Origin: Mytilus trossulus
Taxonomy: Eukaryota
Reading direction: 5' to 3'
Assembly: GCF_036588685.1 (NCBI RefSeq)
Contig: NC_086381.1
Coordinates: 50,220,001-50,284,000 of the forward strand
Length of the DNA: 64,000 nucleotides
In this document: positions 1 through 64,000 of the stretch, piece after piece
Position numbering within the stretch: position 1 is the first letter of the stretch
Layout of the letters: every line of letters starts with the position of its first letter
Translations under genes and position numbers: made by a program
The notes under the pieces: model-generated
What the model saw: the letters and a program-made list of their open reading frames with translations, nothing else
Told to the model about the DNA's origin: nothing
The model's database searches: none

Positions 1-231
1 TATTATTCGACTATACAGACAGATGTAAAACAATACTTTTAAATAAAGTCCCATTTTGCTTTAGTTTCATTACTACTGTATAATATTCGTGCAATACATC
101 AGTATATAATCGATTTTTGATCAAGTCTGAACGAGAGGGTGACATCCAAAAAAAGTGTCACCCGCTCAGCCATGTGATAGAGTAAATTATCACCCAATCA
201 AAATATGGCAATTTAACGTGAAGTATAAATA

Positions 232-972
232 TCTATAATACTAAAATTACGAGGTCCAATTTGTCAGCCGTCATCACGTAAAAACGACGAATCAAAGTGA
301 ATTCAACTTTATATAAAACTAATATAGTACAAAGATGTAGATTAAAAATTACACCACTCCGGCCCTTTTGTTTTCCACGTAATTATTGCCAATAATTAAG
401 AAGTTCCGAGTCGAGTCCGATAACGATATCAATAGTATATTCACCTGTTACCTATTACCTAAATGTACGTTCCGCATCTGACAGGCGCACCACCAAATGG
501 TGTATTCAGGATTAATATGCTATTAATATTAATACACGGGTCATAATCACAGGATTGACAGTTACTAAATTGTCAAATTGATACCTTTTGTAGTATTTTA
601 ATCAGTAAGACTTTCTAAGATAACAATACGAATACTAAAAATCTGGACTAAAAATAAGGTACAGTTTTCAATTTGTTAGCGGGCATGACATAAAACAGCG
701 GAACTTTATTTATAACTAATATAGGACAATGCTGTTGATTAAAAAATACTCCATTCCAGGACCTTTTGTTTTCCAAACAATTGATATTACCAATAATTGA
801 TAAGTTCCAGTTCGACGGGTTCAAACAGAAAGATTTGAAAGCAGAGAAAACTGTGTATCTTATAATCGGCATGACTTTATCAGATGACAATACTAATATT
901 AAAATAAGGCTTGCGCATAGTTATATACTTTAATTCAGTCACGGTCCCCGCGATATCACGGGTGTGTTCTAG
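232..972 (+). mobile_element. Non-autonomous Helitron, copy 1
   Basis: 5' TC (TCTATAATACTAAAA) and 3' CTAG preceded by the GC-rich hairpin CCCGCGATATCACGGG. Inserted between A and T with no TSD. Homologous end to end with the inverted copy at 8761-9511. Confidence 0.88.
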
Positions 973-1094
973 TATTTATTAAAGTTATGTACACCAGTAT
1001 GTAAATACATACTACGTGTATTTGTTTATAACTATACACGTGTTGAAAGTCCCCATTCATCTAAATCCACACAATCCGTCAGAGACCATATAAG

Positions 1095-1240
1095 TTATTC
1101 CTCTTAGCTCACAAAATATCTATCCCTCTTAGTCCAAAAAAGGCCGCATCCCTATTAGTCCACAAAGGGTCACACCCTACTAGTCCACAAAAAGACCAAT
1201 CCCTCTTAGCTCAAATGATTCCAAATCCCTATTATCCTCT
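1095..1240. repeat. Degenerate short tandem repeat (~25-30 bp, about 6 copies)
   Basis: Recurring core tccct(c/a)ttag(t/c)ccacaaa. Confidence 0.55.
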
Positions 1241-2719
1241 AAAAATGAGGGGGCGGGGGAAGAAATAAGAAAAATCACCAGTCCTTGAGGGATCAATCCA
1301 TCCAGTAGCCGTTACATTTTAACTAAATTTAAAGATGAATCAAGTTGTAACACACGCAAAGAGTCAATAATCTACGAACACTTTCAAAATGATCTCAAAA
1401 TGTTACTTGGCCGTTAACCCTTTTTTTAACATGGTAATAGTCCTGTATAGAAGAATCTTGACTTATTCAGGAAACAGTCGTAATGATTTTAGTAAGATCT
1501 AATCGATTAATGTCAGACATCGCGGAATCTATCAAATTAATCATGTAAAACTGTTTGAAATACACAGGGAAAAGAATCATTAAACGATTTTCTAAGGAGT
1601 TTTAATTTGTTTTTGGCACTAACACGTTAAAGTGTCAAAACGTCTAAAATAGATGACTTGAATATTAGCTTTCGAAGGTCGGTCGGTTTCTTTTAAAGAA
1701 GAGCCACGTGTTATAGTACTTAATGAATACTAGTACTATGTAAAAAATATCCACTCAAAATTGCCGGTGACAAAAGATTTTATTCAATATTATTTATTGA
1801 AAAATACATGGGACAAACCGAGGTCCTTTGGTATAAGGATTTAAAAGTACTATATCCAGAAAAGAAGATTTGGTATGATTGCTAATGAAACAACTCTCCA
1901 TAGAAAACAGGCCCTTTAAAATATTTGTTCATAATTTAAAACTCCTTCCAAAAAAACCCTGAGTAAAATGAAATGCCACTCTGGTCACTTTTAGAAAAGA
2001 ACCTTATATTTGTGGTTCTGTTATTCTGTTATTATGAATATACCCTACACTGTAATTTTGACAATCTTAGGTGTTGTATTTGCTTTTCAAAGAAGCTGAC
2101 ATTGGGGGATGGACCGCGGAGATGGTACAAAGTAAACTGTGCCACACACCACATAAATAAAATTGATAACTAAACACAATGTAGGAATACATTTAGCAAT
2201 ATTACTTATAAATGTATATTAAATCGTCAATATAAGTCGAAAAATATATTATCAAAAGGACTGAAATTTGTGAGCACATATATACATAACAATTATATTC
2301 CTAATACAGTCACTTTTAGATAACATGTAATTTAACTAAAGAAAATCATTTTAAAATTAAATTTTGAAATACTTTTTTAAATATTTGATTGACTTATCCC
2401 ACTTGAAAAGAATTGCTGTACCTATTGACAAGGGTACACGGCCAAGTTGTGATTTTTTTCTCAAAAAAAGCTCAAAAATCATACGTTACAATAATATTTC
2501 AAAAGATTGGTTTTTTTTTTCAATTATAACATACGTAATTATTAAAAAAAAAAGTTACGTTCTTGCATTTCAAATTCAAGAAATACAATATAAATTGAAA
2601 AAGACGGGGAAAAAATACATAGTTTACCATATGCTGAATCTTGTTGCACCAAGAAGAATATTTATTATTATTATTTAATCTTGATGAATTCAGCTGAAGT
2701 TAAATTGATGTTTGTAATC

Positions 2720-3079
2720 AACAGCACTTAGCTTGGGTGAAGACTTGTATAGAAAGGTGTCAGCTTGGTATTGTCAAAGTAATCACATGTATGATACAGG
2801 TATTTCATATTATTTATCGCGTTAATTACATTAACACATAATATTATGCACTGGCTTCGGCAATCAATGTTGCTCAAATTGGTAAATTGATAAACAAATT
2901 GGTTATTATGGCTTATTATTAAATTGTATCTTTAAACAATAAAAGCTTAGATTGTTTTGATAAGTAATTTGTTAACGCTATGAGTGCTCTTAACATCAGG
3001 TATATATACTGCCCATGACACTGTTCGCTCATTCTCAGTTTTTCTCTCAACATTTCACATCTGACAATATTCTCTCAAT
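2720..3079 (+). promoter_or_regulatory. Proximal promoter/5' UTR of homeobox paralogue 1 with TATA box (~3001-3008)
   Basis: About 360 bp of non-coding sequence aligns with 11767-12127 upstream of paralogue 2, including the near-identical block tgataagtaatttgttaacgcNatgagtgctcttaacatcaggtatatatactg. The TATA lies about 75 nt upstream of the ATG. Confidence 0.7.
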
Positions 3080-3901
3080 ATGAGTCTTGTGACAGTACAG
3101 AAACCAGTTAAGATGTCTTTCAGCATTGACGAGCTAGCGAAGAGTAGTAGGGTTAACAGTTTAGATCATACTAAACATGTCGGCAGCATATACGCTAAAT
3201 TCCAGAGCATCGTCAGATTTCAGCAAGAGAATACGCCAGTGAAGTTACAAGCCACTGTCCAACCAATGACCAGTACTCCTATTTCGTTACCGCTCGCAAA
3301 TTCAAACATAGAGCGACAACTCAAAAGAAAAAGGGAAAACGACTCAATTTATTCAGCAGATAGCAGTCTTGAATCATCTGAAACCAAATCAACAGACAGT
3401 CTTTCGTCAATCTCAGACGACACGACTGAAATACAAGACAAACCAAGTAAAAAGGCAAGATGTATGTTTACGTCAAAACAGATTACAGAATTAGAACAAT
3501 GTTTCTTAACGAACAGATTTCTGCCTATAGAAGACAGACCAATATTGGCTAAAAGACTGAAGCTTAGTCAACAACAAGTTAAAACATGGTTCCAGAATCG
3601 TCGAATGAAAGAAAAACGCCTACAAAAACTTGGAACAACAACAGAATGGCAGAAGATGGCACAAGGTACACAGTTCATTTCTAAGACAGCACAGTTTCCA
3701 CCACATGAGACCGGATGTCAGCCCCATACACTTCCAGGCTACTTCCAACACCAGTACCCAGGATCACCATTAACACAGATTTATGATCCGATGTCACTTA
3801 TGTATGGATACGGTCTAATGTCGCCCGTTATGCATCCAGAGTACAGTCGACAGGTTTACAATGGACTATCTCCTCAGCCAATAGATCAACACAGAATGTG
3901 A
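3080..3901 (+). CDS. Intronless NKL/ANTP-class homeobox transcription factor (Vent/Bsx/Nanog-like helix 3), paralogue 1, 273 aa
   Basis: Complete 60-aa homeodomain at 3446-3625 (SKKARCMFTSKQITELEQCFLTNRFLPIEDRPILAKRLKLSQQQVKTWFQNRRMKEKRLQ; R5, F8, L16, F20, W48, F49, Q50, N51). N-terminal eh1-like FSIDELA, Ser-rich linker and P/Y/Q-rich tail. Family assignment is uncertain. Confidence 0.93.
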   Translation: MSLVTVQKPVKMSFSIDELAKSSRVNSLDHTKHVGSIYAKFQSIVRFQQENTPVKLQATVQPMTSTPISLPLANSNIERQLKRKRENDSIYSADSSLESSETKSTDSLSSISDDTTEIQDKPSKKARCMFTSKQITELEQCFLTNRFLPIEDRPILAKRLKLSQQQVKTWFQNRRMKEKRLQKLGTTTEWQKMAQGTQFISKTAQFPPHETGCQPHTLPGYFQHQYPGSPLTQIYDPMSLMYGYGLMSPVMHPEYSRQVYNGLSPQPIDQHRM

Positions 3902-4439
3902 TGAAACAATTAAAACAATCATATGTGATATATGTGACTTAACTTACTGTTGATGTGTGAAATGCTTGTTTTTATTTATTTTTGTTATGAATATTGTTGA
4001 TATGTTATTGTTATGGTATAAATATGAAATACTGCACTGACTTTGTATTGGTTTTTTTTAAAGATGATTTTATATGCTGTACTTTATTACTTTGACTTTT
4101 CATAAAAATTAACACATTCATATCAAAATACAACATGAACATTTCCAAACGTTTAAAGACCAATAATCTTTTCAAACGCGATAGCCTGTCATAATATCAT
4201 AATCCATGAGCTTCATCCGGTTTCACTTTTGGTATTTGTCAGTTAATCTCTTCACTGCTATAATTTTTGTATAGCTTAAATGTATTTTGGTTTTGGCAAG
4301 GAATGGTGATCAGATAAACCCAGCACCATTACATCACTAGCATACAATTCAAATATCAAATTCATCTTGTTAAACCGTAACGATTGTTGTGGGGCTATAA
4401 ACCGAGGGAAGAGCTTGTAATGCCTTATTGACTGAAACT

Positions 4440-7400
4440 GAACAATGATATGAATGTATACGTCAATACGTTAATAAACATAATGATATGTGGGGTATAC
4501 GTCAAAACAGGTTATAAACAAAATAGGATGTGGCTTAACGTCAATACAGTTTATAAACATAATGAGATCCGGGGTATTCGTCAATATAATTAATAAACAG
4601 AATGAGATGTGGGGTATACGTCAATAAGGTTTATGAACAAAAGAGATGTGGGATATACGTCAAAACATTTAATAAACAGAATGAGATATGGGGGATACGT
4701 CAATACAGTTAATAAACAGAATGAGATGTGGGGTATACGTCAATACAGTTAATAAACAGAATGAAATGTGAGCTATACGTCAATACAATTGATAAACAGA
4801 ATGAGATGCGGGGTATACGTCAATACAGTTAATAAACAGAATGAAATGTGAGCTATACGTCAATACAATTGATAAACAGAATGAGATGCGGGGTATACGT
4901 CAATACAGGTAATAAATTCTGTTTGCTAACTGTATTGACGTATACCCCACATCTCATTCTGTTTATTACCTGTATTGACGTATACCCCACATCTCATTCT
5001 GTTTGTTAACTGTATTGACGTATACCCCACATCTCATTCTGTTTATTATCTGTATTGGCGTATACCCCACATCTCATTCTGTTTATTACCTGTATTGACG
5101 TATACCCCGCATCTCATTCTGTTTATCAATTGTATTGACGTATAGCTCACATTTCATTCTGTTTATTAACTGTATTGACGTATACCCCGCATCTCATTCT
5201 GTTTATCAATTGTATTGACGTATAGCTCACATTTCATTCTGTTTATTAACTGTATTGACGTATACCCCACATCTCATTCTGTTTATTAACTGTATTGACG
5301 TATAACCCACATCTCCTTCTGTTTATCAACTGTATTGACGTATACCCCACATCCCATTTTGTTTATTACCTGTATTGACGTATACCCCACATCTCATTCT
5401 GTTTGTTAACTGTATTGACGTATACCCCACATCTCATTCTGTTTATTACCTGTATTGACGTATACCCCACATCTCATTCTGTTTGTTAACTGTATTGACG
5501 TATACCCCACATCTCATTCTGTTTATTAACTGTATTGGCGTATACCCCACATCTCATTCTGTTTATTACCTGTATTGACTTATACCCCAAATCTTTTCAT
5601 AAACCTCACTGACGTATACCCCACATCTCATTATGTTTATTAGCTGTATTGACGTATACCCCACATCTCATTCTGTTTATTAACTGTTTTGACGTATAAC
5701 CCACATCTCATTCTGTTTATTAACTGTTTTGACGTATAACCCACATCTGATGTGGGGTATACGTCAATACAGGTAATAAACAAAATGGGATGTGGGGTAT
5801 ACGTCAATACAGTTGATAAACAGAAGGAGATGTGGGTTATACGTCAATACAGTTAATAAACAGAATGAGATGTGGGGTATACGTCAATACAGTTAATAAA
5901 CAGAATGAAATGTGAGCTATACGTCAATACAATTGATAAACAGAATGAGATGCGGGGTATACGTCAATACAGTTAATAAACAGAATGAAATGTGAGCTAT
6001 ACGTCAATACAGTTGATAAACGGAATGAGATGTGGGTTATACGTCAATACAGTTAATAAACAGAATGAGATGTGGGTTATACGTCAATACAGCTAATAAA
6101 CATAATGAGATGTGGGTTATACGTCAATACAGTTAACAAACAGAATGAGATGTGGGGTATACGTCAATACAGCTAATAAACATAATGAGATGTGGGGTAT
6201 ACGTCAATACAGTTAATAAACAGAATGAAATGTGAGCTATACGTCAATACAATTGATAAACAGAATGAGATGCGGGGTATACGTCAATACAGTTAATAAA
6301 CAGAATGAAATGTGAGGTATACGTCAATACAGTTAATAAACAGAATGAAATGTGAGGTTTACGTCAATACAGTTAATAAACAGAATGAGATGCGGGGTAT
6401 ACGTCAATACAGTTAATAAACAGAATGAAATGTGAGCTATACGTCAATACAATTGATAAACAGAATGAGATGCGGGGTATACGTCAATACAGGTAATAAA
6501 CAGAATGAGATGTGGGGTATACGTCAATACAGTTAATAAACAGAATGAAATGTGAGGTATACGTCAATACAGTTAATAAACAGAATGAAATGTGAGCTAT
6601 ACGTCAATACAGTTAATAAACAGAATGAAATGTGAGCTATACGTCAATACAGTTGATAAACAGAATGAGATGTGGGTTATACGTCAATACAGTTAACAAA
6701 CAGAATGAGATGTGGGGTATACGTCAATACAGCTAACAAACATGATGAGATGTGAGGTATACGTCAATACAGTTAATAAACAGAATGAAATGTGAGGTAT
6801 ACGTCAATACAGTTAATAAACAGAATGAAATGTGAGGTATACGTCAATACAGTTAATAAACAGAATGAAATGTGAGCTATACGTCAATACAGTTAATAAA
6901 CAGAATGAAATGTGAGCTATACGTCAATACAGTTGATAAACAGAATGAGATGTGGGTTATACGTCAATACAGTTAATAAACAGAATGAAATGTGAGCTAT
7001 ACGTCAATACAGTTGATAAACAGAATGAGATGTGGGTTATACGTCAATACAGTTAATAAACAGAATGAGATGTGGGTTATACGTCAATACAGTTAATAAA
7101 CAGAATGAAATGTGAGCTATACGTCAATACAGTTGATAAACAGAATGAGATGCGGGGTATACGTCAATACAGTTAATAAACAGAATGAAATGTGAGCTAT
7201 ACGTCAATACAGTTGATAAACAGAATGAGATGTGGGTTATACGTCAATACAGTTATTAAACAGAATGAGATGTGGGTTATACGTCAATACAGTTAATAAA
7301 CAGAATGAAATGTGAGCTATACGTCAATACAGTTGATAAACAGAATGAGATGTGGGTTATACGTCAATACAGTTAATAAACAGAATGAAATGTGAGCTAT

Positions 7401-8500
7401 ACGTCAATACAGTTGATAAACAGAATGAGATGTGGGTTATACGTCAATACAGTTAATAAACAGAATGAGATGTGGGTTATACGTCAATACAGTTAATAAA
7501 CAGAATGAAATGTGAGCTATACGTCAATACAGTTGATAAACAGAATGAGATGCGGGGTATACGTCAATACAGTTAATAAACAGAATGAAATGTGAGCTAT
7601 ACGTCAATACAGTTGATAAACAGAATGAGATGTGGGTTATACATCAATACAGTTAATAAACAGAATGAGATGTGGGTTATACGTCAATACAGCTAATAAA
7701 CATAATGAGATGTGGGGTATACGTCAATACAGGTAATAAACATAATGAGATGTGAGGTGTACGTCAATACAGTTAATAAACAGAATGAGATGTGGGGTAT
7801 ACGTCAATACAGTTAATAAACAGAATGAAATGTGAGCTATACGTCAATACATTTAATAAACAGAATGAGATGTGGGGTATACGTCAATTCAGTAAATAAA
7901 CAAAATGAGATATGGGGTATAAGTCAATAAGGTTTATGAACAAAAGAGATGTGATTTATATGTCAATACAGTTTATAAACAGAATGAGATGTGGGATATA
8001 CGTCAAAACAGGTAATAAACAAAATGGGATGTGGGGTATACGTCAATGAGGTTTATGAACAAAATAGATGTGAGGTGTACGTCAATACAGTTAATTAACA
8101 GAATGAGATGTGGGGTAAACGTCAAAACAGTTTATAAACAGAATGAGACGTGAGGTATACGCCAAGATCAATAAAAAGAGATTTGGGGTATACGTCAATA
8201 CAGTTGTTTATGATCAAAGAGAGATGTGGGGTATACGTCAATACAGTTTATGATCAAAAGATATGTGGGGTATACGTCAATACAGTTGTTAATGATTAAA
8301 AAGAGATGTGGGGTATACATCAATTAGGTTTTTATGATAAAAAAAAAGATGTGGGGTATACGTCAATAAGGTGTTTATGATAATAAAAAAAAGAGATGTG
8401 GGGTATACGTCAATACAGTTTATGATCAAAAGAGATGTTGGGTATACGTCAATAATGTTTAGGTTCAAAGAGTGGTGTGGGGTATACGTCAATAATGTTT
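4440..8500. repeat. 40-bp tandem satellite (~100 units) with an internal inverted block at 4917-5748
   Basis: Consensus aataaacagaatgagatgtggggtatacgtcaatacagtt with variants tgtgagctat, tgtgggttat and tgcggggtat. Degenerate at both ends; residual units resume at 9512-9570 after two insertions. Confidence 0.97.
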
Positions 8501-8501
8501 A

Positions 8502-8757
8502 GCCTGTAATCCAGTGATTGTCGTTTGTATATGTTTTACATACTTGTTTTTCGTTTATTTTTTACTTAAATAAGGCCGTTAGTTTTCTCGTTTGAATTGT
8601 TTTACATTGTCCTATCGGGGTCTTTTATAGCTGACTATGTGGTATGGGCTTTGCTCATTGTTGAAGGCCGTCAACCTATAGTTGTTAATGTTTGTGTCAT
8701 TTTGGTCTTTTGTGAATAGTTGTCTCATTGGCAATCATATCACATCTTCTTTATATC
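8502..8757 (-). mobile_element. Abundant dispersed short repeat (terminus aagaagatgtg..atgattgccaatgagacaact) inserted in the satellite edge
   Basis: Related copies or fragments at about 1861, 17258-17570, 18365-18530, 20470-20610, 27300, 35790-36010, 43455 and 47688-47830. Class not determined. Confidence 0.65.
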
Positions 8758-8760
8758 TTA

Positions 8761-9511
8761 CTAGATTACACCCGTGATATCGCGGGTCCGTGACTGAATT
8801 TAAGTATATAACTATGAGCAAGACTTATTTTTGTATTAGTATTGTCATCTGATAAAGTCATGCCGCCGACTATAAGAAAGTTATCACAGTTTTCTCTGCT
8901 TTCAAATCTTTCTGTTTGAACCCGTCTAACTGGAACTTATCAATAATTTGTAATTTTAATGATTTGGAAAACAAAAGGTCATGGGATGGAGTATTTTTTT
9001 AATCAACAGCATTGTCCTATATTAGTTATAAATAAAGTTGAATTCTTTGATTCGCTGTTTTCATGACGTCATGCCCGCTAACAAATTAAAAAACTGTACA
9101 TATACGCCTTATTTTTAGTATTCGTATTGTTATCTTATAAAGTCTTAATGATTAAAGTACTACAATAGGTAACAATTTGACAATTTAGTAGTGTCAACCC
9201 TGTGATTATGACCCGTGCATATAGCATATCCTGAATACACCGTTTGGTTGTGCGCCTGCCAAATGCGGAACGTACAGATAAGGTAATAGGTAACAGATGA
9301 ATATACTATTGGTATCGGTATCGGACTCGACCCGGAACTTCTTAATTATTGGCAATATTAATTACGTGGAAAACAAAAGAGCCTGGAGTGGTGTAATTTT
9401 TAATCTACACCTGTGTACTATATTAGTTATATGTAAAGTTGAAATCTTTGATTCGTCGTTTTTACGTGATGACGGCTGACAAATTGGACCTCGTAATTTT
9501 AGTATTATAGA
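8761..9511 (-). mobile_element. Non-autonomous Helitron, copy 2 (inverted relative to copy 1)
   Basis: Reverse complement of 232-972: CTAG at 8761-8764, hairpin cccgtgatatcgcggg, 5' TC at 9511-9510, A|T insertion site. Confidence 0.88.
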
Positions 9512-10644
9512 TATTTAGGTTCAAAAAGATATGTGGAGTATACGTCAATAAGGTTTATGATCAAAAGAATAGTAGGAAATCCTTCTGTTGTAAGAGAGAG
9601 AAAAAAAATGACATGGGGGCAGTACGACCAAATGTACACTTAAAATTCACAAAACAAATAATTTTTAAGCAACACAAACCCCACCAAACACAGGGTTCTA
9701 ATTAAGAAGCCAACAGAAGGTTAGAAGTACTCGTTTCACTAATGATACACAATGATCATGATGGCGTCTGTTTAACCTAAGAACAGATGATTTTAACATA
9801 ACCAATTCGAGAGCCTTGGTTCAACATCTTACTTATAAGCAGCAATCTCCACATTGAATGGAAAGGCAAGTTCGTGTATATCGTTTTACCCAATCGGCAA
9901 TCCTTGGGTGACTCCGCTTCTCTCCTTAGATGAGGTACGGAATCGGCCGAGTTGTGATGATTGTTGTTTTACCTTGAAGATATATGTCCCTTATAAGTTG
10001 CTTCAGAGAAATGGAATTATGTTCATAATATGAAAGCTGAAATATTTTTTTGGGGTCATAAAGTTCAATATTTTACTGAATTCTCCCTTTCAATTTCGAA
10101 AGATAGGAAGCATGCAACCTCAACAGTATGTGTGGTATCTTTTTAATTGTTTCAAGCTCGATGATCGGTAGCTGCCATCACCATGGTCCACAAAATATGC
10201 TAGTATACCTTTGTTTATCTAAAAATCATAATAAAACAGCACCCCCCCCCCCCCATAACATGATGGAAGACTTAAAATATGCATATGTTTAATAAGGCAT
10301 CTTACAGTACTTGAAAAAAAATGCATACACAATTCAAATGATCATATCGGTATTCAAAATACATATTCTCAACTTAAAAAAAAACTACACAAAAAATAAG
10401 GACAAAACAAGAAAAAGAAAAAGAAACATCACCAATCCCCCCCCCAAAAAAAAAATACAAAAAACTACTTATATTAAATAACTTTTATCATTCAGAAATC
10501 ATTCCTTTTTAAAACCCTTTGGAATATAACGAAAATTGGGAATGATTCTTCATGATCAATAGACAGTACTATGTCGACACAATTTGGAATGTTTTTTTCT
10601 TCAGTTTTTTTGGTATTTACTGGACATATTTTGTGTGTGTGTAA

Positions 10645-11376
10645 TGCCTCGTTCACACGGACATTTAATTCGAATTGAATTCGAATCTAATGCGAATCGA
10701 ATTCGCAAATCGCGAAACATACTTTTTTTTTTCGAATTGATTCGTATTGGCTAATTCCGAATTAACTAATTCGCATTAGAAATACGTTTTTGTTAATCCG
10801 AATTAAAAGTAAACGTGTGAACTCAGCAGAACGTTATCATTTTTATAAATAAAGTGTTTAAGGCACCAATAAGTTAGTCCTAATTTTATGGAATGTTAAA
10901 GCTTTTAAATGACGGGACAAAGATGAATAACATCAGAAGAATTTTTTTTTTCTTTTCTTTTTTCTTCTTATCGTAAGATTGATTTTTTAAACAAGATAAT
11001 TTGTGAAAATTACATGCCTTATGACAAAGCGACATTTAGAACAGACCCCTGGAGTTTTTACAACTAAATGACAGTCTAATGCTGAGTTTACACGTAATTC
11101 GAATTCGATTCGCATTAACTAATTCGACTTAAGTTTAATTCGCATTAGAAACGTTTTACGTCCAAACGTCAATTCTAATTCGAATTACAATGAGCGTCAA
11201 ATTCGCTTTACTGGTCAAACGACGTTAACTTTTAATTCGTATTAGCAAAAGCGTATTTCTAATGCGAGTTAGTTAATTCGAATTAGCCAATTCGAATTAA
11301 AAAAGAAGAGTGTGTGAACGCTATTAGCGAATTCGATTCGCATTCAATTCGAATTAAATAACGTGTGAACGAGGCA
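10645..11376. mobile_element. Non-autonomous TIR element, probably PIF/Harbinger-type, with long AATTCG-rich subterminal inverted arrays
   Basis: TIR TGCCTCGTTCACACG ... CGTGTGAACGAGGCA, flanked by TAA/TGA (TNA-type 3-bp site). Many aattcg/cgaatt motifs at both ends. Confidence 0.8.
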
Positions 11377-11766
11377 TGAGTTTTCGTTATAATATATACT
11401 TATCAAGTTTGACAAAAAAACTTCAAAGTTGTTAGAATTTATTCCGTCAGAGACTTCTAATATTTTCGAATTAAAAAATTACCCCAAAACGGGTGTTTTC
11501 GTTGCATTTTTATTAAAAGTTATGAACCACATATTTATTCTTTTTAATAATGCTTGTTTAAATTTCAATTTTCTTTTATTTACGATATTTCACTATGATC
11601 TTAATGCTCACGTATTTTAATATTTGTGTAGTAGTAATTTATATATAATTGTTGTTAATTTTCATACCTTTTCGATCAGTTTGTTATCTACGATGGTTTT
11701 AATCAAATTGCAAATAATCTTCATTAATGAATATCGTTAGTTTAGATTTATTTGGCGTTTCTAATT

Positions 11767-12127
11767 ACAGCGCTTAGCTTGGGTGACGACTTGTTTAGAA
11801 AGGTGCCATCTAAGTATTGTCAAAGCGATTATAACAATTACGGAGCAATAAAAACACTAATTAATCTTGTTAATTACATTAAAACTTGATATTTGGCAAT
11901 GGCTTCGGCAATCATGGTTGCTCAAATTGGTAAATTGAGAAACAAATAGGTTTTCATTGCCAATTATCAATTTGTATCTTTAAACAGTAGAAGCTTAGAT
12001 TGTTGTGATAAGTAATTTGTTAACGCGATGAGTGCTCTTAACATCAGGTATATATACTGTCCATGACACTGTTCGCTCATTCTCAAGTTCTCGATCAACA
12101 ATTCACATTTGACAACAATCCCTCAAC
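11767..12127 (+). promoter_or_regulatory. Proximal promoter/5' UTR of homeobox paralogue 2 with TATA box (~12049-12056)
   Basis: Aligns with 2720-3079 and has the same TATA context (caggtatatatactg). Confidence 0.7.
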
Positions 12128-12928
12128 ATGAGTCTTGTCACAGTACAGAAACCAGTTAAGATGTCTTTCAGCATCGATGAGCTTGCTAAGAGTAGCAGAG
12201 GTACCAGTTCAGACCAGACCAAACATGTCGGCAGCATATATGCTAGATTTCAGAGCATTGTCAAATTTCATCAAGAGACTACCCCAGTGAAGTTACAAGC
12301 CACTGTCCAACCAATGACAAGTACTCCTATCTCGCTACCACTCGCTAATCCCAACGTAGAGCGACAATTTAAAAGAAAAAGAGAAGAAGATTCAATTTAC
12401 TCAGCCGACAGCAGCCTTGAATCATCTGAAACCAAATCAACAGACAGTCTTTCGTCAATCTCAGACGACACGACTGAAATACAAGACAAACCAAGTAAAA
12501 AGGCAAGATGTATGTTTACGTCAACACAGATTACAGAATTAGAACAATGTTTCTTAACTAACAGATTTCTACCTATTGAAGACAGACCAATACTGGCTAA
12601 AAGACTGAAGCTTAGTCAACAACAAGTTAAAACATGGTTCCAGAATCGTAGAATGAAAGAAAAACGCCTACAAAAACTTGGAACAACAGAATTGCAGAAG
12701 TTAGCACATGATACACACGTTTCAGTGACGACAGCACAAGTTCCACCTACACTTCCTGGATACTTCAGCTACCAAAATCAGTACCCAGGATCACCATCAA
12801 CACAGTTTTATGATCCGATGTCACTTATGTATGGGTACGGTACGATGTCACCCGTTATGTATCCAGAATACAGCCGACCGGTTTACACTGGACTTTCTCC
12901 TCCGCTGGTAGAACACCACAGAGTCTGA
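12128..12928 (+). CDS. Intronless NKL/ANTP-class homeobox transcription factor, paralogue 2, 266 aa
   Basis: Homeodomain at 12494-12673 differs from paralogue 1 at one residue (K11T). Same eh1-like FSIDELA motif. AATAAA at about 13033. Confidence 0.93.
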   Translation: MSLVTVQKPVKMSFSIDELAKSSRGTSSDQTKHVGSIYARFQSIVKFHQETTPVKLQATVQPMTSTPISLPLANPNVERQFKRKREEDSIYSADSSLESSETKSTDSLSSISDDTTEIQDKPSKKARCMFTSTQITELEQCFLTNRFLPIEDRPILAKRLKLSQQQVKTWFQNRRMKEKRLQKLGTTELQKLAHDTHVSVTTAQVPPTLPGYFSYQNQYPGSPSTQFYDPMSLMYGYGTMSPVMYPEYSRPVYTGLSPPLVEHHRV

Positions 12929-13610
12929 TACAACAAGAACTATGACTTGAATAATATTTGTCAGTTGATATGCAATATGCTTGTTTTAATTTATTATTGT
13001 TATGGATATTATTAAAATGTTATTGTTGTACTAATAAATATGAAAATACTTAACCTGACTATCATTGTTTTTAGAAATCAAACATCCAAATACTATCCAC
13101 ATTGATATGTGTACACACTTGTTTTATATATATAAAAAAAAAAGAATCACTCAGAGGTACAAACACACAAAAAATGAAAAAAAGCCCACACATTTGAAAA
13201 AGACTTCCAAAGACATCCTATTGTGTCTGCTTATACCATGTATATATGTACGGTAGTTGTTCTATATGGTACATCTAGTCAGTTTGGTTTACTAGTACTT
13301 AAGATTACCCTCGTACACCTAACAATTTCAGGTTTTTCTTTTTAATGAGTTCTTTGGCTTTGCATAGCAATATTCATAAAAATGATATAAGGAAATAATT
13401 ACTAACGTGCGTCCAAATGTTCAGAACAGCAACCAAACTTAAGAGGTATTGTAAATTAGGTAGCTTGAACAACAAGCACATTGAGTGGTCTTTAAAGATA
13501 GAAGACAATGGAATTCCATTACAAAAAATAAACATGAATTTATTAAAAAAAAATGTCTAAATATAATGGTGCCAAACGGCATATATCTATTTTATACTGA
13601 TTTATTGATA

Positions 13611-13890
13611 AAACAAGAATGTGTCCCAAGTACACGGATGCCCCATCCGCACGATCTTTTTCTATCTTCAGTGGACCGTAAAAATGGGGTAAATACTAAT
13701 ATTTCTCCTTTGGCATTAAAATTAGAAAGATCATATCATAGGGAACATGTGCACTACGTTTCAAGTTGATTGGACTTCATCTTCATCAAAATACCTCGAC
13801 CAAAAATTAAATCTATTTATTTTAACGGAACAGACAGACGGACGGACGCACACACCAGAAAACATAATGCCAATAAATTGAGCATACAAA
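13611..13890 (-). mobile_element. HINE/pearl-like non-autonomous element (family A)
   Basis: Terminus aaacaagaatgtgtcccaagtacacggatg with internal GACA/GACG microsatellite. Homologous to 27882-28171 and 59496-59935. Confidence 0.75.
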
Positions 13891-14429
13891 ACCTAGACAG
13901 ATCAGTTGAATGTCTGTTTCTGTTGGAAGCTTTAACAAACTGCTCCTATATTTCAGAATACAAATGTCCTATCAAATCTTGCTTAATGACCAAGAAATAT
14001 AACGCGATTGCATGATCGTAAATACAATTATGATTGAAAACGAGCGTTCTTAAAAGGAAACAATTCAAGTTTTATACAACTGTCGAAATCACTTTTGAAA
14101 AAGATTATTGTTAAATCCTCATCTGATAAAAGTAATAGACTCACGTGGTTGTACTTTTCGGTATGTGTTATAAGGGAGAAGATTTTATATGATCCCTTCA
14201 GTACACTGCTGTCCACATATCAAGACCGATTTCACGTGGCTTGACTCTATTCCAACTGCTGTTCGACAAATTGCGCATGTATATGCATGAATCACTAAAC
14301 ATCTAGTTCTTGCCCAAACAATCTTTATTTGCTAATTAGATGATATGTGGATTTTACTGTCCTGTCTGTATATTGCGGACTAACTCCTACCTATTGCGCG
14401 GACGTTATAGTTCGGACGACTGTTTCACT

Positions 14430-15080
14430 TATACTTTTCATCGAGGAGTATAATATGGTGTATCTGGTTGTTCCAGGATCGAAAGTGCTGTTGCTACTGC
14501 CCCTGGAAATGGCATTATTAGTGGCGATGTGTCTGGTGGTGTCCGGGGTAACTCGGGATAATCTAGGTCAAATCTCTCGTCTTAGTCAATCTAGTATCGC
14601 TTGCCTCTGTCGATGGTTGGTTGAAAATAATTATTGACGATGACATGCCTTCCTGGGGTTGAACGGACTGATGGCGATGTCCGTTTTTATGACGATCCCC
14701 GCAGGTTCACCTTGATATTTTGTAGGTAATATCTCCCTGTTTCCCTCTAGCAATGCTTTGGCTTCTGTTTGCTGTTTCTGATCTACCCTGGTGGTTGGTG
14801 GTATAACCTCAGCCGATGTTGCAGCAGAGCTTTTGGCGTGCACCCACTGGTCATAACGCTTGGCGTCCCTCGGTTTACTGTTTTTCAGGTCCTGCTTGGA
14901 TTTACTGGAGGATGCCTCTGGTTCCTTAGCCTTGTTCAGTATTAATTGTACGGTCACCTGGTCAGAACTTGCCGAAAACTTCCAAGCAGGTTCTTTACCA
15001 GACACGTTCAAGTCTGCTAATAAAGCTTTCAATTCATCAGGGATTTCCTTAATGATTTGTCCAAGAATTGAATCGTGATG
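14430..15080 (-). pseudogene. Degenerate ORF remnant of unknown, probably transposon, origin
   Basis: GC content above background. Protein-like frame ILGQIIKEIPDELKALLADLNVSGKEPAWKFSASSDQVTVQL...PRDAKRYDQW lacks an ATG and breaks into other frames downstream. Confidence 0.4.
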
Positions 15081-15554
15081 TGATCAATACAAATTACAAT
15101 CGAATTTAGAACCAGAGACATATGTTAGATCTATTTTTCTAATGCATGTAGTTTAAAGGTTTGGTTGGCTTGTTTGCTCATGCATACAGACGATACAAGA
15201 GCACTGTGAACAAAACAAAAACAGCTCCTTCTGTTTTCGTTTAAATGATTTGGAACGCAACATTTGTTTGAAATGGTACGCGAACAAAGGCTTTTTGAAT
15301 TGACAAATTTTCAAATAAAAGAAAGATTGAATCAAAATCTTTACGGCTGATCTGGATGAATATATTATATAATGTGCGAAAAGTGTATGCCCAAAATCAT
15401 TGAGCAACCAGTATATCAAAGTGTATGCCACTTAGATATGTCAAATATTTCTTGATAAATAAAGTTGAGATATGTTACGACTTGAATCTAATAACAAATT
15501 TAAAGGGAAAGGTGCACATTTTGTACTCATAAGAATACGCACATATATATATAT

Positions 15555-15852
15555 CCTTTACCATAGATAATTTAGCTGATCTGTAACAATAACATCTTCA
15601 TGCCTTATATATCATGTACTGCAGTACGCCGCTAGATTAAAACTGACGTGGAAAGGTAACATATGGCCACCGAAAGCTCTTTTTTTGAGAGCCCAGGTGG
15701 TCGTGTGGTCTAGCGGGACGGCTGCAGTGCAGGCGATTTGGTGTCACGATATCACAGTAGCATGGGTTCGAATCCCGGCGAGGGAAGAACCAAAAATGTG
15801 CGAAAGCAAATTTACATATCTAACATTGTTGGGTTGATGTTTAGACGAGTTG
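15555..15852 (+). mobile_element. Short element with a tRNA-derived (Pol III A/B box) segment, SINE-like, inserted in (TA)n
   Basis: A-box-like TGGTCGTGTGG at about 15698 and B box GGTTCGAATCCC at 15765-15776. TA runs on both sides. No clean tRNA cloverleaf. Confidence 0.6.
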
Positions 15853-18623
15853 TATATATATATCTTTTTATTTGAACAAAAGTCATGTTGCAAGATTTTA
15901 TTGAATAAAACCAGACAAATAATGGTTAATTATAAGTTTATTTTTTCTTCACTTTTATCCCTTTACAGTGAATAATAATGACCAATCGAATAGCACTATG
16001 TTTTGGTCAAGGAATAAGGGTTTCTTATTAAACCTGTCCACACTTTAACTTGTTTATAAATCATAAACATATTGGTTTCCAGTCGCCCTTCTCGCCTGCA
16101 TCTATCTCCCGTTGTCTTACGGGGAAATGACAGCCAATATTGACGATATAAACAACAAATTACTTATTACAAACAATGATTACATGTCTTGTTTATTTGT
16201 CCCTCTAAACAACTTAGTCATTTAGTAGAAGGTTATCCTATTGTCAAATTAGATATTCTCTTTGAATGTCAAACTTAATAAACACGAGACACAGATTGTC
16301 GTCTGCTGTGGAAGATCACGTGGTAAATTGGTATGGAAATCAGATTCCAGTACCAACTTAATCAACAACAATAAAAGCTTTGATTTATATAACCTCTGAA
16401 TGTCTACTAAACTCTAATCGAGTTTCCCAAATAAACGAAATAGTTCAATCCAAAACAGAGCAAATATGAAATAAGCAATACAAACCTGATACAAACAAAG
16501 CAAAATTATAACCCCCCCCCCCCCCCCCCAAAAAAAAACCCCAAAAACAAACCGAATGATACGTGCAGATTAATTTAAATGACCCATTTCCATAGCATAT
16601 GTGTTGCACTTTCTGGAATATATAATTTTATATCATCTAATACGCTAGTAAGAGCAAATAATAATAAAAAAATCCAAAGAGTTAAGAAAGAGAAAAGATC
16701 GTTTTTTCTGGGTTATTAACCTTTACCATGTTTACTGGGAATTAATTCTCAAACCGAAACATTTAACAGCAAAGTATGTATATGATGAAAAAAAGCATGA
16801 AGAGGAAACACATTCATTAGCATATAAACCAAGAGGGCCAACAAATAATTGAAGATTTCATCTGCGTGATTTTCAACCTTTTTGTTAGCACAAATGCTTA
16901 AATTATGAATTTTGAATTTACATATATTAAATTCAGTTGTCAATGATCTCTTCTATAACAGAGATCATTTATATTTCCCTCATTTTATTGTAAAGTGGTT
17001 TAGTCTGAATTGCTAATACGAGGGCATCGTCCGTTCGTCGAGAGACGAGTTTGTTTTCTCAAAAAATTCAACCATAATCTCAAAAAACAACTTAATAGCT
17101 AAAACTGACACACATCGTCGTAAACAGTAGTTTTATACTTGTATGATGTATGTCGTCCGCGATTGAAGTACAAGATGTTCTTCGGTCAACGTGTACACCC
17201 AAATAAAACTGCAGAGAATCATTATTGTTTTATTTGTATCCGTGTTGTACTTCAGATATAAAAAAGAAGATGCGGTATGAGTGTCCATGGGACAACCCAG
17301 TCTTCACAAGAGACCAACTGAAACAGAAATTAACAACTATAGGCCACCATACGGTCTGCAATAATGCAAAAAGCCTTTGCCGCACACAGTGACAGTCAGC
17401 TATAAAAGACACAGAAATGACAAATTTAAAAGAATTTAAACCAGAAAACTAACGGACTAATTTATGTACAAAATAATGAACGAAAAACAAAATTGTAACA
17501 CAGCAACTAACCAAAACCACTGCATGAATTGCCATGGAACAGGCACATACTTGCTTATGTGACGGGGTTATTTGGTCTGTAATACAACCCTATCAGGTTA
17601 ACAGTATAATAACGGTATATCAGCTCTTCATGACGTTGTGCTTTTCAATTTGATCTACTTGTTTCTCCGTACCTTTGATTAAACAAAATAACTAGCAAGA
17701 GAAGCACCCATTTCACATTATTTTATAAATGTCACTGTCCTCTCAATCCACCACTTCTGTAAACTCAAAAGATCAATTATAGTATATAGAATAGATTTAT
17801 CAGCATCGATAAGACAATTAATTCACTCAAGTGTGATTTGCTCGACTAATACAATAAAGTTCTGCAATACATTTTTGATTTAGGACGACTTATGTAGAGA
17901 AATGACATACAAAAAGGTCCTTAGATTGGTATTTTGTTTAGAATATAAAACTGCAATTACAATCAAAATACTAGTTTATGTGTCTGAGAATAATAGGATA
18001 TACAAAATAATGGCAATTTACAACCGACAGAACATTCGGAATGAGACTGTTACTCCAATTTTGTTTTAACGACATTGGTATTTTTATTTTCTAGATTACG
18101 ATTGTATCGGATTGTATCGCTTGTACGTATACTATTGATTATTTATAATTCTAATGTTTAGTTTGAAAAGGTTATCTATCTTTTAAGGTGTATATAAGGA
18201 AACATGAATACTTGTGAAGTAATCTGTTTAAAAGGTGTTTACTTTGCACATGTAAATGTGTAGTGTCGTTTATTTTTGTCTCCCATCCTATACAATTGTA
18301 TTTATTGTAAACTTGACAGTTTTGTTTTCATTTTGAACATGCATGAAACATTTGCCACTGGTCATGTTTTACATTGTCTTATCAGGGCCTTTTATAGCTG
18401 ACTATGCGGTATGGGCTTTGCTCATTGTTAAAGGCCGTATGGTAACCTAACGTTGTTAATGTTTGTGTCATTTTGGTCTTTTGTGGATAGCTGTCTCATT
18501 GGCAATCATACCACATCTTCTTTTTTATATGAAGCAACTAAAAATAGATCAACCATCTGAGACATTTTCCACCACATTGTTGTAATCTATTGAGACCATC
18601 TTTGCTAGTCAAGGGAGACAATA

Positions 18624-18679
18624 CACTTCCCTCCTCTCCACCCTTGGTAGATTAAGCCAATGTGGAGAGGAGGGAAGTG
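18624..18679. repeat. Hairpin with a perfect 18-bp stem
   Basis: cacttccctcctctccac ... gtggagaggagggaagtg, plus an inner ttgg/ccaa pairing. Confidence 0.85.
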
Positions 18680-18689
18680 GATAATGCTG

Positions 18690-19680
18690 CATATCAAAAA
18701 AGAAACAAATACCAATTTTAATAGTCTACAGTTTTGTATAATTGATCAGGAGAAGGAGCCATTTCAAACTTCAATATCTAAGAGACGAGTATCATTTTCC
18801 AATTTAAAATTCTTAGAGTTGTGGCAAAATTGAGATACAGCAAAGATCAATTTAGCATTCCATAGTTTTGCATAACATAAAAGCAGCATTTATTAATTTA
18901 ATAATTCGTAATTTTGAACAATAGTCTTTCGTTTTGAAAAACAGAGAAGTAGCAAATACCAATGTTCTAGTCCAATTAGCCTTGCAAAGTTTAGCAGCAA
19001 CATAGACCAAATTAATAGTCTAAAATTTTCCATGACAGCAAAGCTGCTTATACCAATTAAGTAGTCCCTATTTTTGCATAATATATATATAGTATCAGAA
19101 AAACATCAATTACTTATTTGTAAACCGTAGTTTTGCATAGCAAATAAACAGAAAGTACTAATTTAATAGTAGTCTATCACTGTCTATTGTTTGAATTGCA
19201 GAAAGGAAGTAATAAACAATTTAAAAGTGAATACTGTAGTTTTGCATAGCAAAGGAGTAGCAAATATCAATTTAATAAAAGATTACTTTGCATACATATG
19301 AGAGAAGAAACAAATGCCAATTTTAACAGTCTATAGCTTTGCATTCCTAAGAAGCATCAGTTTAAGAATTTTATATCTAACAGACTGTGAGACAAGTTGC
19401 GATTACCTAATTAATATTCTTACAGTTGAAGCAAAATTGAGAAGCTGCAAAGACTGATCAAGTCGCCAATACTTTTGCATAACCTTAGAAGCAGCATATA
19501 TACCAATTGATAATTTTGCATAAATATTAATCCAATTAGCCATAAATTTAAAACCCTCAGTAGAAAGTCAAACCAATTCAATAATTTTGCAAAGCTGATA
19601 AATAGCAAATACAAATTTAATAGTCTACAGTTTTGCATAGCACAGAAGCATAAATTGCTTATTTAATAAACATAGCTTTG
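18690..19680. repeat. Old degenerate minisatellite (~55-65 bp units)
   Basis: Recurring caaataccaatttaatagtctacagttttgcata-like motif, roughly 15 times. Confidence 0.7.
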
Positions 19681-20187
19681 TATATTTATATATTTAGCAG
19701 AATGTCCTGAAATAATATTATTAGTCTTTTATTTCACCAAGCCTCACTCAAAAATCATGATAATCATTAGCGAAATAGTTAACGTTACCATATTAAAGCT
19801 GTATAGTTCCCAACCTTTTGTGCATTTTTATTTTGAATATATGAATAACCATAACCTGTACAAAATAATTTATTTGTAGATTGCATGCATCTTATGTACA
19901 AAATACAACAGTTCAATAACATAACAAATGTTTCAGACACTGGTCCTCAGAGAAGATCTGATTGTACATAATAGAGTTATTCCCCTTTCATCATTATAAT
20001 AATTTTATCACTCAAGAGTTATCTCCCTTTCTATAGTTAATATTTTTATATAACTTTCTAATAACATTTTATTTTTCATTTTTTTTTAACAGTTGTGTTC
20101 ATGGGAAACATGAGAGACAGATTGAATTTCTCTGTGGTAATAAAATACAAAGTCTAAAACATTAATAAAGTTAAAAACAAGGTTTAT

Positions 20188-23100
20188 TTATGCTGCTGAC
20201 AACTTAGGACACTCAGGACTTAAGAAGTTTCTAGGTTGTACATATCCATCTTGTTTATCCCTGAAAATATAAAATAAAATTTAATAAACACAAATGTTTA
20301 GAAAAAGTGGCAAAGGAAAATTTAAAGTGAATGTGTCACATGTTTAATAAAGTGAAAAAATATGTAAATATGTGCTATTTTCTAATTTGATTTGTAAAAC
20401 AATTTCAATTCTTTATTGAGTGTGATTAAACTGTGATTGTATTGTGATTGAGTGTTAAACTAGTTGAGGCCTTTTATAGCCCACAATACAGTATGCTTTT
20501 TCTTTTATTGAAGAACCCATCATGGTTGTCTATAATTTCTTACATGCACTTCATATGAACTTTAGTGGATAGTTGTCACATTGGCAATCATACCACATCT
20601 CCTTATTTTTATATGAGTTATTTAATTCTTAAAATAAAAATAGTGAGAAATTATGAGGTGAACCTTGATATTTTAGAAGTTACGATTGAACAAATTTTGG
20701 TGTTGTGACTGTAAGCATGCTTTTGTAAAAACTGTATATTCTGAAATGGCACACTTAACGGTATATTGGTGAAATATTTATTGTGAACTTGAAATCTTTG
20801 ATGAAGGAATCAAATGCAACCCATATATTATTTATAGCTTCATTGCACATTCTGGATTATAAATGGTAATTTGATATAAAACCAAAATAGATATTCTTGA
20901 AAAAAATCCTTTTGAAAAATGGGAAAACATATTATATCCCATCATCAATCAAAAACTATCACTTTTCTCCAAACAATTAAACAATAAACATTTGTCGAAG
21001 AATTACAAATTACATATGCTTTTATTTATGTATTCTGGGTAACCAAAGCTAATTGAAATCATAGCATTGCAATATTTCATCTCAAACTGCTATAAAACAT
21101 TGTAATAAATTGTATTGATCCAAAATCTTGTCATAATAGTGGTTAAGAATCATATTATGAGGGGCTTTATTTAATAAACAAAATATCACGTAGACCATGT
21201 TCAAACTCTTATGTCAAAGAATAGATTGAATTTCAAATTCATTACCAATCTTTTACATGTTTTCATCAGATTTTTCAACCCAGGATAAAGATAAATACTT
21301 GTCTTAGTAAATATGGGGAAATGTAAGTAGCGAAAAGATAATTTCCGTAGCCATTTATAGAACAATTACAAAGATGATTTATTGGCAGAAATAAGTTTTT
21401 GTGCAAACTTAACATGATGCAACAAGGAATCTAAAATTGATGGAAGAGCGATGTGGGACGAAAATAGAACGGGACAAGGACATTTTATTTGATTTGAAGT
21501 GTTGCTGATTTGATTGTTTGATTTGTCACCAGATGAAATTGATGTGAGTTATTTATAAATAAAGGCTTGTCCTGTACATTCTTTACATTAATAGACTGGT
21601 TTTCCAAATTTTTGATTCGCTATACATGTATCCCAAAGAATAAAAACAGAAACGTAATACTTTTCTGATTTATCGATGAAGTTCAACAAGCTCTATCAAT
21701 ACAATTCAAATTCCTACAAATTTTTAAAAGGTTACAATTCAGAATCTGAAGGAGTTTAGAAAATTTGATTGTCAAAACCCAAACTTGAAAATAATGTAAT
21801 GTCATTAGTTGAATTTCTATTGTTCAGTCTGTTTTTAACAAATCACAACAATTTTGGTGTAGACTTTTGAAAATGTTACCCAGAATGCATTAGATTCTGG
21901 AAAGTCAAATCATGTATACTATGCCTTCATTTCAAGCTTTATTTTAAAACTGGATTGTATAAATCCTCAAATAGAAATAATATAAATAAAATAAAAATTT
22001 GTAAGGGTTCCGCGGAACCCAGTGTCTCGCCTACTTTCGCTGTAAAATGCAGGGTCAACAAAATTGAAGGAAAAAATCAATAAAAACATATCTTTTGATT
22101 GTAAGAAGCTTCTGTCCATGTTTGGTAAAAATCCAGGATAGTTTATAAATCTAATCAATGTTTTAAAAACTTTAACTGCAGACTGGATGTAATGTTAACT
22201 GGAAGAAAAACTAAGTCCATATATAAGTAAAATACAGATACACAGGTACAAAATATTAACAAAATTTCCTTCTAGATATTAGCTTTTGATCATAAACAAG
22301 CTTCCTTCCAAGTTTGGTTCAAATTAAAAATAGTATAAGAAAGTTATCAATTTTTTTTTAAAATTTAACCACAGAGTGAATGTGTTGCTGGCAGAAAATC
22401 TAAGTCCATTTAAAGTAGAATACGGAAAAAATGGATTTATTGTTTTACAAAATTTATATCTTATCATATCTGGATACTATCTGGATACTATCTTAAGATC
22501 ATAAACAAGCTTCTGTCCAAGTTTGGTAGAAACAAAGGATAGTTTAAGAAAGTAATTAAAATTTTAAAAACTTTAACCACAGAGTGAATGTAATGTTTTC
22601 CCACAGAAAAACTAAGTCCATTTATAAGTAAAATATGGAAAAAATGGAATTTTATTTTTACAAAATTTACCTCTGGATACTATCTTAAGATCATAAACAA
22701 GCTTCTGTCCAAGTTTGGTAGAAACCAAGGATAGTTTAGGGAAGTTATTAAAATTTTAAAAACTTAAACCACAGAGTGAATGTAATGTTTTCTCACAGAA
22801 AAACTAAGTCCATTTATAAGTAAAATATGGAATTTTATTTTCACAAAATTTACTTCTGGATACTATCTCATGATCGTAAGCAAGCTTCTGTTCAAGTTTG
22901 GTAGAAATCCAGTATGGTTTAAGAAAGTAATTAAAATTTCAAAAACTTTAACCACAGAGTGAATATTTGTGGACGCTGCCACCGCCGACGGAATGTAGGA
23001 TTGCTTAGTCTCGCTTTTTCGACTAAAGTCGAAGGCTCGACAAAAATGGGTACTTTCATTAAGAAATATTTTGTTTTTCAGAGTTCGCCCCTCCCCTCCC

Positions 23101-26100
23101 CCTATTCTTTCTACTTTGTATACTTACACATCATATTTAAGATAACTGAAAACTTCATTTATTTGTTGTTGTGATATTTCTCCATCTATCTGTGCAAGGT
23201 ATTGATAAATATCTTTAAACAATTGGAAAGGTATACGAGCAGGGCCACCATCTGGATCACCTGTTAATATCTCACACACTGTTTTCATTGCATCAGAAAT
23301 TGTCTGAAAAATACAAAAATGTCAGTAGAGTTAATACAACAATCCAAGATTTTGATAAACCATCAATCTACCTTAAATATACATTGAATAATTTTGAAAA
23401 TGATAATGAGGTTCTATGAAAATTTCAATAGGACCCCCACCCCCCAAAAAAAATGAAATAAAAAAATCTATATGAAGAAGCCAATTAAAAGTCTCCAACT
23501 ATAGGCAATTAATTGCCAATGCAATATGTTCTTATTCATCTTGTACAATCATTATTTTGTGTGTAAATTCATAACTTACTGTTTAGACCCATCAGGATAA
23601 AACAGATGTTGTGTAGAAAACCTAGACAATGACAAAACTATTTCTTCAATATTTGCTTCACTATGGGGTAAAATGCTCATGAATCATGATCATGAAAATA
23701 CTAATAAAATTGAAAATGGAAATGGGTCAAAGAGACAACAACCCGACCAAAGGGCAGACAACAGCCAAAGGCCACCAATGCAGCGAGAAACTCCTGCACC
23801 CGGGAGGCATGCTCTAGCTGGCCCCTAAACAAAAATGTAAATTCAACATCAAAACGTCATTGAGTTTATCTTGTTTAATATTATTTATGGCAAAAATTTC
23901 ATCACATTTAAATGGTTAAAGCACAAATACAAACATTCATGAAACTGAGAATGGAAATGTGTCAAAGAGACAACAACCCCAAAAAAGAACAGAAATACAC
24001 TTATGTATTATAAAATCGTCATTTTGAATAGATTCCTAATTTTGTGCACCTGTATTCAACTTGAAGAAATAATCCAACTTGAAATATATTCATTAAATTC
24101 TTTAATTAGAAACACTTAATCCCAACAAAAAAAAATCTATGATCAAATTATGCAGTAGAAAGACCCTGAACAAATCTTTCCCTAACTAGACCGGATTTTC
24201 CATTCCAGGCAATATATATATTACATAATTTTAAATCAATCAATGTTATCTCTTTTTTCTACAAATCTCTTGGGAAACATACCAATTACAAATCTAATAG
24301 TAAACAATACAGTTTCATACCCTGGATAAGGCTCAAAGAAACAAAATCAGTGCCTATTTTGAGTAATTTTATCTTTTGAAGAAAAAGAAAGATTAAAAAT
24401 CACCTTAAATTCGTTTTTGAAGCAATTTACTAAAATTGATCAAGATAAATTCAATCTAATTTGGCTGCAGTCTCTTAGGCAAATTTGTCATTATCAATCT
24501 TCAAAACTACTGTACTCAATTTGACTAAGTTTTTCTTTAAATTTGTTTTCCCATTATCTCTGAATTTCTAGGGCCATGACAAAATATTTTAAAGTTTATT
24601 GTTTTCTTTAGACATAAATAATGTGAAAAGGATTGAGATTTTAAATTATTTTTTATATATTCTTTTTCTAGATCAAATGAACTTATCACATAACACAATT
24701 ACTTTGGGACAGTTTCAAGAATTAAAGCAAATGTATTTGAAGTCCAAAACAAATTATGACAGAATCTAAAATATTCTTGAAATATTGTTATTGTCTTTAT
24801 GTTTTGCCAAAAAATTTCACTATAACATATTGTACATTTAATTTAATAATTTCAAAAGATAAGCAATAACTACAATGTAATTTACGCTTTAAATTCTAAA
24901 TTTCAAGTACATTGTGTGTACATACAGTAAGTTATGAAGGATCTATTCAAATTAAAATCTCCTTGTATTCTTATTTTCATGGATCTCTTTGACCCCACAT
25001 TGACCACTTTTAGCCAACATCACAGTGATGTATTTTCCTAACTTTCTAACTTTATTGTATAATCTTGTAAGAGAATATATTCAAGTTCCTGATTTCATGC
25101 ATGCTACTAGTGAAAGTCACATAAACAAATCACTCACAAAAAATATTCATAGAATAGTTAATCGTCAATTCTAAAATATGAGGAACTGATGATGAGACTG
25201 AGAGCACAATGCATTAAGAAATATAACTGGATCAACCTAGTGTAATTGATTTATTGAGTATAAAGAATTTTAAACAGTTAACTAATTTAGATAAATATAT
25301 ATATTAACTTATAGATAAAAACATGATCACTCCCTGTCTGCTTACTTGTTTAATTTGAAATTTTATACTGTAAACCAACATATTTTCCCGAGCGATTTAT
25401 TTTCGCCAGTAGAAAAATGACACAAATATAAATCGTCGCAAATATTTAAAATTTGGATATCTCCTTATTAAACTACACTAAGTAAATAAGAATATTGCGA
25501 AATTAAATAGCCGCCAAGTGAACAAGAAAAAGTAAAACCCAAAATAAAGTATCCGCGAAAATAAGTTGGTTTACAGTATACCGTATACACACACTAATGA
25601 ACTGTATAAAAGTGCAAGGTAAAAAGGATTTTGGATTAAGGAAAACATAAAATTACTTCATTTTAGCCTAAGCCACTTGTTGACTACAAGTAATAGTTCA
25701 TTACAGTTGTAATAATGGAATGTTTTACTCTTAGAGACTCTTTAAGATGACATTAATCAAGTTGGAATGAAATTATGTAATACCATTTAAAGGATATTGT
25801 CAAGAAAATGTGGGATCTGTCAATTCATTTAAATTTTCATCAAGATTAACAATAAACCATTCAAGTCAAAACAAAAACAGCTTCTGTCTTCTTTTCTTAT
25901 GAACAGAGCAGTTGTTTTCACAGCCCACATGTATTGGAATTTTAGTTATTGGTAAAATGAATGATGATTAATTTCAAACTGTTCTCTAACAGTTAATGAG
26001 TTTTGAAGCCATTGTAAAATGTATGTTAGAGAATAAAAAAAACCATATACATTATACCTCTAATAAGATTGATTTTTTTACTTTTAACACCGTTAATTGA

Positions 26101-29100
26101 ATCAACCTTTAAAGATTTTAACATTTAAAATAAATTGATCTTCCTTTAAAAATTAAGCTGTCATATGTGAGAATGATTTTACTTTGAATCTAAATTTCAA
26201 TCTTAATAGATTAATAAATTCATGTCAAGGAAACTGGGGAATTATTCTGTCAGATTAAATCTCTTTTATGTAGTTTTTCACCATCAGGATTGTCCTTCCT
26301 GTCTAAATTATCTACAGAGAACCAATATATTACAGTTATCACCACAATTACAGGCATGATGAATTTTCTTTTGTCTAAACAAACTTTTTCTTTGAAATGA
26401 ATGAAACTTAGTTTAATTTTAATGAAACCAAACCTGGTACAGTGAGTGGCACCATCATAATATAATAGTGTTGCTGGAAATGGTTAGTCAAACTTTAATA
26501 TACATTATTATACCTTACATATATTTTAAACAATTCTATTGGGTAAAAAATTATCATGTGACATGGAATAATTCAGTTGTTTTTCATTCAAATGCAAGGA
26601 AGGACAAATAACCCCAAAAATTTCCACCAGCGGTGAATAACCCTATCATTCACCGGCAAATAACCTTTTGAGTTTGTTGATTTGTACTTGAGTTATCTCC
26701 CATGATAATGACGTCACAGACATAAATAAACAAAATGGCAGCGTTTACGTTACACTGGAAGCCCACAGAGAGATGAGGAAATAGGGCATTGGACATAAAT
26801 AGAGTGCCAGCAGCTGATGATATCTTTTATAAAGTAACGGTCCTCAGGGCCATCATTATTTTACAAAAAGATTCTACCTTTGTTGTACAATCCAGAAATT
26901 CTAGAACACAAATATATGTCCAAACGTCAGCTTGTCTTTGTTATTGTTATGTAAAGTTTATAGAATATAGAAAGTGTTCGAAATGCCTTTCCACTGTTAG
27001 TTCGGTATAATAGAACAATTGTGGCCCCTTAGAATCGATGAACATTCAAAATTGTCAACCCTGAAAAATTATTTCACTTCGGTCTGCGCCCTCATTGAAA
27101 TAACCTTCTCGTGTTAACAATTTTGGATATTCACCTTTTCAACGGGCCATAATTGTATAATGAACATGTGTATGAGACATACTTCTTGGTTCAAATTTAA
27201 GTGTGAGGTAAATCTGATTTTTTTTCAGGTTAATTTGCTTACATACATTGTTGATTCTAAAATAATTCTTAAAAATTTATCTTGGACAGTTTAATATAAA
27301 AATAAGATGATGCAGAATGAATGCCATTGAGACAAGTCTACACACAACGACCAAATGACGAAATTAACAAAGTCTATAAGTCCTTTTTGTTATGATCCTG
27401 AGATTCCTATATTCTATGAATTCACTATTTGGCTTCCTCAACTTTAAGTTTGAAGCATTCCCATCCTGATAAAGGATACTGATATCAAAAACTTATGTGA
27501 AATATACAATGCATGTTAAAAATTCAAGCCAAAACTGTTATAAAAAACATGAAATTTCTGTATAAAGAAAGATAACTCCTGAATTATAGTAGGACTTCAG
27601 ATAAATAAATTATACAGCTATTTTGAAAAAAACCCACAGAAGATCAACTCCTGTAGATTTTTTCATTCTAACTAATACATCATGGCCAACCCAATGCTGT
27701 CAATTGTCAACTTAGAATTTAACCTTAGTTTCAATATATATATGGACATTTTTTTCTATAGCTAGTAAGTTAAATTCTTTTGATGAAAAAATAAGTCTAA
27801 CATAATTTAAAGGAAAGATCGACACAGATGAAATTCTAAACACTTTCAAATTTTCTATCCACTGCCAACATGGACAGGTAGAAACAAGAATGTGTCCCAA
27901 GTACACGGATGACCCACTTGCACTATCATTTTCTATGTTCAGTGGACAAAGAAATTGGGGTCAAAACTTTAGTTTGGAATTAAAATTAGAAAGATCATAT
28001 CATAGGGAACATGTGTACTAAGTTTCAAGTTGATTAGACTTCAACTTCTTCAAAAACTAACTTGACAAAAAACTTTAACCTGAAGCGAACGGACGCACAG
28101 ATGGACAAACGAAAGGAGGCACAGACCAGAAAACATAATTCCCCTCTACTATCGTAGGTGGGGCATAAAAATAAAATCCACATAATCTGTAGTGTATTTT
28201 ACCTCTCCTAAGGTTGATGCACATAATGCAAAGAATTTATTCCATTCCACATCGCCACCAAAACTACCGATTCTGACCATATCATCAAACTGTTCTTTAG
28301 GTAAAGCCAAATCATTCCATTTCTCTTCTATTAAACTTAATGGTACTTGTTTCTTTGGACCAAGCTGAAACAATACAAAAAAATATATTTATTACATTTC
28401 ATTGCTTTTACATCGTTTATTATTTTAAAAATCAATGCAAATAGATAATATACATGTTTGTTACATGGTTTAGTACTTTTACATGAACATCATTTATATT
28501 TTAAAAATCAATGCAAATAAAGTTGGTTACTACATAATCATATTCTCAGATAAGGATGTAAAGTTGTCGCATTGGCACTCATACCACCTCAAGTGATTTC
28601 AGTATTGTTTTTAAGTTTTTTTTCACGTTATTCTGTTTGAAATATCAGCATGACACAAATAAGAATTACGCAGTGACACAACTTTTTTTATTTGTCTTTT
28701 TACATTCCTATTGTCTTTTGTAAATAACTTATTTATATTTGAAAATTTTAAATCTGTTTAAAAATACCTGTCTGTTAAGAACTCTGAGTAAACTTGGTAT
28801 TAATAACCTTTTTTTAAATTAAAATTATAACCGATATATATCTCATATCTGTTGAAAAAGCACCTGTCTGTTAAACAACTCTGAGTGAGCTTGGTCTTAA
28901 TATCTTAATTTTATTTAAAATATAACCGATATAAAACTGTCTCATATGCGTTGAAAAAGTACCTGTCTGTTAATAACTCTGAGTGAACTTGGTCTTAATA
29001 TCTTAATTTTATTTAAAATATAACCGATATAAAACTGTCTCATATATGTTGAAAAAGTACCTGTCTGTTAATAACTCTGAGTAAACCTGGTGTTAAGCCT

Positions 29101-29682
29101 GTGTCTGTCTTTTGTGTTGCTACTGGCATCTCTAATCTTTCTTTGACAGGTGGAGTTTCTCCTTTAGACATTGATCGGAAGTATCTAAACAAAGATTGAT
29201 ACATAAATATTTCTTAAAAGAGTTTTAGTTAAAATAATGGTTGATTGAATTGCTATATAACTTATTTATAGTAAAAGACTATGATTTTCAGTGATCTGAT
29301 TTACAAATTACAACCTCTATAGATATTATTCTAAAGACAAAAAGATAAATACAATACCACCAAATCTTTTTTAAATAGAGGTTTCTTTAGTTGTACTACC
29401 CTTTCTCCCACAACCCAAAGTTAAAATTTCAGTTTCCCTAATTTAAAAAGAAAAAGTTATTTTTTTATTTTAAAATCATAATGAAAACATCTCAATAATA
29501 TAATTAGGGTATTTGATAACTTGAGACAACTCAAAGTGTACTTACGCAGCAGACCATGCTAAAACATCTTTTGGCTGAGTTCTAATTGCAGCTTTTGTAA
29601 ACTGTTTGAGTATGTCTGGTAACTGAGGAGGAATGTTAATCTGCTGGGAGCAGTAGTATGGCTCGTCTGGATTGGTAGGCAT
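20188..29682 (-). CDS. ROPN1L: Ropporin-1-like protein (RIIa dimerization/docking-type AKAP-binding, radial spoke/flagellar), 5 coding exons, 223 aa
   Basis: Coding exons 29682-29546 (MPTNPDEPYYCSQQINIPPQLPDILKQFTKAAIRTQPKDVLAWSA), 29184-29061 (YFRSMSKGETPPVKERLEMPVATQKTDTGLTPGLLRVINRQ), 28364-28203 (LGPKKQ...FFALCASTLGE), 23303-23128 (TISDAMKTVCEILTGDPDGGPARIPFQLF...) and 20260-20188 (DKQDGYVQPRNFLSPECPKLSAA*). All introns GT-AG with consistent phases (672 nt). Hallmark ROPN1L motifs LPDILKQFTKAAIRTQP and CEILTxDPxGGPARIPF. Confidence 0.95.
21995..23045 (-). mobile_element. HINE-like element with about 5 internal ~190-bp tandem repeats
   Basis: Terminal palindromes gggttccgcggaaccc (22005-22020) and ttcgactaaagtcgaa (about 23018-23033), shared subterminal gtctcgc, and aagcttctgtccaagtttggt recurring every ~190 bp. 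Confidence 0.8.
25368..25576. mobile_element. MITE with TA target duplication (Tc1/mariner-type)
   Basis: TA|CTGTAAACCAAC ... GTTGGTTTACAG|TA. Degenerate second copy at about 53030-53250. Confidence 0.8.
26499..27160. mobile_element. Probable degenerate TIR element
   Basis: Imperfect inverted ends tatacattattata.. / ..ggccataattgtataa with a GC-richer interior. Confidence 0.35.
27882..28171 (-). mobile_element. HINE/pearl-like element (family A) just inside the ROPN1L intron
   Basis: Homologous to 13611-13890 and 59496-59935. Terminal hairpin cccctctactatcgtaggtgggg. Confidence 0.8.
28750..29098 (-). repeat. ~98-bp tandem repeat of the ROPN1L exon end plus splice donor (real junction + 3 copies)
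   Basis: acctgtctgtt..aactctgagt..acttggt at 28766, 28862, 28961 and the true junction at 29059. Confidence 0.9.
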
Positions 29683-30457
29683 TGTGGATTCTCCTAAAAA
29701 TTAGAAGGGATTTTTTAAAAATTTGTTCTAATTTAAAAGGACTTCATAACCAGCAGAATACATACATTGTATTTATAAGGAAATGTAATGCAACAGCAAC
29801 CCAATAGGCAATAATAAAAATAACAAATATACATCTATGAGGAAACAGTACACATTATTACTATTTGCATTACTGGTGGACTTCATAGCAGTTCCTGTAA
29901 TTTTATTTATGTCATATGATAATAGAAAATATTTGACGCCACAATGGAAAAGTGATTGTAAGTCAAGCTGCACAGATTTTCAAAAAGAGATAAGGTGTAA
30001 AGATAAGGTCCTTAACATTATATCAAACTCAAAATAATCAATATACCTTATCGCTATTTGTCCGCAACAACTGAAAATGACAAAAATTCCAGTAAAAATT
30101 TAATTGCAAACCAAAATTTCAAGTCAATTGTTGCCTTTAATGAAATTTGCATATTCATGACATTGCAATATATAAATTCATACATTTACATCCTACTTAG
30201 GGTATATTATCCAAAACAGGAGTAGTATCATAAGAAGTTATCACATTTAGGAAAAAAAATCACCAACCTGTGAATTCACTTCCACTGGTAACGATAAATA
30301 TCAATTAATTTAATTTGCATTAAAGTCTATTAAAAATCTAGAGAATTCCTATCTGCATCACCTCTCAACATTGTTTTCATAACACAAATACTCATCATTG
30401 ATTGGTCAATTTATTACATGATGTGATGTCACTGCCAATCTGAGAATATGTACACCA

Positions 30458-30650
30458 TTAGTGAGGGGGGATAGGATCTTTATGGGAACTCAGGGATCGT
30501 TTGATTTTAAGCTCAGGATTTCGGGATTGACCCTTTCAGGATCTGGGAATTCTTTTTTTTCGAATTTCGGGACCTCAGGATTTTGTGTTTTAAGCCCGGG
30601 ATTTCATGTTTATAAGCCCAGGATTTCGGGATCAGCACTCCTCCTATCTT
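30458..30650. mobile_element. Short dispersed repeat, probable MITE
   Basis: Shares gggattgaccctttcaggatctgggaattc and the overall layout with 47930-48125. Confidence 0.55.
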
Positions 30651-31450
30651 TTTTTTTGATAACTGCATTCATTAAAATAGAAAAAAAAAAAAATTACAAG
30701 AGAGGATATACATGCATGTACCCTGTCATCACCACAAATATTAAAGAAATAGATTGTTATTTTTAATTAAGTATCTGTATGCAATGTGCTGAAGTATAGT
30801 CTTCAATGTACTGATGGATTTTCATACAATGCAGATGTATAAGTACTGAGATTAATATTGTAATATTCTACATTTACATGTAAACTGTCAGTGGGTATCA
30901 GGACCGTTCGCCCTGGGTCCGTTTGCCCTGAGTTTGTTCGCCCTTAGAGTCCGTTCGCCCTACTAAAAAATATCAATATTCAGGGCATTGAAGTTGAATA
31001 AACTTAATCAGATATATTTCTATGGTATATATTCTTGAAATTTATGGAAACATGGAAATATCTAAAAGTTTATGGCTTGTTAAGGATCATTAATTTATTG
31101 TTTTATGACAAAATAATTCGGATCACTGCTACCTGTCTTTTGATGGATTTATAATATATAAAAAAACAAATTTCTTTTGATATAATATCTTCAGCTTGAA
31201 ATTAATTCCAAAAAAAATGTACGAACTGTAAAACGGATTTACAAGTTCATTCAGTAAAATACTCTGAGACTAGTCTAAGTTATACTGCATACATTAGTGA
31301 ATGACTGAATACAATTATTTTGTTAACAAATATCAACAAAGATAAATACATTGTATTCCAGTATTCTACTGCAATCAAAGGGAAAATGATGAAATTGATT
31401 GCGGCAATATCAATATTCGGTGATTTTTTCAACAAACTTCAAATACTTAA

Positions 31451-32042
31451 GGTTCATGTGGACCCTATCGTCCCTATGACTAAAATGGCCGTATTTTCAC
31501 CTCAAAATTTTCTCTGAGTACAGTCAAACCTGTGCATCTGGAAAAGTTTTAAGGCATAGCATGCCCTAGATAAATAGAATTCAAATACATTGTATGATTT
31601 AGAAAATTCATAACTTAACTGGATTTTGCCGTACACTTTTTTTCGTCTCTGCAGAAGATGATAAAATTAACAAACAGTTGAGTTTACCTTGATATGGTCC
31701 ACTCAGGTACACAGTGAAAATAACCAATTATTGTCAGGTATCTATAGTCCATCTAATGTCAATGTCAATTAAAAATGCTTACTTTAATTTTTACCTGTGG
31801 GGAAGTTCTCAAACCTGTTTCCCAACTTAGTTTATTTTGGCACCTTCTGGAGGAATGAAAAAAAGTGCACAGCAAAATCCTGGTAAGTTTTTATTTTTCA
31901 AAAACATTAAACATACTTAAAATTCATTTATCTAGGGCATGCTATGCCTGAATTTTTTTACAGATGCGCAGGTTTGTCTGTACTCGGGAGTAAATTTTGA
32001 GGTGAAAATACGGCCATTTTACCCATAGGGTCCACATGAACC
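31451..32042. mobile_element. TTAA-specific element with ~130-bp TIRs (Kolobok-like GG termini)
   Basis: TTAA|GGTTCATGTGGACCCTAT...aggcatagcatgccctagataaat mirrored at the right end ...ATAGGGTCCACATGAACC|TTAA. Confidence 0.85.
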
Positions 32043-32051
32043 TTAAAATTA

Positions 32052-33519
32052 GGATACATGTCAACTCGTACTTTCGGCAACTCGTACTCAGCCAACTCGT
32101 ACTTTCGGCAACTCGTACTTCTACTAAGTCGTACCCTATATTTTTTTAGCATTATAATATAAGTTTTCTACGTTTATATCCGTAGATATGGATATTTTAA
32201 CTCCCTGAAGTATCCCAGTGCACCCTGAGGTAGATCCATAGAATATGAAAAGGATATTTTTTAGTGAACATTGCGTTGAACATGTCTTAGTTTTTTCGTG
32301 TTAGTAGTAACTATTTATCTCTTCTTCCTGTTGTACTAGCTGATTATACAACTCTTTAGAAATGCCTATAGGAATGAAAATGTATTGGTTTAATTTTTTA
32401 TAATTATGATAGATAATTTTATTTCATAATTCAATTTTACTAACAATTCTATGCAAAGGCACTTGACATCACGTATATATTTAAACATTATTGATAATTT
32501 TTTAACCTATAAGAAATTACAAGTAATATGTGACACTTTAATAAACAAATTATTTATTGCAGTTCGCGTGCCGGTGATTAATTGATCATTGATAATTTTT
32601 TCACACCTGAAGCATGTTGATTACCAGTAAATCGGCCCTTATTCACACACGAAGGGTGCCATTAATTAACCTTTATCAAAACAACTTCACGCCTGATCTA
32701 ATCTTTCTGCATGGACGTTTGCACAATATTTTAAAATGTATACTTCATCACAATACTTCTATCATTTATATACGTATTGACATCAATTATACAGTAGCAC
32801 ATTTGGATTGTAAAAGTATAAAAGTTAAAACAAAAATTAAGCCAATATTTAGAATTATGAGAGACGTATAAAAAAAAAAAACACTAGTACCACTAATAAT
32901 TACACACACATTGTAAAAGTTTAATCATAAAACATTTTTACAAGGCTTTGTTGCTATTAATAATAGTAATATGGGTTTCTCAAAGCTTGGTTTTTACAAC
33001 GTTTAAGCCATGCATTTTCTTTTCGATGAGGATGGTGATTGTTTAAGTATAACTCAACGGTCTTTGATGTTCATAGTGCCGCACTTATACCAATTTTTTG
33101 TTTTCATTTACTTCTCTTTGTTTATTTTACTTTTAACAAATCCATTCTCTTTTTGTAGGTATGTTATCCACTAATGACCTGCACTGATTAGCATATTGTG
33201 TAATCATAATTATTTTAATGTGCATATCAAATAAATTGCCGTCCAAACAATTTCAAACAATCAATCCTAAGGAATACTAATGGTTATAACGATTAGCATT
33301 GTATAAGCTTATTTAAAACAATTATAATTGCATTTTATTAACATTGAAAATTGTTTTTCATTTGTATTTTGCTATATAATGATATACGAAAGAAAGTTAC
33401 AATAACTATGCATAAAAACTAGATAAATAATATCAAATAAAACATGGTTACGAGTTGGTAAAAATAGGGTACAAGTTGGTTGAGTACGACTTGCCGAAAG
33501 TACCAGTTGTCGTGTACCC
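32052..33519. mobile_element. Non-autonomous TIR element with caactcgtac subterminal arrays and 8-bp TSD
   Basis: TAAAATTA at 32044-32051 and 33520-33527. Termini GGATACAT / GTGTACCC. Left caactcgtac repeats mirror right gtacgagttg repeats. Confidence 0.8.
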
Positions 33520-34029
33520 TAAAATTATGCCACTACTGGCACTAGACAACAATTAGTAAAAAATAAAAATCAGGGCGAATGGACCCTGGGTGAACAGGTA
33601 TCATGGCGAACAGGTACTAGGGGGAGCGTGAATTAGGGCATACGGACCCGGATTCGTGTCAGTGTGGTGAGGTTGTGTTAACTAGAGCAATTTGATATTT
33701 TTTATGTCCAAAAATGGTGTTTTGAATAGAAAATTTATGGATCAGTTACCATATCATGTAAACTAAAGGTGTTGTTTCTTCTTTAAAGATTTATGTATGC
33801 AAAGCGCCAAAACTGTAAAAATTACCCCAAAAAAATGTTTTCTGAAATTATGTTTGTGGAAGTCAGTGAAGTCTGCAGATAAAATTGATCGTATTTTGTC
33901 TCGAAACTAAATGAAAGCTTTTCGTTATGGCAACAATCAAGTTCAATGTTTTTTGTACAACGAGTAAGTAAAGGGCTTTTTACCTTTTGAGATCTTGAGA
34001 CCTGAAGAACTTGAAATAAACACACACTA

Positions 34030-34280
34030 ACTTACCGGATGTATTCAAATGTTGTGATAGCAACGATTGCTCTGCTCGACAGATTTTTTCCGGTCGAAGA
34101 ATCGGTGTCTCCGATGCGCTTAAGATATCGACAAATTGCCTTGCTCCTTCAATCATTTAAAAGCATGCGAACCCGCGAATTTTTGTCGTCTGCTACAAGG
34201 CGATTGAATAAAGGAGGGTGGATGCTGGTCGTCTGCGCTATTTTTTGAATTTCGAAATTATCTTAAGGTGCAAGTAACTT
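34030..34280. promoter_or_regulatory. Candidate bidirectional promoter for ROPN1L and HORMAD
   Basis: Local CpG enrichment. Strong minus-strand donor (CCG|GTAAGT) at 34036/34035. RFX X-box-like GTTGCTATCACAAC (34051-34064, minus). E2F-like CCCGCGAA (34172-34179) and CHR-like TTTGAA/TTCGAA (34244-34256). Both ATG exons begin just after splice acceptors, so both genes need upstream non-coding exons. Confidence 0.6.
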
Positions 34281-35430
34281 CTTTCTAAAGAACAGACAAA
34301 GATATATAAAGGTATAGTTTTAATAAGGCAAAGGTTGTGTCTTTGAGTAATCTTCAACATATTGAAGTTAAGAAGTATTATGTAGATGTAGAGAGAGTAT
34401 GATTGTTTCAGCCATTGCCATTTGGCATTGCTCATAAATCAGACTCAGTGTTTGATGAATAGTTATAATATTAGAATAGAAAAACTTCATTTTGATTTAA
34501 CCAAGGATTGTATAGTTAGACTGTACAAATCTTTGATTTAAGCTACAAAAATAAGCTCTGTGGAGCACTCAGTATAAAAACATATATCAAACAAACAAAA
34601 AAAATACACAAAACATAGCTGCTTAAAACGTAGCTCTATTGAATATTTTTTTGTCTATGGTCCGCAAATATCAACATCTAAAGCACGTTAAGAGCTAAAT
34701 TTTCGCAGCTACTCAAAACAATGCATCAAAAGATAAGAAAACTTCTTTTGATTTGGTATAACAGTCGTAGCTAGGACTCGGGAGGGCATCGCCAAAAATT
34801 TAAATAAGTCTTTCAAAAAGTTGTCAATCTTCGTCATGATGTCTGAACTTCTGACATCGTAGTGGATGTAGGTTCTCATACAGCATTCAACAATCACTTT
34901 TTCATTGAGGCATCATTTGAATTTTAATGTGAAGTCAAAAATATATATGAACCTTTGTGATGTCCAGTTTTGTCCAACAAATAGCAATAAGCCTTAGAGA
35001 GAATATATACATATGATGCAGTCAGCTGGTAAATCATGAAATCCACCCACCTAAGCTGGCCTCGTATAGTTCTAGGACGTAAGCAAATGGTTAAATATAT
35101 TATATAGCGGATGAAATATTTTTAGAAGAGACATACCAAAATTTTCTAGAGTCATTGTTCTTATCCTTCTGATCTGTAGCATGCACACATAAAACACAAT
35201 AAAATTAAGGTGAGTGACAATAAAAAAAAAATAATATCTAGCAATACACCTTATGGATAATCCCAGCTGACTAGGCTGCACAAACTTTTGATGTCAACAA
35301 CAATCACTTTTCCATTGTGGCATCAGATACTTTGTTTTATGACGTCAACATTTTACAGGGTGATATCTAGTAATGACAAACAAATAGCGATAATGCTAAT
35401 AGATAAATAATATTCTTTGTTCATTTTTAG

Positions 35431-38400
35431 ATGTCTACAGCACAGATGCAGAGAACACAGGAGAAGACCAGTACAGTAAGAATTTAATTTCCATAGACCA
35501 GGGTTTTTATATACACCATTATAGCAAGAGTAACTTCCCTTTTGTCACCATATTGATGTACTGATCACTAGATTAGAAAAAAATTTTTTTTTCTGAAAGT
35601 TTCATTTTTAAGCCGTACTGTATTCATCACTTACACCAACATCTAGTTTAGGATTTTTAATCAGACTTGTTTGTTCTGCATGTTTCATAATCCATCATAC
35701 AGACCAAGGGAAAGAATTCAAGCACAAATGATATCATATCCACCCTTAGCTCTATACAAGTGCAGTAGATATAAGATGAGGTTTGAGTGACAATGAGACC
35801 ATGCTAAGTCACAATTTTTTAAAAGTAAACCATTATAGGTCAATGTACAGCCTTTAAAACAGAGCCTTGGCCCACACCGAACATAAAGGGCCCCAAAAAT
35901 GACTAGTGTAAAACCATAAATTGAATCAGGAAAACCAAGGGTATGATCAGTATAAAAAAAGTAAGACAAGAAACATTTATGATGAATATTAACAAAGGAC
36001 AACCACTGAACATCATGATTTTATGATGCGTTTAGGTTTCACTTTTGTCTTGAAAATTTCTATTAAGAATTGCTCTAATGACTTGTGATATCGTCATTTT
36101 ATAATTTGTTACATGAAAGGTTAACTATAAAATTATTCCTCCTTGAAGAAGTAAATATTCACTGCATGCAGTGCATGGTGTGCTAAAAATTGTAGTGTTT
36201 TTTGATGTGTTGCTTATAAACTCCTTTCTAATCAATTATATGAATGTATATCAACAAAATCATTGTCATTCCAACAGCATTTTAACCAGTGATTATGATA
36301 GAAATCATGTCAACCACAAATATTTACCAGAAGACAATATCTGTTCTAATAAATTGATCCTTGGTAGAAATTATAAATGTATAATAAGACAATTATCAAC
36401 ATGACTTCAAGATCTATGCACCAAGAAAAAGTGACCTGACCATGTATTTTATATTTATAAATAGTGGTCTGCCATTTTTCCAAATGAAACTGTGACAGAA
36501 CAACAGTCAACTTTATTTGTGAAGAAGCTTGTTGCTGTAGCTGTGTCCAATATTGCCTATTTACGAGCAATCTTCCCAGAGCATTCATTTGGTGATAGGT
36601 GTTTAGAAGGTTAGTTGTTAGTAAGTACACAAGATGTGTGACTGTTTCCTAGATTTCATTATGGGGAATATTCAATGTAAAATGATATGAAAATAAGTAG
36701 ATGTGGTTTGATTGCCTATGAGAGGAGCCTTTTTTTTGGGAACTGAATAATTATTCTTTTAAGAAACTTAAAAAAACACCCCAAAAAATGAAATTGAATT
36801 TTTGTTTTATATACTTAGGACAACATTTTTTGTTTCAAAACTTCTAAGGCCACATTAAAAAAAATTTTGGTCTGCCCAAACCCTACCCAAAGGTTGAGAC
36901 AGTGGGTAGGTAGACCGTAGGTAGGCATTTTCTTTTTTTAGCTCACCTGGCCCAAAGGGCCAAGTGAGCTTTTCTCATCACTTGGCGTCCGGCGTCGTCG
37001 TCCGTCGTCGTCCTGCGTTAACTTTTACAAAAATCTTCTCCTCTGAAACTACTGGGCCAAATTTAACCAAACTTGGCCACAATCATCATTGGGGTATCTT
37101 GTTTAAAAATTGTGTCCGGTGACCCCGCCAACTAACCAAGATGGCCGCCATGGCTATAAATAGAACATAGGGGTAAAATGCAGTTTTTGGCTTATAACTC
37201 AAAAACCAAAGCATTTAGGGCAAATCTGACATGGTGGTAAAATTGTTAATCAGGTTATGATCTAACTGCCCTGAAATTTTCAGATGAATCTGACATTCCG
37301 TTGTTAGGTTGCTGCCCCTGAATTGGTAATTTTAAGGAAATTTTGTTGTTTTTGGTTATTATCTTGAATATTATTTCAGATAGAGATAAACTGTAAAAAA
37401 GCAATAATGTTCAGCAAAGTAAGATCTACAAATAAGTCAACATGACCAAAATGATCAGTTGACCACTTTAGGAGTTATTGCCCTTTATAGTCAATTTTTA
37501 ACCATTTTTCGTAAATCTTAGTAATCTTTTAGAAAAATCTTCTCCTCTGAAACTGCTGGGCCAAATTATTTGAAACTTGGCCACAATCATCATTGGGGTA
37601 TCTAGTTTAAAAATTGTGTCCGGTGACCCCGCCAACTAACCAAGATGACCGCCATGGCTATAAATAGAACATAGGGGTAAAATGCAGTTTTTGGCTTATA
37701 ACTCAAAAACCAAAGCATTTAGAGCAAATCTGACATGGGTAAAATTGTTAATCAGGTGAAGATCTATCTGCCCTGAAATTTTCAGATGAATTGGACAACC
37801 TGTTTTTGGGTTGCGGCCCCTGAATTGGTAATTTTAAGGAAATTTTGCTGTTTTTGGTTATTATCTTGAATATTATTATAGATATAGGTAAACTGTAAAC
37901 AGCAATAATGTTCAGCAAGGTCAGATTTACAAATAAGTCAACATGACCAAAATGGTCAGTTGACCTCTTTAGGAGTAATTGCCCTTTAAAGTCAATTTTT
38001 AACCATTTTTCGTAAATTTTATATATCTTTTACTAAAATCTTCTTCTCTGAAACTGCTGTGCCAAATTGATCCAAACTTGGCCACAATCATCTTTGGGGT
38101 TTCTTGTTTAAAAAATGTGTCCGGTGACCTGGCCATCAAACCAAGATGGACGCCACGGCTAAAAATAGAACATAGGGGTAAAATGCTGTTTTTGGCTTAT
38201 AACTCAAAAACCAAATAATTTAGAGAAAATCTGACATGAAGTAAAATTGTTAATCAGGTCAAGATCTATCTGCCCTGAAATTTTCAGATGAATTGGACAA
38301 CCTGTTTTTGGGTTGCGGCTTCCTGAATTGGTAATTTTAAGGAAATTTTGCTGTTTTATATTGAATATTATTATAGATATAGGTAAACTGTAAACAGCAA

Positions 38401-41400
38401 TAATGTTCAGCAAAGTAAGATCTACAAATAAGTCAACATGAACGAAATGGTCAATTGACCCCTGTAGGAGTTATTGACCTTTGTATTCAATTTTCAATCT
38501 GCTTCCTTTGTTTAATATTCACATAGACCAAGGTGAGCGACACAGGCTCTTTAGAGCCTCTAGTTTTATTCAAAAAAAGAAATTGAAGTATCAGATGTTT
38601 ATTAGTCTTCATGCCTATTTGATTAAAAAAAACTTCTTCAAACCAGGACAATAAAAGAATTTGAGTAGGCAGCTTTTTTCTGGGTAGGTAGCGTTTGGGC
38701 AAACAAACCTATTATTTATTATAGCCTAATAGCTGATTATAGTAAACCATGTTTTCTGCTATAATTAGACCTGAACTTGAAGATACTCAGAGATGATAGT
38801 TCATGCCCAGGAGCTTGTCAAGTTATCAAATGGGTGAAAGGCTGTTTTGATGCCATTGAAAAGAAATATGTAAGTTGCTTACTTGAAACAGTCTTAAATT
38901 TGTTTTTGGACTTTTTTTAAAACAGTGTGTTTAAAATTTATATGACATGAATACATATGAACTATATGCATAAAATATTTGCCTGGTAAATCCAGAAAAG
39001 CACTTCAGATGCACTAAGTCTGTGAGGTGGTATGTTTAATTTCATTTTATTGTGCTTATGTTTATTATTATATAAGAGATATTTTTTTTAGTTTTTTTCA
39101 TCAGATGCATTTGTTTTATAATACTGTGATTGATTTGTTATACACTCTTGTCTTTTTCTTCATTTAGAGATTTTACAGAGAATTCAGATAATTATCTTTA
39201 CATTTAAGTATTTTAATATATATATATTCAGAATATATTCTAGATAGAATAAATTTAAGTAATTTTTTTATTTTATTTTTCAGCTGAGAATGCTGATTAT
39301 AGGGGTAAGTAGATTTGGTTTTGTAAAAAAAATATAACAATTGGAGGACTTGAGGCTTTCCTGATGGACTCTTTCTAGCTATTATCAGAAAGCATACGAC
39401 AGACTACAAGAACAATAAACACAATTTATCAAATAGTTATGTTTCCATAGTTTTCAACTTGAATAAGTTCAACTTTTAAATTACACCCTGATAAGAATTT
39501 GCAAATTTTAGTTTTAAATACTTTACAAATCTAGAAAAAAACATTTACAAGACTTTTGAATTGGATGACTATGGATAGTTTGCTTGACAGTGACCGTCAA
39601 TTTATCAAATTAACTTGAATGAAAAATACAGTAAAACTTCTTTTTTTAATTCATGAGTTCTATAAAGTTTGTCATTAAAACCAACATAAGAATATGATAA
39701 TTATAGAAAAGCCATTAGTATATATTAATATATTGAAGGTTATTTCTGTAACCACCATATTTATTACAGATTTAGGTGAATTTTTTTTTTATCCATTATT
39801 TTGTTGCCATTTTTGTACATGCAATATTGAAAATTAAAGCAATTCAGATTTAGGGCTAGAACATGCAGTTTTATGTATTCTTATATAACATTTTTGTACA
39901 TTTTAGATCTATGTTGACGCTGAAGATCCTGATGTAAGTACAACAAAATTTCACATTTACCATGATCGATTGAATTAGTTCATCTTGGCAGGACATTCAA
40001 TGCTGCATCATGACGAGAAGACAATACTGAATACAGAATTTAAAGTCTAAGTCAAAGAGAAGCAGAACAAAATCATTGGAAATGTTAATAAGAATGAAAA
40101 AAATTAAAAATAAAAAAAGGCAATATTATATTAATTAAAACTGAGCAACTCAGAACCAATCCAAAACCTTGGATGATCTAAGGTGCCATTGAAAGGAAGT
40201 ATATCCTTGCAATTGTGGCAACCATTATGATGAGTACAAATTGGATATTAAGCAGTCTGCACCAAATATAAAAAAAAGATTTGTTCTTTGTCAACTGATT
40301 TAACCCAGATGCTAAATGTTGTAAATAATGTGAATTTAAATCACTTCTCTTTTGTTTTATGCATGCACAAATTGTCAAATTATATATAATTTTTCTTTTG
40401 CATTTACATGAACAAAATTTTGGAAAATAACGCACATATGCGACAACAACTAATCTTCAGTATCCAGAAGTTTTGTTTGTATAACTGAAGATATTTTTTT
40501 ATTTAGTTGCCTTTATTTGTTAAAAGAATGATGTTATTGTACTTTGTTATGTTTATAGTTGTCAGAGAAATGTTAATTTTGTCATTTTATTTACTGTTTA
40601 TTTTCAGACTGTAATCGAGTCGTACACATTTAAGTTTTCCTACACCAATGAAGGGGGAGTCGACATATACAGGTGGTTATACTTTAAACTAAATAAAAAT
40701 TGAATTCAAAAACCATGTTTAGTTGTGCTTTTGCTACTAAAAAATCAATGAAGGATAAAAAAAAAACCTTAATTCAAATAGTTTGGGGGTGGGGGTCAAA
40801 ATTTCTGAAAGTTTTGTTGAATTGACATGGATTTTATATATATCCTTATTGGTCAATCAATTTTTCCCAAATTTAGTTAATAGGGGGGTAGGGGATCAGT
40901 AAGTTTTTTATCCTTCATTTAACTTTTGATGTCATTCCTAAACCATTGCACAATTGAATAATGCATTTAAAATTTTGAGTTATTTCCCTTTGGCAAGTTA
41001 ATTTTAGAACTACTATAAAAAAGTTTCTGACCATAATTAAAGTCTTTTGATTGATTGTAAGAAAGTCTATTTGAGTTATTATTTCCAGCCTTTATTTAGT
41101 TTAAACATATTTATTTATAGTGGATTAGTTTAAACATATTTATTTATAATGGATTGGGAAAGAAGTTTTGCAACTTATATTAATCCCTTTCCACTTTGCG
41201 GGTGTGAGTGCTGCCTTGTAGCTTGCTCTTTTTTAAAATCTACAAGGGTGTGCAAGAGATATGGATCTCTCTTAACAGGGGTCAGCCATTTGTCGTCTCC
41301 TTCCTAGTACTATCATTGCTTCCTCAAGACCAGACTCGCAAATGGTATCTCTCTTTACTGTACCCCTATTTTTGTATTAATATTCACAGGACAGGAAACT

Positions 41401-44400
41401 CATCAAGGCACATTGTTTTTAAATTACAAGCATTACCATCTTTGAACATGTGACCTTTGTACGATTAAAATCAAAAGATCGAACTCAATGTCGTAACCAA
41501 AAAACATGTCAATCACAATGAAATAAAAACAGACAGCAAGAATTTTCATAACATATTTAAAAAATTATATTATAAAATGTAAGAAATAAAAAAAGGAAAA
41601 GTAAAACCTCATTACTTAAGACATACAACCATGAGGAGACATGTAAAATGTGATAACATGACAGCTTAAAGTAGTAAAAAAGCAAAACATTTTTTGAACT
41701 GTTTTTGAAAATTAGTTGATTGGGGTTTATGTTCTGTTTTTGAAAATGGAGGTTCCAACCCCTTCGAACATGAAAAGTTCACATAATTTGTAAGAAAAAA
41801 AATATTGAAAAAATTAGGAGGCATTCCAACCATTGAAACAACCCCCTGAATATGCCATTGTAAAGATATCTTTAATTTTATCCTTTATTTACTCCTCTTG
41901 AATTTCAAATAATAAAAACAGTCATATATAACCTATCAAATTTTTTAACACTATCTAAAAAGTTATCTTCACTTGAACATTTTTGATTATGAAAGTTTTG
42001 CCATTTCAGGAATGACAAGAAAATATCCAGTGCATACTCAGCATCAGAGACAAAGAAAGCAACCATCAGACTTTTGAGGACAATTGTAGTGTTGACACAA
42101 ACATTAAAGTCATTACCTGATGATGTCATGATGACTATGAAGCTTCTCTACTTCGATGATCGTAAGATCCATGTTAACCATTATATTAGTTTGTCAAATT
42201 TTATGCTTGATATTTGAATATATTTGAAATTGGGTATAATAAGACAATAAAACAATTGTCCAAGATAAGACCAATGAATGCATTTTAGAATGAAAATTAT
42301 ACATATTTACAGGCCACATATGAGAGGCATGTTTGTTTTCAGGCCAAATATGTGGTAAGTATTCAGGTTAAATTAAAAAATTGATAATGTTTAGTGGGTT
42401 GCCAAAGGTGAAGGACAGAAAATGAAGGTATGCAATAGTCTACTTAAATGTAAAGACCCCTCACAGAGTTGTTACAAACTTTGATTGTCACATTTTCAGG
42501 GACCATGAATAAGTATCCCTAAAGTGGTTGTTTTATTGCATATAACAAGGAATTATTGGAATCCAAATTTTCTAATGTTTGTTATGAAATAAAAATTAAA
42601 TATTTATTAAAATATTTAGCAAGATATTATATTTTCAGTTACACCTGGTGATTATGAACCTCCAGGTTTCAAGGCTGCACAAACAGATAGCTTTCAGTTT
42701 GAAGAAGAACCTATGAATATAAAAGTTGGAGATGTCACAACTGTAAGCAACATCATAAAATCATGTGCTATATTTTAAGACGTAGAAATTTTTGAGACTT
42801 TGCATGATCTTTGTTGACTGAGTTATGGACCCTGGATTGATTACAGATCAGTGATAATTTAACTATTGGCTTTACATTTTTTAAAACTTTCAATAACTGT
42901 GTATGATAAATTCTTGTTGTACCTTTAGGCCTTGTGTAGATAGTAATTTTTGTCTTTTAGAAAAAGAAGATAAATAACCAGCAGTTTCTACTCAAAATCT
43001 GACTCAAAATGATTTTTTTGGGAAGGTGAACAGCTATAAATGCACATGGCTTACTTAGGAAAAAGAAATGTTGTTTTATTATTTTCCAATCATTGAACAC
43101 TGTTGTAGAAAGTTTCTTTTTTATATGTCTCAATGATTTGTTTTCTGTAAATGCATGCAAATTTATTATTACAGCCATTTCACACGTAAGTGACAGTTGT
43201 TCTGTTCATGTTCTTGTTTTTTTCATACATAAGTTATTAAGACCTTTATGTTTTCATCAGACGATGGTGAAAGTTTTTTTTTTAATTACAGTTTTCTTTT
43301 TAGAAAGTTCAGAGTTTAAACTTGTTGGTTTAGATAGAGCTTGTTATAAAACATATTAGATATAAGTGGTCTGTTTACATTAAGAGCTATTCTAGAAAAA
43401 AATATATAGGGTTTGTTTAGCCTTTAGGTTATGGGATGTGAATATGAAATTTGGATGAGTGGCATGATTGCCAATGAAACAACTATTTACCTGAGACCAA
43501 ATGATGTAGATGTTACAAACTATTACAGAACATCCATTAATAATTTGCAAAACCATACAAAGTATGTTTTATTTTTTGTTTTGATGGTTTGAGTAATGGT
43601 AAGACTGGAACTTTAAGTGAAAGTTAAATGGATTAAATTTTAGATTTATATATATGATAGCTTCTTAAAACTATTTTTTTAACTTGAAAGGTCAAGATAT
43701 TGATTTAGTTGTGTTTTTTGATTTTTTTGAGAGATTTTTTATATGAAATTGTTTAAGATTGTTAACATGTCAGCCAAACTTATAAAACTTGTATTGATAT
43801 GATTGTAATTTATATTTTCAGTATTAAAATGAGAATCAAGACTGACAAATCACAGTTTGAGATGAAGGATGAAGATGTTGATGGAAACAAAGAAGAAACA
43901 ACAGAACCAGAAATCACCACTATCAATGTACAGGATGACATTATTGATGATGAAACACAGGTATACTTTGTAAACATTCAAAATTGTCACAGAGTAATTT
44001 TTTTATAAGAATTATGTGGTCTATCACTTTTGTTGATTGTAAACAAGTCTGTATTTTGATAGTTGTTTCATCAGATTTTCAACAATTATATTTTTTTCTT
44101 CAGAAAAACATGTGTAATCAGAATATTTGTGCATGATATGAAAATTTTATACAAGTGATGTTTAAACTTTTTGTGAATTCCAATTATTCTAGTTGTGATA
44201 TTCAAATGCTTAATCTTAGCCATAGGTAAAGTTTTCCTTTATTATCTTTTAAGACCATTACAGAGAAAGAAAACCTTTAAATAACCAAAATGATCAATAG
44301 GACAAGATTTACAATTTTTTTCAACTGCACAGCTGAGTTAAAATGTAGCGCTTGGATATTAAAAGATACCATTTGGTTTAGAATCTGCAACAATATAAAC

Positions 44401-47400
44401 CAATCTGCCTATGTTTTATCAAATTCAAATTAACCCTTTCAAAACTATACACAGCATATGCCGCAATGAGGTAAGCCTTCCGCCACTGCTATTCAAGGCA
44501 TTTGTTGCGATGACAATGGATTTTTCATCCAGACACTTAACCCTTTCAACGCTATACACGACATATGCCGCGATGACGTACGCCGTTCGCCACTGCTATT
44601 CGCGGCATATGCCGCGATGAAAAAGGATTTTTCATTAGGACTCTTAAACCATTCGGTTTTCATTCGGGTTCTCTCTAATTTTTCATCGTTTGAATCTAGG
44701 ATATATGCAAGGTCTCGTTTGCGCTTGAAATCCCGACTATTTTTATAGTAAAATCATGCAGTAGAAGGAAAATAAAAACAAATATTTTGACAAATGCAAA
44801 TGGCGGAAATCGGAAACGAAGCTGTAAATATGGAAAAATTTCAGCATTTCCTTGGCGAAACTAACAACGAGGATTAGTTAAAAGGTTTCTTGTTATCTCA
44901 ATGTGTTTATTACATTAAATTCGTGTGGGAAATATGATTTGATCGATCAATACGAGACGTAGAAAAAGGGGGGAAAACGGAGGTTGACTGAAATTTTTTA
45001 GCACGGAGCTATTTATTTGTGCCACGATTAAATAAAACGTTATGTATGGTACAATACGCTACTAAATCGGGCAATTGGTGTCTTCTTTACAATATGGCAG
45101 ATAAAACAACAAAATAAATGAAGACTAAAAGTAGTTTTTATTCAAAATTCAACACAAATGTAATAAATTACACCTTTTACCTGTTAATTACCTGAAAACG
45201 CAGGTAACCTGATAAAAATTTCAGTAAAATAATTGCCTATCATTACAGTTCATGCTCTCCTGAGCATTTTTCATGCAATAACTTTCTCTGTATCTCATAT
45301 AATAAAAAAGATACAGCAGTCTGAAAAGGAAAATACTGTTCTAATGAATGAACTAAAAAAAAATGCAGCAGCAGCAGCCATTTTTCTATTTTTTTGTGTA
45401 GCGTTGAAAGGGTTAAACCATTCGGTTTTCACTGTGTCCTTTCTAATTTTTCTAATGAAGTGAGGATATACAAAGTCCTGTTTTTATGGTAAAATCATGC
45501 AGTAGAAGGAAAATAAAAAATAAAAATATGGTTTGACAAATGCAAATGGCAGAAATTAAAAACAACACTGTAAATAAGGAAATATTTCAGCATTTCAATG
45601 ACGAAACTTAAAAACAAGGATAAGTTTAAAGGTTGCCTGTTATCTGAATGTCTTTATTTCATTCAATGAAGTGGGAAATATGATTTAAATGATCCTTACG
45701 AGATGTAGAAAAGGGGGAAACTGAGGTTGACTGAAAATTTTGAGGACGGAGCCACTTATTTGCACCACAATTACATTATACTTTGTGTATGGTGCAATAT
45801 GCTGCGGAATCAAGCAACTTGTGTCTTCTTTTTTATATGGCAGATAAAACAACAAAACAAATGAAGATTAAAGTCTCTTTTATACAAAATTCAACACAAA
45901 TACAATAATTTACACCTTGTACCTGTTAATTACCTGAAAATGCAGGTATCCCAATACAATTTTAACTAAAATAATTGCTTATCATTACAGTGAATGCTCT
46001 CCTGAGCATTTTTCATGCACTAACTTTGACTGTATTTCTTGTAACAAAAAAGATACAGCAGTCTGAAAAGGAATATACTGTTTTGATAAATGAACACAAA
46101 AGAAATGCAGCAGCAGCAGCCAATTTTTTAGAAAATTTTTGTGAAGCGTTGGAAGGGTTAAATTAGTAGATTGACAGACATGCTTATTTTTTGCTGTTAA
46201 TTTGTTTTCAACAGCAACCAGACGAAGAGGTTTACCAGTTTAAAGATGATCTGATAGAAATGGAGAAACCACAAAGACAAACAGAGAATGGTAAATCACT
46301 TGAGGCAGTTGTACCATCAGAAAGTCCTGAAATACCAGGTATCTATTTTTGTTGAACTTCATCTATAAAAGATTGTATGTACTTACCAATAGTTTAGTGC
46401 TGTATTTTGTAGCCCATTTAAGGGAGTATACAACACTTTTATTTCGTATTTATGCCCAACTACAATTATAGTAGAGTTCATTATTTTTTTCTGATTTTGG
46501 TTTTGATTCCTTATCAGGTTAAATTTATTGGTCAAGGTTGTTTATTTCATAGTATACATGAAATAAATTATCTAAATTTAATTCTAAATTATGGTTATGA
46601 ACAAATCTCGAACATGTGATAGTGTTAAACCTATATATTTACAGGTTAAACTTTTTTGTTAAGGTAGATTAATTACCATGCTGTTGTCGTCAGATTTACT
46701 TCAAACTCAGTATACATCGATCTTCAACCTACTAAAATAAAATTTCAAATTAATGTTCCCTTATTTCACTGTTCTCTGAACAAAGAAGACGAAAAGTGAA
46801 AAAGGGGAAGGGGGACGGCATTGTGTCCTGTGGATACAAATCCTCATCGTATTTGTTCTTCATCTCGAAATAGATCTGTTTATGATTCATGATTCATCTA
46901 TATTTACAAAATGTTGACTGATGACAATAGTCTAATTAATCAAAGGTGTGAATATATCTCTAACTGTGCAAACAAAATTATTTTTTTTTAGGTTCTGATG
47001 AAATGGCTGTTGATACCACTGGATCTCAGAGAAGTCAAGAATCAGAAATTCCTGATTTAGGGGTTAGATGTCCTTGTGGTGTGAATGAGGTAAATTATTT
47101 GACAACAATTATATCTCTTATTGATATCCTCTTGAGATATTTGTTTACGATGATGAGATAAGTAATAAATATATCACAGTTTGTGCAAAAAGAAATAACA
47201 CAAAATACAGTAAAATATGAATGTTATGATTGCAATGGAAAGAAGAAAATTAGTACTGTGGATTCATTATTATTCGTTGGATACCAATTTTCATGGATTT
47301 CGTGGGAACAGTTAAACCTCAAAATTAAATGTTCAACGAATGACAAATTTTTAAAAGGCTGTATGTAGATTTCAGCAAAACCACGAAATCAAAGATCCAC

Positions 47401-50400
47401 GAACATGTAAGTTTTCCTCAATCCACGAAAATTGGTACCCAAGAAAATAGAAAATAAATGAATCCATTATTATTTTTAATAGTACATAAGAGAATAGGTC
47501 ACTGGTGAATTGGCACATTTATAAAGAGTTGCCCAAAATGAAAGTGAAAAATATGTAGAAAATGTATTGATTATATAGAAGATGCGAAACATATTCCTTG
47601 TTTTAAAAAGAAAATCAACTGCTTCAATAAATGAATTTTTAAAGGTACAAGTCAAATTGGAATAGCTTTAAACGTTTTTGATATATAAAAAAAAGAAGAT
47701 GTGGTATGATTGCCAATGTGATAACTCGCCACAAGAGAACAAATGGCACAGAAATTTAAAACAACTATAGGTCACTTCAACTTTCAACAATGAACAAGAC
47801 TCATACTTCATAGTCAGCTATAAAAGGCCCCAGAATCTAGATGTTTATTTGCTGAAAACAGTGTTCAGTACGAACAGGAGGAAATTGATCGTTTAAGTGT
47901 ATCTATTTGTTAATTTATACCGTAGGAATTTGTAGAGGGCTATGATAGAGAGGGGATAAAACCTTCTTTATCAGAACTTTGGGATTGACCCTTTCAGGAT
48001 CTGGGAATTCTTTATTTTTGAATTTTGGGATGTTTGGATATAAATTTATTTAAGTTTGAAAATCAGGATTTCGTGTTTTTAAATCTGGGATTTTGGGATC
48101 AGGACCCCTCCTACAACCCCATATATACTAGGTATTAGTATAAGGTACCAAATAATGGAACTGCTGGGCATTGGCTATTTAGCCTGAGTTTAGCTAGCAA
48201 CATATATCTTTACTTATATAGGATGATGGATTAATGTTTCTATGTGCTGTGTGTTAAATATTGGCTATTTAGCCTGAGTTTTTACTAACAACATATATCT
48301 TTACTTATATAGGATGATGGATTAATGATTCTATGTGCTGTGTGTAAATATTGGCTATTTAGCCTGAGTTTTTACTAACAACATATACCTTTCTTTGTAT
48401 AGGATGATGGATTAATGATTCTATGTGCTGTGTGTAAATATTGGCAGCATGGTATCTGTTTCTTGATCAAAGATGAAGATGAGGCTCCTCAAGCTCATTT
48501 CTGTGATGTGTGTTCTGAGGTTTGTAGCATTTTTGTTTTCTTAAATTTCACTCAGAAACAAAGATTTGAAAATAAAAATGGCAGTTACATCCACTATCCA
48601 AATACATGAAACGTAATTGTTTTCAACTTATTGCAAACTTTCTAGCCTCCGCCAGCATCCTTTTTGATTTATTTCGGAAGATTGACAATATTGTTTCAAA
48701 TAACACAAGAAGTTTGTATTATTAAGATAACTACTAATTTAGGATAATAGTAATAATCCTCATAAGAAATTAGATGCTGCATGTTGGAGAAAATAAAACA
48801 CTGCTTAATTCTGATGAAAACAGTGATTGAAACCAAAGACAAAATGAATTATAGAGTTTAAGAACAAAATGTACAAACTTGTATAATACTAAGTGAATTG
48901 TTGATTAAAGTTTATGTATTATACATGCATAATATTAATTAAAGACATATATGTATATTTAATTTTGATTATTTGCCTTTTTTGTTATAAAGATTGACAG
49001 TCCAGACAAACAGCCAACTGATCCTTATTTGTGCGGTTTATCATCTATAGCTGTTCAGGTTTGATACTTAAGAAATCTAAATATATGATACCAAAATTCA
49101 TATGTTTTTGACATGCATGTAGAATAGGCTTCACACTAAAGAGTGCCAATCAACACAAAAAATCAAGACGTTTGACATTTCAATATACTGTCTTCAAAAA
49201 TATCAATTGTTAGTCTAAAAAAAATATTACTGAGTAAAGACCCCATTGGCCATATTAAAGATCTGCCAAGATGCAAAATCTCCATAAAACTGTAGGATTA
49301 AAGAGGGTTCCTAATTGCTATCTGTGCAAAATTTCCAAATGTCACTAATCTCATTAAAAATTGCTGAGGACATGGTATACAGAAAACAATAGTAACAAAT
49401 TAAAGTCACCCTTTGACACAACAATGGGAAAACATGAAGTTCCATAGAAATATTTAAACATGTACTGAATTGTCTTTAGAATAAAAAAATTAAGTAGCAA
49501 AGTAATAATTTAATGGAATTTTTTTTTATCCCATTTTAAGAATAACATGATTTCATGTATAACACATGTTATTTAGGAGGTGCTATGACACAGATTCACG
49601 ACTTTGTGTTGATCTTTCAAACTGTTGTTTACTTTGTCTATGCAATCAGATAAACATTTGTCAAGGATAAATTTTTGAATTCTGGACCTTCTGGTTTTTT
49701 TAAAACTTGATCCATGGGTAACACAAGGTGCAGAGAAAAAGTACCATTTACCCTTTCACCCATTGCTGCCCAGACGGAAGCTACTCTGAGACGATTGCTT
49801 CCCTGGCTACTATTACTCAAGTGGGAGATCTTCAAAATAAATGTCAATAAAAACTTGTTTGTAGTTATTTGTGTATTTATTTCATTCACTAACACCATGT
49901 TCTCAGTTTTATTTTAATGTTTTGATAATTTTTTCTTCAGAAAATATTCAAATTTTCAAATTTTCTGCATTATCTAGGTGAAATTCTCAAAATTCTGCTC
50001 TTTGACCCCAAATCATAATTTTTGTTAACCAAAAACGGCAAATTTTGAAAAATTTTATGAGGCTGTATCTAATTCCACACACTGAACGATGTCCATTCCA
50101 AGTGTTTTGTACATAAAACAACATTTATGTCAAAAAAGTTTACTAGTTTGGCTTCAATTCTTCCATATTGTTTCAAATAAAGAGTTCCCTCATTTAAAAT
50201 TCTCGTAAATTCATAAATTTCTTCTGATTTTGACGCGGTTTTCAACAAACAGAAGCACCATGTTTACACTTATCCAGGTATTCATCAAAGAAAGATAACT
50301 CATGTTTGCACTGTTTTGAGAGGCAAATATAAAAGAGGTATTCGGATCCCGGTTTAACAGGACTCATCGTCAGCTGTTTGAAGCTTTGAAGCGTGAATCC

Positions 50401-53400
50401 CGGTAAACCGGGACTCATAGGCAAAAGGGTTAAGTTCAGTACCAGAATCAAATTTCATTGTCAATTATATCTCTAATGTGGCTAAAATTAACAAAATAAA
50501 CATAGCTAGGTTCTTAGAGCGCACATTATTTAAGTAAAAACAAGCTCACAAATACTTAACCTGATTGGTAAAAGCAAGGTCACAAATACTAAACCTGATG
50601 ATGTAAAAAATACTGCCTTTCATTATTTGGCTTTACTTTAAAATAAGATTCCAAATAGAAAGTTGCCATTATACCGTACATGAAATATTTAGACAGTTCA
50701 AAACTGATGTCATAGGTTTGGAATTTGCTGCTCAGTCTCAGCTATATGTATGATTGGCTGTTGATATTTAGAAATGAAATAGGACCTATTTCAGTTATTT
50801 CTGAGATAATTATCTTCCTTTAATTATTTATAGGCCACATGCTTATGGAGAAGAACTTTAACGGCTGTACCAGAACTAAGCAGAGTTTTAGCACCGAACT
50901 TGGCCAAAAGACTTGGTGTAGAAGTCAGTGTAGCTCAAGGTCTCATGAACAGACTTGAAAAAGAAGGTTTCTTAAAGAGCAGTGGGAAAAATAAGAAGTA
51001 TGTTATGTTTGGTGACTTTTATTTGTTTATTTATAGTTAATGGTACCTTGTATTACTATTCTACACAGTAAAGAAGATTTTAGATTTGATTAAATTCACA
51101 AGTGTAAAAAAGTAGTTGGGGAGGGGGGTTCATTATAATATATGCATGGTACATGGAAAGACAGAATTTTACACTTTTGATTGATTGCTTGAAAAACAAG
51201 GAAAAAAAATCACATGCCAAAATAAATCTGAAGCATGTTGATGTATCAAATATCTTTGTTAAAACATTTTTCGAAGCAAAACATTAAACTTAAAAGACAC
51301 TTGATTATTTTTCTTTATGATAGGTTATTGCACATTTTAAGCTCACAAGGGTCTGTCTCAGTAGTCCTCTGTTGTGGTTAACTTTTACAAAAGTCTTCTC
51401 CTCTGAAACTAATTTTAACCAGACTGGGCGACAATCATTATTAGGGTTTCTAGTTTAAAAAATGTGTCTGATGGCCAACCAAGATGTATGACATGTCAAT
51501 TATTTTGAAAACTTATAAATAAAAAAATGTGAAGGTAGAAAAAATGGTATGAATGTTGACATATTCATCAAATTCTCTAAAAAGACAAATTTTACCATTT
51601 TTTTACCATGTTTTGTCTATTATCTTGAAAAATAGATACAAACTTTCAAAAGCAAAAATGATCAGCAAGGTGACAATCTCTTCAAATAAGTTTACATGGT
51701 AGAAATTATGTGATGACCCTCTTGGAGTTATTGCCCTTTAATGTACTAATTTTTGCACTTTTTACTTTATATCTGAACAAATGTAAATGCTTGAATTAAC
51801 AAAAGGGATCAGAAGGATAGGACTTACAAATATAAGTCAAAATAGTTGAAAATATCTGATATTCCTTTATACCAGCTTTGGTCATTTATAACAGTTATTA
51901 CATTGTTGTGCAATTTTGACTAATATATTTATTTTTTGGTTTCTAGAAGATATGTCCTTTCAGAAGCTTATACATTTAACAAATCATTGATTAGGTTTTG
52001 TACAAACTATCAAAATCATTATTTATTTCTTACGTTTGTATTGTGCAGATTTTATATGATTTCATGTTTATTAAGTTTCAACGGGGAAAAGTGTTTACTA
52101 GTGAATTTTAAACTTTTTAGGCTGGGAAAAACTGTTGACAAGGAGAAAGTGAAAATAGATGGTTTCAAGAAATATCTTACAAGAAAGCCAACAGAGAAAC
52201 CTACAATTGACACATCAATGAATGAAGAGGTAAGTGTGTACTATCAAACCTGTCTATAAAAGATGATACAGAGAAGGTGCAACAGTGCACCTTATAGACA
52301 GGTGCTAGATAAAAATGACACGAGAAATTTTGTGATAAGAAAAATGAATTAAAGAAGATACATAATTTCCAACACAAAATATTAGAAATACAAACCATGT
52401 AGGTTAATACTAGGTATCTAGGAAATATATCTGTAAATATTTCAACTGTTTTCCTTTAAAACCTACAAATCAATATCTTGTTTTGAGATGTATTTATGAT
52501 ACATTTGATTAAAAAATGTTTTTTATGACTTTAATTTAAGTTCTTTTAAAGTGAAATTAAAAACTCTATATATGTTACAGAAAATACAAATATATACACA
52601 ATATATGTAAGTTGTCGGAAAATATAAAATTTATTTGTATGAGCTTTAGAAATAGGACCAAAAGGAGGCTCTCTTGTTTTGTAGTGAGTACAAATAAATT
52701 TTATTCATTTATAAAATGTTACTATGAAGAAACTCTATACTTTATTACAATTAGATTTAATGCTTTTGATTATTAATGAATAATTACTATTTTCAGACTG
52801 AAGATGATGGAGAATTTAAAAAGCCTCTGCAGAAGAAAGACATAAACAAATCTGTATGTTTTGTTTTAGTTATTAAATGCTGCTCTTTGTAAAAAATCAG
52901 CCAATTTGAATAAAAATCAAAACATGATCAGAAAAAAAATTGATAACCTATTAAATCATGTTTTTGTAGTTTCCATTATCATGAGTAAATCATGGTGTTT
53001 TTCATTTCTGTATGTGTGGTATTTCAAAATACTATAAACCAACTAAATTTGTTAAGCAATTTATTTTGTTATTTTTGCAAGTAGAAAAATATTGCAAATA
53101 TAAATCATCCTGATTATGTAAAATTTGAATTTTCCTTACTCAGCTACATCAAGTTAATTTGAGAATAGCAAATTAAATTTGAATCGCAACGAAATAGGCT
53201 AAAAAGGGCTAAAAGCGAAATAAAGTATCTACGATATAAATTGGTTTTAAAATGTTAATTTCCAGTGCATTTGAACAAAATTATATCTTCTTTAAGCAGA
53301 ATAGGAAAAGGAAATGAGACTTATTTTCAAGCATTACTACATATTAGGAACTGAAATTAATGTTAACTGGAGTGTGTTTTTGTTTGTCATGTTTTCATCA

Positions 53401-56400
53401 CAACCTGATACAGGCAAACTGGCACTTTAGTGTGGTTTGAAAGGTAGTTTATATAAAGAAAATGTTCTGATCTGAAGACATTTTGTCTGGTTGAATTATT
53501 TTTTTAGTTGTAATAAAATGTTTCATTTAGTCGTGTGCAGAAGACTTGTTTGATAGTACACGGCACATATCTTAATCAACTCCCATAAGTTTTCAAATCA
53601 CACTCTTGAAACTTTACAGAGAGGATGCACCTTAGTGAATAAAAGATGAAAAAGCTGAAAAGTTACCCAAATTTTTTAGACATTTTTTTCAACTCTCACA
53701 AATATATCAATCCAGATCCCTGTCAGAAACTTCACAGAGTGTTCCAATATTTACAAATATTTTAAGTTATCCCCATTTACCTAGGTATTGGAATGTAGTC
53801 ATTTTCAGCAAAATTTACAAATAACAGTGCCAATTTTTTGTATAATTATGTCCTCTCACAGTTTTCAAGCCAGGTCCTTGCAATTAATATTTCATTTGGA
53901 ATATCAATCTGAAAAATGAGATATTCATTTCTTGGCTGTTTCATCCTTTTAAGTAAAAACTCAGCTATTAATGATCGTTCATAATTATGTCCTTAGAGAG
54001 ACTACAGTCTTGTTATGCTGTATGTTCATAAGGGAGGTGTAATTGTGTGAATATACTCAGGATTAAATGCATGGTAAGATTTTTTTTTAGACCCAAAGCT
54101 ATAATATAGATTTTTTTCATGTTATTTATGATTCTTACAAAAAACAAACACATATATTTAACTAGTTAGTGCCTCCCACAAAATAGATATCATACTCAAG
54201 ATATTTTCCTTGTTAATTATGTATGCTTTTCATAATGCATTATAAAATATTTTGTTTCTTCATTTGTAATTTATTTTCTTTTAAAAAATGACTGAGCATT
54301 GTAGATAGAATAATGGATATAGATTTTGGATTACTATTTCACAAATTTCAGAATAAGCAACTGATAAGACAAGCGTTGGAAAACCAAAATTACTTTTAGA
54401 TATTAAAAGCAAGAAGTAACAAAATATCAAAGTTAATGGCTATATTATAACTTTAATACGCTGTAAAAATAGATCCATAGTACTGGTATTTAAATTTAAT
54501 GAATCTGTTCCTTATGGTTGAATTAAAGTAAGTTGAAAATGAATGCATACGTAAACAGATCTTTTTGATCCAGTCACAGTTTCATTGCTGTTATTAATAG
54601 GTACTTCTAGTTTATGAAGATGAAATACTATAATTAATGTTGAATTGAAAAAAGTTTTTTTTTAACTTTCAGATAGAACAGCTTTCTGCAATGACAGAAG
54701 ATATTGAATTATCTAGACCTAAGAAAAAAGGAAGAAGGGGTAAAAAACAAAAGGAAAACAAGGAGAATGTAGAGGTACTTCATTATGTTCATAGTTTTGT
54801 TTGCTTTTTATACATCAGTATATGGGACGTATTATGGTATAACTCTTTCCGTCTGTTCATCTATTGATCTGTCAACATGTGGGATAATAACTCAAAATCC
54901 CTTGAACCTTCAGTTTGCATGAAACTTTGATGAATCATTTATATCTATTGATGTAAGCATTCTATCAATTATGTTAGTTTTTGATTTTATGTTACCAAGG
55001 TGTGGGATTTTATTCATATTCAATCTATGGTGCATATAAAGTCTGCTGGTAGGAGCACCTTTGAATACCAAGAAAGATAACTCAAATTTTATCCATTTAC
55101 TTATTACTTAAAAACTAATTCTAAAATGTCTTCATCCTTCTAACTTTAGAGCATTTATGTTAAGGTATGTTCAAAGATTAGAAGGTCTTTGGAAAAGGGT
55201 GTGGGGGATGTCTTCATTTTGTATTCTTTATTTTTTTTGGACCATTTTTCTCTATTCTGAGTTATTTTGCCAATAAAAAATAAAAGAAAACAAGGCGTAT
55301 CAGCTCATCATCAGTATACCAATAATATAAAGTGATTCAGAAACAGTGCACACAGAAATAATGCAAAAATTATAACCCTAAAAGTTCTTGTCATGTAATG
55401 AAACAAATTATTCAAACTGTTGATTCAAAAGGTCATTGTTCCAGCTTCTTACTATACATGTTTTACCAAGGAGCAGCAAATACCAATTTTCAAGGTTTGA
55501 AATTAATGGTCCCAAATTTCTGTTGGCAAACCCAAACCTCTGACACAGTCTGCAGCTTTTAGACATTATATAAATATAACACTCATTTATTTATTGAACA
55601 GTTTTACTTGTGTTAAAATGAGGGATTAAGGCTATACATTTAATTAAAAATTATTTACTTAGTAGTGTTCCATTTAAATATACATGGTAGCAGGGAAATT
55701 ACTTTAAAAAGGAGTAATTTTAGTATTTTGCTTACCTTTCCACTATGAAATTGAGAATGGAAATGGGGAAATATGTCAAAGAGACAACAACCGGACCAAA
55801 GAGCAGATACTTGTTACCTATCTATAGACGAGATTTCAAATTGTCTTCCCTGGGTGTCATGTATGTTTTTATTGGAACAGCCTTAATGTCAAATTTACAA
55901 ATTTCTGGATGTTTCATTACTTTGGATTATTTTTTGGGCAAATTTAATCTATTATTTTATTTTGTCTTCAGGTTGAATCAGCTGTTGTACATCCCTGCCA
56001 AGAAAATGACACAAAGAAAAGCAGAAAAAGGGCTATATCAAAAGTTGATGAGGTAATTTGAACAAAAAAGGATAAGGTTATTTGTAAATGTATATGTCAC
56101 AAACTAAATAGGGTTATCGCTTTAATTAATGAGAAAAAGAGGGAGAAGATATTAAGGGCTATTCCATTAAAAAGTTGGAGGGTAGGAATTGACTTTCAAA
56201 ATATCCCTACAACCAGGAACCAATTTTAGATAGTTTTGAATAATGGTATGCATACTGAAAAAAGACCCATTACCAACATTCAATGATTAAACTAACCTCC
56301 CATTTACATTTTAGGGAATAGCCCTAAAAACATATGTAAATGAAAACAAACACTACGGCCAAAACTAAAAAAATGTTGAAAATTGACAAGTCAATAAAAC

Positions 56401-59400
56401 AACTATAAACTGATAAACAATGCACAACCATACAAAATATAAAGATGCATGCTGATGCAATCCTTAAACTAACATCTTCATATAATGAAATTTTTGTTTT
56501 ATGGATGTATTCTTCTCATGTCTTAGTCTGGTTGAAATCTAGTTCTGGAATTATTTCCAAAACATGTGATACAAGTGGAAAATATCACGGGGGTGATGGG
56601 ACATTGTATTTTCTGGAACAGCCCTTATAAGAAATCGTCCCCAATTAAGATATGTTGTTTTTCACAATTTTACCTTTCAATGTTGTCGAGTAATAGACCT
56701 TTAAATAGTGAAAAAGTGATACATAGAACGTTCACCGTGCAATAACTGGAAAACCCTTTGTCCTGATTTTGACATTTCCATTTCTGAACCCTAAAAAGTT
56801 TTTTTTAATTTTGTTTTTAATTGATCCTGTTTGGGGTCCAGATAAATTTCATGGGTAAAATCTGGTTTACTGTCAATCTGACAGCATCTTGTTAATACTT
56901 TATATAGTTAAAAGGTTACTTATTTCCATTTCTGTTAAAAAATACATATTTGTAAATACAGTTCTTTATCAAATTTGATTTATCTTAGTATAAAAATCGT
57001 TACAGTTACAACTTGAAAAACGATTTACCTGCTTATCACAGTGCCATCGAAAATTCTGGGGAAACACTGAATTAGTGCTCGTCATTGTATTGCATATTTT
57101 TACATTTCCTAAGTGATGTTCAATAAAAAAAATATGTCCCTAGGAAGGGACGCCACATAAAAATGAATAAGAACAACACTCCCTTTGCATTTTGGTATTT
57201 CAAATACAACCACCCACATAAAATTTAAAAAAAATTGCCTTCCCTGGGGGGACATAATATTTTCTGGACCAGCCCTAACATAGCCATAGGCAGTCAATCT
57301 TTTAGAAAAGTTAAAATTGTTTTGGAATGGAATATTCCACATTAAAAAGAAAAGTAATTTTTTTTTAGGGACATCCAACTGTTAAATGGACTGTCCAACA
57401 AAGTTAAGTCTATTTCAAAAAGGTATATCCAAATAAGAATGGTATGAACCTTAGCAGTCCAGTTCATAAAATAGATATGATTACTGTTTTAATTATCACT
57501 GGTCACCCCTTTTAAAAAGTCGTAACAAGATAATGAGTAAAAATTAAGAGATGTATTTGATCCTTTAAACATTCAATTATACCGGTAAGTGAACAATTTT
57601 TTAATTGAACACATTTCTTTAATTTCATGTTGTGGCTATAATCTTAATTTGCATTCACTGGTTTATAAAGTTTGTCATTTGTTGAATCAGATACTTTGTC
57701 AGTGCTGTGAACATACTAGTTATTCTAAAGTGAAATGAACACTTTTTAGACTCCTTGTTTTTATTCCTTAAGGGGACTTTTAAAAGCACTTTCTACATTT
57801 TTGCAGTATATATTTAGTTATAGAAACAATATTCTGTTCGCAGTTAAAAAGTCAGTCAGCTACTTCTGTAAACCTTTTTCTAAAAGTCTTCTCCCTTTAA
57901 ACAGCAATGGATTATAATCTTCTGCTTCATCTTATGATCTATAGGATATATAATGAATTGTGTGATTTCTGTTTCAGAAAGATCAACCAACATTACTTTA
58001 AAAAAAATTGAACAATTTTCATAGTTCAACTATTGGAAAATATCTTGAAAAGCTATAGCTAAGGGATAATGTAACAAGCTCTATCAACTTGAAAATTTTA
58101 GAAAGATCTGTTGACCTGTAGTTTGAGTTATTGCCCCCGAGATTTTTTCAATTGTCTAATCTTCTTTTTAGATAACCAACCTTGCTGTTAAAAAAAATGT
58201 GAACAGGAAGCTTGGAATATGTTTATCGCTTTTATTTATATATTTTTATTTTTTTTTATTGAAAGGCTATTTTCCCCCTTTGAAATGAATTTATATACCC
58301 ATTGTACATGTTAATTATATTCTATTTTAACAAAACATGTCTCTGGAAAAAAAAAAAATGTAGCCATAAAAGTCATTCACATGTGTCAGTAATTTATGGA
58401 GTTGTTAATAAACTCTTAAAAGTGTAAAAAAAAAAGATTGGGGGATGTTAACAAATCATTAGATTTACAGCTTTATTTCAGACATTTATGCATATTAAGT
58501 TTTAAAGCAAAATAAAATTAGAATTCAAATTATTTCCATTTATTGTAATGCATATATATAATAAAGTAATTTTTCTTCAAATTTAACATATTTAGTATAT
58601 AAAACATTGCAGTACAATTGTTACATCATTCACACTGTAACCACAGATATACTTGAGAAACGCTAAAGCATTAGTTGTCATTGTATGGTTTTGTTTACTT
58701 TGTTTACCTAAGTAGTCCATTTTTGAAAAAAGGTAGAATTGTTATACATTGAAACATTCCATAAAAGTAAAGTCTATTTTTTTAAGGGACATTCAACTGT
58801 AAAATGAACTACCCCAAATAGTTAAGTCCATTTCAACTAGGTATATCCAAATGAGAATGGTATGTCCCTTAGCAGTCCACTTCATTCAATATAAATGGGT
58901 ACTGTTTTATCACTGATCACCCCTTTTAAATGTTGTAACACAATAATGAGTAAATGATATGATACTTGTAACTGTTTAATCCATGAATCATTCAATCATG
59001 AGTGAACAATTTTTACTGAACACATTTTATTTTATTTTATAGGTTTTGCAACTTATCTAGATTTGTGTTCACTGGTGAATACAATTTGTGATCTGTTTAT
59101 CAGATATCTAATAATTTGTCAGTTACATGTGAACATACAAGTTATTCTCAGTTAGGGCTATTTCATTAAAATGTACATGGAAGGGAAGGGAGGAAATTTC
59201 AAAATATTCTTACAACCAAGAACCATTTTTTAGATAATTTTGCATGATGGTAAAAGACACATACTGAAAAAAGACCCACGCCCCACATTCAATAATTAGA
59301 CTTCATTTCCTACCCTCACACATACATTTTAATGGAATAGCCCTGAAGAGAACACCTTAAAGGCTTCTTATTTTTATTTTTTAAAGGGACTTTTTATAAT

Positions 59401-61743
59401 CATTTTCTTAATTGTTCAGTTGAAAATATTTAATTAAAATAAAAGTTGTGGGCAGTTGCTTCACTTTTCTTTAAAATTTGCCCTCTAAATTGTAATTTTT
59501 ATGCCCCACCTACGATAGTAGAGGGGCATTATGTTTTCTGGTCTGTGTTTGTTCGTCTGTTTGTCCCGCTTAAGGTTTAAGTTTTTGATGAAGTTAAGAC
59601 CAATAAACTTGAAACTTTGTACACATGTTCCTCGTGATAGGATCTGTCTAATTTTCATGACAAATTAAAGTTTTGACCCCAATTTCACAGTTCACTGAAC
59701 ATAGAAAATGATAGTGTAAAGTTTAGGTTAAAGTTTTGGTTAAGGTTTTTGGTCAAGGTAGTTTTTGATGAAGTTGAAGTCACATCAACTTGAAATTTAG
59801 TACACATGCTCCCTATGATATGATCTTTGTAATTTTAATTTTAAATTAAAGTTTTGACCCCAATTTCAGGGTCCACTGAACATGGAAAATGATAGTGTGA
59901 GTAGGGCATCTGTGTACTATGGACACATTCTTTGTTTTAAATTTGATAAATATACAGCAAAAAATGAGTTTTTTCTACATTCATGAAAATTTTATAAATA
60001 TGAGTTATTTAAAAACCAAATTGCATAAATTTAAAGAACATTTATATAAAACAAAATTTACAAATACTTTTTTTTTGTCGAAAGGAAAAATACATCCACA
60101 AATCCAAATTTTAAGCAAATTTATAAGAATTCATCCTCATTTTACTAAAAAAAAAAGCAAGTGAAGGTATATTTTTATTACATATTTGATTTAATCAGGC
60201 AAACAATAGCCTATATGCAAATTGTCAGCAAAGTTTCAATATGGAAAGAAAACCATATTGTATAAGCCCTTAAGCAAGCCTCAACCAAACGTTATGAACC
60301 ACAATACTTAATACCATAAAACACAGATGAAATTTGAATTTTGGTGGTTTTACCTTCACTGTTCTGGAGTTATTCCCTTTAAAAATGGAAATATTGCTGA
60401 GTTTTTTGTTTCCATTCTCTAACTTTAATGTGCCTCAACCAAATGTTATGAAAGTTACACAGTTCTTATTACCACAAAACTTAGATAAAGTACAAATTTG
60501 GGTAGTTTCTCATGTTCTTTAGTTATGTTGTCCCTTTCTAACATTTTTATACCCCAGCTTTAAAAAAGGGGGGGTATACTGTTTTACCTCTGTCTGTCAA
60601 TCCGTCCGTCAGTCCGTCCTTCAGTTAGTCAGTCCGTCCCATGAATCTTTCGTCACATTTTTCTCAGGAACTATACATCCACCCTTCTGTAATTTGGTAT
60701 CAACATTTATATATGTCAGCCATACCGTGTGATGCGTTTTCAGATTCATCATTCATCGACTTCCTGTTAACCAAACACTTGTATGATTTTACACTTGATA
60801 GCCAAGTTGAAAATTTTCGTCACATTTTTCTCAGTAACTACAATACATGGATTTCTGAAATTTGGTTTCAGGGTTTAATTAAGTCCGCTTTACCGTGTGA
60901 TGCCTTTTCAGATTGATCACTTGACAACTTCCTGTTAACCGAACACTTGTATGATTTTACACATGATAGCCAAGTTGAAAATTTTCGTCACATTTTTCTC
61001 AGAAACTACAATACATGGATTTCTGAAATTTGGTTTCAGGGTTTATTTAGGTCAGCTATACCATGTGATGCGTTTTTAGATTGATCACTTGACAACTTCC
61101 TGTTTACCGAACACTTGTATGATTTTACACATGATAGCCAAGTTGAAAATTTTCGTCACACTTTTCTCAGGAACTACAATACAAGGATTTCTGAAATTTG
61201 GTTTCAGGATTTATATAAGTCACCTATACCGTGTGATGCGTTTTCAGATTGATCACCCGACAACTTCCTGTTTACCGAACACTTGTATGATTTTTCACAT
61301 GATAGCCAAGTTGAAAGTTTTCGTCACATTTTTCTCAGGAACTACAATACAAGGATTTCTGAAATTTGGTTTCAGGGTTTATTTAAGTCCACTTTACAGT
61401 GTGATGCGTTTTCAGATTCATCACTCGACAACTTCCTGTTTACTGAACACTTGCATATTTTTACACTATTAATATTATCCACTTGCGGCGGGGGTATCAT
61501 CAGTGAGCAGTAGCTCACAGTTTCACTTGTATGATATGCAAGAAGGGGCATCACTATCTGCGTCCCATGGACAAATTTCCTATTTATTTAGATAGATGAT
61601 ATATTTAATTGAAAAAAAATACTTCTTTTCAGACTGAGTTTGATTTAGCTGATAGCCAGATGGATAGTCAAGATTTCATGGAGGACAAGAACAGTTCAAA
61701 AAAGAAGAAAGCAAGCATTGTGTCCAAGGCAATAATGGTTTAA
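35431..61743 (+). CDS. HORMAD1: Meiotic HORMA-domain protein (HORMAD/Hop1 family) with PHD finger, winged-helix and closure-motif-like tail; 20 coding exons, about 612 aa
   Basis: Exons 35431-35475, 36465-36609, 38769-38869, 39284-39304, 39907-39933, 40608-40672, 42010-42161, 42639-42742, 43175-43185, 43822-43960, 46215-46338, 46992-47089, 48403-48519, 48993-49058, 50834-50997, 52121-52229, 52797-52853, 54673-54774, 55972-56052 and 61633-61743. All GT-AG, in frame (1839 nt). Translation [101 protein letters not shown] matches the HORMAD HORMA domain. The low-complexity 3' exons are less certain. Likely co-orthologous to vertebrate HORMAD1/2. Confidence 0.92.
36845..38730. mobile_element. Short MITE split by a HINE insertion
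   Basis: Left taaggcca..ggtctgcccaaaccctaccc and right gggtaggtagcgtttgggcaaac..tagcctaa are imperfect inverted ends enclosing the 36936-38565 element. Confidence 0.55.
36936..38565 (+). mobile_element. HINE-like element with three ~505-bp internal repeats
   Basis: 5' ttttagctcacctggcccaaagggccaagtgagc followed by a (GTC)n microsatellite. Unit starts aaaatcttct.ctctgaaact at about 37029, 37534 and 38035. 3' ggtgagcgacacaggctctttagagcctctagtt (subterminal IR + hairpin). Decayed relative at about 51340-51800. Confidence 0.85.
44434..46157. mobile_element. piggyBac-like non-autonomous element, outer copy
   Basis: TTAA|CCCTTTCAAAACT ... AGCGTTGGAAGGG|TTAA, interrupted at its internal TTAA by a second copy of the same family. 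Confidence 0.87.
44541..45412. mobile_element. piggyBac-like non-autonomous element, inner intact copy (872 bp)
   Basis: TTAA|CCCTTTCAACGCTATACAC ... TGTGTAGCGTTGAAAGGG|TTAA. Confidence 0.9.
47256..47468. mobile_element. MITE (TA-flanked, Tc1/mariner-type)
   Basis: ta|ctgtggattcatt ... aatgaatccat; internal tggatttcgtgg / ccacgaaa inverted motifs. Confidence 0.6.
48170..48447 (+). repeat. ~90-bp tandem repeat of the HORMAD PHD-exon acceptor and exon start (2 copies + real junction)
   Basis: ag|gatgatggattaatg.ttctatgtgctgtgtgt starting at 48222, 48313 and 48403. Confidence 0.9.
56156..56324. mobile_element. Tourist/PIF-Harbinger-type MITE
   Basis: TAA|GGGCTATTCC ... GGAATAGCCC|TAA. Second copy at 59155-59343. 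Confidence 0.8.
57335..59430 (+). repeat. Diverged ~480-bp direct repeat pair (57335-57815 and 58755-59430)
   Basis: Collinear matches such as agggacat.caactgt, ccttagcagtcca, tatcactg.tcacccctttta and gtgaacata. The second copy carries an extra MITE. Confidence 0.75.
59155..59343. mobile_element. Tourist/PIF-Harbinger-type MITE, copy 2
   Basis: TTA|GGGCTATTTCATTAAAA ... TTTTAATGGAATAGCCC|TGA. Confidence 0.8.
59496..59935 (+). mobile_element. HINE/pearl-like element (family A) with two internal units
   Basis: Reverse complement of 27882-28171, with the core (aacttgaaa.tt.gtacacatg...aaaatgatagtg) present twice. Confidence 0.8.
60544..61530 (+). mobile_element. HINE-like element with ~168-bp internal tandem repeats (about 5 units)
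   Basis: 5' tttttatacccc..gggggtatac followed by a GTCC/GTCA microsatellite. gatagccaagttgaaa recurs every ~168 bp. 3' gcggggtatc plus hairpin gtgagcagtagctcac. Confidence 0.85.
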
Positions 61744-62460
61744 TATTGTTGACAAATGACAATATATGAATTTAAATATGTTAATTATGTTTAATTTACA
61801 TTGTTATAAAAGTGAAATATTTTGTAACTAAGTCTGTGGTCTTACAATGAATATCAAAACTGTGTAGATTGGAGACTTAGCCATGGTTGTTTATGGCTGC
61901 ATCAAACATTATTGCTAAGGTTAAATAAACTCCCATAAAAAACACACATTATAATTTCATTGCCATCATCTTATTCTATACAATCAGAAGAATTTTATGT
62001 TTCTGTTACAAGTGCTTCATCTTTTTAAAATATCTATGATTGCTTGAGGGAAAGTAACCAAACAAATGGGATTATCTATTCCGTAATGAAGTTCAGTGTC
62101 ATTTAGGTCATGTGTTATTTACCATATCTGTGATTCATTATTTACTAGTTATCATCTTGTATCGGGGAATTTATACAAGTTCTGTTAATTTATATTTATT
62201 AATAATGTTACTAATTTGATTTACTTAGATTTAAATGATGATTATTATATCTTGTTGATTCACTGATTGAGTTTTGAAAGTTGAAATAAAAAATTAACAA
62301 TTGCCTGTACATGTATTATTTTGTATGATTCCTTTTTTCCTTTTTGATTAATATTCAAAATGAAAAAAAAACAACTTGCATCTACATAAAAAAAGACTAT
62401 TATTTAGCTGAAATATGTTAGGGACGACATCAAAAGATAAATGTAAGATAAAAAAATGAC

Positions 62461-64000
62461 TTTTTAGCTCACCTGGCCCGAAGGGCCAAGTGAGCTTTTC
62501 TCACCACTTGGCGTCCGTCGTCCGTCGTCGTCGTCGTCCGTCGTCGTCGTCGTTAACAATTTACATTTTGAACTTCTTCTAGAGAACCACTGAATGGAAT
62601 GGAACCAAACATGGCATGAATGTTCCTTATGAGGTGCTGACCAAGTGTTGTTACTTTGTAGCCGATCCATCATCCAAGATGGCCGCCAGCGGGGGACTTA
62701 GTTTAACATAGGACACTATGGGAAATGCATACAAATGACTTCTTTTAGAGAACCATTGCATGGAATGAAACCAAACATGGCATGAATGTTCCTTATGAGG
62801 TGCTGACCAAGTGTTGTTACTTTGTTGCCGATCCATCATCCAAGATGGCCGCCAGCCGGGGACTTAGTTTAACATAGGACCCTATGGGAAATGCATACAA
62901 ATGACTTCTTTTAGAGAACCACTGAATGGAATAAAACCAAACATAGCATGAATTATCCTAATGGGGTGCTGACCAAGTGTTGTTACTTTGTAGCCGATCC
63001 ATCATCCAAGATGGCCGCCAGCGGGGGACTTAGTTTAACATAGGACCCTATGGGAAATGCATACAAATGACTTCTTCTAGAGAACCACTAAATGGAATGA
63101 AACCAAACATAGCATGAATATTCATTCCTTATGGAGTGCTGACCAAGTGTTGTTACTTTGTAGCCGATCCATTATCCAAGATGGCCACCAGCGGGGACTT
63201 AGTTTAACATAGCACCCTATTGGAAATGCATACAAATGACTTCTTTTAGTGAACCACTGAATGGAATGAAACCAAACATGGCATGAATGTTCCTTATGTG
63301 GTGCTGACCAAGTGTTGTTACTTTGTAGCCGATCCATCATCAAAGATGGCCGCCAGCAGGGGACTTAGTTTAACACAGGACCCTATGGGAAATGCATACA
63401 AATGACTTCTTTTAGAGAACCACTGAATGGAATAAAACCAAACATAGCATGAATGTTCCTTATGGGGTGCTGACCAAGTGTTGTTACTTTGTAGCCGATC
63501 CATCATCCAAGATGGCCGCCAGCGGGGGACTTAGTTTAACATAGGACCCTATGGGAAATGCATACAAATGACTTCTTTTAGAGAACCACTGAATGGAATG
63601 AAACCAAACATGGCATGAATGTTCCTTATGAGGTGCTGACCAAGTGTTGTTACTTTGTTGCTGATCCATCATCCAAGATAGCCGCCAGCCGGGGACTTAG
63701 TTTAACATAGGACCCTATGGGAAATGCATACAAATGACTTCTTTTAGAGAACCACTGAATGGAATAAAACCAAACATAGCATGAATGTTCCTTATGGGAT
63801 GCTGACCAAGTGTTGTTACTTTTTAGCCGATCCATCATCCAAGATGGCCGCCAGCGGGGGACTTAGTTTAACATAGGACCCTATGGGAAATGCATACAAA
63901 TGACTTCTTCTAGAGAACCACTAAATGGAATGAAACCAAACATAGCATGAATGTTCCTTATGGAGTGCTGACCAAGTGTTGTTACTTTGTAGCTGATCCA
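62461..64000 (+). mobile_element. HINE-like element with 166-bp tandem array (at least 8 units, runs off the window end)
   Basis: 5' tttttagctcacctggcccgaagggccaagtgagc followed by (GTC)n. agagaaccac recurs at ~166-bp spacing from 62581. Each unit contains ccaagatggccgcc or a close variant. Confidence 0.9.

Follow-up and report, generated by a model that had tools for sequence, protein, structure and literature searches.

ANTP NKL Clade I, so named by Paps 2015 (PMC5322547) and called “Vent1-like” by Li et al. 2020 (PMC7566022), is a lophotrochozoan homeobox family known in molluscs and annelids, defined by a homeodomain whose C-terminal residues are KEKR (Paps 2015, PMC5322547), and whose homeobox is split at about the same intron site in all eight of the “Vent-like” mollusc entries of Li 2020 (PMC7566022). 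No function or expression pattern for the family was found in the literature within reach. Vent itself has been described as chordate-only, and amphioxus Vent1 is a repressor that binds Grg4 via its N-terminus (PMC3033397), while Nanog, another fast-evolving NKL gene with Thr at homeodomain position 47 (T47), is prone to intronless copies and has processed pseudogenes (PMC3351468). Lineage-restricted duplication with fast divergence is also seen in SPILE (spiralian TALE genes) and in other early-embryo homeobox expansions, and in the oyster 67% of such novel homeobox genes peak before the trochophore (PMC5322547).

The window analysed here, a 64-kb stretch of Mytilus trossulus DNA on chromosome C9, contains four ATG ORFs of at least 100 amino acids. 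Two of these, genes A and B, are intact, single-frame and in tandem on the forward strand, with starts 9,048 bp apart, and each matches the Pfam Homeodomain at about 1e-18; a single-sequence AlphaFold model has three helices and a mean pLDDT of 78. The features are as follows.

3080..3901, forward strand: gene A, intronless NKL Clade I (Vent-like) homeobox ORF, 273 aa, with RNA contigs
12128..12928, forward strand: gene B, intronless NKL Clade I (Vent-like) homeobox ORF, 266 aa, with B-type RNA contigs
3119..3139, forward strand: eh1-like motif FSIDELA of copy A, aligning with FSIDSIL (chiton) and FSIDNIL (Capitella) of NKL Clade I
12167..12187, forward strand: eh1-like motif FSIDELA of copy B, from sequence
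3446..3625, forward strand: homeobox of A, with R5, T47, Q50, N51, M54 and KEKR, uninterrupted at codon 44/45, where the parent has an intron
12494..12673, forward strand: homeobox of B, one residue different from A
2710..4055, forward strand: duplicated unit, copy A (promoter, ORF, 3' UTR)
11757..13072, forward strand: duplicated unit, copy B
3368..3476, forward strand: 109-nt tract identical between A and B
4456..8501, no strand: 40-bp minisatellite array in the spacer between A and B, with an inverted segment at 4916-5748

The two units, about 1.35 kb long, match each other in a blastn self-comparison at 83% identity over 1362 columns, which bears out the tandem duplication proposed in the first-pass annotation of this DNA. 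The identical 109-nt tract, a length reached by none of 2000 codon shuffles, is likely to reflect gene conversion.

Genes A and B are members of NKL Clade I. Both homeodomains end in RRMKEKR and so carry the defining KEKR, a signature that is not diagnostic alone because a coral protein (P0092) and two Hox-like proteins likewise end in it. Outside the homeodomain the pair has in common with the family an N-terminal FSI.xLA.SS motif, a basic KRKR stretch and a Ser-rich linker (the FSI.xLA.SS/KRKR and P[TS]GGV..PCPPP criteria used in the present work are our own, the former drawn from the alignment). In both homeodomain trees the pair lies on the same side of a branch as the Cgi_NKL-type, Capitella and limpet members; the labels of this branch are weak (20/90 and 37/90), and in the bootstrap trees the members fall on a single side in 60% and 93% of cases. 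Deep NKL relations were not resolved by the homeodomain trees. The “unnamed bivalve family” of the first-pass annotation thus already has a name, while its description of divergent, fast-evolving NKL genes distinct from Bsx, Barx and Hhex stands. Helix 3 reads QVKTWFQNRRMKEKR, the residues C6, M7, C19, F25, P27, P32, T47, Q50 and M54 are all present, and FSIDELA occupies residues 14-20 in both proteins, as had been reported; P27 is also found in the ordinary parent gene described below and is therefore no novelty of the pair. The combination of T47 with M54, which had been taken to mark Vent, Bsx and Nanog, is present but not exclusive to them, as Barx has both residues and T47 occurs in Barx, BarH, Tlx, Lbx and Hhex in the homeodomain comparison.

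That A and B are instead divergent Bsx, Barx or Nanog genes is almost certainly wrong, although those families also have T47 with M54, the automatic names include BARHL and “brain-specific homeobox”, and the grouping of A alone with Bsx is not rejected by an AU test on 60 columns (p 0.14). The genome has separate Bsx-like (80%) and Barx-like genes on C6; the homeodomain of A is just 47-50% identical to Bsx, whose members read RRMKHKK; the AU test rejects a grouping of NKL Clade I with Bsx (p 0.038; 28 of 64 rows were left out of the tree set as long or redundant); and the motifs and whole-protein trees link A to NKL Clade I, so that the grouping with Bsx that had been named in advance as fatal to the proposal did not appear. 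Among PDB structures, the Nanog chains come after BarH-like, Gbx and Hox chains for A, and after Gbx, Barx-type, Hox-B1 and Hhex chains for the parent, and with no special sequence likeness to either (the trees contained no Nanog sequence) the Nanog half of the suggested “Vent/Nanog-like” identity falls away. Lopx is a separate family, and Barton-Owen 2018 lists Cg_NKL apart from it. An alignment-based metagenome scan kept 80 of 376 loci, none of them a close relative; WFQNRRMK[ED]K occurs in four of the 80, all Hox-like with I47.

The mussel also has an ordinary NKL Clade I gene, which we refer to as the parent.

C4:75017117-75015206: parent, with two GT-AG introns (682 and 411 bp)

This gene is located on the NK-gene chromosome, its homeodomain is 87% identical to that of the oyster gene, and one intron interrupts the homeobox at codon 44/45. 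Both introns are spliced out in RNA runs X2 and X4, where the parent contigs end at most 30 bases above the ATG; the contigs of run X12 contain no parent exon, an absence that is no proof of silence, and an X9 contig has a different sequence above exon 2 that finds no match within 20 kb around the parent. The homeodomain of the pair is 62% identical to the parent's, and A and B depart from the family norm in being intronless, multi-copy and off the NK chromosome, in having a divergent N-terminal arm and helix 1, and in having lost the PTGGVD..PCPPP motif (P[TS]GGV..PCPPP) behind the homeodomain, which is found in the parent and in the copy on C14. The lack of introns, which had been read as a clue to the family, is a state derived within the mussel and no family trait.

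The suggested likeness to Vent is real: when named non-mollusc sequences are compared with the homeodomain region of the parent, the best matches are Vent1 of Saccoglossus and Ptychodera together with bird VENTX. That NKL Clade I is the true protostome orthologue of deuterostome Vent, with the mussel copies acting in a BMP-driven dorsoventral circuit and repressing chordin and goosecoid, is doubtful. The parent shares 68% identity with Saccoglossus Vent1, compared with 58-60% for Bsx, it sits on the NK chromosome, it has the T47/Q50 combination, and the AU test that rejects Bsx does not reject NKL Clade I with Vent (p 0.11), in a tree and AU set without amphioxus, frog or fish Vent. Sponge genes, however, are equally close or closer to the parent (70-72%), no supported branch unites NKL Clade I with Vent, Vent does not form a single clade in either of the two trees (see also PMC3351468), and VENTX and NANOG have been argued to be vertebrate-specific (PMC7190326). 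A and B have the Q50 with T47 used as a Vent criterion (PMC3033397), which is not exclusive to Vent, and they resemble deuterostome Vent in their T47/Q50/M54 NKL homeodomain, in lineage-specific tandem duplication, and in having an N-terminal eh1-like motif where amphioxus Vent has an N-terminal repressor region (PMC3033397). They differ in that Vent has K[WL]KR in place of KEKR, in that A is just 48-52% identical to Vent, and in that a GC-rich Smad1-type element is absent from all 12 promoters in the proximal DNA searched (-520..-100).

The pair is not alone in the genome: A and B are two of at least 12 intact intronless copies, accompanied by two broken ones, on C9, C1 and C14. All 12 intact copies read unbroken across both parent intron sites, and the intronless copies form a single clade (support 97/93 for the homeodomain, 100/99 for whole proteins). 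Nine of the intact copies have Trp at position 47 of the recognition helix, forming a sister subclade, while A and B keep Thr. Orthologues of both genes exist in M. edulis, M. galloprovincialis (where they carry the consecutive accessions VDI48584.1 for A and VDI48583.1 for B, the parent being VDI77893.1 and the C14 type VDI82447.1) and M. coruscus, so that the pair is common to four Mytilus species. A and B are under purifying selection (dS 0.34, dN 0.07, dN/dS 0.2). A 15-residue motif, defined post hoc once the alignment had been seen, is present in the parent, A, B and the C14 copy and in none of 27 non-mussel members. These observations are consistent with a mussel-only origin of the intronless clade; the whole-protein tree joins the parent to the oysters (83/92, not starred) and not to the intronless clade, which leaves room for an older origin. 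The family is already known, but its radiation in mussels is apparently unreported, as the literature search found no paper on it. The radiation comprises a dozen copies without introns, with Trp fixed at a position that contacts bases and with a parent-derived promoter, and it may be a natural case in which introns were lost and the promoter was retained.

The evidence on how the clade was founded lies in the promoters. A TATA sequence, TATATATA, stands 79 bases upstream of both ATGs, in line with the TATA promoter noted in the first-pass annotation.

2999..3033, forward strand: TATA box (GGTATATATAC, an 11-mer identical to the parent's) and initiator-like CTCATT, copy A
12047..12057, forward strand: TATA box, copy B
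2733..2776, forward strand: upstream block (GCTTGGGTG block) like the parent's, copy A, with GCTTGG twice, at the start and inside
11779..11822, forward strand: upstream block, copy B

The upstream block of copy A is identical to the parent's -384..-341 at 32 of 44 positions, compared to 29 for the best of 300 random windows. That of copy B is identical to A at 38 of 44 and to the parent at 28 (28-29 by comparison), a level of 29 being reached by six of 300 random windows; the C14 block (26/44) lies within the null, and the promoters of the Trp47 copies are at background. The core promoters of A, B and C14 are nearer to the parent's than are any of 242 random TATA sites, and CTCAY follows the TATA box by 22-32 bases in 11 of 12 promoters as against three of 242 random sites, a null made lenient by its use of sites that are not true promoters. 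GCTTGG occurs in nine of 12 promoters, against a background rate of 0.08 per 420 bp, and TALE-type TGACA sites are not clearly over background in the promoters. The parent signal came only from the TATA-anchored and 500-nt tests; when the 300 nt upstream were simply aligned locally with the parent, no clear signal emerged, with shuffles scoring as high in 20 of 200 cases for A and 63 of 200 for B.

Because the TATA box, the initiator-like site and the upstream block are held in common with the parent, a DNA duplicate is favoured over a plain retrocopy. The founder was likely a mussel DNA duplicate that kept the parent promoter and lost both introns: the parent gene would have been duplicated as DNA, promoter included, and its introns would then have been removed, perhaps by recombination with cDNA. 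Two of the marks expected of a simple retrogene, the loss of all introns and a new chromosome, are present; the third, a lack of parent homology above the transcription start, is contradicted strongly by A and weakly by B and C14. A founder of the same family and function that was nevertheless a true retrocopy, either of a far-upstream transcript or of a normal mRNA that later gained a similar promoter, is somewhat unlikely. The exact removal of both introns, and the relocation of the copies to C9, C1 and C14, away from the chromosome of the parent, are textbook marks of retroposition, and a low-depth X9 contig spanning 2859-3049 reaches upstream of A's TATA box, which suggests that longer transcripts may exist. 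Yet the copy of a TATA-initiated mRNA cannot include sequence that lies 270 bases upstream of the TATA box, and it is there that the block at -347 matches the parent's -384; the TATA 11-mer is identical, and the parent contigs in X2 and X4 end close above the ATG, as noted. No poly-A scar was found at a common 3' site, though age would erase it.

Both genes are transcribed: A-type and B-type contigs, beside the spliced parent, occur in X2 and X4 and span the transcript but not its flanks, so that the absence of expression that would have told against the original proposal was not encountered. These runs carry no stage or tissue label, and they contain less than 0.3 of the words, which indicates that they come from relatives or from divergent alleles. 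In the embryo literature searched, the gene goes unmentioned.

The reading that joins these results, to which we assign a probability of roughly 0.65, is that A and B are transcribed, intronless NKL Clade I paralogues descended from a promoter-keeping DNA duplicate, and that they would act as briefly expressed embryonic repressors, both the timing and the repression being predictions. Short intronless genes with TATA promoters suit rapid transcription in cleaving embryos. The homeodomain would bind DNA, and since R5, T47, Q50, N51 and M54 are kept, the target site likely resembles the parent's, to whose activity A and B would add dose or a new domain; the missing PTGGVD..PCPPP motif means that they need not function like the parent. 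The eh1-like motif is predicted to recruit Groucho. The eh1 consensus is FxIxxIL, from which FSIDELA deviates at the final two positions, and the canonical FSIDSIL of a chiton and FSIDNIL of the annelid Capitella occupy the same place in family members. The Trp47 copies of the sister subclade probably either recognise another site or bind weakly. A bolder version is unlikely: it would make NKL Clade I the protostome Vent that has been missing, turned by mussels into an embryonic battery of a dozen fast-firing genes that spread from one intron-free, promoter-keeping duplicate, and whose Thr47 and Trp47 recognition helices have different DNA targets and form a mussel-specific code for early blastomere or dorsoventral fate. 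Like SPILE, the mussel copies combine restricted duplication with fast divergence, but they are of the ANTP and not the TALE class. For Mytilus, in situ methods and a transcriptome staged through embryogenesis (M. galloprovincialis, 0-72 hpf; bioRxiv 10.1101/2023.07.27.550798) are available, so timing, BMP dependence and Thr47/Trp47 specificity are testable now.

It is unlikely that the copies are instead redundant genes in birth-and-death turnover, their roles weak or confined to the germline or the adult, in which the Trp47 and motif-less copies compete with the parent, whether as dominant negatives or as non-binders, and are not embryonic repressors with separate targets. Two of the 14 copies are broken, one has a disrupted promoter, dN/dS among the Trp47 pairs is 0.22-0.43, and A and B have lost a motif conserved from chiton to mussel. 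Against this, the homeodomains of A and B are one residue apart despite an N-terminal dS of 0.64, the pair has been retained in all four species, and Trp47, fixed in 31 of 120 proteins among the matches listed, looks like the product of selection and not of decay.

The two homeobox ORFs that the first-pass annotation had placed in the window are confirmed, and the homeodomain residues that it had named are correct.

Gene A, window 3080-3901: homeobox ORF, 273 aa, single open frame with a Pfam homeodomain
Gene B, window 12128-12928: homeobox ORF, 266 aa, single open frame with a Pfam homeodomain

In both genes TATATATA lies 79 bases 5' of the ATG and is followed about 30 bases later by an initiator-like CTCATT, and the tandem duplication unit has a length of about 1.35 kb. 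The homeodomains of A and B differ at a single residue (dS is 0.34 and dN 0.07 for the pair), and an identical tract of 109 nt common to both sequences points to gene conversion. The closest proteins are those of Mytilus edulis, M. galloprovincialis and M. coruscus (83-92%), in each of which both A and B have orthologues; those of M. galloprovincialis carry consecutive accessions on one scaffold. Several ORFs of this genome are identical to proteins recorded under M. trossulus. A-type and B-type contigs from RNA runs X2 and X4, both of which hold spliced RNA, span about 3050-3900 and leave the flanks uncovered. A and B are functional genes.

The family to which they belong has already been named, since it matches both ANTP NKL Clade I of Paps et al. 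2015, whose mark is reported there as KEKR (PMC5322547), and the 'Vent1-like' gene that Li et al. 2020 report in eight molluscs with an intron-split homeobox and assign to the NK-gene chromosome in oyster (PMC7566022). Its non-mussel matches, from oyster, scallop, clam, abalone, limpet, chiton and Capitella, share the homeodomain end QVKTWFQNRRMKEKR. Independent multi-copy sets occur in scallops (four copies in Pecten maximus, three each in Argopecten, Mizuhopecten and Ylistrum) and in the chiton Liolophura (four). The family's origin may predate Lophotrochozoa, because a coral homeodomain (Montipora, P0092) also ends RRMKEKR and sponge homeodomains (P0140, P0169) share 70-77% identity with slow members from molluscs.

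The intron-bearing parent gene described below has its top named non-mollusc matches in hemichordate Vent1 and bird VENTX, and grouping the family with Vent in one clade is not rejected (p 0.11), but no supported branch in the trees joins the two, and sponge genes are as similar to the family as Vent genes are. Nanog identity is not favoured. The proximal promoters contain no Smad1-type element. The sources cited here hold Vent to be chordate-only (PMC3033397) and VENTX/NANOG vertebrate-only (PMC7190326, PMC9331430), and VENTX is polyphyletic in PMC3351468. The exclusion of Bsx and Barx was sound: distinct Bsx-like and Barx-like genes occur in this genome, and one clade for the family and Bsx is rejected (p 0.038).

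The ordinary member of the family lies on chromosome C4, which also carries Tlx-, Hmx-, NK7-, NK4-, NK1-, NK3-, Lbx- and Msx-like homeoboxes, as we name them from our own reading of their sequences.

Parent gene, C4:75017117-75015206: 272 aa; two GT-AG introns (682 bp, then 411 bp)

The second intron sits after homeobox codon 44; both introns are skipped in X2 and X4 contigs and the second in X9, while X12 contigs contain no parent exons. Three genome searches found at least 14 intronless relatives (at least 12 intact and two broken), the intact ones being A, B and another eight on C9, with single copies on C1 and C14. Both intron sites are read through in all 12. These copies form a single clade (97/93 on 60 columns, with seven rows from this genome among 64; 100/99 in the whole-protein tree), which implies a single loss of the introns. 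C14 is the earliest branch and retains the family motif PSGGV..PCPPP, which A and B have lost. Homeodomain identity to limpet is 80% for the parent, 65% for C14, 58% for A and 50-55% for the copies in which the family's Thr47 is replaced by Trp.

Trp47 paralogues, nine of the 12 intact copies (L004-L008, L010-L013): C9:12.18, 12.19, 27.14, 41.31, 41.36, 41.456, 41.461 and 51.86 Mb; C1:100.729 Mb
Broken copies: L003 (C1:100.7256 Mb) and L043 (C9:41.3567 Mb)

The Trp47 copies, with helix 3 ..IKWWFQNRRMKEKR, form one clade (100/95) and may be what is most unusual in the family; Trp47 occurs in 31 proteins among the 120 matches listed. One broken copy has two homeobox stops and an insertion behind the homeobox, the other a frameshift and a 5' truncation. 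L004 (C9:12.182 Mb) has an intact ORF, with A-rich runs in place of the TATA promoter 20-150 bases 5' of the ATG, likely through an insertion or a later retrocopy.

Proteins from metagenomes, part of them on contigs of 130-910 kb, are spread over all three subclades of the intronless clade, which suggests that the radiation is common to other mussels. An origin within mussels is favoured by a 15-residue motif that the parent, A, B and C14 share and that none of 27 non-mussel members has, its pattern having been drawn up after the alignment was seen; the grouping of the parent with oysters in the whole-protein tree (83/92) counts against it. The mussel radiation is real, a variant of a known family, and apparently unreported: it and Trp47 are undescribed in the literature covered (mollusc Vent/NKL genes, intronless or retrogene homeobox expansions in Mytilus, and Mytilus developmental transcriptomes), beyond which subscription journals and bioRxiv supplements may hold such descriptions. 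One search on homeodomain position 47 yielded no relevant result.

The founder of the intronless clade could have been a retrocopy of parent mRNA, yet such a copy should arrive without a promoter, and A and B have the parent's GGTATATATAC, an 11-mer otherwise absent from both strands of 144 kb of control DNA; we consider this origin rather unlikely. We lean, by a modest degree, towards a DNA duplicate of the parent that would have carried the promoter with it and then lost both introns via cDNA. Around the TATA element, A, B and C14 are closer to the parent than are 242 of 242 random TATA sites, and 32 of 44 positions agree between a block of 44 nt at -347 in A and the parent at -384 (at most 29 in 300 random windows). 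With one copy of disrupted promoter excluded, GCTTGG occurs in 9/12 promoters (background 0.08 per window) and TAATTAG in 10/12 (5% of windows). Likeness to the parent is lower for B and C14 than for A, the Trp47 copies give no signal of the 44-nt block, and an initial unanchored comparison of the A and B upstream regions with the parent was negative.

A and B are most likely (probability about 0.6) early, briefly acting, Groucho-dependent repressors. They retain the DNA-contact residues R5, T47, Q50, N51 and M54, their homeodomain is predicted to fold into three helices, and their FSIDELA aligns with the canonical eh1 (Groucho-binding) motifs FSIDSIL and FSIDNIL of chiton and annelid family members. 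Amphioxus Vent1 is reported as a repressor whose N-terminus binds the Groucho protein Grg4 (PMC3033397), and an early peak is reported for 67% of oyster lineage-restricted homeobox genes (PMC5322547).

The 104 kb examined contain no further family members. Within the spacer, 4 kb consist of a 40-bp minisatellite (window 4456-8501, about 100 copies), whose orientation flips near 4916 and again near 5749. Gene A is flanked by inverted copies of a 780-bp element (window 226-974 and 8759-9517, 87% identical), with more copies nearby. A run of 150 open codons within GC-richer sequence (window 14631-15083, - strand) is likely derived from a mobile element, and a broken LINE-like element (L044, - strand) lies about 4.7-10.2 kb upstream of the window start, its endonuclease- and reverse-transcriptase-like frames being our own reading of the translation.

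What the first reader, a model, noticed from the sequence alone, without database searches (positions are those of the whole stretch)
46992..50997. Animal HORMAD retaining a PHD + winged-helix chromatin-binding region with an apparently intact methyl-lysine pocket
Seen: RCPCGVNEDDGLMILCAVCKYWQHGICF...HFCDVC (complete C4HC3, split across two exons) followed by a winged-helix-like LAPNLAKRLGVEVSVAQGLMNRLEKEGFL. Known: mammalian HORMAD1/2 lack this region, while budding-yeast Hop1 has a PHD/winged-helix region that binds nucleosomes. The pattern RCxC..DDGxMxxC..C..WQH resembles MLL5/Set3-type H3K4me readers, in which the Met and Trp line the cage. Inference: this axis protein may read H3K4me directly, linking promoter or hotspot chromatin to the meiotic axis. 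The Asp usually following the third Cys is Ala here, which may alter H3R2 sensitivity.
Basis: partly seen in the sequence, partly recalled or inferred. Interest (0 to 1): 0.7.

Follow-up and report, generated by a model that had tools for sequence, protein, structure and literature searches.

The report
Mussel meiotic HORMAD with chromatin-binding module
This is the mussel's gene for a meiotic chromosome-axis protein (HORMAD) whose spliced message includes a zinc-finger plus winged-helix module that likely grips nucleosomes through both DNA and the histone H3 tail; the same module has already been crystallised from a sea star and a blood fluke, so it is an ordinary member of a published kind.

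Summary
The region is exons 12-15 of a 20-exon Mytilus HORMAD gene (612 aa; identical to a RefSeq M. trossulus protein). RNA shows the PHD and winged-helix exons spliced as modelled. All eight zinc ligands, the four pocket positions (V336, D345, M349, W358) and the three DNA-binding basic positions match the crystallised sea-star module.

The idea is already published: Milano 2024 and Rodriguez 2025 describe this PHD-wHTH region in animals, solve it (9MYP, 9MUG) and draw the same MLL5/Set3 comparison. They detected no peptide binding and no strong H3K4me3 preference on nucleosomes, although the Trp mutant bound nucleosomes less. The Asp-to-Ala change is real but common (63 of 75 close homologues have Ala, Gly or Ser); both crystallised proteins are of the acidic type, so the mussel type was not among those tested biochemically.

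Side result: 19 of 81 wider relatives lack the pocket Trp; the four that carry a species name are arthropods. The scan earlier noted a stand-alone form of this module in an arthropod (e1-7709122). Verdict: new member of a known kind, low interest.

The parts
35431..43960 (+). Coding exons 1-10: N-terminus, HORMA domain (Pfam 30-223) and start of the acidic linker; includes micro-exons of 21, 27 and 11 nt
   Evidence: whole model identical to P0090; these junctions were not read directly in RNA here
46215..46338 (+). Exon 11, acidic low-confidence linker (aa 271-312)
46992..47089 (+). Exon 12: end of linker and start of the PHD (V336 = pocket position III, C338, C340)
48170..48445 (+). 90-bp tandem repeat, 3.1 copies, that copies the exon-13 acceptor and exon start; two decoy acceptors (exon starts 48222, 48313) would lead to stop codons
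   Evidence: RNA joints use 48403; bin depth fits the true exon alone
48403..48519 (+). Exon 13: body of the PHD (D345 = IV, M349 = II, A353 = Cys3+1, W358 = I, six zinc ligands)
48993..49058 (+). Exon 14: PHD-to-winged-helix connector
50834..50997 (+). Exon 15: winged-helix helices, R445 (= P. miniata R463)
52121..52229 (+). Exon 16: wing and last helix; K460 (codon split over the junction) and K463 (= P. miniata R477, R480)
52797..56052 (+). Exons 17-19, low-confidence C-terminal tail
61633..61743 (+). Exon 20 with the conserved basic-then-hydrophobic C-terminus, the likely closure motif, and the stop codon
   Evidence: a loose contig end reads the start of this exon; closure function is inferred

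Best explanation
This is a mussel meiotic HORMAD gene whose spliced message encodes HORMA, a PHD plus winged-helix module and a conserved C-terminal tail, and the module likely holds nucleosomes at two points, DNA through the winged helix and the histone H3 tail through the PHD, with likely only a weak preference for methylated K4. Shown here: gene structure, splicing of exons 11-19, conservation of all ligand, pocket and DNA-binding positions. Predicted here: the fold and the docking of an unmodified H3 tail. Inferred from orthologues: DNA binding through R445/K460/K463, a contribution of W358 to nucleosome binding, loading on the meiotic axis through HORMA-closure motif contacts, and a bias of axis protein (and so of DNA breaks) towards nucleosome-rich chromatin. 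Family identity is about 0.98 certain; the confidence below is for the mechanism.
For: Model open for 612 codons and identical at 612 of 612 residues to RefSeq XP_063398182.1. Five junctions around the module carry 205, 140, 205, 181 and 186 raw reads in run X24 and stand in contigs of X1 and X3. P0003, identical to the model over 336-480, matches 9MYP at E 5e-56 and 9MUG at 4e-29; AlphaFold2 block pLDDT 81-97 over 331-480; Foldseek ranks 9MYP first, TM-score 0.85 by target for 9MYP and 9MUG. Among 75 close homologous PHDs: W 75, M 75, D/E 75, V 69; R445 position R in 75. Mean identity PHD 0.69 and wHTH 0.60 against 0.20 in the flanking linkers. In P. miniata, W376A and R480A each reduced nucleosome binding, and unmodified and K4me3-analogue nucleosomes bound about equally (PMC12365614). 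Predicted complex with unmodified mussel H3 1-31: score 0.73, best of 3 controls 0.11, runs agree in at least 68% of contacts, partner pLDDT at least 58, K4 beside M349 and W358; the mark was reached by 51 of 78 solved and 2 of 108 mismatched pairs; like PHD-H3 complexes are solved, so this may be likeness from memory, and peptides are outside the calibration.
Against: No binding was measured for the mussel protein. The published peptide assays on both orthologues detected no binding. The nucleosome test used a methyl-lysine analogue and an unquantified gel shift (a reviewer asked for quantification), so real selectivity could have been missed; published AlphaFold 3 models favoured H3K4me3 in 17 of 17. 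The mussel PHD has no acidic residue at Cys3-1, Cys3+1, Cys3+2 or Cys4+1 (L, A, V, K), unlike both tested proteins, so their results may not carry over. Meiotic expression and axis location were not tested; 1 of the 4 runs laid (X21) holds almost no junction reads, tissue not shown.
Confidence: 0.58

Rival explanations
1. One reading: the PHD is a selective H3K4me2/3 reader that pulls promoter or hotspot chromatin to the meiotic axis.
For: Pocket positions intact and nearly invariant in close homologues; after the two Hop1 structures, the best PDB sequence matches of the PHD exon are Set3, PHF20 and MLL5; AlphaFold 3 preferred H3K4me3 in 17 of 17 PHD-wHTH modules; tails in peptides or analogues may understate selectivity.
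Against: No peptide binding detected and no strong discrimination on nucleosomes for the orthologues. An acidic position IV and only one aromatic residue make a partial cage; a review passage notes that an acidic cage residue shifts preference towards lower methylation. My complex prediction passes with unmethylated H3 and cannot model methylation.
Confidence: 0.28
2. The winged helix does the chromatin binding; the PHD is mainly structural or binds a lysine peptide of a non-histone meiotic protein.
For: Failed histone-peptide assays; 19 of 81 wider relatives have lost the pocket Trp and 14 of these 19 still carry a HORMA domain, so the cage can be given up; the mussel PHD lacks the acidic residue that holds H3R2 in KDM5A PHD1.
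Against: W376A reduced nucleosome but not naked-DNA binding in P. miniata; W, M and D/E are invariant in 75 of 75 close homologues; predicted H3 docking (0.73 against 0.11, caveats as above).
Confidence: 0.13
3. The PHD and winged-helix exons are not part of the HORMAD message, or the repeat at the exon-13 acceptor breaks the gene.
For: Two decoy acceptors upstream of exon 13 lead to stops; one is identical to the true exon start for 43 nt. The runs laid may come from individuals or species without the repeat.
Against: All listed joints into exon 13 use 48403 (74 weaker joints were not shown); implied depth 257 in exon 13 against 248-268 in three neighbours; full-length HORMA+PHD+wHTH proteins from four Mytilus species and three Logan contigs align to the model without gaps.
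Confidence: 0.01

Closest known systems
Holozoan Hop1/HORMAD PHD-wHTH chromatin-binding region (Patiria miniata 9MYP, Schistosoma mansoni 9MUG; Rodriguez et al. 2025, PMC12365614, parts 1-4 of 5 read: all main text, start of the reference list)
   Same: Architecture, zinc-ligand spacing, pocket positions I-IV, basic DNA-binding positions, fold.
   Different: Cys3+1 is Ala here, Glu371 in P. miniata and Asp in S. mansoni; two of three DNA-binding Arg are Lys; no biochemistry on the mussel protein.
[quoted passage not shown] 2024, PMC10907721, section 16 and passages read)
   Same: Central PHD and winged helix between HORMA and closure motif; nucleosome binding.
   Different: Yeast has the HTH-C extension, a degenerate pocket and a non-canonical DNA surface; here the confident model ends near residue 480 and the pocket is intact.
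Set3 / MLL5 / PHF20 / ASH1L PHD fingers
   Same: Closest non-HORMAD PHDs by sequence and fold; Trp, Met or Thr, small hydrophobic and acidic pocket positions.
   Different: They have solved complexes with methylated H3K4 peptides; Set3 has Asp after the third Cys; they are not packed on a winged helix in a HORMAD.
Mammalian HORMAD1
   Same: HORMA domain (E 1e-77 to 8J69).
   Different: The match ends at residue 305; vertebrates lost the module.

Membership tests
Meiotic HORMAD (Hop1/HORMAD1) | N-terminal HORMA domain of the meiotic type | tested here: met
   PF02301 E 8e-63 over 30-223 (on P0003); best PDB match human HORMAD1
Meiotic HORMAD (Hop1/HORMAD1) | C-terminal closure motif that binds the HORMA domain | tested here: inconclusive
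   Last 15 residues conserved (mean identity 0.55 against 0.20 for the tail); binding not tested
Meiotic HORMAD (Hop1/HORMAD1) | Expression in meiotic cells and location on the chromosome axis | not testable with these tools
   Transcribed and spliced, but tissue is not shown
Holozoan PHD-wHTH chromatin-binding region | C4HC3 PHD with two zinc sites | tested here: met
   Eight ligands with the S. mansoni spacing
Holozoan PHD-wHTH chromatin-binding region | Pocket positions I Trp, II Met/Leu, III small hydrophobic, IV Asp | tested here: met
   W358, M349, V336, D345 align to P. miniata W376, M367, V354, D363
Holozoan PHD-wHTH chromatin-binding region | Winged helix following the PHD, with basic DNA-binding residues | tested here: met
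   R445, K460, K463 align to R463, R477, R480; TM-score 0.85 to 9MYP and 9MUG
Holozoan PHD-wHTH chromatin-binding region | Module on the same message as the HORMA domain | tested here: met
   Exons 11-19 joined in RNA; one 1392-nt contig carries 816 nt upstream of exon 11 ending in exon-10 sequence; full-length public proteins
Holozoan PHD-wHTH chromatin-binding region | Measured DNA and nucleosome binding | not testable with these tools
   Only a predicted H3-tail complex
Saccharomycete PHD-wHTH-HTH-C region | HTH-C extension and degenerate pocket | tested here: not met
   Pocket intact; confidence falls after residue 480
H3K4me2/3-selective PHD readers (Set3/MLL5 type) | Methylation-dependent binding of the H3 tail | not testable with these tools
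   Methyl-lysine cannot be modelled here; orthologue data show no strong discrimination
RAG2-type H3R2me2s/K4me3 dual reader | Acidic R2 residue replaced by a tyrosine | tested here: not met
   RAG2 feature from a review passage; here Ala, and Tyr in 0 of 75 and 0 of 81 homologues at Cys3+1; that RAG2's Tyr sits at this same position was not checked

The most novel reading that the evidence does not exclude
The mussel-type module, which lacks the acidic H3R2 anchor of the two tested proteins, is a true H3K4me3 reader that ignores R2 methylation and ties marked chromatin straight to the axis, in a genus reported to carry a PRDM9 (PMC8835667, passages). That would put a hotspot writer and an axis-bound reader in one animal, a direct loop-to-axis link that mouse HORMADs cannot make; arthropods that lost the pocket Trp would be natural knock-outs.
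Probability: 0.12. Interest if true: 0.65.

Novelty: new member of a known kind. Interest (0 to 1): 0.2.

Why it matters
The module itself is published, so the gene adds one more species. What stays open is whether animal HORMAD PHDs read H3K4 methylation in vivo, which bears on how meiotic breaks are aimed in animals outside mice. First, both proteins assayed so far have an acidic residue after the third Cys, while most close homologues (63 of 75) and 51 of 81 wider ones do not. Second, some arthropod HORMADs keep the module but lack the pocket Trp, which gives natural comparisons.

Tried and rejected
A Mytilus-specific report: 'HORMAD' with 'Mytilus' gave 1 paper, a clam microarray study by its listing. 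Six mollusc and sea-star names were found in 0 of 8 searched supplementary files of PMC10907721; file 7 was not searched and even Patiria was not found, so this blank is weak. Follow-up work since 2025: 3 papers listed, no new test of an animal module by their abstracts. Loss of the pocket Trp in arthropods: 6 papers listed; the two HORMAD papers among them have 0 occurrences of 'arthropod' in their main text; figures and appendix alignments could not be seen. PRDM9 in this genome: SSXRD and KRAB family searches found nothing but rang in no control either, so they say nothing; a five-term paper search on PRDM9 in molluscs gave 0. The primary MLL5 and Set3 papers and a PHD review were not held, so the role of the Cys3+1 Asp rests on KDM5A, ASH1L and RAG2 passages. 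The HORMA-exon junctions, rare use of the decoy acceptors and the presence of the repeat in other individuals were not read directly. The run finder listed no indexed holder on record as RNA; evidence comes from the lay. A second HORMAD copy: the PHD exon has 1 match and all 3 HORMA matches lie in this gene, lower bounds only. Rejected: that the Ala is special to this gene; a RAG2-like dual reader (no Tyr); a broken gene.
Full report
Observation. The quoted motifs are at the stated places on the + strand. Reading splice sites by hand gave 20 coding exons from 35431 to 61743, all introns GT-AG, one open frame of 612 codons. The model is identical at 612 of 612 residues to RefSeq XP_063398182.1 of Mytilus trossulus and differs at 8-9 residues from the M. 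edulis and M. galloprovincialis proteins, none within 336-480. The order is HORMA (30-223), acidic linker, PHD (336-382), winged helix (about 400-480), low-confidence tail, conserved C-terminus. It includes a 66-nt connector exon that was not mentioned, and it leaves out exon 16, which holds the wing.

Splicing. Four runs were laid on 46170-56200. Raw RNA run X24 has 205, 140, 205, 181 and 186 reads on the five junctions from exon 11 to exon 16. Contigs of X1 and X3 (RNA by the tool's guess) show the same joints. X21 has almost none. One X1 contig of 1392 nt carries 816 nt before exon 11, and its loose end reads exon-10 sequence; the model has 810 coding nt there. That links the module to the HORMA exons by inference; those junctions were not read one by one. 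A 90-bp repeat of 3.1 copies duplicates the exon-13 acceptor. Both decoys lead to stops, but the listed joints use 48403 (74 weaker joints not shown) and bin depth fits the true exon alone (257 against 248-268). Whether the sequenced animals carry the repeat is unknown.

Anatomy. The eight zinc ligands have the spacing given for S. mansoni Hop1. Against the P. miniata construct, pocket positions I-IV are W358, M349, V336, D345, and the three arginines needed for DNA binding are R445, K460, K463. Of 83 proteins then held, 75 matched a full PHD pattern (8 partial ones dropped): W 75, M 75, D/E 75, V 69. This set came from word searches seeded on the mussel and leans to molluscs. AlphaFold2 on a 61-sequence alignment headed by P0003 gave block pLDDT 81-97 over 331-480, with a weaker HORMA domain and overall pTM 0.40. 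Foldseek ranked 9MYP first and 9MUG fourth (TM-score 0.85 by target), with Set3 and MLL5 PHDs further down.

What is known. Milano et al. 2024 (PMC10907721; section 16 and passages) found PHD-wHTH regions in 36 of 149 HORMADs from fungi and animals, noted the conserved cage, proposed two-point binding, and placed the loss in vertebrates and chromadorean nematodes. Rodriguez et al. 2025 (PMC12365614; parts 1-4 of 5, plus two passages of the review file) solved the sea-star and fluke modules, named Set3, MLL5, PHF20 and ASH1L as nearest PHDs, and measured DNA binding (Kd 16 uM) through the winged helix. They could not detect binding to histone peptides. The sea-star module bound nucleosomes at low micromolar, less so in W376A and R480A, and about equally with and without an H3K4me3 analogue; AlphaFold 3 favoured H3K4me3 in 17 of 17.

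The Ala after the third Cys. RAG2 lacks the acidic residue and tolerates R2 methylation through a Tyr (PMC2794343, passages). In ASH1L, R2 makes non-polar contacts with a Gln and the cage Trp (PMC9399681, passages). In HORMAD PHDs the position is Ala, Gly or Ser in 63 of 75 close homologues and acidic in 12; 54 of 75 have no acid at any of four neighbouring positions. In a full HMMER search with the sea-star module, 84 of the best 150 rows spanned both domains, 81 matched the pattern, and 30 of 81 were acidic. So the change is common and the position is variable, which suggests R2 is not gripped tightly. It does mean that both assayed proteins are of the acidic type and the mussel type was not among them.

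Predicted H3 contact. Residues 333-482 with two zinc ions and unmodified mussel H3 1-31 scored 0.73 against a best control of 0.11; runs agree in at least 68% of contacts, partner pLDDT at least 58; H3 residues 2-7 pair with 345-351, K4 beside M349 and W358. The mark was reached by 51 of 78 solved and 2 of 108 mismatched pairs (on eukaryotes 39 of 65 and 2 of 126). Peptides are outside the calibration and like complexes are solved, so this shows likeness to H3-binding PHDs and says nothing about methylation.

Mechanism. Most likely (0.58) the protein loads on the meiotic axis through HORMA and closure motif (inferred from the family) and the module adds weak two-point nucleosome binding with little K4-methyl preference. 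A selective reader is possible (0.28), as is a structural or non-histone role for the PHD (0.13). A broken or unspliced module is close to excluded (0.01).

Side result. Of the 81 wider relatives, 19 lack the pocket Trp; 14 of these have a HORMA domain; 10 were looked up and the 4 with species names are a sea spider, a spider, a copepod and a crayfish. I did not find this stated in the text I read or in one aimed search, but figures, appendix alignments and one supplementary file were not visible.

Verdict. Real, correctly described, spliced and conserved; a further member of a kind that is published with structures and with the same hypothesis. Interest 0.2.

Noticed in passing
P0106, P0109, P0139, P0149, P0153, P0160, P0164, P0170, P0173, P0180, P0193, P0194, P0197, P0203, P0208, P0210, P0217, P0221, P0230: 19 of 81 PHD+wHTH relatives lack the pocket Trp (Q, K, R, A, S, Y, L or E instead); 14 of the 19 carry HORMA. 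Of 10 looked up, the 4 with a species name are arthropods (Nymphon, Stegodyphus, Neocalanus, Cherax). Rodriguez et al. call this position highly conserved outside budding yeast.
   Followed up: partly
48170-48445: 90-bp tandem triplication that copies the exon-13 acceptor and up to 43 nt of the exon; the decoys lead to stops and have a slightly weaker pyrimidine tract (0.69 against 0.77).
   Followed up: partly
3065-3901 and 12113-12928, + strand: Two very similar single-frame homeobox ORFs about 9 kb apart (Pfam Homeodomain E 1e-18 each), probably a recent tandem duplication.
   Followed up: partly
39284-39304, 39907-39933, 43175-43185: Three micro-exons (21, 27, 11 nt) inside the HORMA domain; the M. 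coruscus annotation P0004 has gaps at two of these places.
   Followed up: no
52797-52853: An M. edulis isoform (P0087) lacks residues 497-515, i.e. this exon; the module is untouched.
   Followed up: no
35180-35209: Possible 30-nt 5' untranslated exon with good splice sites and a three-codon upstream frame; not tested in RNA.
   Followed up: no
28149-28388, - strand: Exon-like frame of an upstream gene on the other strand; it recalls ropporin-1-like proteins (from memory; no Pfam hit at E 0.01).
   Followed up: no
60648-61466 and 62572-64000: Tandem arrays of 168 bp (4.9 copies, last intron) and 166 bp (8.6 copies or more, downstream); intron 10 also holds a duplication of roughly 700 bp near 44650-46160, seen by eye.
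   Followed up: no
P0059, P0083: The Solemya annotation continues past the usual C-terminus into a PF00651 domain, and the Batillaria annotation lacks the second half of the PHD; both are probably gene-model errors.
   Followed up: no
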